This document shows, in pieces, positions 1-64,000 of a stretch of DNA of 64,000 nt. A model generated the notes under the pieces. The model worked only from the letters and a program-made list of their open reading frames with translations. It searched no databases and was not told the DNA's origin. The stretch is from Pseudovirgaria hyperparasitica. Its lineage: Eukaryota. The first letter of the stretch is position 1. Each line of letters begins with the position of its first letter. The translations under genes and the position numbers were made by a program. The stretch is taken from assembly GCA_010093815.1 (NCBI GenBank), contig ML996568.1. One strand, 5' to 3'.

Positions 1-746
1 CGAAAGCTTGTGCAGCATGTCGTTCATCACTTTCGTCGATGGCACCTTTCAATACATTTACCATGTCAGGAACTAAGGCCTGAAAATTGGCAATGGATGC
101 TTCATCTTCTTCTGTATCAATAATTAAGCCGACTTGTGCAAGAGCGAGCATTGTGTTGACTCTAACATCAGCGCTCTCGGGATCTTTTATGGTCTTATTG
201 AAGACACTGAAAAGATCACCCAAATTGTCCGAGAATATATCATTCATAGTCTCGAGAAGTGTGAACAGCACATATACGCCAACCTCTCTGTGCTGTGCTG
301 TTGAGCTAGTCGCCGCTTGTTGGAGAAGACTTGGTAGATCCGCCCATTGACCATCTTCGAGGTCAATTTTTGCTATGGCCGAGATGACTCTTGCAGCGGA
401 GTGTCGCACCAGTGTATTCTCCTCTTTGAGTGTAGACTGTAGCACATGATCTCTTATTTGAGACCTTTGCTCAGCGGGAACCGCATTCCAGTGTTTAGAG
501 ACGAGTTTACGGGACTCAATAGCAGCAAGCTGACGAAGCTCGATCTTGGGGTGAGTAGTGAGGATTTGGATGAGCGCGACGAGGGATTGTGGCGAGGTAT
601 AATAATTTCTGTTCAGACTGGAAGTAGCCGACTTTACTGTCTCAGTATCGGCTGAAAATTCAGTCAGTAACATTCACACAAACGGCGCTTAATAACTCAC
701 GTTGTAACAAGCTCTCGAGCAGCTGGATAAATTGTTGGTCGTCCAT
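1..746 (-). CDS. KAP123: Importin beta-4 / karyopherin Kap123 homolog, 5' part (runs off left edge); exons 746-701, 651-<1
   Basis: Not in the ORF track; I translated it manually: MDDQQFIQLLESLLQ|PDTETVKSATSSLNRNYY...ELRQLAAIESRKLVSKHW...LVRHSAARVISAIAKIDLEDGQWADLP. This is the importin-beta N-terminal domain plus HEAT repeats typical of fungal Kap123. Intron 700-652 has GTGAGT...ACTGAC...CAG. Confidence 0.9.
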
Positions 747-1443
747 CACGTAATTATAGGCACACAGCCAGGATACTCGAGAATCCGTAATGCAGATAAG
801 GTAGGTCTCGAGAAGTATAAATGAAGTGTGTAATCAGGGAGGAGGGAGTGAGTTGGAGGCCAAAATATTGGCCAACACTCCGGGAACTTTTTTTATGGCG
901 GGGAAAATGAAGTCGCTAACAAAATACAAGTGGACCCTCGCGTTAAAGCTACCTTGATTAGCCTCTAGGACAGATTCACGTGTCGAGCTGCGTTGTGCGC
1001 CTCAGGCATTCTCATTACTTTCCATTGACTCTAACACTGACCATAATTGCCGTGGAGACATGATGACCAGAGATTTCGACTCATACTGTTCTCACTTGCG
1101 AACTGTACATTCGCGCGCACTTTGTCACTCATGTTGTGTTTATAGTGCTTCCAGACGTGAGGCTAAGTTTCGACCAATAGGACGACGCAAACTCGATCAA
1201 GCTAAGGCCTTCGCTTGAGAAAAAGGGCAGGCAGGAGTGAATGGGCTTCCATTGCTAAGCATCACCTCAACTTCAACTCACGTCTGAACTTCATCCGACG
1301 TCTCACTTACGGTCGCCCCCCATAATTCGTCTTCCGTGTACCAAACGACCTCACATCACGACCTTCAGCCAGACTACCCGTGAAACACCTCAACTTTACA
1401 GGGTTCTACAGTTTCTCTTCTCCGTGCGCCACCTTTAGTCTAA
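747..1443. promoter_or_regulatory. Bidirectional promoter region between KAP123 (-) and the DUF2433-like gene (+)
   Basis: The two start codons face away from each other ~700 bp apart, with pyrimidine-rich tracts upstream of each. No specific binding site claimed. Confidence 0.55.
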
Positions 1444-3743
1444 ATGGCTTCTGTAAGCAGATTTCCTCGTCGCAATCATCGAAGCTATTGTGGCTCATTT
1501 ATACTCACAGGCACCCACTCAGCCACGCCCGTACAATCAAGCAGCTTACGGGCTACCAAATGGCGGCCTTCAAAGCTCTGCGGTGCCCGGCGCAACTCCT
1601 CTACTGCCAAACCAAGGCCGTGTGATACAGCAAGGCAGCAAAAGGGTACTCTGCATCGCAGATGTTCGAGGTGGCTCAACACGACTTGTTATGAATTGCA
1701 TTCTGCTAACATCGATACAAGGTAACTTGCGATCATTGAATGACCTAGCGAACGAGGCACGCGCCGACTATATTATTCACACCGGCGACTTTGGATTCTA
1801 TGATGACCGTTCGTTAGAACGTATTGCCGAAAAGTAAGTAAATATGTGCCTGCTCGCATATATTCTCTCAAATGTAGATGAACTTGTCTGATTTCTCCAG
1901 GACATTGAAACATGTCGCCCAATACTCTCCATTATTGGCCGAGACCACCAAACGTGCTATCGCGCAAGCTCCATCGACGCCCTCGATAAAAGAGCGCTTC
2001 GGAAGAGATCAGCTACCTCTGTCGGAGCTACCCCAATTTCTGAACAAGACCTACAAACTCAACGTACCAGTATACACTGTATGGGGTGCGTGTGAGGATG
2101 TTCAGGTACTAGAAAAGCTCAGGAGTGGCGAATACAAAATCGATAATCTGCACATCATTGATGAGGCACACTCAAGGCTCCTAGACATTGGCGGCGTAAA
2201 ACTTCGTCTCCTAGGTCTTGGAGGAGCTGTCGTGATGCACAAGCTCTTCGACAATGGAGAAGGTAGAACAACCATCGCTGGAGGACAGGGCACCATGTGG
2301 ACCACACTTCTGCAGATGGGTGAGCTAGTTGACACGGCCAACCGCGTCTATGATCCCACAGAGACCCGTGTCTTTGTCACTCATGCTTCTCCGGCAAGGG
2401 AAGGTCTACTCAACCAACTCTCGGTCACCCTGAAAGCTGACTTTTCTGTGTCTGCTGGTCTTCATTTCCGCTATGGTAGCTCATACAACGAATTCAGCGT
2501 CAATCCCACCCTCGATCATTATAGGGGGAAACTCGCAGCCTCGAAGGCTTCGTTCAGCGATGTTTGGGACACGGTAAAGGCCGAGGTGGAACCAGCCGTT
2601 GCCGAAAGCGAAGCTCAGCAGAGGCTTCTAAACTACGCCATCGACATCATCCATAAGATGCCTAGTATTGCAAATGGCGGCAACCCATTCGGTGGCCCAG
2701 CACCAGGGCCCGCAGCCGGACAAGTGGACGAAAGTGCATTCAAAAACATGTGGAACTTCAACCTTGCGGATGCTGCATACGGTTGGCTCGTACTAGACAT
2801 CGATAATGGCCGTATTGGAACCGAGATGCGTGCCCAAGGCTTCAATTTTTCGCACCGTGGTGGGAAGCATCCCTCGAACGTTTCAGGCCAAAATGCACCT
2901 GCTGCACCTGCTACAAACACTGGAGTTCCAACTGGCGGAAATCTCCCCACACCAAACCAGCAACCTGCGCAACCCCAGGCGAGAGTCGCAGTAGCTCCTG
3001 TTGCAACGCCTCAACAGGCTCCTCGCGCAGCCGCCCAACAGCAACAAGCAAAACCGCCTCAGACCACAGCTTCTCCTGCACCGAAAGAGACAGCAAAGCC
3101 TGCAACACCACAGCCAGCACACACTACCACGACACCATCGAATGCTGGAGCTGAGAAGGCTATTCCAAGCGAAGTCAAGCCCAATGGTACTGCAGGTGCG
3201 GACAAGGGAAGCGCATCTCCTGCACCAAAGGTCGATACTACACCAAAGAAGATATCTAAAGCTTTGTTCATCCGAAACGTCGAGAATCAAGACGAAGTCC
3301 GCAATCTCCTTGCAGATGAAGATAAAGATAAGCTTGAAAAGATCGAGAAGGTAGGTGTGAACTTCGCAGCACACTTCAACACTCATGATGAAATGAATGC
3401 TGCATTCAATCGAGTATCGCAGGAATACAAGAATCATAACAATTTCAAACAAGGTAAGGCAATTGTCGCTATTTTCAAGGATCGCTCCGAGTTCAACAAC
3501 AACAATCCACGCTTCGGAGGTGCGGGCAACTGGCAAGGGAGTACCCGCGGTGGCACCCAAGGAGGTGGTTACCGTAGTGGTGGCGAACGTGCATCAGATA
3601 GCGAATCCGGCCGTGGTCGTGGAAGTTTCCGTGGCCGTGGTCGCGGTGAAGGTCGTGGTGGACGAGGCCGTGGACGAGGAGGATATGGGGGTCAAGGAGA
3701 TCATCCTGCACCTCCGGCACCTGCTGCCGCCGGTGATGCTTAA
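1444..3743 (+). CDS. Conserved fungal metallophosphoesterase-like (DUF2433-type) protein with Pro/Gln/Ala linker, RRM-like segment and C-terminal RGG tail; exons 1444-1452, 1511-1670, 1722-1833, 1901-3743
   Basis: Three canonical introns join ORFs 1490-1837 and 1878-3743 in frame. Motifs CIADVRG, HTGDFG, WGACED, VTHASP and SAGLH sit in calcineurin-like metallophosphoesterase order. The C-terminus has GRGRGSFRGRGRGEGRGGRGRGRGG. The DUF2433 label is from memory of the family. Confidence 0.8.
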
Positions 3744-4630
3744 GGCACGTCGTACCATTCATCCCAAGATACCACTGTCCGACCCTCTTTCCGACGCGTT
3801 TCTTCATTCCACTGGTCCTTCTCAAACCTCGATTTCCATCACAGCTCACAACGGTGCCACTAAATTGCGACAAAATTATCGCCGGATTGCAAGGACTCTT
3901 TTTCTGCGTCCATGTATGATCTGGCCGACAAATTAGGTCGATACAACTTATGACTTTGACAGCTTCTGCAGGAGCCAGAAGAATGATTCGGGCATCTACA
4001 TACGCGTTAAGCGGCCAAGGTTCTTCTGTATTAATCATGCTGGTGCAGCGTTACGGAGACTAAGGGCTTACCGTCATCTCTGTATAATGCTCTCAGGTTT
4101 TATCATGTAATTTAGCGAAGATCGAAAACGGGTCAGGAGATAGAGTTGAAGACCCATTCCTACATAGCTCAAGTACTTACTTTCGTGGCCGAGGATGATC
4201 TAAAGTGTTTGCCTCGCAGTAGACAGACAGAAACAGCGACATTAAGGAGAAGTACTCACTAGCCGCCTTATGAGCTAGACTAGAATCCTATTCGAAACCT
4301 AGGTAATTACTGTATGGAAGAACCCCCACCGCTCCGTATACCCTGCCTGTTAGTGGCCAGGTTATAGCCTAACCTAAAATGTGGCGTCCGCATGACGTTT
4401 ACCTGCTAGGAGCTACCGCGTAGGTCGCGTCACTTATACCCAGAAGCAGGCATCACAGTGCTGACCTATACCTACATTATCACTACAGACTCTTGTCCAG
4501 CCAACCCCTCCAGCAACCAGGCGGTTATTTCTCATCACCACAAACTCAGCCTAATTACATCAACGTCGCCTCGTCATCTCTCGCCAATGCAGACCTCCGC
4601 CGGCTAGAAGCTTGAGTCCAAAGAACAGCC

Positions 4631-7600
4631 ATGAGATGGAATGCACAGTCGTGGTGGCGCCTAACAGCCCTGCTACTCAGCTCTCTCTATACGATTGACG
4701 CCGTAGAGCCTGGCTGGACGAAGAAGCATGAGGAGGGCCGTTGTGCCATTCGTGGACACTGTGGAAAGGAAAGCTGGCTCGGCGCCGAAATACCTTGTGT
4801 AGACAATGGCTTCGCTGAACGACCTGACGATGATGCCCGGGACAAACTTGTCGCTCTCTGTGGCGAAGAATGGGCAGACACAGACGTTTGTTGTTCGTCT
4901 GGCCAGGTTCGTTAAGTCTTATCACGCAGTCTATGATATCTAACCTCTGCAGATCGATGACATGGCGGCCAATTTCGGAAGAGTCAACGCATTCGTCGCA
5001 GGATGCCCTGCCTGCAAAAAGAACTTCTACAATCTCTTCTGCACCTTCACCTGCTCGCCTGATCAGTCTACGTTCGTCAATGTTACGGAAATTGCACCCT
5101 ATAAAAACACTTTTCGGTCCATGGCAGTTGACGTTTTGATCACTGACAAATTTGGAACTGGCTTCTACGACAGCTGTAAAGATGTGAAATTTGGTCCGAC
5201 AAACAATAATGCCATGGCTCTCATCGGTGGTGGCGCGCACAACTTCACAGAATTTTTCAAGTTTTTGGGCAAGAAGCAACCTCCTTTCCACAGCCCATTC
5301 CAGATCGACTTCCCTCGTTCAGATGAGAAGAAGTTTTCTGGCATGAAATTTAATGATCCCATCGTTAGGGCGTGTAATGACCACGATCCAGCTTATCGGT
5401 GCGCCTGTGTGGATTGCCCTAAATCCTGCACTGAGCTTCCTGAGGTGACCGAACAAGACGCTTGTACAGTGGGGTTACTGCATTGTTTCTCATTTGCTGT
5501 AGTATTGGTTTACTCTATCTTCGTCGCGCTTCTGGTCATCGCTGTCTCCGGACACGTTGCATATCAGAGTCATTCGAAGCAAAAGAATGAACGCCTTCGC
5601 TTAATTCGGGATATTGAGCCCAGCGAAGACGATGAAGGAGACATCTTTCACCATACACCAGTGCTTGAGAGGCCAACCGAGCAATACTTTCTGAATACCA
5701 TATTCGATAGGATATTCTACAGACTAGGCCTCGTTTGTGCCCAGTTCCCTGGCATCACTATAGGCTCCACTGTCGTATTCGTGGGATTGTTGAGTTTGGG
5801 ATGGGTCCGTTTCGCTGTTGAAAAAGATCCCGTGAAACTATGGGTTGCGCCTAACTCTGCTGCTGCTGTAGAGAAACAATACTTCGACAAAAACTTTGGG
5901 CCATTCTTCCGTGCTGAACAGGCTTTTCTCGTTAACGATACACAAGGTTCTCGCGGCCCGGTCTTGGACTACGAAACCTTGGCGTGGTGGTTTGATGTGG
6001 AAAACCGTATACAGCGCTTCAAGTCTGAAAAGGAGGGGGTCACATTGAAAGACGTCTGCTTCAATCCCACAGGCGCGGGGTGTGCCGTCCAATCTGTCAC
6101 AGGTTACTTCCAAGGAGATTTTTCACTGGTAGATCCAGACACTTGGTACCAACATATAGAGGATTGTGCCAAGAACGCTTTCGAAGACAGCTGTCGCCCT
6201 CGTTCTAATCAGCCGCTGGAACCACACCTTATATTTGGTGACTATGGGGATAGCGTCCTCGATTCCACCGCACTCGTGGTGACATGGGTTGTGAATAATA
6301 ACGAGGAAGGGAGCGACGAAGCTGAGACAGCTGCAGACTGGGAAGCAGGTCTACAGAATGCGTTGATCAACGCTCAACGCGAGGCAAAGGAGCGTGGGCT
6401 TCGGCTGTCCTTCAACACGGAGATAAGCTTGGAGCAGGAGCTCAATAAATCATCGAACACGGATGCCAGAATCGTAGTGATCAGCTACGTGATCATGTTT
6501 CTTTATGCCTCACTATCTTTGGGGTCCACGACATTGACTGCCAAGACAATCCTGCGCAACCCATCATCAGCCCTAGTTCAGTCGAAATTTATGCTTGGAA
6601 TCTTTGGGATCATTATCGTACTGATGTCCGTATCTGCATCGGTTGGACTCTTCTCTGCAGCTGGTATCAAAGTCACACTGATTATTGCGGAAGTCATCCC
6701 GTTCCTCGTGCTGGCTGTAGGAGTTGATAACATCTTCCTCATCGTCCATGAATTTGAACGAGTCAACATAAGCAGCCCAGAAGCACCGATCCCAGAACGA
6801 GTTGCCCGGGCTCTTGGCCGTATGGGTCCGAGCATTCTGTTTTCAGCCACCGCAGAGACAGCTGCTTTTGCCCTTGGGACTGCGGTTGGTATGCCTGCAG
6901 TACGTAACTTTGCGGCTTACGCAGCAGGTGCTGTGTTCATTAATGCTCTTCTTCAAGTTACGATGTTCATCGCCGTCCTGTCTCTCAATCAGAAGAGAGT
7001 GGAGGATAGCAGGATCGACTGTTTCCCCTGTTTGAAGGTTCGGCGATCGAACATGTCATCTGATGGCACAATGGTCTTTGGGATAGACGAAGAAGGGAGT
7101 CTTCAAAAGTTCATCCGCCGATCATACGCGCCAACACTCCTTGGGAAGAAGGTTAAAGTTGCAATTGTCGCCATCTTTCTTGGCTTATTCACTGCTGGTC
7201 TGGCACTTTTGCCCCATGTTCAACTTGGACTAGAGCAGCGCGATGCTCTTCCGAGCGGGTCTTATCTCATCGACTATTTCGATGATGTTGCGGAATATCT
7301 GGGTGTCGGGCCCCCGGTCTATTTTATCGCCCGCAACCTAGATGTCGCAGAACATGGTCACCAAATAGAAGTTTGTGGACGCTTTGGTGCGTGCGATGAA
7401 TTTTCCCTGGCAAACATACTCGAGGGCGAACGCAAACGTCCTGAAATTTCATATATTGCAACAGCCACGGCCAGCTGGATAGACGATTTCTTCGCATGGC
7501 TAAACCCAGCTCTGGACTGTTGTCATGAGCATGACGGCGATACCGAGACCTGCTTCGCAGATCGCAATCCCCCGTGGAGCCCAAGTTTGGTAGGCATGCC

Positions 7601-8557
7601 AGAAGGAGAAGAATTCGTTCACTACCTCACGAAATGGCTACATGCTACGAGTGATGTAAACTGTCCTTTGGGAGGCAAAGCAGCCTATAGTGACGCTGTC
7701 GTTGTGGACAACGCAACCCACAGCATTTCCGCAAGCCATTTCCGCACTTCTCATACACCTCTTCGCACTCAAGAAGACTTCATTAACTCATACGCAGCCG
7801 CTCGGCGTATTGCTGACGACATTGGTCGAAGCACATCGAGTGAGATATTTCCTTACTCGAAACATTACATTTTCTTCGACCAATACGCTTCGATAGTACA
7901 CCTGTCCACAGCCCTCATCGGGTCGGCGCTGGCGATCATTCTGCTCGTATCGGCAATCCTTCTTGGCTCTCTGCGAACTGCGATTGTCGTTACTATTACT
8001 GTCGGTATGACTGTCGTTGACATCATTGGTACGATGTCGCTCGCTGGTGTGTCTCTTAATGCGGTTTCTCTCGTGAATCTCATCATATGCGTGGGTATTA
8101 GCGTCGAATTCTGCGCTCATATCGCCCGCGCCTTCACCTTCCCAAGCAGCGCGGTAATGGAACGTGCACCACGGAATCGCTTCAAAGCAAAAGAAGTGAG
8201 AGCCTGGACAGCTCTGGTCAACGTCGGCGGCAGTGTGTTTAGCGGCATAACAATAACGAAGCTGCTTGGTGTCTGCGTTCTAGCATTTACTAGAAGCAAG
8301 ATCTTTGAGATCTATTACTTCCGGGTTTGGCTGGCACTTGTACTTTGGGCAGCATCACACGCGCTGATATTCTTGCCAGTCATGCTGAGCATTTTTGGTG
8401 GCAAAGGTAGGTCGTATCTCACATAAACAAGCTAAGGAAAAGCTAACATCATCTAGGATTCTCCGACCCAGAGTCCGACGGTGGGTTGGAGCAAGATCTC
8501 AGGAATAGGCGGTACCGTCCGTTGCTTGCAGCTGAGGATTACGACTCTGACGATTGA
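4631..8557 (+). CDS. NCR1: Niemann-Pick C1-like sterol transporter (Ncr1); exons 4631-4906, 4953-8406, 8457-8557
   Basis: Signal peptide, Cys-rich NPC1 N-terminal domain (CAIRGHCG...CPACKKNFYNLFCTFTCSPDQSTF), sterol-sensing domain (EVIPFLVLAVGVDNIF), SLNAVSLVNL and GISVEFCAHI. Introns 4907-4952 and 8407-8456 are canonical. The last exon ends ...PLLAAEDYDSDD*. Confidence 0.95.
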
Positions 8558-8811
8558 ATGGCTATGACGGTGGGAGCTCATAGGCTTGTTTGACATGGAC
8601 AATCCTGAACAAGCAATCGTAAACGACGGCCCAGGCATCTCATTATGCTGTAACGCTTTATCGCGCTGTAGGCATCAATAGTATAATCATTTACAAACAC
8701 TGCATAAGCTTGTCGACTTTTTCAATGTCGCTTCTAAAGGGTTTATTGCCTGGCTAATCCACCAGGTCAGCTCCACACGTGTCTGAGCGTAATTACCTCT
8801 TTCTTGCTTAA

Positions 8812-9237
8812 AAGCTGTCACTCCAAGCATGCGTACACGCGTGTGTTCTCTCTCTTGGAGGTCTACTAAACTTCTTAACCTTACTCATATAAGACTAGAT
8901 ATGATAATATATATATCGACTTAGAATAAGATAGCATAACTATATATATGTTGATCTTTGAACACTCTAGTTTAGCTTATTACAACAGAGATCAATATTG
9001 AAAAAAGTTGTCTAAGAGCGAGAGAAGAAAAGATAACAGTATACTTCTGATATACACTACCTCTCTGGAAACTAATTTTTCTTCAAGATATTCTTCTCTT
9101 TCTTCTTAAGTTTACATCTTCTGAAGAATTCTCAAGCTTATAGAAGTATTTTTATATACTAAGTACTATATATAAAAAACTCTAGTTGTGACACAGGGAT
9201 GAATACACGCATGTACGGGTGCCAAGAATGACAGCTT
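8812..9237. mobile_element. 426-bp non-autonomous TIR element (PIF/Harbinger-Tourist-like MITE), RIP-like degenerate
   Basis: Perfect 9-bp terminal inverted repeat AAGCTGTCA (8812-8820) / TGACAGCTT (9229-9237), extending imperfectly to ~37 bp (8 mismatches, mostly transitions). Flanked on both sides by direct TAA (8809-8811, 9238-9240). The interior is extremely AT/TpA-rich with no ORF. Confidence 0.75.
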
Positions 9238-9529
9238 TAACGCAACAAGGTTACTGAGCCACACTCATCTACTATCAACCTCACATCGTTGACGAACTCT
9301 TACAGTCATTCTCCGCCAACATTTCACATCCCCTGCTCTACGCCCATACAAGAATCCTTCCGTTCAACATATCTACCCGCGCTCGTCAAGCGACAAATCT
9401 ACAGGTATGGCTTTCCCGAATGCGACCTAAACCACGCAATACTGAATACCATTCCAAGTCCCCCAGAGCCTCGGCCTTTTAGTACCTCCGCACAAGCCCT
9501 TCGTCAGACTCCGCTTCCTTGCAGTAATC

Positions 9530-9658
9530 ATGCCTGAGTCCATCAAACCAGCCTCCACCTCGACCGCGTCCATTACCAAGATCAAGACACCGGTAAAACT
9601 GCCATGCTACTGTGGCGACGACTGCCAGTGCTGCGTCATTCCCTGCACTATTATGTGA
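9530..9658 (+). CDS. 42-aa Cys-rich micropeptide ending in a CAAX box (MPESIKPASTSTASITKIKTPVKLPCYCGDDCQCCVIPCTIM*); candidate prenylated lipopeptide / a-factor-like pheromone precursor
   Basis: Manual translation; below the ORF-track cut-off. Good start context (AATCATG), C-ending codon bias, pyrimidine-rich leader with a possible 5'UTR intron donor GTATGG at 9405. Terminal CTIM is followed directly by TGA. Confidence 0.65.
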   Translation: MPESIKPASTSTASITKIKTPVKLPCYCGDDCQCCVIPCTIM

Positions 9659-12600
9659 AAGGTGAAGTGGATGAAGGTTGCGGCATGGTTAGGAGGAGAA
9701 GTAATGTCAAGTTCTGGTTGCAACGTCAGGATTTACGATGAGCGGAGAAGTATGAAGGGACGGGAGCGTACGAGAAACGCAGCCTGTCCGCTTGAAGTCA
9801 GCCGACAACGGTTGATGGCACTTTGACGACGCGATCGTGGATAGCCTAGGTATAAACAAATTTACATTGTTGTCTCTGTGGTATCAGATAAGGTGCTGCT
9901 ACGTCGGTCTTGCCTATGCATCTACTCTCGAGCCGTAACACGCTGCTACGACGGATACAACTGCATGGCGCTATCTGACCGGCGTGATAGTCGGTCAATT
10001 TCATATCTCGCATGGCCCACCAAACACATTCATATCAGCAAGAGCAGACTTCAAGCCACTTTGTACGCCTCGTGACCTGTACCTGCCGCCTCCCTACGAA
10101 AAGAGAGAGCGTTGAGATATAAGAAGCGACCTCGCTTGGTTTGTCTTCACATCTATTGCGATGTAGCCCGAAACATGGACTGGTGCGTGGGTATTCTTTA
10201 CGGTTCGCGGGGTGGGGCTTGTGTAGTGTAGAGCGAGCTTGGTATAGGATGCTTAGAAGAGTAAATACGAGCTTTGGTGGTATGCATTAGGGTATGTTCC
10301 GCTAGGTGTGGTATGTCAGAGTAAGAATACAGGAATTAGCCGATCTATATCATTGATATGTGTTGAGCTATGAAGAAATTATGTACGATGGCCTAAATAG
10401 CGTACATCGGTTGATTTGACGGGTGAGGCCATACTCTCCTGTTAGGATTTATTTGAGCGTAAAGCCCGTCAGTCCATATTGAAATCATGAGGTTCGCGTG
10501 ATTTTGAGCTCTAAGGGTGAGTTTTTCCGAATTGTGCAATCGTGGGAATGCTTGGATATCCACTGACTGGACTTATTTCTGCTCTCTCGGATCGGATACC
10601 GTGCAGTCTCAAGAATACATACGAAGACCTAGTATACCACTGCTCGATACATGTCCAACAGTAAAATAATATCTCCCGTGTTATCTCACCAAAGTAAATC
10701 ACTCAATTCAACGTGTATCCACAGACCTTCTCCTATCCCCCACATACAATATCCTTCCCATCATTTCCGCTTCTACTGAGAAAACCATAACCATAGCCAA
10801 CGTCTCAATCAATCGTCTTGTCAAGAAAGCGATTGACAAAAACAAGATCTAGGCAGATGCATATGAATACTCATTGCTCAAAAGGATGATGAGTGAGAGG
10901 CTGAGAGTGGTAGTCTACTATATCTTCACTTGGCCGTATAACGCATACCATTACTATGATAGACGCCGGTGCACGTATTATAACGGTTGGTATTACTACA
11001 TTAACCAAAGGGATAGTGGGGAGTTTTAGGGGGAATTTGGAGGCGGGGGTCCACAAAGTATATGGATGTAGGATCAAAGATGATTAGTGATTGCCAGGCT
11101 ATTCAACGCAGTCAGATACAGATGAGCTTTTTTTTAGGTAGCAACAACACTAGAAGAGATAGCGTTGTAGTGTTGAATGCGTCTTTGCGTTCCTTCACAG
11201 CCAGATAGCCATTACAGTTTTCTTACGAGCGGATTGGCAGTTGTGCTACGTCCCGCACAGGTAACCATCTCAAAAATTGGCCCTAATCAATATAGTGTGT
11301 TGATGTAGGAAGATCATCTAGTACGGCTTGAAGAGCGGCTAGAAGTCACACGAACAGAAGCACGAGAGACTGAGTTACTTGCAGGCTCTTCATGAATAGA
11401 GGAGAACGCTTCGATATAAGCGGTCATAGTGGTCGGTGAGGCTTTTGATAGAAGCCATCAAGCCTCTTTTCGCCACACAAAATGATAAACTTTCAGGATA
11501 TCCACGGTATATGATTGAAGTCAATACTCAGTCTGGAAACCACGACAACAACCCAGTAACAGGCAGGTACTGTTCAAGGTAAGCACCGGGTTGCAATAAT
11601 TAGATATAGAGTAATGAAGAACTAACAAATATGTAAGCTTGAGTTAAGTTCGACCCTAGTATGGTGCCATCCATATAATTATTCTTGCTTGTTCAGGCGG
11701 TTGGAGAAATGGAGGTAGATGCATTGCGAATCGTCGTTGGAGATTTAAGAAGTCGGAGTTAAGCTCCGTCTCCGCGGGCGAGGTCGGAACGGGCGTTGAG
11801 CCAGCGACACGTCCGCCGTTCGCTGAGTCAAGTTGAAAACATCAGGGCTTACGAGAGCAGAATCGCGCAGCGACTCAATGCATAATATATCTTAGTGGGA
11901 TATTGCAATTAGCAGATCTGCATATCATATCACACTGGAATGAAGTGACCCCAAGCCTACAGAGTCACCGCTTCGGTTGCGGATTCATGGGAGACTGTCA
12001 GGACCATTGTGGATCTATCAGTCTTTCATATAAGTCGCGCTGAAGCCTGAAGAGGTATAGATCTACCAATCATGTTTGCTCAGTTCTCGCGCACGGTCAC
12101 TGGTGGTAGGTATACGATCAGTAGCTGATTAGGCCTCGGCGTTAAGCTGCGATTTATCGATACACTTTGTTTGACACCTTACAATTGCTTACTATAATAA
12201 GTGATGCTAGCATGCACGCTTTGGCTCTGCCCGCTCGCAGATATGTTGACGAGGTTAAAGTGTGGCTGATCCTTTATATGCATAATTATGCATGCCAAAC
12301 GTAGACTTGCTTGCCTCTACGACAGTGGCTGTGCCGAGGCTTCATGTTCCAACGAGCCCATGATCAAGCATGAGGTGCGAATGCAGAGATGCATTATAAG
12401 CTTGCTCACATGGTGATCTACATGGGCATAGGCTAGTTCTGTGTTATTCCTGGCATGGCGCTGGAATTGGGTCAAGCTGAAACGGGGGCCGTAACCAGCT
12501 GAGGGACAGCAACAGTCCGTCTATCTTCAGTAGCATCCATGATTCATCATCATCATCTCGCACTAGAATCCCTACGGCCTTCTTTCCAGCTCAGCGACTA

Positions 12601-12780
12601 CATGGGGCCTTGGCCAAGGTAGCTCATGATTCGTTAGACCCATCGTTTATCTAGCTCTCATAATATCATATCCATCGTACGCTTTCAGCCTCGCCCAATC
12701 CTTCATCTCTCGCTTGTCAATGTGGCTTGACCGTGGCCGTAAGCTTCACCTCATACCTTGAGATCGCCTTCAACTCTGGA

Positions 12781-14310
12781 ATGGCCGGCATAACTACCAA
12801 AACGCGTGGATGCGCTACGTGCAGAGGGAGAAGAATAAAGGTTAGCCGTCTGTAGTTGACTCGCTCGGGGTTCCGCACTTCTAATGCCGCTTTCAGTGTG
12901 ACTTACAGAAGCCTTCGTGCAACAACTGTGTTCGCAGCGGCCGAACATGTCAAGGCTACGAAAGGCACGATGTCTTTGTCAATCGCACCGCTGCCGGCAT
13001 GCAAAAGCGTCGACGATTGGAAGAAGTCAAGGATCAGCGCCTCGAAGAGATCAAGAATGCTCTGGTTTCCGGCGCTTTCAGTCAGGCTATGGTCGCTCCA
13101 GCTCCCAGTCCCGACGACCACGTGCACTGGTTCTATAGACATTTCGTCATATCCCGGACCGACCCTCGTTTAACTCAATTCATGAGTCCAGTCATGCAGA
13201 TCACAACACCTGGTCCTCTACTCACGTCTTCGCTGCGCGCCCTCTCCATCATGAAGTTCGGAAGAGCCATCCATGACATCGCTGCCGAACAGCAGGGTCA
13301 GAAGCTCTATGGCCGTTCTCTAGGCAAGCTACGCTTGGCCTTGACCGATGCCACAGCCAGTAAAAGTGATGAGACCCTAGCTTGTGCTGTTGTACTTGGC
13401 CTATTCGAGCTCCTAAATGTCCACCCGAAGTACCAAAGTGGGGGATGGTTCAAGCATATGGTAGGCTTGGGGAGACTCATAGAGCATCGCGGCCCAAAGC
13501 AAAGTCAGAGTCCTGTGTGTCTCGCTATTTTCGAGGTTTGCCGGAACGTACTAGTGGGTAAACCTTCATCAAATGCTGTAACGAGACAAATACTGACACA
13601 CTTTCTAGATGACACGCTGTCTCCTAGATCGCAACAGTTCGGTTTTTGCCCGTCCAGAATGGTTATCAGTGCCATGGCAAGGAAGAACAAAAACACGAGA
13701 CGAAAAGATATGCGACTTCGCCTTCCGCGCTGCTTATTTAATTGACCAAAGTGATCAAGTTCTACCTGGCCCCGAGATCCTTGACGTGGATCTCGACAAT
13801 CTAATTCGGGACTTTACTACTCTCTTCCAAGATGTCCAAAACATGCACCACGATTGCCCTTGTTCGAACTTTGAGCAGCCACATGGTCCAAAGCAACTCG
13901 GGGGACCCGTCGAACCACCAATGAACACCTGGAGCCGTGCCCAATGCTCCTTAGCTATGGGCGTTCAACTAGCTTGCTGCATCATGACTGACACGCCGTA
14001 TCAGATGCTGTTGGAAAGAGGCGATTTCGAGGTCCTTTATGAGTCTGCTACAGTCATAATGCGTGATCGCCAGATGCGTAACGGCCTAGGTAGCTCTATT
14101 ACGCGGCTATGCAAATCTTGCATGCAGAATAAGCCAAGCCCAGGGCCACTTCTACGCATAATGTGGGCATTGAAGCTCGCTTCAGCTCAGCTATCATCCT
14201 GTCCGCTGGAGCGCCAGTCGATAGAATGCGAAGCTGTGTTGCGAAAGGTCATTTACGACTTCCCATCATCGACTGCCAGGCTACAAGACCAAAATCCATC
14301 TCAGGGATGA
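12781..14310 (+). CDS. Zn(II)2Cys6 transcription factor with fungal TF C-terminal domain; exons 12781-12840, 12897-13553, 13609-14310
   Basis: Spliced N-terminus MAGITTKTRGCATCRGRRIK|CDLQKPSCNNCVRSGRTCQGY is a complete C6 binuclear cluster. Middle region LYGRSLGKLRLAL...DETLACAVVLGLFE...WFKHMVGLGRLIEHRGP is typical. Introns 12841-12896 and 13554-13608 are canonical. Confidence 0.9.
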
Positions 14311-14311
14311 T

Positions 14312-16333
14312 TCAGAACATTGCACGAATTAAAGCTCTCTGACCGGTGTGTGGCAAACGTCCTGTCGCGTTGGATGACTGCACAAGCTTCTCATGATGCT
14401 TATTGACGATAAAGCCTATCTTGCCCTCAAAGTTTGAGTTCCTCGTAGTATCTCGTCGTTGACTCCTATCCTTGTTGTGCACCTCTCTCAAATGGATGCG
14501 ATAGGTGAAGGTGGTCTTCCTCGCATCTTCTATGGTCCAACCATGGAGTGGCACGAACGTCCGCACAGTCAAATGCGTCAAACAATTTGCACATCCGCGC
14601 ACGTTCCATCGGCTGAGTACAGGAGTAAGATCTAAAAGCTTGCCATGAGCCCATGTGGAGATCATAAAAGAACCCGCGATACCTGCGCGGCTAACATCAG
14701 GGACTTTTAGTACAGGTGTTGGCTGATTCACTGCTGGATTTTGATTCTCTTGAGCTGCTGATTTGAATGCCGAGCTTATGGGTGGTTCCTCATAGGTGTA
14801 ACCGAGTTTGATGATGTTCACCATATCCTGATACAATGGTAAGCAGCGCACGATGTCAATCGGTGTCTTTAGCATATGACTTACTTCCCCTGTGACAGAT
14901 ACTTCGTGGGGCCAATTAGAGGGAGGCCATTCAGAAGGAGGCCAGCTGTGTGGTGGCCATGTACGGATGGGCCATTCGTACGGAATCGGCGGAGGCAACC
15001 CTGTACTTATATTCCATGTTGATGGAGCTAACACTCCTTCAACCTCCTGTAAGGGACGCTCTACACTCGCCATCACGTCACGATGCTGCATATGTTCAGG
15101 TATGTCACCCTGACAAGGGGCATACTTCCAGGCCTTGAAAGGTTGCAGGGGAAATTTCATATTCAGCCATGCATTATCTGGTGTCCCAGCCGTGGGCCCT
15201 TGCTCATCATTAGACGTAGTTCCGGCGTAGCCATCGATGATATCGAGAAAATCGAGTCGATCGTGGCGTTTTTGCCATTGCCAGAAGAGTAAATCGATAA
15301 ATGAGTGATGGAAGAAGAAAATAGGATCAAACGATGCAGTGTTATTTTCGCCCATGTCGCCGTTGGCGCCCGCAATGGCATTTACATTTCGCTTTCCCAA
15401 AAACTCGAATCCTCCAATGGCAAGATGAATTCCATTATGAGGGTCTTCAAGTGAGACGGCGATTGTGGTCTCGCTTCCGTCGAAGGTCCTTTGCGTACTT
15501 GACTTGGAGGTGTCGAAATGATCCTCGTTCCATTTACTCGAGGAGGTTGTGTTCGAGAACACCGTATAGTTTGGCGCCTCAAGACATCTCTCGAACTTGA
15601 GGCGAACTCCCGTATATACATTCTCGTCAACCCAATTTCTTACTGACCCACCCAGCCAGTTGACCACGTTCTCGTTCAACGCGCGATTCGTAGACTCTTC
15701 GCCTCTAGCCCTCATCCTAGAGTTGTGCTCCGTAGTCGCTGCCCTATCTCTTTCTCCCACCAGCCCGGAGAAAGGATATCGTACGGTCTCGTATCCCTCA
15801 TCCTTGTCATAGCTATGACCAGGCTTCGTTTGTATATTGTTACGAATACGAGCCTGGAATTTGTAAGAGAACAATGGATTATGGATCTCGGTGCCGTCTA
15901 GTGGGAATTTGCGCATCAGAAACACGCCGGGAAGGCCGTTCTTCTCGGTCACTTCGTCGACTTCATTCCAGTACGGCAATGTGACTTGTTCGCAGCCCTC
16001 GATCGATCGGAGCGCATTTTCAAGCTCAAGGAGATAGGCTCGATGCCAGACAGGAAACAAAACGTTTCCATGGTTGCAGTAACCACCCCAGTATCGCGCG
16101 TCACTCCGTCCAGCTCCACGAAATGGCTCCCCATGATAACTTGTGATGCGGAAATACGACCTCGGATGGTTTGGCGGAAGCTCTTGAATCCCTTTGAACG
16201 CGCGTATGAGATCCTCCAGAGGTTTCTTCAAATCTGCAGCCCCTTCTAAAGATGGTTCCTCTACGCCACGTCTCCAATCTGCCTCGAGCTTCCGGATGTC
16301 TCTCCGCACTCGGAGCGGCTGAATTCGAGTCAT
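14312..16333 (-). CDS. Cytosolic fungal pro-tyrosinase (type-3 copper; MelB-like) with C-terminal CxxC shield domain; probable 57-nt intron at 14828-14884
   Basis: CuA region HGEPFRG...YWGGYCNHGNVLFPVWHRAYL, CuB region HNGIHLAIGG...FDPIFFFHHSFID, LGYTY motif and C-terminal CANCLTH. The first ATG is at 16333 (the track start at 16363 is TTG). Removing the in-frame intron GTAAGT...CAG restores VTGE|DMVNIIKLGYTY. Confidence 0.9.
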   Translation of the reverse strand: MTRIQPLRVRRDIRKLEADWRRGVEEPSLEGAADLKKPLEDLIRAFKGIQELPPNHPRSYFRITSYHGEPFRGAGRSDARYWGGYCNHGNVLFPVWHRAYLLELENALRSIEGCEQVTLPYWNEVDEVTEKNGLPGVFLMRKFPLDGTEIHNPLFSYKFQARIRNNIQTKPGHSYDKDEGYETVRYPFSGLVGERDRAATTEHNSRMRARGEESTNRALNENVVNWLGGSVRNWVDENVYTGVRLKFERCLEAPNYTVFSNTTSSSKWNEDHFDTSKSSTQRTFDGSETTIAVSLEDPHNGIHLAIGGFEFLGKRNVNAIAGANGDMGENNTASFDPIFFFHHSFIDLLFWQWQKRHDRLDFLDIIDGYAGTTSNDEQGPTAGTPDNAWLNMKFPLQPFKAWKYAPCQGDIPEHMQHRDVMASVERPLQEVEGVLAPSTWNISTGLPPPIPYEWPIRTWPPHSWPPSEWPPSNWPHEVSVTGEVSHMLKTPIDIVRCLPLYQDMVNIIKLGYTYEEPPISSAFKSAAQENQNPAVNQPTPVLKVPDVSRAGIAGSFMISTWAHGKLLDLTPVLSRWNVRGCANCLTHLTVRTFVPLHGWTIEDARKTTFTYRIHLREVHNKDRSQRRDTTRNSNFEGKIGFIVNKHHEKLVQSSNATGRLPHTGQRALIRAMF
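14902..14977 (-). repeat. 15-bp period coding tandem repeat (5 copies) encoding xWPPx pentads inside the tyrosinase
   Basis: GGCCA recurs on the + strand at 14910, 14925, 14940, 14955 and 14970. Protein: EWPIR-TWPPH-SWPPS-EWPPS-NWPHE. Confidence 0.85.
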
Positions 16334-17874
16334 CAGGAATCGTTCGTATTCATTGTAATGCAACTAGACAATGATCCTGCTTTTTACACCCCTTGCGACA
16401 AGACTCGTCGTCAAATCACTCGTCATCATAGCTCATGCTTTGGCCTTGAAAGACTTCGCGCTGTGGCTTCACCAAGTCAGAGCTGAAGTCTTTGAGGTCC
16501 TCAACGATCGACCTATGAAATATTCTCCGATGTGTATTAGCGAGCCGCCCCATGCATTGGTACTTTAGCCTCTTTGACGTTCACTAGCAAGAACATACAT
16601 AACCCTTTTCTGGGATCGCTCGCAACAACAACCTGAGGCTGAACCCTCGATTGGTCGCAAAGCACAAACAACTTCGGATTGCTTGGCGATCCCTAAGATT
16701 GGATCTCTCTGCAACTGACAAATCGATTCGCACACCGACTTTAGGACGACGCTAATAGTTCTACGCATGCATGAGAACAACCGACTTTTCCTAGATTGGT
16801 CTCGTGCATTCTCTTTGTACTATTTCACAACCTAGTCGGACATTCGTAATTCCGAGAAGTGAAAAAAGGATCGAGAATCAAGCAGCTACTTTCAAGGTTT
16901 CAGTCTCTGCATACAGTCTTGGTTCATGAGGCTGTAACGACGTCATACAGGGGGCCAGATTGGTTGATGGCGTCGTCATATAAGATTTGCTATCTTTCAG
17001 ATTGCAACTGCCTGTGCATCGTTCATCAACGACTATACATCCTATACAGTTTACGCGCCTTCCCTTTCGGTCCAACATATTCTTGGTCACCCCCCTGTTT
17101 GTTGTATTATCATGAACAACGCGAACGACACCAATGCATCCATACTATAGCTCTCGGGCCAGTCAGGATATAAATGCTTCGCATCCAATGAGCAGGCTAA
17201 GCATAGCTATCACAAATAGAGACACCCATAGATATGTCAAAACCAAACTTAGTCTTTGCTATAGGAATGACCAATTAGAAATATATCAAGATCGAGAGAT
17301 GCAAAGGATAGAGGGATGCGATTGTTACCCTGCTGAGTTCCAATACGAGGACGGACTGGTAAAATAATAACGTTATGCACTTTTTACAGTGTAAGTCAAG
17401 TCTATAACGCCAGGTTTGAAAAGGACAGAAAAACACTTTGTATTCAGATAGTCTCAAGAATTCTGTACTACCTGTCCTGAGATTCTGTTCTATATGGCCT
17501 CTTTGAATAGCTTCATGTGTTTACCTACCATACTAATTCGCTGAGTATCGTAGTCAAGAGCCACGACAAGTATGTATTTCCTAGGCACCTGGCAGTAATG
17601 TCTCAGCATCGAACTGAAGATGTTGCTTATTTGTGCTATATACTCATCCCAGACTGTAAGCTCGACTGGGATATAATTTGAACGTCGGATGTTTATCGAA
17701 TGTAAGTACTGATGCAGGATTGGCCTTAAGCCGAGTGCTAGAGAGACAATGACCTCTATGATAATGTACATGTTCATTCGGGGAGGTAAACTGCGCACGA
17801 GATCTGAATAGCAGTATCTCGGATGCACGTTATGTACAAAGAAGCAAGGTAGTTTACATGGGGTGGAGTTGTTC

Positions 17875-19498
17875 TTATGGAACATAGTCCTTGTTAAAAA
17901 ATCTATTCTTCATAAGAGTCGATCGGAGGTCACGGTTAGGGCGAAGAAGGGTCTGGATATTGTGTGCCTCTCTCAAATTCTTGATGGTATGCGCCGGTAA
18001 TCTCGTCCTGCTTGATAAGACGATAGCTCCGGTGAGTAGAGCCAGACTGCCAGCCTGGTGCAGCGACGCGAGCCACGTAGGAACAAGATAGATGAGTGTG
18101 CTGATGCCAAGCGTAGCTTGAAGTGTTACAAGATAGGCCATGCCAAGTATAGCTCTATGACAGCCTTTGGGAATGACATGGCGGTTATTGGCGAATCGTG
18201 AGAACGCAAAGAGGGCCATGACGGCGGTGAAGGTCGTCGTTGCCAACATGCGGTGTTCCAGTTGTACCAGAGAGGGGTTCTCAAGCATATTTCGCCACCA
18301 GAGATCAGAGTTGTCGGGTCTGTGACTGTAGAAAGGATCGAAGAGCTCCTTCTTCGGCGGTGTAAAGCCTTGGCCCATGTGCGGAAATTCGTTGTAGATT
18401 AGCCCAGCATCAAGACCGGCCACAAGACCACCCGACATCGCAGTCGTGAATATAAGACCAATAAGTGCCACACTCAAGTTCTGAAACAGTCGTAGTCGTG
18501 GGCGTACACTGTGCTTCCCGAGCACCGCCAGGCGCTTCGATCTTTCAATGAGGAGCATATAGAACCAGCGCCTTTCCCTAAGAATATCGAGACCAGAGGC
18601 GACCATCGAAGCGTATACCAAGAACGCAGTACCAAGATGTGCGGTCAAGCGGTATTGACTGACACGAGGATGGCTCCCTGATGCAAAGAGATCGTCCTTG
18701 AGACCACTCTTGACCATCCACCATCCAAGGAATCCTTGGAAGCCAATCAGACCAGATATACCGACCAAACGGACCGCCATTCGAGCGGACACCATGCCTC
18801 TTGCTATAAAGTATGCCGTAGGAACTATAAAAGTGACTCCGATCACTCGACCCCACAGTCTGTGGCCCCATTCCATCCAGTATATTTGTTTGAACTCGTC
18901 GAGGGTCATTCGGGGATTGAGTAGCTGGAACTCAGGCGAATCTCGATATTTGGAGAACTCAGACCCCCAAGCCTCAGCTGACATGGGCGGTAGGGATCCT
19001 GCTACGGGCCGCCATTCTGTAATACTGAGCCTAGGAAGATTTTAGACTATGACCTTGAAGGGACACTGTATGGACATACCCGGACTCGGTAAGACGAGTG
19101 AGCCCTCCAAAAACCACTATGCCGAAGACACTTGCTGCGCTTCCAAGCAGCCAGTATGCCACAATCTTATCGCTGACGGTAGGAAAATGTTTCTTGCTGC
19201 GGGATTGTCCATCATCGCGGAAATTCGGTTTTGCTTTGTGCGCTTGTGTGCTGACGTTCCGTACTATTCGATTGGGCGTCGGGATTACTCGCGACTTCCC
19301 TTGCAAAGCATTGACAGTTATAAGTTGAGGCCGGCGCCCAGACAGGCTCTTCGCAAGATGCGCGGTTGATCGCTGGTTGATACGTCCAAGCACGGGATTG
19401 AAGGCTGCATTTACCCTTGCCAGACACCTGCTGCATTCGTTGAAGCTTCGCGGAGTAGCAGATCGCAGGTGCGGAAAGGTGGTGAAAGTCGATGCCAT
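17875..19498 (-). CDS. COX15: Heme A synthase Cox15; exons 19498-19080, 19030-17875
   Basis: Arg/Ser-rich mitochondrial presequence, then GIVVFGGLTRLTESG|LSITEWRPV, YWMEWGHRLWGR, HPRVSQYRLTAHLG, GLDAGLIYNEFP and LASLHQ. Intron 19079-19031 is GTATGT...TAG. Confidence 0.96.
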
Positions 19499-20176
19499 TG
19501 ACGATGCTGCCCGCCGCAACAGCGTGTGTTGTATAGAATCTTGAACAGAGGGACGTTGGAGCACCAAAGTCAAGGATGAGCTAATCGATATTCGACTGAC
19601 CCAGATTGGCGACTGGCGATTGGCTTAGCAATAATACATAGTGACACTGTGGGAGCGATATCAAGGGTCTGTGTGTGACTACGTCTGCATCTGTGCGTGA
19701 CTGCGTCTACGTAACCCACAACCCATCCATCATCCATCAGAAAGGGAAAGGAGAGGGCACGCGGGCGACCGTTACACTAGACTATGGCGCCCCTTGCCTA
19801 CCTCACCTGCCTAGTTCCCTATATGCAGCCCATCTTACCCTTACCTTACTTAGTAGCCCCGCTCGCAGCTGATACTCCGTCATGCCTACACTATCCATGA
19901 TTGTGCCTCGTGCTTTATCGTGCAAAACACCCCGTTGGTCTGGCACCTCTCTTGGACCTTGATTCTTCTCTCCAATCCCTCTTCCAATGTACATCTGTGG
20001 CTCCTATATCGACTGCCACTAGAGTGTGCTTATAGTTTCGCGTTCTGTATCGTCGTTTCTGCCAACGAGTCCTCCATATCCTATCCGTCCGACCTTACCC
20101 TGTGTTTTGTATCGCTACCATAGCCACATGACACACTCGTCATTCTCCTCGCTTCGCACGATAACACCCGACAACG

Positions 20177-23087
20177 ATGCTGGAAGATGCACAAGAGTAT
20201 GAGATACTAGACAACATGGCACGACAGAGTCCTCCAGGACCAACAGGGTCAGGCCTAGCCAGTGCCTCTGGTCAGACTTTGACGAGCGGAGAACGAAGTA
20301 TACCCTCGCGCTCGGGACCTCTCACCAGCAATCCGCCATCCATATTTTCCGCTGGACCTCCTGTTCCCCCAACTCTCACAGTCGAGTCTCCATCGTCAAG
20401 CTCAACTTCCTCACGTACCCTTACAGCCCTATCACGCCCTTCCACGAACCCAGGCCGCAGAACCACGCGCTTCGACGGTCCCTTGACTGAAGATGAGAGC
20501 AGTGCAGAGAACCCGATCCCACGAGCAGAAAAAGATGCAGATGATCCCACTACACCTTTGACGCATACTCGCTCCTACGACCGTTCGAGAGAGTACACAA
20601 CGTTGACAACTCTGAGCAAACTGTTCGCTGCCAATTTTTCTCCCGAGTCGTCTCGACAACCTTCGTACACCAGGTCTATCACAGCTCTCTGTCCTCGGCG
20701 TAAGTTGAAAGTGGCTCATGTGGCTGTGAAAACACTGCTTATGACTTCTAGCCCTTATAAATGAATCTGCCTCTCTTCCCGACCACCTCTATACCAGAGG
20801 CCTTCTCGAAGGTCGACATTCGGATATATCTGTGTGCGCTTTCGGTCGTAAATATCCCCTCCATAGAATTATACTTGACCGCGCACCATTCTTCACTACA
20901 GCATTGTCGGAGCCCTGGATTGAGAGCACAGCGAAAGAGATAACGCTTCACCCCGACGAGATAGATCCAAGCATTACACAGAACTCATTTGAGCTTGCCT
21001 TGAAACGATTATATGGTTGCAAGGTTACCGAAGAGGAGGAGGAAGCGGAAGCTGTCGGGCTATTCGCCACAGGATGCTGGCTCGAAATGCAAGGTTTGGT
21101 AGATTCGAGTATCGACGCCATCCTACGACAAATGAGCCCAGAAACCCTTTCGCCGCTTGTCAGACTAGTGACAGCTAATTATTATGGTCAGTCAGGAGAG
21201 CGTATTCTTTCGTCTGCCAAGTCGATGCTGTGTAGAGACGGGTGGGAAATGCCTCTGCGCTACTGGGACGGAATTCCAGGGGACATAATCCGAGAGATCA
21301 TCGGGGGTGATGGCTTCTTTGTTGACAGTGAATGGGCACGTTGGGTACTGGCAAAGAGGATTCTAGACCGAAGACTTCGCCAGCAAGCTATTGAAGCCGG
21401 TCTTTTAGAATCTGGAAAGCGAACAGACATCCGAGCCCCTGAAACCATCGGGCTCATGGCTGTAAGATTCGATGCTGTGTATCGTCGAAATGCAATCACG
21501 ACTGGCCGACAGACGCCGGACAGCCACGCACAGTGGGAGTCTCTCTACACTAACCCTGAAGTTGAGCCTCTCCTGGTCCTACTTGATGAAGGGATCCATT
21601 ACGTTCACCTCGACTTTGAGCAGTTGCAGTACATACGTGAAGCTCGCGACGCTTTTGGACTACCTGTAATGCCGGAGAAGGTCATTACAAATGCCTTATG
21701 GATGCAGATGGAGCTACGCCAGAAAGTTCTCAATGCCCAAGATCAGGACCTTGAGCTCGGAATAAGCAAACCTGCCTATGAACAAAATTTGACCGGGTCA
21801 AGTTCTCAAGCGTTAATCGAACATTCGGATTCTATGAAAGGTAAATCAACAATCAATAGCAGAAACAATGGTGTCTCGGATGACATGGAATCTGGTAGCT
21901 GGGACAGCAACGGAAGACCTCGCAAATTCTGGATTCCGAGTGCCGACTGCAACATCGTAATGGGTGGAAACGCAGAGCCAGTTGTTACCACTTCCAACAA
22001 TGTACATCGCCAAGCCAGCAGATTGTCTGCAAGCATGCAACCTGAAGATGCTCAATGGGCCACCGACTTCGTATCATCCCCAACGAATGCTACTAATCCT
22101 GATGGCACTGCTCGAACAACGACTCATATCCCAGGACGGCCTGCCTCAGCTGGCGGCAGTAACGCTGGCCAGCCCAAGCCAATATCGTATACCCACTTCC
22201 CTCCATTTCGTTTCGCTGCCGAATTCCCCAACCCACGCCTGTTGAAGGAGAAGAAAAGAGTCTACTCACGGACTGTCTTCTACGCAGGTAGTCTTTGGAA
22301 TATCTACATACAGAAAGTCCGCTCCAGTAAGAACGCACAGCTCGGCGTCTACCTTCACCGTGCCAAAGAACGAGAAACAGAGGAAATCCTCGCAGGTACT
22401 GCAGGCTTCTCTCAAGGTAGCGTCGACGAGCGCATCGGGCTGCTCGAACGCCAAATGCTCCTCCGCAGCGAGCGCCGTCGTGGTCGTCCGATGATGAGTC
22501 CTCACCAAGATCACTCCAGTATGGTAGCTGGCGAAGACGATACCAGCGGTAGTGGTGGTGATCTCGATTCACCTCAGATCATTGGTTCTTCATCTCGTCC
22601 CCGCCGCAGACCCGCGGTCGATCACCAGCCCAGCTACAACTCCCATCAGGGGCTTGACTACAGGAACAAAGCTTCGAAAGCAGATGCACTATTCAGTACC
22701 ACAGGCGAAGAGTCCGATGACTCTTCGACCTTGGAACCAGACCTTCCAGATCCATCCGCGCGGAGAAATCGTGCTGGCGCTACTTTGCCGCCTTACGTCG
22801 ACGCGAGACCCACGATTAAAACATACTTCAAGATTTACTCGCCGTCGAAAGGCGGCCGCCTGTTGAGTGTGTACGAGAGTGCGCCTGACAAATTCAATTT
22901 CAGTCAGAGTTGGGGCTGGAAGAGCAGCACGCTGATGCTGGACGAGGGTATGGGTACAAGTGGACCAAACACAAGCCCTGGGCTAGACGGAGACGAGGCT
23001 GATGGTGAGAATGATATCGAGTTCCAGAAGAGCAGGCAAAGGAGCGATGGCAAGCTGAGATTCATGGTGGTGATTGGGAATTTATAG
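20177..23087 (+). CDS. BTB/POZ-domain protein with C-terminal MATH-like region (fission-yeast Btb2-like); exons 20177(or 20216)-20699, 20752-23087
   Basis: Intron 20700-20751 (GTAAGT...TAG) gives LPDHLYTRGLLEGRHSDISVCAFGRKYPLHRIILDRAPFF, a BTB start. Later segments PPFRFAAEF...RVYSRTVFYAGSLWNIYIQK and FNFSQSWGWKSS are MATH-like. The start codon is ambiguous. Confidence 0.85.
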
Positions 23088-23653
23088 ATTTCGGTGCTTT
23101 TGTGTAGCCTTGGTGTACGGATGGGTCCCAGAATGCACGCATGATAACATGATGGTCATAGGAGTATCGGTCCGCACTATACCCTGTACATTAGCTCTCC
23201 TTTCGCATTTCACTCGCACTGGCATCGATCAGGCGTCTTTACCAATGATGCATTATGACCATTTTATCCAGTAAGCTCAGAACATGATCCGTAAAGGTAT
23301 ATTGTACAGAAGGTCCACGTTAGAGTATCTATCGTCGCATGGGAGCCCTGATATGCGCAAAATTGTACAGGTTCAGTGGAGAGAGTAGAGTATGCCAGGC
23401 CCTGTTCGCGAACGGCTGTCGTCCTTAGGGCGCAGAACCGAGCAGCATAGCTGTCTGCAATTGCTCGAAATTGCTCACGCAGCATCCTACACCAAACGCC
23501 TTTGTAAATGCCCTCTTCCTCATACTGCTTGTCCTGTGCCGTCTATTATGCCATGGACTTGGCAGGCTGCTCCATCTCATCCCTCATTCACAGCCCCCCA
23601 AACATCTCCTCCAGCCTCACCGCGCCCATCCTCCTCCTGATTCCATCTTCGAT

Positions 23654-24304
23654 TCACGCGATCGCCCGCGCACTCTCTGGCGGTGGTGGCGGGGCCTCCA
23701 GTTTCGTGCCCTCGGCCATCATGCGCTGAAACCCGATGCCCACACCCTCAATCACAGCGAGCAGAATCGCGCAACCGATCGCACCGTTGCGTACTGCTTT
23801 GAGACCGCCACGCACAGCGAGTGCGCCGCCTGTGAAGCCACCGGCGATGATGGCGTTCCACGGATCTTCCTTTTTGCGGTAGCCTTTGACGGCGCAATCA
23901 AATGTGCTGAAGAGACCGCCCCAGACGCCGAAGTTGCCACCGAGGACGGGTGAGCGGGCCTTTATTGCTGTGAGGGCTGGTATAGGTGGTTAGTTTGGGT
24001 GTCGGATTGCGGATGAAAGAAAGGGGGCGGGGCTCTAAGTACCGCCTATTCGTCGCTCGCCGAGAGGACTGTTTCTGAATCCTTTTACACCGTGCCATAC
24101 TATCTGATTGTGAGTATTTTAGATGGGGTCGTATGCGTTGTTTGTTGTACCTGCGCCGCCTATCGCCTGTGAGAGCTTTGGTTAGCATCTGTCTTTTGCC
24201 CATCACGGCGGCGACTGAGGACGAAAGGCACATACACCCATACAGAAAGCACCGCCAAAGTCATTCAATGCCACCCAGGGGCACGGGTCTCGTGTGTGAT
24301 CCAT
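23654..24304 (-). CDS. TIM17: Mitochondrial inner-membrane translocase subunit Tim17; exons 24304-24236, 24166-24151 (16-nt micro-exon), 24099-24043, 23976-23654
   Basis: Manual splice gives [93 protein letters not shown]..., the canonical Tim17 sequence. Confidence 0.97.
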
Positions 24305-25055
24305 ACTGTGATGTGTGGGAGATGGACAGGGAGGTCCAAAGGGAGGTGTGTTGGTGGGACTCGAGGATTGCTAGGATTATATGGCGCGTCCTGAGATCCC
24401 AAAGAATAGGTTTGGGGAATGAGAGAAGAGAAGAGAGCCGCGAGATGTTGTATGTGTGAGTGAGAGGATGAAGTGTCGGATTGGATGGAAGTCGTGTTTC
24501 AGGTGACGATGCTGGAGAAAAAGTTGAAAGAGGCGTTTGGACGGATGCGGATTAGCGAGCACCGCCACGTATGAATAAGCCACTCGTGATTAAGCCACTC
24601 ATGCCACAATAGATCTCCCTGACCCATCTCTAATCGAATATTCTTGTTCACTTTGACTTGAGATCCTCATAGCATGAGTGGTCGTATGGAAAGATACATA
24701 CTATTCATATTTAATCTAAGCATATACTAAGATAAATCTTCTCGCTAGATTCTCTAGTTACCGTATGTTACGGTATGTATCAGATCTTTGTTTTCCGAAC
24801 GCCGCGGCCTCTAGCGTAGACTTGACTGTCAGCTATACTGATGATAGCTCCGATAGTGATTATAGGGTGTCTAAGAAGATGAATGCAAAGTGAGTCCTTG
24901 TACTATCGTTAGTTTGGACGATAATACAATCAGTATTTGTATAAGTGAGTTTTAAAGAGCATTGACTACTATCTATCGGAACTGATAATACCCCAGACTC
25001 AGCATATATCAGGTCTTCCGCCGAGTAAGCATACAAGCCTGACCTAGGCAGGCCT

Positions 25056-25694
25056 TTACGTTGAAAATAGGTTATCACAGGCCAATTTACCTTTTCCTTG
25101 TTGCCGACCATATATAACCTTCCAGTCTGGTACTCGAAAAAAGCCGGGTTTATTCCCACAGTATTTGTTGATTTCGGTGAACATTGCTGCGAGGAATAGA
25201 GGGTGGCACGTCTGCCCATGTCCACTATCACATTGAAATGCAGTGGCCGCGCCGCTTGGGAAGTCCTTTCGCGGGCCCCATGCCCTTCTTCCGTGGCAAT
25301 CCTTAAGCTGATATTTTTGGACATTGTCTATATCCGGTTCTTGGAGCACACCTTCGTCTTCCCGGCATTCGACATAACCCCCCTTCATGCCGTTTGGTAG
25401 ATCGCCCTCTGGAATGGGGTAGCGCTTATTTGTTCGAGCGTTACCACCTGTATTTTCTTCGGGCTTGTATTTGATTTCAGTCGGACAAGTTACGTTTTTT
25501 TTCTCTTTCAACCAATTGTAATAATCGCGGCGGGCGTCGATATATTCGGACATGGTGGCGGGGGAATCAATTTCGGGGTCATAGTGGCCTAAAACCCCCA
25601 TGTATTGGAGCCAACCTGGCTCTTCGCAAACGCCATCGGCAATGACTACACCGGTGGTAATACCGATGATGACGAGGATGCTTGGAAGACGCAT
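25056..25694 (-). CDS. 212-aa secreted Cys-rich protein with a Kex2 site (NKR|YP); effector candidate
   Basis: Hydrophobic N-terminal signal (MRLPSILVIIGITTGVVIA), 8 Cys of which 6 follow the KR site, single exon, TATA-like TTTATA upstream near 25820. Confidence 0.75.
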   Translation of the reverse strand: MRLPSILVIIGITTGVVIADGVCEEPGWLQYMGVLGHYDPEIDSPATMSEYIDARRDYYNWLKEKKNVTCPTEIKYKPEENTGGNARTNKRYPIPEGDLPNGMKGGYVECREDEGVLQEPDIDNVQKYQLKDCHGRRAWGPRKDFPSGAATAFQCDSGHGQTCHPLFLAAMFTEINKYCGNKPGFFRVPDWKVIYGRQQGKGKLACDNLFST

Positions 25695-27626
25695 AGTGAT
25701 ATTGATGAGTTGGCGGTGTGTCGTTTCGCGGCCCTAACTTTCAACCAAAGGTAGACTTTTAGATACAGAGACGCACTGTATGCTAAACATCAGCCATTTT
25801 CGACTGACATACATTACTTTATAGGCCAGAAGTTGGTTGGTCTAGGCTTAGTATGACATACTCTGAAACCCTCCCCTAATCTGGGGTTCTATAGTAATTC
25901 GCGCAAGCTCAGGCACGGTACTTTTCGAAAGGTCATCGGCCGAATGTTATTAGATAAGAATATATATTTCTAATTATTAGCTATAACACATTGACTAGCA
26001 AAGTATTGGTTAGATTGTCTACCTAAGAGAAGAGCGCCAATCCGATTAGTCCAGTGTGTTTACTTGTTTCAAGGCTGATATCCAACAGTACCGCCAAGTA
26101 GTCCCGGACCACTCTTTCTAGGTGAGGGGCTTACGAACTCTTAACTATACCTGATTCTTTTTATAAGGTAAGTTTTTCAGGAGAATATAGATAAAAAGAC
26201 TCTATCTCTAAACTTTCAGTAAACAGTAGTGACTTTGTTTAGCTATAGGAGTGGTTGATGGTGTTAAATTTGGTGTGGTTTACGCGAGCGATCGGGGCTA
26301 CTTGGAGGTACTGTTGAACAGTTTTATAACCCTTCAACGTATGGCATGTCACATATTTGGAGCTCTCTCTTGCGTCCTTGACATTTGCGACGTCTGCAAG
26401 TACTCATGTATTGCGTACACACCATACCGCCTTCCAAGTAGCCTGCAAACCGCAGGCAGTGAGAGCCAGACTCAAGAGTACTCGCCATAGAGACGCGAGG
26501 ATCCCGGAGAGTACCCCGGATTGCGGGGGCGTTATTTCCTCTGTTTCGTCCTTGATTTGGAAGCTCTTGGTACGTGTATGGCTGTCATGGGGGTCACTGA
26601 TGTATCTGTGGACATATCAAGTTCTTACTGAATGGCCATCATTGACTTTGGCGGGATGGTTGTTGCATGGATGCAACTTGACAAGAAATTTTGATCAGAG
26701 AGGGCGGAAGGCAAGGACGCAAGGAAACCATCTGAGATTGAGTCAAGGATAGAGGTGGCCTGATCAACAAATATTTTACGAGGAAACAAGCAGGACTCTG
26801 CTTTGCGAGTGCGGGAGATGAAGTTAAAGCGTTCAGTGCACCTACAACTGCGGCCTTACCTGGTAGGATTGTTGTTGGCACGTTCGATTAAAGAATCGAA
26901 GAATCTTTGGAGTGAATGACAGCGTGATCGTGTTGACTGAACGGAGTGCAGCATGTCGTACATTGACGCGGCGACTGTCACCGTCACGGTCTTAGCAGCG
27001 CTTGGTATTTGGTTCCAAGAGTGTGCGGATATGTCGCTCGTATCATATGAGAAGGGCACGGCCAGCATGAGAGTCACAGCTTTGCACGGCGCTCCCACAG
27101 CATAATAATGAAAGGAGTCCTGCAGTGCCTCAGATCACTTCGAAGGCCCGACGGACGACTTAAGAGAGAATGTCAAGCCATCGCCCCGCGGCTGTTCTAT
27201 GAATAACCACTTACGCTTACAGAGAAGATGGCTCAATGAAGGCAGCTTGTTTTACTGTTGCGTCGTGGTGCCAGAGTGGTCTGAGCGGGCAGCTACATAA
27301 CTAGTAACTACAGCTACTTATCCATGCATGGGAATAATAATAGCAGCCCAACAGGCCTCGGAAACCAGTCTATATTAAGATCCCGGCACGAAACGTGCAT
27401 GACATGTGCGTAGTAGAAACCCTATTAAGAGGCGAGTATTTCTTGCCTTTTGCCTTTTGCCTTTCACCTTTCACTCTAGGCCCTCTTTAGGACTTGCTCA
27501 ACACAACCATTCCAACACAGTTTTATGGTAATATCGACCCAGTCACGTCATCAACATTCCCTGCACAGAAGGACGCAAGCACCATCATGCACGAACGGGG
27601 GTGCAACTTCTGGGTCCGTACGATGG

Positions 27627-27646
27627 GATGAGATGAGATGAGATGA
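27627..27646. repeat. (GATGA)4 microsatellite
   Basis: Directly visible: gatgagatgagatgagatga. Confidence 0.8.
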
Positions 27647-29443
27647 GGAAAGCTGAGAGGGACGTACCGGTAGGATTGCAGGCGCAGTCGCCCGGGCAGT
27701 CGCCTCGCAGCATTCTCGTGTCTGCATTCTATACGAACTGGACGAGGAATGGAACATTAGGATTGGTGTTCTCGCAGGGCCATGCAACATTGCAAATATA
27801 AACCTGCTGAAGACTGACCGTGGGAGCGGTAGAGGTCTTAGGTCTTAGGCTCTTACGGCGTATTAATAGTTTAGTGATGCAACGTGGTGGACAGAAGTCC
27901 GCAGATCCCGGTACAGGATTGTCATTACCTGCCGTCGAGCCGCGTTGTTGAAATTCTGCTAACAACGCATCTCCCTAATAATATCAGTCTTGGGCCACTA
28001 GAAAGCCATCGGAGTGAATCCGTCGGAGACTTCGCATTGGCGGCAACATCATAACTTGCATGCGCGTGGCTGTTCAATGTTATAGGTCCGCTGCAGGTGC
28101 AAAGATTATGTGCATAAGCCGAATGCGGCTGCAATGTTGGATGAAGCATGAGCGTCTACAGTCAGCGCGAGGGAAGGAAAAGGGCCTTACAGTAAGTTCG
28201 GCACTTATTAGTCTGGGTAAGTAGGTAGTGTATTGCCAAGGAGGAAGCTAGAGCTGGCGGCGTTGACGAGAATCCTAGGGAAGAGACCAGGAAGAGGCAG
28301 AAGAACGAACTTTATGATTACAGGAGTGCGGCGAGATGGAAGAAAAGAGACAAAAACTGATAGGGAGGTTAGAGAAGAAAGGAAATGGGTGAGGCACAGG
28401 TTGTTACGTACATTCGGGTTTGGTATTTTACACAACGGAATGGCAGTCAATACCATACGGACCCGATGAGAAAACCACTAATTTGAATATGGTTGATTGC
28501 AATCATAACATGGGAGGAACGGGTTTGATAGATCAAGCTCGTCTATAAATCAGAAAAATGAGTACTTATAACACTCGCTGCCAACGTAAGTAAAGCAAGT
28601 ACATTTTATCAACTTTTGTCCAGAACCCTGAGCCCCGGCGGGAACTGCATGCAGCTTGGATCACGATGAGGCACGTGACGATCTAGCTCACATACATTCA
28701 GGGAGATGTTCGGCCCTACTCATAACCACAGGCATCACAATATGATCGCATTCACGTCGTTCCAAGGCAATATCGATACCATCAATGGACTCATCGCGCA
28801 GGCGACTTCTGCTCGTAAAGCCACATTTCCAGCCTGCGTATATCCTCCCGCTCAGTTGCGTTGTTGGCCACCGCCTGTTTGCGCTGCCGCCATATTGCTT
28901 CTTCTTATTCGCCCTCCGTATCCAAAATCAATAACGTGGTGCGATCTGCCTGCATACGCCTACTACAGTATGATTGTTTCCTCATAGCGCGCGGAGCCAA
29001 CAGATGCTTATTCCTTAAGCGCGGCGAATCGGCCCTATACCTTACCTAGTGGAGCATAAGCCTTACATTTGATGTTTGCTATTGGCCATCCCTATTGGCC
29101 CAGTTGGTAGACCAACAAACCTCAAACATGCGGCTTGGATAGATCCATCATGGCAACCTGGGGGGCCCCCCGTCGGAACCATGACCAGTTCAGGCAAAAG
29201 AGTCATGGTGAGATGATACCGTCGCTCTTCGCGCCAAGGCTGTCCGCATTCAGCCTTCTCTGAACCGCCCCAAATCACAGCCGCCTATCGTGGATCCATA
29301 CCACGGGGTTAACCCTTGGTAGCATTACCTCGTTCATTCATAAAGCCTATCATTCCCGTCGTTATGCCAAGTCTTTAACCTTCTTCGACTCTGCTTTGGT
29401 GCTCACAATACCACACATTCGTTTTTCATTTTTTTCGTTCAAC

Positions 29444-32209
29444 ATGTTATTTCAAAGTCACTCGCTACTACTTTTCTCCTCCTTAATCCCGGCCGCATTT
29501 CCCCTAGGTCTTCAAATTGGTCGCGATAATTGGAAGATCATTGCGGACAGCCAGCACGCTGGCAACGAAGCACAGAAGGCCATCGATGGGTAAATAGGAT
29601 ATCTACTTCTATAGTCGTGACTCCCAAGACTGATATAGGTTAGCGACCGTAACACTTTTTGGCACTCGGAATACGCCCCGAACGCCCCCCTTCCGCATAA
29701 TGTTGTAGTCGATATGGGCGAATTTCATCTCGTCGACGGCATCAGTATTTTACCTCGACAAGACAATTTCAATAATGGAAACATTGGTCAGCATTTAGTG
29801 CAACTAAGCGGTGATGGAAAGACATGGGGTCGCCCGGTAGCTTTGGGTCAATATCGTAATGACAAAGGTGTGAAAGAGACATCGTTTGTAAGGAAGGTCG
29901 CACGTTATGTCAAGATTACCGCTGTTACCGAAGCGCAAAACGCGCAGAATCCCTGGACTAGCATTGCCGAATTGAATATCCACCAAGTTGCAGATCCCTT
30001 CATCAACAGTCAAGGCTTTACATTCACAGCAGACAGCGAGGAAACTGCTCGGGAGAACGGTCGTGCTTCAAACCTCAACGACAATCTACCATATACCATT
30101 GTACGTTCCCAAATGTACGTCTGGAGATAAATGCACTGACCTCAGCTCAAGTGGCACACAAACTGGAGCGGCAACGCTCCTGCTCATCCCCACTACCTCA
30201 CCATCAATCAGAATAAGCGCGGTCTAGTTGGCGGTATCCAGTATGTCCCTCGCCAGGGTATTGGCGCTATCAACCAGCCAGAGAATGGCAGAATTGGCAG
30301 ATATCGCATTGAATCGAGCAACGACGGCCAGAATTGGAACACAGTCAAGACAGGCACATGGGCTGACGACGACACAAACAAGGCGGCCTTCTGGCCGGCT
30401 ATTAATGTGCAATATATCCGCTTGGTTGCTTTGAGCGAAGCGGGCAATCGTGGTCCATGGACTTCGGCTGGTGATGTTCAATTAATGTTTGGCAGCTCGC
30501 TCGCCGATCACAAAGCTCCCAGTGCCAGTCTTGGTGTGTGGTCCCACACTGTTGATTTCCCCTTGGTGCCTGCCGCTGCTGCCAATCTTTACGACGGAGC
30601 TGCTGATGAGATCCTTGTTTGGTCTGCGTTCGCAAATGTAAGTACTCAACAGTGCTCGACCTACACATACTGACGTATGCAGGACCAATTCTTCCAGTTC
30701 AACCAAGGAAAAACTCAAGTCACAATTTACAATAGCACTGATTCCTCTATGACGCCCCAAGAGATCGCCAACACCCAGCATGACATGTTCTGTCCCGGTC
30801 TGAGCATGGACAGTACCGGACGTTTCATCGTGACTGGCGGGAACGATGCCGCCAAGACGAGCATCTACGATCCTCGCACCAACCAATGGCAGAAAGGTGC
30901 CGAGATGAATGTTCCTCGTGGCTACCAATCGTCAGCTACTCTTAGTAACGGAAATGTATTCACGCTTGGTGGTTCGTGGAGTGGAGGACATGAGGTTGAC
31001 AAGGACGGTGAGGTCTACAATATCAAGAGCAATACGTGGACCAAGCTTCCGGGCGCCAGGGTCGCACCGACCATGACACACGATCATGGGGGCCGCTACC
31101 GCTCGGACAATCACCAGTGGTTCTTCGCGTGGAGTAATGGCAACATCTTGCATGCTGGTCCCTCTGCTGCCATGAACTGGATCGGCACATCTGGGCAAGG
31201 TAGCATTAACGGTGCAGGTAATCGGGCGCAAGATGGCGACAGCATGAATGGTATTGCAGCTATGTACGACGCGCCTGCCGGGAAGATCTTGACTGCCGGT
31301 GGTGCAGCAAACTACCAAGGCGACAATGCCCACGCACGCGCGCATATCATTACCATTAATGGCGTGGGCAAGAATCCGAGCGTTCAGCGCATTGGAGACA
31401 TGAAGAATGCGCGTGGCTTCCACACCAGCGTCGTGCTTCCAGACGGAACTGTAATTGTTCTTGGCGGTCAGACCCATGTTGAGCCCTTCACCGACACTTA
31501 CGCCGTAACTACCCCTGAGCTGTTCAACCCACGCGATAATAGCTGGACTGTGCTAAACTCCAACGCCGTACCACGTACCTACCACTCTACATCATTGCTT
31601 CTCAAGGATGGCAGCATTTTCAGTGCAGGTGGCGGGCTGTGTGGCAACTGCGCCACTAACCACTTTGATGGAGAAGTGTTCTTACCCCCATACTTGGTGA
31701 ATTCAGACGGTACTACCAAGACGCGTCCGGTCATCACGTCTATCAACGGTGACAGCTTCGCCGTCGGAAGCCAGATCCAGATCAAGACCGACTCTGCTGT
31801 CACCAGCATCGCCCTCATGCGCCTCGGCTCCGTTACCCACACTGTCAACACGGACCAGCGCCGCATCCCCTTCACCGTCTCCGGTACCTCGCAAACCATC
31901 ACCATCCCTAACGATCCTGGTGTCGCACTGCCCGGCTACTACTACGTCTTCGCCCTCAATGCTGCCGGTGTACCGTCTATTGCGCGCGTCGTCCAGATCA
32001 CATTCACCCAACAAGCTGCCGCTTCGTCTGAAACGCTGCCAACCCTACAGGTCTTGCACACGATGCCCGAGCCGGCTCCCGAGACGTCCATTACTGACTT
32101 CTTGAACGTCACAATGTTGACAGATCTGTTGCCGCCACTGGACGATAGCCTCACGCACTTGACTTCGATTTTTAAGGATGTGTTCGACAAGAGAGAGGGG
32201 CAAGAGTGA
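29444..32209 (+). CDS. Secreted copper-radical oxidase, galactose oxidase type (CAZy AA5_2), with two tandem F5/8-type C (CBM32) domains; exons 29444-29589, 29644-30100, 30152-30637, 30683-32209
   Basis: Signal peptide, then two discoidin modules (AIDG|DRNTFWHS...LPRQD...WTSIAEL and TI|WHTNW...YVPRQ...WTSAGDV). The kelch catalytic domain has HDMFCPG (Cys of the Tyr-Cys cofactor), RGYQSS (Tyr), GGSWSGG, YRSDNH, RTYHS and THT, matching the Fusarium galactose oxidase ligands. All three introns are canonical. Confidence 0.93.
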
Positions 32210-34870
32210 ATCTGGGTGCATGCGTCGTAGTGAGCTGTACTAGACAAATATAATAATTTAGACGTTGGACAATGGGAATGATAATATAGGGCGAGTGGGG
32301 GCGCATTTTTTTGCAAAGAGGTAAAATTGCATGTAACGCCGTTTTCAACACATCTTTTACACACGCATGTCGAACGGGAGATAAGAACCTGGCGATTTCC
32401 GGTTTATCCCCATAATACATAGGCAAGGAGGAGCCGGATGCGAGGCCCTCATTTTATTCTCATACCATATCATCATCACTAACGACTTTTCTTACATGTG
32501 TATCAAGCATTCTTTGTGGTTTCTTGGGCTTTTTTCCACATGTCATACGCATATCGCTCATGTGACCCCTACACTCGTATATCTTTCAGGATTTGTAGTG
32601 TATAATTGAACTAGAAGGATTTAGGACGGTGTTGGGAAGCGATGTTCGTCTTAGTAACTAGGCATACTAAATTGATCATAAGATGGTTTTAATAATGCCG
32701 TTTGTGTGCGTAGTGTAGTTGGGCCTGTTCACTTCTGTCATGCTAGCGTCGGAGACTTGGACTCCGTATGGATGTATGCGTGGTGTTTATGAGCCGCGAC
32801 AGCCGCCTATAGTGGAATTTACCAACGGAACGAGGCGTTGCGTGCTAGACTAGAGCTAATGAAAGTGAACCGGTACAACCTGTCATAGAAACAGGCTCTT
32901 CGTTATGTGTATACGGAAGTGGTATGTGAACGCGCCGTTGTATTGGTGGTGTGCCCAGCCTTATCACGCTGACCTCTTAGAGAACATCAGAGAATCCAGT
33001 GCTCTCACTCACGTTCAGCATACACATGCCCATTTTGGCATGTTCTCCCAGAAACTACTTATTCAGGAACAAACACACAACTCCAGACAGATACAACAGC
33101 GGTCTGGACAGACACCAGAAGGTCGATTAAACAGCCATACATATAGCACTATAGCGCTGCCTCCAGTTCCAGATGTATCAGCGTGCCCTTTGTCCTGCAT
33201 AGCGATGTAGAATATGCTCATATAGAGTTGCCAAGAAACCTATAAACTGACAGGAAGATACGTTCAGTGTGATGTTGAATCGCTGTCCTTCTCATGCTCC
33301 TCGTCTGCTTACATCGATTATTGGCGCAGCGATTGCGCTCGAGAAACTATGGATCAGGACTGCCTAGAGTACGCACAGCACGCACCACCGGCTTTTGTAA
33401 CTCGCGGCATTCGCAACCTCGCCGCACGATCGGACGCCGAGTTGTAATCAAATGTGGAATGGTGGCTGGGAGCATGGTCGGTATTTAGTCAGGCACAGAA
33501 CGCCGAGATGTTTGAGGTCTACACAGTCAGCGCTTATTATGTTTGAGCTTTGTGATCCAAAACCCGCTGTCGCTTTAGGTGGGATACTTGCTTAGTGGGC
33601 GTGTCGGCGTGCGGTGTGGGCGTGGCACCGCATTGGTCGACGATGTATGTTGTATAGAGCTCTCATGTTGCTTTCTAAGTGAAATTATTAGCATTTTTAT
33701 CACGGTCCGACTTCATGCAGGGAACAATGTGATCTTCATGTCTGCTGTGGCGTACACGGCGTTTTGACCATATCAGTATTATGGGAGATTACTGTATGAG
33801 AACAATTGTGCCTTCTTGGAAGCAAAGCATCCTTGTCTGAATTAAACTGAGTAATCGGGGTCGGATGTTGACAATCAAATCCCGGAGTGCGCCATGGATC
33901 CGTGGAAGGTGTACGCTAGTGAGACTGTTATACGGGGAGTCCATGAACCTGGTTCTCTCGGGCATAGAAAGAGACGGGACATGTATGTTCTTTGTAGGTA
34001 TTACTCCCTCTGATATATGATATGACCGCAGCAGGTCATTGTGCACCTGCAGCTTCGCAAGAGAGTAGTCGAGATTCGTGATATTACTAGTAATTGATTA
34101 GATCATTGTGGTCCAGGAAGAGCTTGGCCTGAGTTGAGTCTGCGAATCGACAATAACTCATGCTGACCGGGAGCCAAGTCTAACCAAGAAGGATTGGAAA
34201 CGTGGGATCTCCTGGCGATGGTACAAATCTATTCTAAAAGATGATGATCGTGATATTTGGGCTAAGAAAAGCATGGATCCTTGATATGTGTCTACGCCCC
34301 CGAGCCTTGTAAGTTCCAGGCACGGGCTGCGTCATCGAGCTCGCCCAACTGAGAAGACACGGGTCCCCAAAAGCCGTCAAACACCGATTCGAAGTCATAT
34401 TGCGCCCAATCGCCTACAGGATGTAGCGCGAAATGCGCTTGGCAATCCATCCCTCCAGCGTGTTGGTCGCTGGGATTACCGATGTTTGGGACAATCTCGA
34501 TCCACAGCAATGGTCAAGGCTGAGTGGGTCGCAGTCCAGACTGCAAACACCGAGAGATACGTGAGCGGGTCCCTAGCATGCCAGAGATCTGCGCAAGGTG
34601 ATGACTGCATGTCGTGTTATGTTGCTGTACCTGAGAATGGCTTCTTATACCTGTCATTCGCACCATTCCTTTGGTGGTGTGCCGCAAGTTTTACGACCTT
34701 GTTTAAGAACCAGGTCTCGAACTACTTGGTCTAGTCCTCAAACTCTGCTCTATTCCCAAGACCGGGTTAATCGTAGACGCCAAGCGACATCACGCGACAT
34801 CATACTTATGTTCTGATTTACGATAACATATCTACTGCCGCTATTTCATCGATCAGGCCGTCGATCCACC

Positions 34871-37800
34871 ATGGAGCCTGAACATGATGTTTCGTCAGAA
34901 GACGAAGAGAAGTCGGGATCTTTGGACAACGAGATACACATTCCAAGGTTGCATCTGCAACCTCAACAACTTGGGGTGACTTGGACGAACTTGACCGTCA
35001 AAGGAGTCTCCGCAGATTCAACTATCAACGAGAACGTCTTCTCCCAATTCAATTCTGTACAGCAGTTCAAAGAGAGCCGCAAACCTTCTCCTTTGAAGAC
35101 AATCATAGACTCGTCCCATGGACATGTCAAGCCCGGTCAGATGTTGCTTGTGGTGGGAAGACCAGGAGCAGGATGCACAACATTGCTCAAAATGCTGTCG
35201 AATAGGCGAAACGGTTATAAGAGCATCGAAGGGGAGGTGTCTTTTGGTTCTATGGATCATAAAGAAGCCAGTAATTATCCAGGACAGATAGTGATGAGCT
35301 CAGAAGAGGAAGTGTTCTTTCCCACATTAACCGTAGGCTTATCGACTGGAGTACGACACACATATGCTAACATATCTAGGTGAGCCAAACGATGGACTTT
35401 GCCACGAGGATGAAGATACCTACCCAGATTCCAGATGGTCAAACCCCTGAAGAGTACAGACTGACCCAACGAGACCACATCCTCAAACTTTTAGGCATTG
35501 ACCATACTCTGTCAACTAAAGTAGGAAACGAATTCATACGAGGCGTTAGTGGAGGCGAACGAAAGCGAGTGTCTATTGCCGAATGTCTCGCGACCCGCGG
35601 AAGTATATTCTGTATGGATAACTCAATTCGTGGTCTTGACGCCAGCACAGCGCTCGAGTTCACTCGTGCCCTTCGCGCCCTTACAGATATCCTAGGCCTA
35701 ACAACAATTTGCACATTCTACCAGGCCGGCAACGGCATCTTCAATCTATTTGATCAAGTCCTCGTACTGGACCATGGCAAACAGATATTCTATGGACCTC
35801 GTGAGCAAGCGGTTCCTTTCATGCAAGATCTTGGATTCTACTTCGAACCCTCCGCGAATATTGGCGACTCACTCGCAGGCGTCACTATTCCCTCGCAAAG
35901 AATGATCAGAAAGGGGTACGAAGATCGTTTCCCGCGGACAGCTGAGGAGATCAGGGCGGCATATGAGAAGTCCGACATCAAGAAAGAAATGGAGTCCACA
36001 TACAAGTATCCTGGATCTCAAAACGCAACTCAGGTCACCCAGGCCTTTAAGGAGAACGTCCTCTCCGAAAAGCACAAGTCAGTGCCGAAGACTTCTGGTC
36101 TGACTGTGGCCTTCTTAACCCAAGTCAAACACTGTACAGCTCGACAGTACCAGATCTTATGGGGTGACAAACCTACATTGTTCATCAAGCAAGTTTCCAT
36201 ATTGATCCAGGCTCTCCTGACTGGCTCACTCTTCTACAGTGCAAGTGCGGATTCTACTGGTCTGTTCATCAAAGGGGGTGCTATCTTCCTTGCAGCCCTG
36301 TATCCTGCCTTATTAGCTATGTCGGAAACGACTGATTCCTTCACTGGGCGTCCTGTCCTCGCCAAACATCGCGAGTTCGCCTTCTACCATCCAGCGGCAT
36401 TTTGTATCGCCCAAATAGCTGCTGATATTCCGGTATTGCTCGTTCTCCTGACTCATTTCTCGTTGATACTGTACTTCATGGTTGGCTTGAAAATGACCGC
36501 TGGTGCTTTCTTCACCTTCTACTTTTGCCTCATTGCGACATCATTAGCTTTCGCTTCCTTCTTCCGATTCATCGGTGCAGCGTTCCCTAATTTCGAAGCT
36601 GCCTCAAAAGTCTCCGGATTTGCTATCGCAGCAATCGCCACATACGCTGGATATATGATACAAAAGCCGCAAATGCATCCTTGGTTTGTCTGGATCTTTT
36701 GGATGTAAGATTACTATTGCTGTCCAGTCATAGTTCCAAGCGATGCCATGCTAACCGTTGACAGAAATCCAATGTCGTATGCCTTCGATGCACTGCTGTC
36801 GAATGAATTTCGTGGTCAAAACATCGATTGTGCTGGCCCCAACCTTGTACCATTAGGACAGTCCTACACCGATAAGGCCAATCAGGCTTGCACAGGTATT
36901 CGAGGTGCTCCAATCGGGGCGACATCTCTGACTGGAGACGAATATCTGGGAAGCTTGTCCTTCAACCCTGATCGTATCTGGGGCAACATTGGCGTTGTTT
37001 TAGCGTGGTGGGTTTTTTATACCGTCTTGACTATTGTCTTCACTTCCCGTTGGAAGTCGGCATCAGACGGTGGCCGCAGTCTCTTGGTACCGCGAGAGAC
37101 AGTCCATCTTGTACGAGAGAGACGGACTGGGGAAGACATCGAGTCTCAGGCTCAGGAGAAGGAGTTGGCAGGTAGCTCAACAGACTCTTCCGCTGTACCA
37201 TCATCAGCGAATTCGCTCAACAAACAGCTCTTACAGAACAAATCTGTTTTCACTTGGAAGAATCTGTCGTATACCGTCAACACCCCAGACGGCGAACGCA
37301 AGCTCCTTGACGATGTGTACGGATGGGTAAAACCGGGTATGCTTGGTGCGCTTATGGGCTCATCTGGAGCTGGTAAGACGACCTTAATGGACGTGCTTGC
37401 TCAACGCAAGACAGACGGAAAGATCACTGGCTCAATTCTCGTCGATGGACGAGAATTATCCCTGTCATTTCAAAGGTCCGCTGGCTACTGTGAACAGCTC
37501 GATGTCCATGAACGCATGTCTACCGTACGTGAGTCTCTCGAGTTTGCGGCACTGCTACGTCAGTCGCGCGACACACCAGACGCAGACAAAATACGCTACG
37601 TCGATTCTATAATCGATTTACTTGAGCTTCATGACATCGAACACACGCTGATCGGTCGTCCTGGGAATGGACTGAGTGTCGAGCAGCGCAAGAGAGTGAC
37701 CATTGGAGTCGAACTTGTCTCCAAGCCGGAGATCCTTATCTTTCTCGACGAACCCACCTCTGGTCTCGACGGCCAAGCGGCCTTTGGTATCGTACGCTTT

Positions 37801-39150
37801 CTTCGAAAGCTTGCTGATATTGGACAAGCTGTCCTGGTCGTCATCCATCAGCCGTCCGCCAGTCTCTTCGCTCAATTTGACACCCTTCTTCTCCTTCAGA
37901 AGGGTGGTCGTATGAGCTACTTTGGTGACATCGGCGAGAATGGAGCCACAGTCAAGGACTACTTCGCACGCCATGGCGCCCCCTGCCCTGATGCTACCAA
38001 TCCTGCCGAACATATGATAGACGTCGTGTCCGGCTCTCTTTCGAAAACACATGACTGGCACCAAGTCTGGCTCGACTCCCCAGAACATAAACGCGCTCTC
38101 GAAAACCTAGATTCTCTCGTGTCTGATGCAGCATCCAAGCCCCCAGGCACTGAAGACGATGGCCACGAATTTGCAGCATCCCACTGGACTCAAACTCGTA
38201 TCCTCATGAATCGCATGAACAGGGCTCTCTACCGCGACGTCGAATACGTCAATAACCGCGTCTTTCTGCACATCGGCAGTGCCCTCTTCAATGGCTTCTC
38301 CTTCTGGATGATTGGTGACAGCGTCTCTGATCTCCAGCTGCGCCTCTTCACTATCTTCAACTTCATATTCGTCGCGCCTGGCGTGTTCGCCCAACTGCAG
38401 CCCCTTTTCCTCGAGCGCAGAGATGTATATGAGGCCCGCGAGAAGAAAAGCAAGACGTACTCCTGGCCCGCCTTCGTCACTGCGTTAATTGTCTCCGAAA
38501 TCCCCTACCTCCTCTTCTCCGGACTCCTCTACTTCGTCTGCTGGTACTACACCGTCGGCTTCCCCACCTCGAGCGCCCGCGCCGGCGCAACACTGCTCAT
38601 CATGCTACTCTACGAATTCCTATACACAGGAATGGGCCAGTTCGTCGCTGCATACGCGCCCAACGCCATCTTTGCCGCGCTCGTCAACCCAGTCATCATC
38701 GGGGTCTTGGTCTCTTTCTGCGGCGTGCTGGTGCCCTATGCGCAAATCACGGCGTTTTGGCGGTACTGGCTGTATTACCTCGATCCATTCAACTACCTCA
38801 TGGGTGCGATGCTGGTGTTTACGACATGGGGTGTGGACGTGCAATGTCGCGAGAATGAGTATGCGATCTTCGATCCGCCGCAAAACCAGACGTGCGGCGA
38901 CTATCTTTCAGAATACCTCCTTGGCGCAGGCGCAAGCTCGAGGTTGTTGGACGCGAGTGCTACGCAAGCGTGTAGGGTGTGTCAGTATAAGAGCGGCAGC
39001 GAGTATTTGCAGGGGTTGAATCTGATGGAATATCGCACGGGCTGGCGTAATGTTGGGATTGTGACGTTGTTCTGCTTCTCGAGCTATGCACTTGTGTATG
39101 GGCTTATGAAGTTGCGCACAAAGGCGACGAAGAAGGCGGAGGGGAAATAG
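34871..39150 (+). CDS. Full-size PDR/ABCG multidrug transporter (AtrB-like); exons 34871-35332, 35380-36704, 36765-39150
   Basis: NBD1 GRPGAGCTT and [16 protein letters not shown]2 [24 protein letters not shown] and LDEPTSGLD, with NBD-TMD-NBD-TMD topology. Two canonical introns with GCTAAC branch sites. Confidence 0.95.
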
Positions 39151-41034
39151 ACTGGGTGCTACGAAAGATGTATAATAGACGTGTGATAGATTGTAGATAC
39201 CAACAGAGCTCTCGAGAGTACTACGACCTTTTGTGTAAGCTGTATTTGTCTGAGAAGAATGAGACGGTCGAATTAGCTAATTTGCGCATCATCTTCCTCG
39301 ATACACAGCCTACCCTCCTGTCTCATTATCCTCGAACATTTTGCGTCCTAGGGCGAAAATAATCGCCATTCAAATGAAGATCCCGAAGAGACTTCGTTGT
39401 AAGATGCTGGAGTAAAGAGCAGAGAGAGATTTGAAAGCTGAGAGAAGATCAAGTATTGCCCTGATGCTGAAACTGATAAGTGATGTGAGGCTGTTGCGAG
39501 ATGTCCCTGAATCGTCCAGATGATGAAGGACCATGCTTAGATAACATAATTTGTCATGTTACTGTACAGTGTTGCCTCTTCTACCTGCCAATCTTTGTGC
39601 AGTCACCCCTTATGTTGGTTCACGGTTACTCGCGTACATTGCCACCCGACATAACTCTTCACTCAAATCCCGCAAGTCCACTTCAGAGTTCTTACGGACT
39701 TAGTCATTGCTGCAAGAATTAAAGTGACCAGTACCTGTAGATATCGCCCACTACGAGCTTTTGTGTTCACCGGCAAAGAGTTTCTGAATTTAGGCTTGAC
39801 CCTGACCGTGCTACGATCTCAATGCTGCCAACAAGCCCTTCAAGTGGACCGAAACCCGCAATTGCTCGAGAATCGCCTAGTTGATATTCTAGAGGCGTAT
39901 GTGGATAGGCTCTCTTCCTGCGTCAATTTTCTGGTTGAATTTGGTCGATGATCAAACGAGCGAGCGCGTACAAACGAACGAGTTCGACTGGGGTTATCCA
40001 CACGTACTCTGATTCTGGAAAACATCTAGCTGTGGATATCGTCTAGAACACTTCGGATGGATGGAAAATTGTTCAGACAGAAGACTATTCCGAACAAATG
40101 TTGCGCCTTGATGGAGAGTCTCGGTGGCCCATGGCTTGACTAAGACTTGTCCGGAACGCTTTCCGACTGTGCATATCGATATCGGATCATCCCATCGCAC
40201 AAGCGAACACCTGCTGCCATGGGGCCGGTCACCTTTGGGGTTCAACAGCGCAAATACACGGTATATACGGCAGGATCGTCGGCAGGACGCATTTTCATAG
40301 ACGCTGGACCTTTGTGGAGAGCTCCCCTTTCGTCCTGTCTAAGCAAAGCAAGGTTCAGCCGGAGTCTAGACTCTTCATCTATGGAGGCCCGTGCGCGATG
40401 CTGCGGTCTCGAAAAGTCCGATAATAATGGGTCACGCAGATCGCACTTGGATGCATCGTCAGAATAGACTGGTGCTTGTTGGGCTCCCCGAGAACCCAGA
40501 TCCACGAGTATCATAGAGACCGAGATATTCATCAGCTCCCTCTTATGTATTGATCGATACTGGAAGATGCCGATTTCATAGCAATGCACAATTTCCACAG
40601 GCCGAACTTTGATCGTCGACGCTAATGCAGGTACCGCTACCAAGTCCGATCGCTGAGGTTCGTCCGAGACGGGAAGACACATGGCGCGGCGCGAGTAAAG
40701 CACTAAAATAGTTTTGGCTATCTGCCTAATGCCGTTTTCGGTACTTCGGCTGCATTTGAATTGGTCCATCTCCACACTTCTGTTAGCCTTTTTCGCGTCA
40801 GAACTATTGTTCCATTTATCTTGCCTCCTTATTTTGCACAGTCGCGAAGCCCGAGGATTTGGAGGGCTTGCGCCATCTTGGTTAGAAGCAGTGCCGGAGG
40901 CATATATATGTAAGGATCGTCGTCTGCTGTGATGTGACGATCGCCAGGCCACTAATTGTTTCCAATAATACTCACTTTCGAGTCCTGTTCACTCTCTTCT
41001 ACACACTCGTTTAAAACAGAAGATTAGTTATTGC

Positions 41035-41976
41035 ATGATGTTCTTTTCAATTCCTCTCATTGCCGCTTTTGCTGCGACCACACTCGCTGCACCCACGCAG
41101 GATCTTGAACAGCGTACCATTTTCGGATGCAACTGGTTTTCGACATGGGCGGCCAAGTGCAGCACCAAGGGCAACCAGAAATCCTCGTCCTACTCCATGG
41201 CCCTCCCTTACTACACCACGACGGACCGCAGCCTCGTTGCAGGAGCGCCCTGTGGGAATCTTTGCCGCCAGGACTGGCAGTGTAACAGCTATGCTGTTGG
41301 TCAGGGTTCTTGCCGACTGTACAGACTCAGTTCGTAAGTTTGCCATGCAAGAGTGAACCTCACATGCACAAGCTCGCTAACACAAAAAACAAGCCCTCTT
41401 ATCTATACGGCCAGCAACAGTGGAAGTCTTTCATTCAGCGATAAATGTTGTGTCTTGAACGACCAGCCAGCACCTGTTCCTCAACCTTCTCCTTCCACCA
41501 CTCCGTCGCCATCGGCGGTCCCGATTTCGACTGCGACACCTACACCATCTGGTTTAGCTCCATCCAGTTCTTCCTCTCTATCAAACCCTATTCTCACACC
41601 ATCCCCAACTCCATCGCCATCTGAAACCCCAGCACCGATCGTAACTCCGTCGCCGTCCCCGTCTCCATCGCCCAGCACAACAGACTCGCCCGTGGTCCCT
41701 AGTAGCTCGGCCTCGGACACGCCAGCGCCCCAACCTACTGCCCCAGCAACTTGTGGCACTACAGGCTATGATAAACAGACCCCTGCTGCCTTCTTGAACG
41801 ATACATCTGGCAACTCTGGAACAGTCGACACGTGTCGTGCACTCTGCGCAAAGACGGCAACCTGCCAGAGTTTTGCTGTTGGGAACAACCAGTGTTTGTT
41901 GTATGCTGCGCCTGTTGCAGGAAATCTGAACCCTGCGAACAGCCCTTATGCATTTTACGATTTGAATGGTTGCTAG
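41035..41976 (+). CDS. Secreted protein with two PAN/apple-like Cys domains separated by a Pro/Ser/Thr linker; exons 41035-41333, 41394-41976
   Basis: Signal peptide plus a short propeptide ending LEQR. Two copies of the C-x3-C-x5-C-x-S-[YF]-AVG-x3-C-x-LY pattern (CGNLCRQDWQCNSYAVGQGSCRLY; CRALCAKTATCQSFAVGNNQCLLY). Intron GTAAGT...GCTAAC...AAG. Confidence 0.85.
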
Positions 41977-44900
41977 GTAGATATACTGTTCTAGAGAGCA
42001 TGCAAGGTATTCTATGGGTCCTGTACTCCAGATGTTTCTTTTACATGACGGACTGCTTCTTTCATGTCTAAATTTTATTTTATAGGTACATTCATACTGT
42101 TTGAGCGATATAAGAATGTGACAGATCTATCCTTACGGCCACAAATATCCCTCTCCATAAGACTAACCTCAGTCGTCCCACTCCCTGGTTTAACAGAACA
42201 CAGCTTCAAGATCGATCATATCAACCTCAACAAGTCCTTTGTTCGTGATTGATCTGTGACTACTCCACCACGTACACTTGGTCACCCTATCCGCCACTGC
42301 GTCACAAGAAAAGGGAGATCAGGCTGGGCACATCGACGCATGGTTTCTCTATACCGAGACCCCGGAACTTAGTATTGTACACAATCCCAGATGTCCCTCA
42401 AAACAAATGGAGCCAGTGGCCCAGAGGTCAATGCTCGATCTGGCCGAAAGTCGAAGAAGTCCACATCGGGCGGTCTCGGCGGATTTTTGAGGGGACTACG
42501 CAAAGCCGCAGATGATGTCCTAGGACCCGTGCGTGAGTGACGCTATTATATCCGCTCGCAACTGGGCAAGGACTAGTTTCAGTACCACCGCGAACACAAT
42601 CACAATCAGCTCCGTTGATAATGATGCTTTATCTGTAGCTGGAAGCTTAGCCCCCTACGCCAGACAATTTGCCAGTGACTTTGGCCATGGAATTTTTGCT
42701 GATTTGGGAGTAGGTGCAGGTCAGAAAGTCTTTGATGGCTATGAAGGGACCATAGATATTTTGAACAAGGTACGACCTCTCTAAAGGATTTTTGAGATTT
42801 CACAAGTCTGCGAGGCGAAGCTGCTAAACCGGCCAAGGATCTTCTTGCAACTTATCGTGTACCAGCGGCCTTGTCCTTGCAATTTCAACAGCAGCGCTTT
42901 TCCCATTGCTATGTTTGATTCTTCGGGTACTTCATCACATGCTTCGGGTCTCATCTCTTCCTCAACGTCGTCCAAGTTTGATAAGATAATACCGCGAAAA
43001 GTGTGTAATATCGCCACCCGGCGGAACGCCAGTCGCTGCTGTTGCTGTTGGCTTGGTGGGAGGTGTTGCACTAACAACTATATGGTCCGTGTGAAAATTC
43101 AGAATGGATGCCGAAAGTCTTCAAAATCGATCCACAGTTCCCGGACGGTGAATTCTAATTTAAGGTCTATGCTGAGCTTCGAGCGGCGGAAAACCCCTTT
43201 GAGTGGACCCTTTGGCATATAGTCGTCGTCAGTTGGAACATTCCAGGAACGAAGACGGCACTGCCGATGTGTTTATATGAGGAAATTTCTATATTTGAAC
43301 AGCATATGGTCTGGCATGGAGGAGCATCTCATTCAAAAGTCCACTCTGATGGTGATCACGACTGGAAATGGAGAAGCCTCCGACAGTGCGACAGAGCTCA
43401 TGATTAATGACTTCGCGCCTACTATGTTCGAAACAGAAGGTGGTACTTTCATAAAAGTTGGGGCTGTCGACGAAGATGGGAGTCCCTTTGTCAGGCGCAA
43501 GGTTCATCCATCAGCAAACGCTGAGCACTTGGAAGTATGGATGTTCTTCCGGCACGAAACACTGCGAAGTTCACAGAGCTGTATCTTTAAGACATAAATA
43601 TTAGTGATCAACGGTTGCAAGGTAACTGTTTGAACCGATTTGCAGAAGGAGTTTGAGCAGTTTGTTCTGAGAAGCCCCTTGTAAGCCATTTCTCTCGCCG
43701 AGACTGGAAAACACCAGGTATAAAGGGCCGATATATTTTCAAAAGGGGTATCAATTTTACCAATACTGATCCGACATATTTGTCCCGGTTTCAGTTCGAC
43801 AACTTATGTGTCGCACTGGCATAGGATACGGGCTTGTATATGAGTCTTCGCTTGACGAATGCATGCTTCACTAGACGGACAGGCTTGGGTTACAATCAAT
43901 TATATAACGAGTAGATACGAACATTGATACTATCTGTTACCTTTACCTCTTCCAGGTATGTATCATGGTAGTCTTAACTTTCCCCAACACAGCTTTGTTC
44001 GAATATCTCTCAATCCGTGCTCTCTTCCGCACGCAATCCTACCTTTCATTATCTTCTCTAGACATACATCCGAACTCCAGCTATACAGCATCTATCTACG
44101 TGTTCTCACCTTCAAGCCTAGACCTCCAAACTATTTTCACTCCTACTCCAATCTTCATGCCCCCAGATGTCGCTTTCCATGCTACTACCATAGCTCCTAT
44201 CTATTTGCTGCCGCTCTCACACATATGTTCTACAGTCCATTACGATGTCCACTGATTGATCTACAATCTTGAAAACTGTATTCCAAATTCTCTTACAACT
44301 TCTGACCACTCAAAGCCCCAATCACTCCTTTTATCTCCCACCTCTATTTCAAATCTCGCAATTTCGATCCCCGTCGCAGGCCCCTTAATTTTTACCTAGT
44401 CCCGGCATCTTTATTTCCCGTCTTTCCTCATGATATTAATAGCAGAATCCTTGGAGTGAAGCATCTCACCGATGACATAACGTGGCCGTGTAGTGAAGAC
44501 AATCTACTCACTATCGGATTCTAACATCCACATGGGGTGCCATGCTGGATGATTAAATCTAAGACCTCACTCCTCCGAGCGATATCGAGCACTATGGTCA
44601 TATATGCGCTTCTATTTCATCTGTGCAATTTTGTGGAATCTACACGGCGCGAGTGCTGTTCTTGGTGTTATGATCCGGCTCACGTTTCTGTGAAGATTTC
44701 TGTGAAGAGCAGGCTTGGACGCCTGTATAGATACTCCAATGACCAATGTATTCAACAAGCTACGGGCGAATGATGATTACATAGTGAGGCAACGGTAGCC
44801 AGATCGGTTCATGCCAGGCAGGATTGTTGACTTCCCGGCGCAGCTTCGAGTGGCTCACTTGACGATCAAGAGCAGGCGTCGAAGTTGAGAGGGGCGAGAA

Positions 44901-45432
44901 GATTATTCATCAGTCAAGCATGTCAAGACCGTTATGTCATTACGCATTAAAAACTATCGTAGTACCTCACAATACAATCGTTCGAGTCGTATAAATCATG
45001 ATCATGGCATGAGAAAGTTCCTTCACGCCCCAAATGCATGCCCTGCACCGTGTATCCACCCGCCCCTTAAAAACACCTTATGTATGGTATGCCACGTCGC
45101 GATCATACGAAGTCGAGCCATCATTCACCGGTAATGATGGATCTTGCAAACCCGGTAGCCGGTGATCCACAAGATCCACATGGGAAATCACCCGATGGCC
45201 GAGCGACCCTGGTGCATGCAGGAACCCGTTTTTTAGGGTCCCCGCACCGGGAAATTGCAAGCTCGGTCACTTGACCAGCGAAAAGTCCGACCTCGACAAC
45301 CTCATTCCTCTCGTGAACAGCACGTTGGATCCAGATTCGATGGCGCGGGGCTGCGCAGCCGGTCGTCGGCCCGGTGGTGGGATATGCGGGATCTGCGTTA
45401 TTGCAAACCCATGCTCGATGGTCGCAGACCGC

Positions 45433-48428
45433 CTACGTGTTCTGGGTTGCGCCGAGCGCGCGGAACAAAGCCTGGATGAAATCGGACACTGTTGCGACAA
45501 GCTACGCATGGTTAGGAAGTGCAAAACAAGACCGAACGTGATAAAGAAAACTTACAGGAGTAGCGTCGCCGATGAGCTCAGACGTTTGGGAGACAAAGAC
45601 ATCAGACAAAAGGTTCTGGGCGTTTTGCAGTAGTTTCACGATACCATCCACACTGTCTGGGGTGAGAATAGGCATGACTGCGTCTACGATGCCCTTGATG
45701 TCGATGTTGTCGATTGTGTCCAACAACGGCATGATCTGGTCGACTAATTTCGCAATATCGATCTTTCCGAGGGCGCTCACGAGCGGACCAGCGTTTCCGA
45801 TCAAAGAGGTGGTGTTCTTGACGAAATCATCCGTGAGAAGGTCTTCAGCGTTGTACAAGAGGTCGTATATACCCTTAATGCCAGACTCGGAGAGTAAGGG
45901 CATCAGCTGGCGGAATATGCCGACAAAGTCGATAGATGCGACGTCCTCAAGCAGCGGCTGAACTTGCTTACTCAATGGTGAGAAATCGACACTGGTGACG
46001 GCGTCTAGGAGAGGACCAATTTGGTCAACCAGGCCAGAGTAATCTGGTCGGGTAACGGCTTGGAGGATAGGGGAGACCTGGCTGACCATGTTGGTAAAGT
46101 CGACTGATGTTACGGCAGACAACAATGGCCCGACTTGGTCAACAAGATTGGAGAAATCGATGGAACTGATCGATCCAAGTAGAGGATCGACTTGGGAGAT
46201 CACGTTGGACAGGTCGTGAGTGCGAAGATCTGCCAGAACAGGGTTTAATAGATCCACGACAGGCTCCAAATCCAATTTGCCAAGCTCTCCTACTAGAGGA
46301 CCTGCGCCTGTGATAAGCGAACGGGTGTTGTTGACAAAGTCTGGTGTCAGGAGGTCTTCCGCATTGTCGAGCAGCATGAGAATCCCATTGATACCATCGG
46401 ATGTTAGGAGTGGTTTTAGGGCGTCGAAGAGACTCTTCAGGTCTAATTCGTTCACCTCGTCGAGTAAGGGTGAGACTTGATCTAAGAGCGGGCCGACCTT
46501 GTTCAGCAATCCGGCTATATCTGCTTCCGTCAGGCTTTGAAGCAGAGGGGCCGCGTCAGACACCAAGGTCTTGAGTTTATCGGTCGTGTCCTTGTCGAGA
46601 AGACTCTCAGCATTATCCAAGAGTGTCAGGATGCCTTCAATGGACTCCTTTGTCAAAAGAGGCTTTAAAGATTCGAGAACACCGCCGATATCAACTTCGT
46701 TCAACGATCCTAAGAGAGATTTCAGAGTGTCGACTGTGTTCTCATCCAAAAGGTTCCCAGCGCTGGTTACCAAGCTCTTGAGCTGGCCGGTCGTATCCTG
46801 ATCTAGGAGACTCTCGGCATTGTCTAGGAGTGTCAAGATGCCTTCGATTGACTCCTTCGTCAAAAGTGGCTTCAGAGAGTCCAGAACGCCGCCAATGTCG
46901 ACATCATTCAATGTGGACAGAAGGGATTTCAACGTATTTGTAGTGTTCTCGTCCAAGAGATTCCCAGCGCTAGATACTAAGCTCTTCAGCTGGTCGGTCG
47001 TGTCTTTGTCCAAGAGGGTCTCCGCATTGTCCAGGAGGGTTAGGATGCCGTCAATGGAATCTTTGGTCAAAATCGGCTTTAATGAATCCAAAACGCCAGC
47101 AATGTCAACATCATTTAACGTAGACAGCAGACTCTTCAATGTATTGACTGTATTCTCATCGAGCAGGCTTTCGGCATTTCGGAGTAGACCAACGACTCCA
47201 TTGATTTCGTCACGATTGAGGATTGGTGATAACGCATCAAGAACACCAGCAATGTCGACGTTATTCAACGTAGACAGAAGGTTCTTAAGTGTACCGGTCG
47301 TGTCCTCATCGAGCAGAGTCTCGGCATTTCGGAGTAGACCAACAACTCCATTGATCTCGTCACGGTTGAGAATGGGAGATAAGGCGTCAAGCACACCAGC
47401 GATATCAACGTCGTTCAGTGTAGACAACAAGCTCTTAAGCGTGTTGACGGTGTTTTCGTCCAAGAGTGTCTCAGCACTACTTAGAAGGCTCACAAGACCA
47501 TTGGTACCATCATCGGATAATAACTTCTGAGCGTTTCTGAGAAGGCCAACGACACCAGTGATCTCTTCTCGAGTCAGCAAAGGAGAAAGTGCATCCAATA
47601 CACCTTCGAGATCAATCTGTTGAATCCTCTCAATCAACGGTGATGCTTGTCCAATCAGCGTGGAGGTCTGGTTGACGAAATCAGGCGTCAGAAGGTTGTC
47701 GGCGTTGGTGAGAATGTCAGAAATCTTGTCCACGTTGCCGGAAGTCAGGAGCTTGGCAGCGTTGGCTAAGAGACTGCCCAAGTTTGCTCCATTGAGCTCG
47801 TCCACAAGGCTCTTCAAATCCAAAGAACCGACCAGATTGAGCAGATCCCTAATCTGGGTTGGAACAGGCGGCTGCAACGTCTCTGCAAGGTACGTGAGTG
47901 AGTCATGTACGGCCTGCAGGAAATCGACAGTGAGCTACACCGACATATTAGCTTCTTCTCTTTGTTATATCGACGGAACATCAATTTAGCGGCACTTCAC
48001 AGCAGTTCTTCTCTGCTAGAGCACGGCCATACTGATGCCCATTCATGTGCACCTACAAGTTCAGATAGGACTTTGACCAAATCACCAAGCTGGCCCAATT
48101 GAGATGTGAGGGTCCCGATCGCGGTGATAAGATCTCCGAGATCACCAAGGCCATCCAGAAGGTTGGGACTATTGTCGCTATTATTCGATTGTCGTCGGTA
48201 GAGAGGGGTATTGCGTTTCTCATTGTTGTGTTCTCTTAGTAATGCGTTCATTTCTTTCAATGTCGACGTCAATTCCGACCGGGGAACCAGAGCCAAGTCA
48301 TGCTTTGCCAGAATCTCTTCCAGTTGAAGACTATTTAACAGCTCGGTTGCAGATTCGACATGACTTTCTGCAACTGCAACACTCATGAATGGGGTGGCCA
48401 CGGCCAACAACACGTTCGAAAAGCGCAT
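45433..48428 (-). CDS. ~939-aa secreted Leu/Asp-rich amphipathic-helix repeat protein of unknown function; exons 48428-48057, 47934-45556, 45501-45433
   Basis: Signal peptide MRFSNVLLAVATPFMSVAVA and a pro-region ending EKR-NTPLYRR|Q. Introns 48056-47935 (GTAGGT...GCTAAT...TAG) and 45555-45502 (GTAAGT...CTAAC...TAG) keep frame. The protein ends LVATVSDFIQALFRALGATQNT*. I found no Cys or Trp. Confidence 0.88.
46560..47470. repeat. Intragenic tandem repeats with 150-bp and 207-bp periods
   Basis: Near-identical blocks at 47161 and 47311 (offset 150) and at 46631, 46838 and 47045 (offset 207). They encode 50-aa and 69-aa units. Confidence 0.9.
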
Positions 48429-49166
48429 CGTTAGGACTGATACGGTGCTGCGGCCTGCTTCGATCCCAGGGTCAGTCGTTCTGGAAGGAAATTCGGGACT
48501 ACCTGACGAGCATAAGAGATTTGGTGTAGTGCGATTGTTCTTATCATCCAGGGAATTGGCAAATCCGGGGTCACTCTCGCACGGCGCTGGTGCTCGGACT
48601 GACCTGACTTTCACATGAACCGCATAATTGCTGTGGAGTACTGGAGCACGGAAGTCCTAGTGACGGCGAATGGGATCGTGCAGAAGTGCGAGCATCGACT
48701 GATGTCCTTATGTTTACTCCAAATTACGCTGCAGCTTCCGCACGCAATTCCAGTAGAATCACCACCGATCGGCGGGTCGGATCAGCGATTGCTCGACCTC
48801 TTCCGTCGCTGTCGGCGGCGCTAGTGTTAGCTGGACGGCTGGTAGGACTCAAAGGATTCACGCTAACGATTTTGAGCTGTCAGCCATCAACACTAGTGGA
48901 AGTCTAATCATGTTTTTGGTCACGCGAGGCGGAAGAACTATCATGTGAATGTACACTCTCTTTCCGGCCAGCACCTTACTTCTGGGGTTGCCCCACGGGG
49001 AACGGCAGAGTGCGAAGCCCAGGAGTCAAGACAGAACCTCATTGATAACCTAATCTGTAGTTGTGAAATCTCCTGCGCGTCAGGTCGTATAGCCAGGTCA
49101 TTCTACCCTCCTTACGCTATTACACATATCCCAGTAGGAGTAGTATTTGCGTGGAAAGGGTTCAAA
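48429..49166. promoter_or_regulatory. Shared 738-bp divergent promoter between the helical-repeat gene and the DUF3712-like gene
   Basis: Head-to-head ATGs at 48428 (-) and 49167 (+). Several CGG/CCG triplets lie near 48765-48825; no factor assigned. Confidence 0.6.
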
Positions 49167-50715
49167 ATGCCAGCTGACGACATCAATCCGTGGAAAGACC
49201 AAGCTGAGGACCGCGGCGCCGATGAGACAAAGGCAACGCTGAACGAACAGCTCGACCACAATGAGAAGTCCCAGAATGAAGACATGACATCACAAGGAGC
49301 CATGGCAGCAGGTGCACGGGAGGGTTCGGTGCATTCAGATCAGAGCGGTAGTGATAATTCTCTGGTGAAAGACAGGAATGCCTCGCCAATGACAAAGAAG
49401 GAAAAGATAATGGCACATTTCAAGCGATTCTGGATATGGTATGCTGTCGGCATTTTCATACTCCTTGCAATATTGCTCCCCATCACGTAAGTGTTATCCT
49501 AAAATCAACTGAAAGTTATCCTTACGATATCTACCCAGATTCACGATCATCGTTCCACGAATCGTACAGAACGTGATTGACGGTAATGATTTACCAATCT
49601 ACAGCGGCAGCTTGAGTGCCTCCACCCCAACTAGCTTAAAGATGGTAAACATCAACCTAAGTATTGCCTACTGTACAGGAAGCTAATAGCTTATATTCAA
49701 GGAAATCAACACAGCATTCCATGTGCCCCTAGGCGTGAAGATCGACCCGTTAAACCTGCAACTTTACAACATCGAAACACCAGGTTACTCGCCATTCCTC
49801 AACCTCTCTATACCAACCTTGCACATCAAACGGCCTCGGACCAACTTTACGATTCCAATGCAAGACATAGAATTGGACGACGTGAGTGAGCTAACCAATT
49901 GGTTCGGCCAATTCTTCCTGCAAGAGCAAACGAATCTCGGAGTACGTGCTGTTCCCGATGTCAGTGTACACCTGGGAGCACTACACAGTACCAACAAACT
50001 CGATAAAACCCTTTCCATTCCAACGCTACAGAATCTGAAAGGGGCGAATATTGAGAAACTCAATATCCTTGTACCACCGGATTCGAACGGATACAATATC
50101 AATGGTAATCTTTCTCTGCCAAACTACTCCCCCCTGAGTCTTGGCCTTGGAGACCTTACACTGAACCTTATGTCTAAAGACTTGAAGCTGGGATTAGTGC
50201 ACCTCGACAATCTCGTACTAGCACCAGGTAACAACACAGTTCCATTCTATGGCAACCTATACCTCAACCAGTTTTCCCAGAATCTGGGTGCACTGCTGGA
50301 TGGGCAGAAGGAGGCTCTGAATGGGGGTTACATCGAGATCAATGCGACTGGCAATACAGCTATGGTGAACGGCCAGACAATTCCCTATCTCCAAGACATG
50401 CTCGCCACCAAGACACTTGTTTTTCACATAAGCGTCATTACTTTCCTATCAGATGTCATCAATGGTATACTCGGCGGTGACAGGGGCTCAATCGTCGATG
50501 TGCTATCAGAAGTCCTCGGCAACCAAACACTTATCGAGAATACATTGAACAACTTCAATGTCAGCAACCACATCCAAGGCAATGCGACAGCTAGAGGGTT
50601 GGCGAAGAGAAAGATTGACATCCGCGCGGTCATGGCTAAGAATATTCTTAGGTGGGGAATGAGGAAACCAAGCTGGCAGGGCTTCCAAGAAAGGTCTGTG
50701 AATCAACTCGACTGA
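49167..50715 (+). CDS. Type II single-pass membrane protein, DUF3712-like (LEA-2-like beta-rich ectodomain); exons 49167-49486, 49539-49644, 49702-50715
   Basis: Acidic disordered N-terminus, then HFKRFWIWYAVGIFILLAILLPITFTIIVPRIVQ (TM anchor). Beta-rich luminal part with LPNYSPLSLGLGDLTLNL...LDNLVLAPGNNTVPFYG...GNTAMVNGQTIPYL, the pattern I recognise as DUF3712. Many N-x-S/T sequons and two GT-AG introns. Confidence 0.85.
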
Positions 50716-53673
50716 ATATTCATTCGACTTCGGGCGTTCATTGTTGCATTGTCAAACGGAGTTTAGGCTGGCTCTATGCATCACGTATAATGCATAATGC
50801 AGTCATGTTCATGAGAAATCACCAACACCGCACATACATCGCAAGACACTGCAAATGAATGTAGAAATAGATACTGCCCTGAATATCACGTAGCTAACAG
50901 AAGGTTTAGTCGAGCCCAGCTAGACCACCACTACTGCACTACTAACGCCCCAACAGCGCCCGCTCCCGTATGGCTAAAGGATGTCAGATTAAGCTCCCAA
51001 CTCTCGCTGCAGCTATTGACCGAGTATGAACAAGCCAACGACGTCATCTATCGCTTCTCAATCTAATCGAGCAGGTTCTAACGCAAAGGCTTGCCTCGCG
51101 TGACCATACCATGTCTACGCGTTGTGGAGGAGTCCAGCCAAAGTGCAATCGTCCTGGATCCGACGGTCACACACGGGCCGGGGATCGCGACAGTGACCGA
51201 ATCCGGTATCAAGTCTGAGGTGTGCGCCGAGCGTGATATATCTTTCCCGCGCATAGTAGGGAATCTTGTATGAGTGCCACCAACCCGGTATTGATAATAT
51301 GCAAGATCCAAGATGTGATGCGGAGAAGATCTTGGCCATAACGAGGCACTCCAGCCTTCTCCAGATTCTGCTCTGCATACGAGTCCTTAGTAGCTTCCCC
51401 TACCGCTGCGCCCCGCGTTCTGAGCCTGTACACGTTCGAGTCAGTTCACTAATTACCAAGTTCTTCGGCACTGTGGCCGCAGAATCCAGGATGCTCCCAT
51501 ATATTATTACCTAGGGACCTGTCGATCCTTGCCTCATCTCGGCGCTGCGAGATATCACAAGTAAACAACTCTCGCTCCATCCATCCTTCAAAGCCAACCT
51601 CGCCAGAAGAAAACAAACCCTTAATTGCCTGGCAGACTCTGCGCGCTGAAGTCTCCATGGCGAGGACAACACGACTAGCGCTCTTTCGCATTCGTATAGT
51701 AATTATTTGGTATCTTAGCTTCATCGCCGATTTCGTGCCGTGCGCGCGAGGCGTGCTTTAGCAAAAGGTGCACTAGTTCATTAGCTCTTTAGTGCCATTG
51801 CGCTACGTATGTTTGGGGGATGTGGCTTGTGAGGTCAGTAATGGCTTTGACTCATGTTTTGTTGATGATTGCGATGCTGTGCGAAGGGATGTACCAGATG
51901 GACATGCAGGCAGGTTTCGCTGCTTCATAGCTTAGCATATGGAGGAGATTGACCGATGCTATCGTACTACTATTATGTGGACTCCTAGTAAGCTGTGATT
52001 GGGCGCGTTAATGGCTTTACGAAGAGAACTTTGAAGGTATGAGTCCCTCATATACAACAGTCAGACAGTCACCCTATCTGCCATCTGATCTTGAGACCTT
52101 CTGGTGTCACATGAGACGAGCTAATAAGATGGACTGACTGTCGAGAGAACAAGAGCCTTTTCAGTATAGAAAGTCTGGGTGTGGTCACGTGACCGCGTAC
52201 GACACTACATCCCGAGTCACATGACCTTCCCCGATCTTGCCTTAGTTGGGAGACTTCTTCGTTGTCTTCATCAGCCTTTTCCATTCAATGATTCTCACTA
52301 ATTTATGCTCATCTCTGACATGAAGTACTTGCCGCATTCGTACGTCAGTGTGCCACTAATCGCTTCAGTAGGAAAGCAGGCCTTAATTCACGTTGCTCAT
52401 CTCTCCGGTGGTCTTAGTAATAAGCCTAGCTCTCAAAGTACTATATCATTCCAACTAGTCGGCAACTCAAACTGAACTTATAGATACCCAGCATTCCACA
52501 CCGCGTAGGATTCATTGGTGTCGGTCTTTCGTGGATACTTCTTCACGGGCTCGTCGGTATGCGATCATGGATCAAGGCATTGATTCCACTCGCAATCGTG
52601 TTATACTTCAGTCATCACGGTCATAGATGTGTTTGTTTGACTGAATATATCGTCGTCGCTGACTTACCTGCGCAGTACTTGTGCGCGAAATTTAGGAAGT
52701 ATCCCTAAACACTAAGCGTCACTTGTACTGTTCACATTCTTCATATTTCGGTGCGAAGTATGGCCGGGGTGACGTCCGTACTAGCTAAAGGATTCTTCTA
52801 TGTCGTGTTTGTCTTCACTACCTCCAATGAGCTACTTTGTTTGTCGACTGCATGAGGGTCCTGAAAAGTCAAGGGATCCATTAATATGCCCTAGTTATGG
52901 AAGATATGCCGAAAGTGATGCTTTCACCGCGAAGATAAATTTCGAGCGTCTTGCTTGACCCAACAGTGTTGTCTTCAGAACGGTTTGGTTCTCTTCGAAG
53001 TAAGGGATGGTTTGGGATGTCTCTGCGCCGCGTTGGGATCTAAGTGCCCGACGTTCCACCACTAGGAATAACTACAGTAAGACTGTTCAATGTTTAATAT
53101 AGGCAGTACTGCTAAAAGCTTCAAGGCGATTAGCTTTAGTCATCGCAACTATGTCGGCTTGCGTGTTGCCTGGCGAACGAAAGAAGCGATCCCCCATTGT
53201 GATGATACCATCATTTGCACATAAGCTGGTCATAATGTTGCTTGAACGCAGTTACTCTCTGATGGACGTGTGAAGGCCCTCCATTTCGTCATACAGCAGC
53301 ATCAAGTCGTTGAAGATTTGTCCCCTGGCATGAAAACGGATGAACTACTTCTTAAAATGTATCGTTCATAAGTTGAGCATCCCGGTCTTGAGACGACTCG
53401 CCTACCCTTGTCGACTTGTTGAATCTGCCACACGGATCACGGAATATAGGCAACGGTGGAGTGACTTGTCCCGGACTCTAATGTAGCACCGGAAGCAAGG
53501 GATGACCTTTCCGCTCCCGTGTCTGAGCACCGGGCGAACCACATGGGATCCATGCGCACTCAGATACATTAGAATGCGACACTCGAGCCTTTCATAATAC
53601 TTAAAGTCCTGTTGACTTGTTTCCTCAAGACCAATACACCACCATTGACCAATTCATCGCCATACCTATCACC

Positions 53674-54546
53674 ATGAAGCTCTTTCTAACTCTACCCCTT
53701 ATTTTGTCCTGCATCTTCTTCGAGACAGCAAAGGCTTTCAAGCACAAGCCTGCAGTTGTCCTAGTCCATGGTGCTTGGGTAGCGCCTTCCTTTTGGAACC
53801 TCACTGCTGAGAGGCTGCGTGCTGATGGCTATAATGACATTGTAATTACCGACTTCGTTAGCGGCAAGATCACAAATCCCCCGACAAGTACCCACCGTGA
53901 CGATGTTGCACTCGTGCAGGAAGCACTGAAGCCTCTCGTGCGCGCCGGAAAGGAGATCATTGTTGTGATGCACTCTTATGGGGGTCTCGTAGGCAGCGAC
54001 GCAATCGAGGGCTTTGTCAAGAAAGCCAGCTACGGATCAGTCGGGGGCGTTATAGCAGGAGTCTACAGCACGGCTTTCATCGTTGAACCAGGCAAGGCAC
54101 TATCCGACTACTTTGGTGGTAGCACACCAGCATTCATCGTGCCTGACGTAAATATTTGCCATTGCTCACCTGTATAGAATCACTTTGCTGACTATTGCCA
54201 GCCTCAAAATCCCGCCTACGTCAACGTCGACAACCCACTCGATATTCTCTTCAACGACTTCACCGATGCCCAGGCTGCAAAGTATCTTCCTGATGTCCGC
54301 CCGGCTGCTGCTGCTACTTTTGGATCCAAGGCACAGTATGCCCCTTGGAAAGACATACCTTGTTCCTACATTGCTACTGCCCTCGATAAGGCTATTCCAC
54401 CAGCTCTTCAAAAGTCCATGTACGACGCAGTTCAGGGACAGAGTCTTCGAAAATGGCCGTTCTATGAGGTTGGGGGCGGTCATGCTTCGGCGATCAGCAA
54501 GGCTGCCAACGTCGCGAAGCTGATCGAGCTTGCCGACTCGAAGTGA
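53674..54546 (+). CDS. Secreted alpha/beta hydrolase (Abhydrolase_6 / methylesterase-like); exons 53674-54147, 54202-54546
   Basis: Signal peptide, VLVHGAW oxyanion motif, HSYGG nucleophile elbow, LDKAIP (Asp) and GGHAS (His). Intron GTAAAT...GCTGAC...CAG; ends ELADSK*. Confidence 0.9.
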
Positions 54547-56596
54547 CTGATGACGGAAAGTAAGGCGGCAAGGATCTGGCTTGAACTACCCTTGATTCGA
54601 CAAAGCATATGAACGCGCTATGGCAATTGGAGTACCACTTATATGTCATTGCACATTTGATAGTTGAGCTAAAACTGGCGGTACCTACTTCTCCCTTTCG
54701 ATATATGTCAAGTTTCGTCACATATCGAACAAACAATCTAATCATTCTCGCTTCTGGTTACTTCTATGCATCAATTGCGACCAGGTTCCTCAGCAAATAA
54801 GAAATTTCGCTGGATCTCTTTCCGCGGCATCTCTGACCTTTTCACGAGCCTAATTCAGAAAAGATCTACTACCATAACATAACTCTTCCTTGTATCGAAG
54901 GTGGGCAGAGACACGGCTCTTCTTATTGTTTGTGCCCACAAAAAAATGAAACACTCGCGAGGTGAGTATTATACCTTGAAACCAGGCATATCTCGAGTCC
55001 ACTGATGATTAGTCTACAATGCCTACTTGCGTTCGTGAGTAGCATAATGTAGATCGATTTCTAGTTCTATTCCACATACTGACATTCCAACGAGTACCAA
55101 CGCCACAAATCAAGCTATAGTTATGGGACTAGGTCCGAGGCCAGCAAAATCATCTCTCTACAGTAATATCAGAATTTGCTTTTGCGCAAGTTTGTTTCCT
55201 GTGCCTCATAGACACAAGGCCTCCTAGCAGCAAGTAAAGCCCTTGTAAGAATCGCCTAGTTCCAAAACAAACAACAGGGCTACCTCTGTTCTACCCCTAG
55301 TCACCAATGCATCGCGAGCAATCGCATATGCCGATCGGGAGCGTCGAAGAGATAGTGTGGGATTGAGCTAAAATTTATGCAGTGAGGCGGCGCAAAGATG
55401 CGTGCGGCACAGCTTGTTCGGAAATCCAACCGACTGGTCGTTTATAGGCTTGATGACTGATCTGTAAGGCATAATTCTACTGGGGCTGACGCAAGGGTAG
55501 GTAGCTGTGTGCTGCTGATATGAGACTAATAACGGCTGAAGTAGATATTGTCTGGACCTCTAAGAATACTCGAACAAGACATGTGATATAATAGCATGCA
55601 CATACAGTCTAATTCCTGATTATAAATGGGCTAGAAACGGTGGAGTTCCTCTGAAACAAACAAACTCCGTCATATACTGGTATACCGAGAGCAACAATGC
55701 TAGAAGGCACCAGCTAAAAGGACGATCCACACACACTTAGTACGGCACAGCACTCTCTAATGGTCAACTATAACACAAATCATTAGTTTGCCGAGCCTGT
55801 ACTCCAATGCCGCATTCAATGTAATCTCGCTAGCTGACATGTCGTTCCAATTCTCGATATCGCTCTTCTCGCTACCCTGCGGAGTAATCTCGTCCCAGAG
55901 TGGATCTATCAGCACTCCCAGATAGCAAAAGCTCAGTAACGTACTGGATATCTACTAGCTGTAGAATCTCCGCAAAAACAGCCATTCTTGGGCCTGGACC
56001 TGTCGAACGCCTGACTTGGTGCGGACTTCGGAAATTGACTGTCGCAGCTCTTCATTGACCCGTACAAGCCATACGACCAGAAGTTTGAGATGAGAACATT
56101 TAGGTCAAGTGAGGTATGTTTGTGATGTTCTGAACGGAGTCATATGCTGCTTGCTGTGACAAGATCACACAGTTGAATCGGAGAGTATCTAAGTGCCAGC
56201 TGCGACTCGAGACTTTGGGCTTGACCCTGTCCATATGGATATAGGGGAACTATCTTTCGGACGAACCTTACTTCCTTAAGAGAGTGAACCTTAGTAGCAT
56301 ACACGATTCGACAGAGCGCAGATCACAGAAACCGTTCCTTCCGAGTACCACGTCGAGAAGTTCATTAGCTCATAACTGACCGATGAATAACATTCGGCAT
56401 GCAACTTTTAGCTGATCATTTAATGAGTTACATTTTAAGTGCGGCTTTCGACCACGATTTAAAATCTTAAAACACCATTATAGAGTTTCTGTTTGAACAA
56501 TCCATCAAATCTTTGATAGTGGTTGTTGAGCGACGACACGCGTTTGAAACTTACCCTACATAATTATCGATAAATCTTTAGATCCTAGAGTCATAG

Positions 56597-59500
56597 CTAC
56601 GCCTTCTTCCGCGCAAAGAGCTTCAGGATGCTTTTGTTCTCCTTTGCTGCCGCAATGTCCAGAGCAGTCTTACCTTCCTTATTCTCTCTTAGAGCTTCGC
56701 AGCCCTCAGCTATCAACATCTTAAAAACCGCCGTAGTCTCGAATGAGTCTTTTAGTCGCGCAACAACATGCAATGCGGAATCACCGTCGTGTGTAGTTGC
56801 CCTGATGTCTGCTCCAAGGTCGATCAAGTAGCGCAGGTTCTTTTCGCGGCTGAAAGATCCTGGCACTGGCACTTGATCCTTCTCAGAATGTGGGTAGTCA
56901 CCGGGTGGTACGGTAAGGTGCGCAAGTAGAGGGGTCTCGCCGGCGTTGTTGCGAACATCGATGTAGCCACCCATATAGATATATTTCTCGATGATGTGTT
57001 TCCGAGTCTCAATATTTTCAAGCCCAGCACGCGCGATGTAATGTAGGCATGTATTTCCACTAGGACCAACGTCGAACAGATTAGGTGAGAAGGAGGTAAG
57101 TAATTGCTCCAATGTCGTATTACCGTGAGCTCTGAGGGCGTCGAGGAAAGGTGTTAGGCCTCTTTGGTCCTTCATATGAACGAGTTCTGCAACACCGGGA
57201 GTTGTCAAGATATGTGCAGGAATCTCCTTGTCGCACTTGCTCGATTTCCTATCGGGGTTTGGATCCACAAAGTAGTGAAGAATATTGCGGCCGTCATGGT
57301 CCACCGCAAGGTAATCGATAGAGCGACTGTGTAGGTCGGACCGCATGAGCGCATCAGCAGCTGTGACATATATCGCTTGGAGCTGTTTGCGAACATCCAT
57401 ATAAAGAAAGCTGCGTCTATATTCGTGAGTCTGTGTTGATTGAAGAGCTGCCATCAAGACCGTCCGACCATGGGGATCTCGGATCGTGAGATCAAGTTCA
57501 CCCCTTTCAAGGAACGCTTCCAAACGTTCTGTGGTAGCGCGTCTGAACAGGTAGTGGATCAAAGTCTCATCTTTATTTATTGGAAGGTCAATCTTCGCAC
57601 CATGATCAAGGAGAAGCGTAATCATGTCAAAACTTTTCTGCTTGGAGCAGCCGGCGTGTGCGGATGGTATACAAGCTATAACAAGGGGGTACTCGAAGTC
57701 ACCTTCGTCGTGCCGCATATCAAGTCCGGACAACCTATCATTTGGCTTGTACGGTATGTTGGGATCCGCTCCATGATCGAGGTAGAGCTGGACCAACTGT
57801 GGACTGGCCGACTCGATCGCAGAAATGAGGACGTTCTTGTTCCCGGCCTGGCTGTTCGCTCCAGCTTCCAGGAGTATCCCAACAATGTCTCGTCCATCTC
57901 TCGCTCTGTTTAGAGGGACTAATCCAGCATTGTCCACAATATTTGGGTCTGCGCCATTGTCAAGCAGTACTTTACAACATTGTGGTGCAAAGAAACCAGG
58001 GCGACCGTAATGATCAGAGCTTGCAACGTGCAATGGTGTAGCACCGTCCTGGTCAAGGGCGTTGGGGTCCGCACCTATGACAATTAACTTTGTTCTCTGA
58101 AACTATACCGAATAGTTGATGGATGGCTCACCAAGGTCTAGGAGATATTTTAAAGCTTTAATATGCCAGAATGAGGTACCCCGAGCAAGTAAATGCAGTG
58201 CAGTGGATCCTTGGACGATATTCTCTGTTGAATGATTACCAGTCTTCTGGAATACTAAGCCATGAGTATTGACGTCTATATTACCATCGTTCCAGAGTAA
58301 TTCGATCATACTCATATTATAATTAGTGCTTTTACATGCTGTCTGAAGTAGTGGCTGCGGCAGACCATTGCGCGAGGCAGTTGACTTGAAACCACGAATA
58401 AACTCAGGATCGTCGTAAAGCATGCCGAAATGAGCGACTTTGCGAACTGCTCCCGTCATAGCTTGTGAAACAAGGTAAGTGACTGGCGTATCTTGCGACC
58501 AACAAGTCGAGTCAGTCATGTGCCAATTAATACCATGTTTCATTAGATTGTTCACGCCAGTTTCGTGTACGTCTCTAAGCCGATGCCAGATGTCTGTGCT
58601 ATTAGTATAGCCGTCGCCTTCACGTGCGGTTTCGAGCCAATCTGTTCTCTTAAAGAGATCGTGAGTTGCTTCTGACTTCTCGCCAGCGTCTCTCAGCAGT
58701 TTTCTAATTTCGCCTGCCCGGTAAATGGAACTCATTGGTTTACTATCGTGATCAATCTGTGGCAGCATATCTTGCTTCTGGGGTGCTTTTATCGCATGTT
58801 CACCGGGCAAACTTTCGACAAACACTTCAAATGCGGACTTTTGAGCTTTGTTGCGAATATGTATGTTACAACCAGAGTCGATGAGTAGCTTCACAGATTC
58901 CGGCTCATGAGACTGACAAGCGTAGTGCAGCGCAGTATTTCCCAAACAATCGACTGAATCTATGCCGGACGATGAAACTTCTTCTAGTTGTGCCAAGAGA
59001 AGAGCAACCGTATCGGCACAACCAGATTTAGCAGCGAGATGGAGTGGAGTCTCGCCTTTCGAATTTGAATAAGTCACATCAGCACCAGCATCAATAAGCT
59101 CATAAGCTTCCCTTGTCGATGATAAGATCGCGTTGTGGAGTGCCATCATACCTTCGCTATCTGGAGTGTTTGGGTCGAATTTAGGATCCAGGTCTAACAA
59201 TACGGACACAAAACTTTTTCGATATGGTATGTGGTGGTGCTGGTACCGGTTTTTCTCTTTTCTATCGGTCGATACAGTGCTGAGATGTGCTGCGGTTTGC
59301 CCCCTACTGTTGACTGATCGTGGGGATATACCGGCTTTGACGAGCTTCGAGATGAATTCAATGTCACCAGATGACCCGTTGAAATGTGGCGCAAATTCAT
59401 GGAGCAGGGTATTGCCAGAATAATCCAGAACCATAGGATCGGCTCCATACTTGAGCAAGAGATCGAATGTGTTCGTGTCAAGAGCGTCATAGCTTCGCCT

Positions 59501-62500
59501 TACAGAACAAATTTTATGCAATAGGGTCTTTCCTTGATTAGTCCTTGTCAAGACTGACGGGTGCTGTGGAAGATCAAGGTATAGCTGGACTAGATGAGGT
59601 TGGAGCTCTACCGCTGTCATTAGAACAGACTCGCCCTCAAGATCGCGGATTTCCAAATCAGCACCATGATCAATGGCGAGATCCAATTTCTGCTCGAACA
59701 ATGTTTTCCAAGATGTACCTCGCGGTGGGCCTGTGGCGGCATGGGAATGTAGGGAGGTCTTGCCACTCTTATTCTGTGCGTTGATCCAAGCACCTCGATT
59801 GGTTAGTAGAGTCAAAGCTCCCATGACTGTATTGCTATTCCGGTACATATAGTGCAGCGGACTGTTACCATCGTTGTCCTGGCTGTTGACATCTGCTCCA
59901 TGCTCTAAGAGCAGCGTCAGTGCTTCTAAATTATAGTGAGTTCGTGACAAAAAGCTGCGTCGACATCAGTTTCAGGCCGGAATAAGCCACACAAGTGAGC
60001 TTACAGATGTAGGGGTGTCTTCCCATCCGAGATTCGCGCAATATTCGGATCTAGGCCAGCTTCCAGTACCCTAGTGATGGTTTCCAGCTCATGCAGACTA
60101 TATGCACATGCCTGGTGCAGCAGAGTGTTACCGTCCTTGTCCTTAGCTAGAACATCAGCCCCAGCTTTTATGAATAGCTCGAGTGATCTCAGCATTGGGA
60201 ATCGTAGGCTGATGGTATGGAGTAGAGGAGTCCTCATGTCTCTATCCCTTGCCTCGAGATCGGCGCCGGCCGCCAGGAGTAAATCTAACATTTCTTGGAT
60301 GGTTTCATCTTGGTCACCGTACGGGCCGCATCCCGCGACATGGTGCAGTACGCTTCGAGACTCATCACGTTGTGATACTGGATAAGATGCTGACTCATCG
60401 TCACAGCCTTCCATATCGATCCCCACGTTAATGTCAGCCCTACGATCCAGGAGAACTTTTACGCACTCAGGATTCCTCGATTGAATGGCATGGATAAGGA
60501 TAGGCTTGCCACCAATAGTTCTGCCAACACCGCCATGTCTAATTTTAGACCGACAGTCAGGAGACAATTTTGCATCATCTAACAGGAATGTCATCAAAGG
60601 GGCGTGTCCCCCACTTACAGCATCACCAAGAGCTTCGTGAAGGTCCTCGCGGGTCAGATAGGGGATCATCTCTCGAACCGTGTCAATGTGACCCCGATTT
60701 GCAGCGAACTGCAGAGGATGGTAACCTATGCTTGACTTGGCATTACCACATTTCCTCCCAGGATCGCGAGTCTTGCCAGTTTTTGGACTGACACCTGCTT
60801 ATATGTTACCGTGACCCTTTATATCACACGTGATCGTGCTATGACGACCCTTACCAGCTTCAAGTAACAATCTAACTACCTGCGCATGATTTCTGGATGC
60901 TGCCTCGTGTAGTGGCTTATGGCCATTACAACAGTCCATATCTGGATCTGCGCCAGCATCGAGGAGCAGCTTAACCATTCCAGTATGACCAGCTTTTGAT
61001 GCATAGTATATCGCTGTAGCATCATAGTCATCTCGCGCATTGAGGTCAACGCCGCCACGAATCAGTCTCTGTGCCCAGTGTAATAAGTCGAACCCAGCAG
61101 CAATGTGCAAAGATGTGGTTCCTTTCCTTGCCAGAGTGCCTGTGTCTGAGAGACTCCCATACTTGTTTCGCGGTAAACTGGCATTATAGAGGTTGATCCA
61201 AGCTCTGAAGTGCGAGCTTCTGGGTACAGAAAATCTGGTAAGCTCGTCGTAGAAACTGTCGTCTGTTGAGTCCGTCAATTGGCGAGTATGATAGAACCAG
61301 TTTTTGACCGCGTAAGACATCAAGGCCACCTTCTCGTATATTCCTTCAAGCTTACGCATTGTTCGAGGTCTGCGATAGTCATACTCGTCATCCAGCTCAT
61401 CCTTCTCGTCTGCTTCACTCTGCTGGTATAGGCTGATCCCCTTGACACCATTGCATTGAAGTGTGTAAAGACAGACCAGTGCAATAGCTCTATGTGCACT
61501 TGAAGATTCCACGACTGGGAAGCTCTGCAGTCCGCGCAGTCTCCTATTCGCGTCTGTCAGGAACTCGGTAAAAGAATGATGTAGTACACCAATGGTCTCG
61601 TCTTCCATGCATTCAAGCAGAGGGCCGCAGCCTGATCGCACAAGTTCTTTCCGACGATTCCATGATGTGGAGGGAAGGCATGATTTAAGAGCTGATGCGA
61701 TTTCGATGAGACGCAAAGGTCTGGAGGAATGCGTTACCAGCTGTAAGATGAATAGTTGGACGGATACATCGATCCCAGTCCTACGAGCATGTTCGGCTAG
61801 AACGCTGTCGTACATCGCTTCGAGCCCGACCGGAATTTTGAGGATGACATTACGGAGGATTTGTTTATCCTGGTTGGATGATCTGACAAGATCGGTGATT
61901 TGCTCCAGCATGAGACGTGCATAAAGAAACAGTCCCTGACTACGTTCGCACACGGTCTCACACACCAAGTTCTGCAGTTCAAGATTGATCCCATGTGTGA
62001 CAAGCTTTCCGGCACGTTGGCGAACAAAGAGTGCTATATCACGCTTGACTAATTCTTCCTCAAGGCTGACATGAATCACTTCAGGGTCTCTCAAAGCTTG
62101 CTGCAGGTACTGTTTGGGGCGACTTGTCATCAATAGCTTGATTGTTTTTGGCTTCAGAGTCCCAAGCCGGTTGAGGCGCTCCAGAAACTTGTGATCAAGT
62201 TCCATCTCATCAAGAGCATCAACAATGCAGTAGGCTCTTGGCAGAGATTTCAGAGCCGTCTGGAGATGCCGCCAGAGTTCTTCGCTTGACACAGTCTCTA
62301 ATGCCACTTTGCTTTCGACGTGTTCCCAAAGAGACACTTGCAGGATGGCGCTAGAAGGCAGTAGCTGAGACAACCAGTCCCGGAGGAGCGAACGGCTGGT
62401 CCGATTCTTCTCTATGATATGGCGAAAGAAAAAGAATAAGACTGGAACACATTCGTCTTCGGAGAGTGATTTGACCATAGAAGCAGCGATAACGCTCTTG

Positions 62501-62784
62501 CCAGCACCAGGTACTGCCTTAATCCAGATAGAACCATGATCGGGCGATAGATGCCACAGATCGAACTGAGTTGTTTCTCGGATCCATTCTCCGGTGCCGG
62601 GAGCCTGCGAAGAAAGATGTCGCATGTATTCACTGGAACTCGCGGCGTAATCTGTGGGCTGAAGCCATGCTCGGATCTTTGTCACATCGGGTTGCTTTCT
62701 CGCGACAATTTCATTAGCGACATCATCGAGATCGACTCGCTCAAAACTATCACTGCCATCGGACAATTCAGTTTCAGATGTCAT
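56597..62784 (-). CDS. ~2006-aa NACHT NTPase + ankyrin-repeat protein (fungal NLR-like); exons 62784-60855, 60794-60005, 59954-58132, 58074-56597
   Basis: PGTGEW, Walker A AVPGAGKS, Walker B CIVDALDE, LMTSRP, SQGLFLYARL and winged-helix HHSFTEFL, followed by many ankyrin units (e.g. GETPLHLAAKSG, GNTALHYAC). Three GT-AG introns join four track ORFs in frame (total 6021 nt). Confidence 0.92.
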
Positions 62785-63049
62785 ACTTCAGATATTCTTT
62801 GATCAGATAAAGAGCGCGAATATGTAGACATGGTATTGTCCTTTGGCACCACGAAGAGTTAGTTGCCTATCACGATTAGGCAGCAGTCAGGTGGTGGGAC
62901 TCCACCGAATAGAAACTGTGACTGTGGTGAGATGTATGATCATCCATGCGATCTAGCTGTTTTCGGGTGATCCACCGACCGCTCCCAGAAATGATACCTC
63001 TGCACACGTGACCTTATGTATAAATTATCCCAGAAAACCATATAGGTCA

Positions 63050-63500
63050 AGGGAAGTAGACTGATACAAAGTGTTTTCAAGGGTATTGGAGTCGATCTTT
63101 AAGTTACCAGATAGTAATTCATAAGTAAATATATATAAACAGCAATACTTTATTTTATGGTAAGTAAATAGTAATTAGAATCTAAATAGCTAGATCAAAA
63201 CGTACATGTACGTATAACATGTGTGTATATAGCTTAGATTTTCTGTAGATTAGATGCACGTACAACAAAGTATTATATAGTACCATGAATTTTCTTAAAT
63301 TTAATCGTTTCTAGACTGTCTTGAAAAATAACGCTCCTATTCTTCGAAATAGTATTGATGTCTCTTCTCTATATTTATGATTCGAGCCTTGCTATGAGGT
63401 AAGTCTAAGAGACTAGGTATATAAGCAACTAGGTCGCTGTGTGATCAAGGATTTTAACGGCGCTAGGTCGAATTGCTATCCAATGTAGGGAGTTACTATA
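63050..63500. other. AT/TpA-rich ORF-less tract, probably RIP-degraded repeat or relic DNA
   Basis: Abrupt AT enrichment with many TA dinucleotides (e.g. aagtaaatatatataaac, gtattatatagtac). No termini identified. Confidence 0.4.
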
Positions 63501-64000
63501 GATGGTGCGATCAATACTACCTTTTAAGTCTCACTTTCCCAACCAATCTCGCCAAAATCCGGGACCCTTAGTAAATTATGTTCCAGAGTGGCTCTAGTCT
63601 GATGAAATTGTTCCAAGATGTCCTCGTTTTAGGAAGAGCGTTGAGAGCCTTTCTTCCGAGCTAAAGAGTGTTGGCATGAACTCTGCACATATGGCTGCGG
63701 GGACTTCTCTCAGCATTGCACGAGATTCGAACTTCGAGACAAGGTCTGCAAATAGTTGTACTGGGCAATGTAAGTTGGTTGGGATTGAGTTTAGATACCC
63801 ACCAGACCTTTAGGACAAACACCAAGCACTTAGTAGTCCGGAGTGTTCGGCTGACTGTGTAAATGGAGGGGTCAACTTTCAAGATTCGCCAACTTGAAAC
63901 AGGGCTGGTTGAGGAGTGGACTTCTAGGAGCCAAGTTATGGGCGTGAAGTAGTTTAGGCAAAGAGCATGAGGGAATAAGGAAAGAGTGTCAGAGCAGCAT

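What the first reader, a model, noticed from the sequence alone, without database searches (positions are those of the whole stretch)
45433..50715. Head-to-head pair: secreted apolipoprotein-like helical-repeat protein + membrane-anchored DUF3712/LEA-2-like protein, a candidate extracellular lipid capture/transfer module
Seen: two function-unknown secretory-pathway genes share a 738-bp divergent promoter in an otherwise gene-sparse region. One is a Cys-free, acidic, Leu-rich protein built almost entirely of Pro-punctuated amphipathic helices. The other is a type II membrane protein with a beta-rich ectodomain, followed by its own short amphipathic stretch of similar character (TFLSDVINGILGG...SIVDVLSEVLG). 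Known: Pro-punctuated amphipathic helix repeats are the lipid-binding design of apolipoproteins and perilipins, and LEA-2-like domains of yeast Tag1/Vac7 and human TMEM106B have been predicted to be lipid-transfer domains. That DUF3712 is LEA-2-like is my recollection. Inference: a co-regulated two-component system in which a soluble carrier (or membrane-inserting oligomer) hands lipid to, or docks on, a membrane-bound acceptor. I know of no description of such a fungal pair.
Basis: partly seen in the sequence, partly recalled or inferred. Interest (0 to 1): 0.78.

Follow-up and report, generated by a model that had tools for sequence, protein, structure and literature searches.

The report
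Conserved fungal lipid-handling gene cluster
Two unstudied fungal genes, one for an exported protein built from water-and-fat-facing helices and one for a membrane protein with a probable lipid-carrying fold, stay side by side across many moulds, often with a third enzyme-like gene, and probably work together to move fats for use as food.

Summary
Gene A (939 aa, signal peptide, no Cys) is built from 19-residue amphipathic helices and belongs to a Pezizomycotina family with no Pfam model. It lacks the 11/22-mer period of apolipoproteins. Gene B (479 aa) is a type II membrane protein with DUF3712 and two LEA-2-like domains.

Linkage is conserved. The genome's only other detected A homolog lies 3 kb from another DUF3712 gene, 6 of 7 informative metagenome loci carry both, and locus tags lie two apart in 2 of 3 annotated genomes. 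Head-to-head layout is not the conserved feature. The commonest form is A / MpaB-Lcp-type haem-oxygenase gene (DUF2236) / B, sometimes with cytochrome b5; the window lacks the oxygenase and has an expanded A.

The E-box CATGTGAA occurs twice in the 738-bp gap and nowhere else in 64 kb. It lies upstream in 8 of 11 loci, and before 4 of 10 fatty-acid/glyoxylate genes but 0 of 6 lipid-synthesis genes in this genome.

Best reading (0.55): a co-regulated lipid capture and hand-off module serving lipid catabolism. Site (cell surface or vacuole), ligand and hand-off are inferred. My searches found no description.

The parts
48057..48428 (-). Gene A exon 1: signal peptide (about aa 1-21), pro-region ending at a dibasic Kex2-like site (RR, aa 78-79), start of the helical part
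   Evidence: an RQ-type site is in the family consensus; Kex2 processing is inference
47935..48056 (-). Gene A intron 1 (122 nt)
   Evidence: predicted; joint in contigs of X1 and X2
45556..47934 (-). Gene A exon 2: 793 aa of 19-residue amphipathic helical units with 50- and 69-aa super-repeats
   Evidence: all-helical model, pLDDT 58, pTM 0.23
46558..47160 (-). DNA tandem array, period 207 nt (69 aa), 2.9 copies
47092..47438 (-). DNA tandem array, period 150 nt (50 aa), 2.3 copies
45502..45555 (-). Gene A intron 2 (54 nt); the same position follows the family's C-terminal motif in the C11 paralog and in the metagenome loci
45433..45501 (-). Gene A exon 3: conserved C-terminal amphipathic helix and stop
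48429..49166 (.). 738-bp divergent intergenic region
   Evidence: bridged by one contig of X1, which does not show a single transcript
48610..48617 (-). E-box CATGTGAA, 182 bp before the ATG of A
   Evidence: one of only 2 copies in 64 kb
48942..48949 (+). E-box CATGTGAA, starting 225 bp before the ATG of B
49167..49486 (+). Gene B exon 1: low-confidence cytosolic N-terminus, basic stretch, first part of the transmembrane helix
49487..49538 (+). Gene B intron 1 (52 nt)
49539..49644 (+). Gene B exon 2: end of the transmembrane helix, start of the first LEA-2-like domain
49645..49701 (+). Gene B intron 2 (57 nt)
49702..50715 (+). Gene B exon 3: two tandem LEA-2-like beta-sandwiches (DUF3712 match 49792-50169), amphipathic tail, dibasic site, C-terminal peptide
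   Evidence: spliced protein identical in length and in the matched part to database entry P0157
50434..50553 (+). Amphipathic tail of B (aa 387-426); present in cluster-linked homologs, absent from the unlinked paralog on C17

Best explanation
A and B are the core of a conserved, co-regulated Pezizomycotina cluster that mobilises a lipid or other hydrophobic compound for catabolism. SHOWN: both genes are intact and spliced; A is a secretory-pathway protein of 19-residue amphipathic helices; B is a type II membrane protein with two LEA-2-like domains on the same side of the membrane as A; the genes stay linked across several fungal classes, usually with a DUF2236 (MpaB/Lcp-type) gene; their upstream regions share an E-box that in this genome also precedes fatty-acid and glyoxylate genes. 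INFERRED: after signal and pro-peptide removal, A has no stable fold alone and wraps or extracts lipid (disc, coat or oligomeric channel); it delivers the lipid to the groove of B's LEA-2 domains, with B's amphipathic tail as docking or membrane-contact arm; B passes it to the membrane; in the fuller cluster a cytosolic haem oxygenase-fold protein (with cytochrome b5) receives or oxidises it, possibly on lipid droplets. The window holds a two-gene form without the oxygenase and with A about five times the usual length. The compartment is open: I split it about evenly between cell surface/medium and vacuole lumen.
For: Linkage: the own genome has 1 other locus matching A (C11) and 3 DUF3712 loci, and the C11 ones are about 3.2 kb apart (chance about 4e-4). 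B is present in 6 of 7 distinct metagenome loci with enough flank. Locus tags N7462_002161/002159 and V493_05212/05214 are two apart. DUF2236 neighbours A in 6 of 6 short-A metagenome loci with flank, plus C11. B fold: pLDDT 80; best two matches among 48,161 chains are LEA-2 structures (1xo8 Z 6.5, rmsd 4.5, 137 aligned; 3but Z 6.2, rmsd 5.8, 121 aligned), TMEM106B at Z 4.7; LEA-2 domains are predicted lipid-transfer domains (passages). Two DUF2236 proteins of Aspergillus oryzae, LdrE and LdrF, sit on lipid droplets and affect their number and size (passages). CATGTGAA: 8 of 11 loci against 0.6 expected, mixed orientation, both copies of the window in the gap; within 1 kb upstream of 4 of 10 catabolic genes (background 0.04 per kb, p 4.5e-4) and 0 of 6 synthesis genes. 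CCTCGG (FarA site, recalled) 17 against 6.9 expected upstream of cluster genes. Only linked B proteins have the amphipathic tail.
Against: No ligand, localisation or phenotype exists for any member. The LEA-2 lipid role is itself a prediction, the fold Z-scores are under 8, and I could not inspect a groove. L028 has a long A with no B within 7.4 kb upstream or 10 kb downstream, while its orthologous locus L032 has B. The Penicillium capsulatum long A-family gene (N7492_001098) is far from the listed B (N7492_006706), and this genome has an unlinked DUF3712 gene. The motif was found de novo: corrected for 32,896 8-mers it is significant over 11 loci (4e-4) but not if related loci are pooled to 5 of 7 lineages (0.32). 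L028, L032 and L034 lack it, as does L031, which I left out of the count of 11. Catabolic versus synthesis genes do not differ significantly (Fisher p 0.23), and ICL1, which prompted the idea, is one of the 4; the later batch gave 3 of 8. CCTCGG is absent from the window's gap. Whether LdrE/F are orthologs of the cluster gene is unknown.
Confidence: 0.55

Rival explanations
1. Surface-coat module: A self-assembles into an amphipathic film or fibre on hyphae, spores or hydrophobic substrates (works like HsbA/Mp1p proteins or Ustilago repellents, recalled), and B anchors or chaperones it. Lipid transfer is not the point.
For: A is secreted, Cys-free, repetitive and varies from about 120 to over 900 aa, as structural coat proteins do. 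The ESM Atlas names the nearest cluster 'putative Cell wall galactomannoprotein' (automatic name, no Pfam; score 0.93).
Against: 0 of 72 short members match HsbA or any related Pfam family. It does not explain the linked cytosolic DUF2236 gene and cytochrome b5, nor the motif shared with catabolic genes.
Confidence: 0.17
2. Uptake and oxidative breakdown or detoxification of one specific isoprenoid or polyene (plant or microbial terpenoid, rubber-like or carotenoid-like compound): the DUF2236 haem dioxygenase is the centre of the cluster and A and B are its substrate carriers.
For: The C11 and L030 enzymes keep an Arg-x-x-x-Thr and His-containing motif like that of Lcp (motif recalled), and these two loci alone have an adjacent cytochrome b5. 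PF09995 is the MpaB/rubber oxygenase catalytic domain.
Against: The motifs are replaced in 5 of 7 cluster DUF2236 proteins aligned, and the gene is missing from the window, L024, L028 and L032, so catalysis is dispensable while A and B persist.
Confidence: 0.13
3. Antagonism or self/non-self pair: A is a membrane-active secreted protein against other fungi or bacteria and B protects the producer or senses A.
For: Amphipathic helices, a pro-peptide and tight two-gene linkage fit toxin-immunity logic. The named source species and Clonostachys, whose B is the closest named relative, are mycoparasites (recalled).
Against: A is strongly acidic (net -82) with no transmembrane-length hydrophobic segment after the signal peptide. 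The cluster is common in saprotrophic Penicillium, Aspergillus and Pseudogymnoascus, the C-terminal motif is conserved rather than diversifying, and B is also found unlinked.
Confidence: 0.08
4. Linkage without joint function: neighbours kept by inheritance or by a shared promoter, each doing a separate job.
For: B is lost beside A in L028; unlinked members of both families exist.
Against: Linkage survives across several fungal classes, a change of flanking genes at every locus, loss of the middle gene and three different orientations; the second pair in this genome has a chance probability of about 4e-4.
Confidence: 0.07

Closest known systems
LEA-2 superfamily membrane proteins: DUF3712 (PF12505), yeast Tag1 and Vac7, human TMEM106B
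   Same: B matches PF12505 over the cut-off, has type II topology and two LEA-2-like domains; DUF3712 is an out-of-register LEA-2 annotation.
   Different: B has an extra amphipathic tail and dibasic site and a dedicated, genomically linked secreted partner; the passages I read mention no such partner or cluster.
Soluble-carrier to membrane-acceptor lipid hand-off: NPC2 to NPC1/NCR1, and saposins (recalled; also named as analogies)
   Same: Proposed logic: a luminal or extracellular carrier feeds a membrane protein on the same side.
   Different: No shared fold or sequence; A has no cysteines; the genes are clustered and co-regulated.
Exchangeable apolipoproteins and perilipins
   Same: Long runs of amphipathic helices, often broken by Pro, with no confident tertiary fold when predicted alone.
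   Different: Period is 19, with none at 11 or 22; strongly acidic; no Pfam match to those families.
HsbA / Mp1p-type secreted fungal helical lipid-binding proteins (PF12296, recalled)
   Same: Secreted, helical, Pezizomycotina; the automatic Atlas name points that way.
   Different: 0 of 72 members match the family; tandem 19-mer architecture of variable length.
DUF2236 / MpaB / Lcp haem oxygenases (PF09995), including lipid-droplet proteins LdrE and LdrF of Aspergillus oryzae
   Same: The middle gene of the fuller cluster matches at E 8e-62.
   Different: Absent from the window; probably catalytically dead in Penicillium-like loci; orthology to LdrE/F not established.
UASINO/ICRE element (CATGTGAAAT) bound by yeast Ino2/Ino4; bHLH Crf1 of Magnaporthe and Fusarium
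   Same: First 8 of 10 bases identical; Crf1 is listed as a bHLH regulator of carbon/lipid metabolism.
   Different: Here the site is missing from phospholipid and fatty-acid synthesis genes and present at catabolic genes; the binding factor is not identified, and the A. niger Ino2-like factor was reported on CASSTG boxes.

Membership tests
DUF3712 / LEA-2 membrane proteins (gene B) | PF12505 score above the curated cut-off | tested here: met
   86 bits against 24.1, E 3.3e-24
DUF3712 / LEA-2 membrane proteins (gene B) | Type II topology: N-terminal disordered part, basic cluster, one transmembrane helix | tested here: met
   single hydropathy peak, 2.87 at window start 94; helix 77-122 in the model
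DUF3712 / LEA-2 membrane proteins (gene B) | LEA-2 beta-sandwich fold, often tandem | tested here: met
   two beta domains at pLDDT above 90; ranks 1 and 2 are 1xo8 (Z 6.5) and 3but (Z 6.2), modest scores tied with unrelated sandwiches; taken together with the Pfam match
DUF3712 / LEA-2 membrane proteins (gene B) | Hydrophobic lipid-binding groove between the edge strands | not testable with these tools
DUF3712 / LEA-2 membrane proteins (gene B) | Vacuolar or lysosomal location (Tag1, Vac7, TMEM106B) | not testable with these tools
   needs imaging
Exchangeable apolipoproteins / perilipins (gene A) | Amphipathic alpha-helices over most of the chain | tested here: met
   moment 0.354 against 0.248+/-0.010; all-helical model
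Exchangeable apolipoproteins / perilipins (gene A) | 11- or 22-residue repeat period (feature recalled) | tested here: not met
   self-identity at lag 11 0.075, lag 22 0.092, median 0.091; lag 19 0.255; the short family also peaks at 19
Exchangeable apolipoproteins / perilipins (gene A) | Profile match to the Pfam families | tested here: not met
   none for the long exon or 72 short members
Exchangeable apolipoproteins / perilipins (gene A) | Binds and solubilises lipid | not testable with these tools
   needs biochemistry
HsbA / Mp1p | HsbA Pfam domain | tested here: not met
   0 of 72 members; not among the hits of the window protein
HsbA / Mp1p | Compact helical-bundle fold | tested here: inconclusive
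   model too uncertain (pTM 0.23)
Saposins and hydrophobins | Conserved six or eight cysteines (recalled) | tested here: not met
   A has no Cys
MpaB/Lcp haem oxygenases (middle gene of related loci) | PF09995 match | tested here: met
   C11 gene 209.7 bits against 23; no such gene in the window
MpaB/Lcp haem oxygenases (middle gene of related loci) | Haem-ligand His and Arg/Thr motif (positions recalled from Lcp) | tested here: inconclusive
   present in L016 and L030, replaced in L022, L025, L027, L029, L034; no Lcp structure was hit by sequence to anchor the positions
UASINO (Ino2/Ino4) regulon | CATGTGAAAT element upstream | tested here: inconclusive
   8-base core present twice, full 10-mer not
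UASINO (Ino2/Ino4) regulon | Same element upstream of INO1, CHO2, OPI3, FAS, ACC1 in this organism | tested here: not met
   0 of 6 within 1 kb

The most novel reading that the evidence does not exclude
Filamentous ascomycetes have their own, undescribed lipid route across a membrane: a new 19-mer helical-repeat protein of adjustable length assembles into a lipid-lined disc or tube that feeds a tandem LEA-2 membrane protein, which is coupled on the cytosolic side to a lipid-droplet haem oxygenase and cytochrome b5, all under a lipid-catabolism bHLH regulon. It would be the first natural partner and pathway for the Tag1/TMEM106B-type LEA-2 domain. The long two-gene form in this Dothideomycete may have come from a Sordariomycete.
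Probability: 0.25. Interest if true: 0.87.

Novelty: new variant of a known kind. Interest (0 to 1): 0.7.

Why it matters
Whether LEA-2 membrane proteins (Tag1, Vac7, TMEM106B) really handle lipid is an open question resting on fold prediction. This cluster gives independent genomic support and names a candidate partner, a candidate downstream enzyme and a candidate inducing condition, all testable in Aspergillus or Penicillium laboratory strains (B-family genes such as Pc13g15630, Pc21g13830, ATEG_06100). It also defines an unnamed, widespread family of secreted 19-mer amphipathic repeat proteins, which could be a new lipid-solubilising scaffold and may bear on how moulds use fats, waxes or their own stored lipid.

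Tried and rejected
Complex prediction for the cognate Penicillium macrosclerotiorum pair (P0177 88-428 with P0137 32-121): no verdict, score 0.00 in two runs, alignments not used, partner fold uncertain; no evidence either way. Fold search with the low-confidence A model: only generic helices, best Z 6.6. Foldseek with B: generic beta-sandwich hits, TM 0.22 or less. PDB sequence search with the A profile: 4 hits, the best a designed coiled coil, taken as composition. Pfam hits on A (Dark_CARD E 1.8e-10 with no single stretch passing, DUF4197 and others) rejected as summed repeat noise. ESM Atlas: no named family; structure hits TM under 0.5 by query. Run search: no RNA holder listed; the two runs laid are contigs of one sample, so nothing on co-expression or transcript ends follows. 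ATG-TGA start-stop uORF reading of the motif: rejected because orientation is mixed. Phospholipid-synthesis regulon: 0 of 6. Homology of B's tail to A: not detected. GPI anchor for A: considered and thought unlikely, since the tail has charged and polar residues and the best-conserved motif runs into it (my reading; no predictor run). Other recalled promoter motifs (GATA, PacC, Crz, BrlA, AbaA, UPR, SRE-like) were not enriched; the CreA-type SYGGRG was (92 against 59) and was not followed up. Literature: DUF3712 gave 1 paper; DUF2236 with fungal/cluster/secreted 2 rubber reviews (listing); MpaB with Aspergillus transcriptome 1 unrelated (listing); Pc13g156xx 0; ATEG_06098-06102 and Pc21g13830 1 passing mention; family accessions 4 listed of 6; CATGTGAA search uninformative. 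Earlier scan findings: none relevant.

Full report
1. What is in the window. The window is contig C4, 1,240,001-1,304,000, of a 35.4-Mb fungal genome. Gene A runs on the minus strand from ATG 48428 to 45433 in three exons, gene B on the plus strand from ATG 49167 to 50715 in three exons, and the ATGs are 738 bp apart. Contigs of two public runs of one sample skip exactly the four predicted introns, with canonical ends. The run type is not on record and both come from one sample, so this confirms the gene models and nothing about co-expression. A database protein of 479 aa, 100% identical over the queried part, is listed as EJ05DRAFT_508992 of Pseudovirgaria hyperparasitica.

2. Protein A. It has 939 aa, a signal peptide, a dibasic site at 78-79, 20.8% Leu, no Cys or Trp and net charge -82; its hydrophobic moment is 0.354 against 0.248+/-0.010 for shuffles. 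It is a tandem repeat of a 19-residue unit with 50- and 69-residue super-repeats. Self-identity peaks at lags 69, 19 and 50 and is at background at 11 and 22, and the short relatives also peak at 19. AlphaFold gives short helices throughout but no global fold (pLDDT 58, pTM 0.23). A search of 1.84 billion representatives returned 102 proteins at E up to 0.001, most of 120-250 aa and a few evident false hits. All named members are Pezizomycotina: Aspergillus, Penicillium, Pseudogymnoascus, Lepidopterella, Glonium, Emmonsiellopsis, Pyronema, Fusarium, Claviceps, Thermothelomyces, Humicola, Aphanocladium, Thozetella. Of 72 short members, 3 have a weak single Pfam hit each and none shares a family. 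A is thus an unnamed family. It may work like an apolipoprotein but is not one.

3. Protein B. DUF3712 scores 86 bits against a cut-off of 24.1. The model (pLDDT 80) shows a low-confidence N-terminus, one membrane helix, two beta-sandwiches and a helical tail. The two best of 48,161 chains are the LEA-2 structures 1xo8 (Z 6.5) and 3but (Z 6.2), with TMEM106B at Z 4.7; these scores are modest and unrelated sandwiches tie with them.

4. The linkage is conserved, and the cluster is larger. The genome has one other locus matching A and three DUF3712 loci (counts are lower bounds). On C11 a 185-aa A paralog, a DUF2236/MpaB-Lcp gene (E 8e-62), a DUF3712 gene and a cytochrome b5 gene lie in a row. 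The chance of a second A lying that near one of the two other DUF3712 genes is about 4e-4. The third DUF3712 gene (C17) has no A nearby and lacks the tail. A scan of metagenome contigs with the family's C-terminal motif gave 13 loci, 12 distinct (L022 equals L023). Five are too short to show B. Of the other 7, six carry B: L022, L027, L029 and L030 as A / DUF2236 / B, L024 as a divergent long-A / B pair like the window, and L032 as a tandem pair. L028 has no B although its orthologous locus L032 does. DUF2236 adjoins A in 6 of 6 short-A loci with flank and in 0 of 3 long-A loci with flank, and is absent from the window. In annotated genomes where I had both tags, they are two apart in 2 of 3 (N7462_002161/002159; V493_05212/05214; not Penicillium capsulatum, whose listed A is of another long subfamily). 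Flanking genes differ between lineages. So linkage is conserved but the head-to-head layout is not.

5. The middle gene. The C11 and L030 proteins keep an Arg-x-x-x-Thr and a His motif resembling the Lcp active site (positions recalled, not anchored by a call), and only these two loci show an adjacent cytochrome b5. In 5 Penicillium-like loci both motifs are replaced. The enzyme looks intact, then degenerate, then lost, while A and B persist; the order of events is inference. A preprint on Aspergillus oryzae (10.1101/2022.11.24.517872; abstract, section 5 and passages seen, supplements closed) reports two DUF2236 proteins, LdrE and LdrF, on lipid droplets, with altered droplets in the deletions. 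I could not map them to the cluster gene, and this genome has a second, distant DUF2236 gene.

6. A shared promoter element. A de novo count over 600 bp upstream of cluster genes found CATGTGAA in 8 of 11 loci against 0.6 expected. L023 (duplicate), L026, L031 and L033 were left out; L031 has upstream sequence and no site, so 8 of 12 is the fairer count. In the window the only two copies in 64 kb lie in the gap, one facing each gene (about 4e-4 at the background rate). Orientation is mixed across loci, so it is a DNA element and not an upstream start-stop. After correction for all 8-mers it is significant over 11 loci (4e-4) but not over 7 pooled lineages (0.32), so I tested it elsewhere. It equals the core of the yeast inositol/choline element CATGTGAAAT (one passage of PMC3852131), yet it is absent within 1 kb of 6 of 6 lipid-synthesis genes of this genome and present at 4 of 10 catabolic genes: isocitrate lyase, the multifunctional beta-oxidation gene, one carnitine acyltransferase and one MaoC-type dehydratase (names from Pfam plus my reading of translations). 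That is p 4.5e-4 against background, but p 0.23 against the synthesis set, and isocitrate lyase suggested the test; the later batch gave 3 of 8. CCTCGG (FarA site, recalled) is enriched at cluster genes (17 against 6.9, divergent promoters counted twice) and lies before 8 of 10 catabolic and 2 of 6 synthesis genes, but not in the window's gap. The factor is unknown. Crf1 is a candidate (one table line of PMC8232033), and the A. niger Ino2-like factor was reported on CASSTG boxes (passages of PMC6962311; supplement listed, not read).

7. Mechanism. Most likely (0.55), A and B form a soluble-carrier and membrane-acceptor pair that captures a lipid on the luminal or outer side and passes it into the membrane for catabolism, with the DUF2236 protein as cytosolic receiver or oxidiser where present. 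Anatomy, linkage and shared motif are shown. Lipid cargo, hand-off and compartment are inferred. The vacuole is as likely as the cell surface, given the known LEA-2 membrane proteins and the lipid-droplet link. Rivals: surface coat with anchor (0.17), specific isoprenoid breakdown (0.13), antagonism and immunity (0.08), linkage without joint function (0.07).

8. Origin of the window copy. In a tree of 28 second-domain sequences, B groups with Clonostachys, L024 and L032 at 100/100 and away from its own C11 paralog (rows were a hand-picked subset, rooted at midpoint, no topology test). The closest named relatives of A's N-terminal part are Sordariomycetes. Since the named species is a Dothideomycete (recalled), this is either an old paralogous cassette or a transfer; sampling is too thin to decide.

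9. Novelty. B is a member of a known family, A is an unnamed family, and the cluster is not described in the searches I ran (the library lacks most subscription journals). It would work like known carrier-to-membrane lipid hand-off systems with different parts, so I rate it a new variant of a known kind, interest 0.7.

Noticed in passing
G000:C11:614040-619467 (L016 2040-7467): Four-gene paralogous cluster: short A, DUF2236 oxygenase-fold gene, DUF3712 gene, cytochrome b5, with one CATGTGAA and several CCTCGG sites upstream.
   Followed up: yes
L022, L025, L027, L029, L034: DUF2236 proteins of Penicillium-like loci have replaced the putative haem-ligand and catalytic motifs: probable pseudo-enzymes.
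   Followed up: partly
G000:C20:87171-92862: Isocitrate lyase and malate synthase genes lie within about 6 kb on the same strand with one unrelated gene between them.
   Followed up: no
L028 and L032: Orthologous loci (82-84% nucleotide identity in flanks) where the long A gene follows a short-chain dehydrogenase, a hydrolase-like gene, a flavin monooxygenase-like gene and a possible CRAL-TRIO lipid-binding gene (names from my reading of translations); B is present only in L032.
   Followed up: partly
L022 and L029: The three-gene cluster lies near an indoleamine 2,3-dioxygenase-like gene in both loci (name from my reading of translations).
   Followed up: no
P0017, P0019, P0024, P0025, P0040, P0093, P0111: A second long subfamily of A in Penicillium and Aspergillus with a Ser/Thr-rich N-terminal region; it may be unlinked to B.
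   Followed up: no
ATEG_06102 (PMC5488093, one passage): Two tags from the A. terreus B gene ATEG_06100; mentioned only as the source of mis-mapped reads. It may be the A gene, but I did not verify this.
   Followed up: no
window 4944-8426 (+): Long ORF that reads like the Niemann-Pick C1 / NCR1 sterol transporter, 37 kb from the pair (my reading, no family scan); probably unrelated.
   Followed up: no
window 14312-16363 (-), 29639-32209 (+), 34817-39150 (+): Tyrosinase-like, galactose-oxidase-like and PDR-type ABC transporter genes (my reading of translations).
   Followed up: no
window 40969-41976 (+) and 53605-54546 (+): Nearest neighbours: a secreted Pro/Ser/Thr-rich protein with weak PAN-domain hits and an alpha/beta hydrolase with a possible signal peptide.
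   Followed up: partly
window 56597-62787 (-): Large ankyrin-repeat gene with a NACHT-like N-terminal part, spread over several ORFs (my reading).
   Followed up: no
P0232 and P0012: P0232 seems to lack a segment between the two LEA-2 domains (likely gene-model error), and the 1292-aa Fusarium protein P0012 reads as scrambled repeats (possible assembly error).
   Followed up: no
upstream regions of cluster genes: CreA-type SYGGRG sites (motif recalled) are enriched, 92 against 59 expected, which would fit glucose repression; ACCCCAGA occurs in 5 of 11 loci.
   Followed up: no
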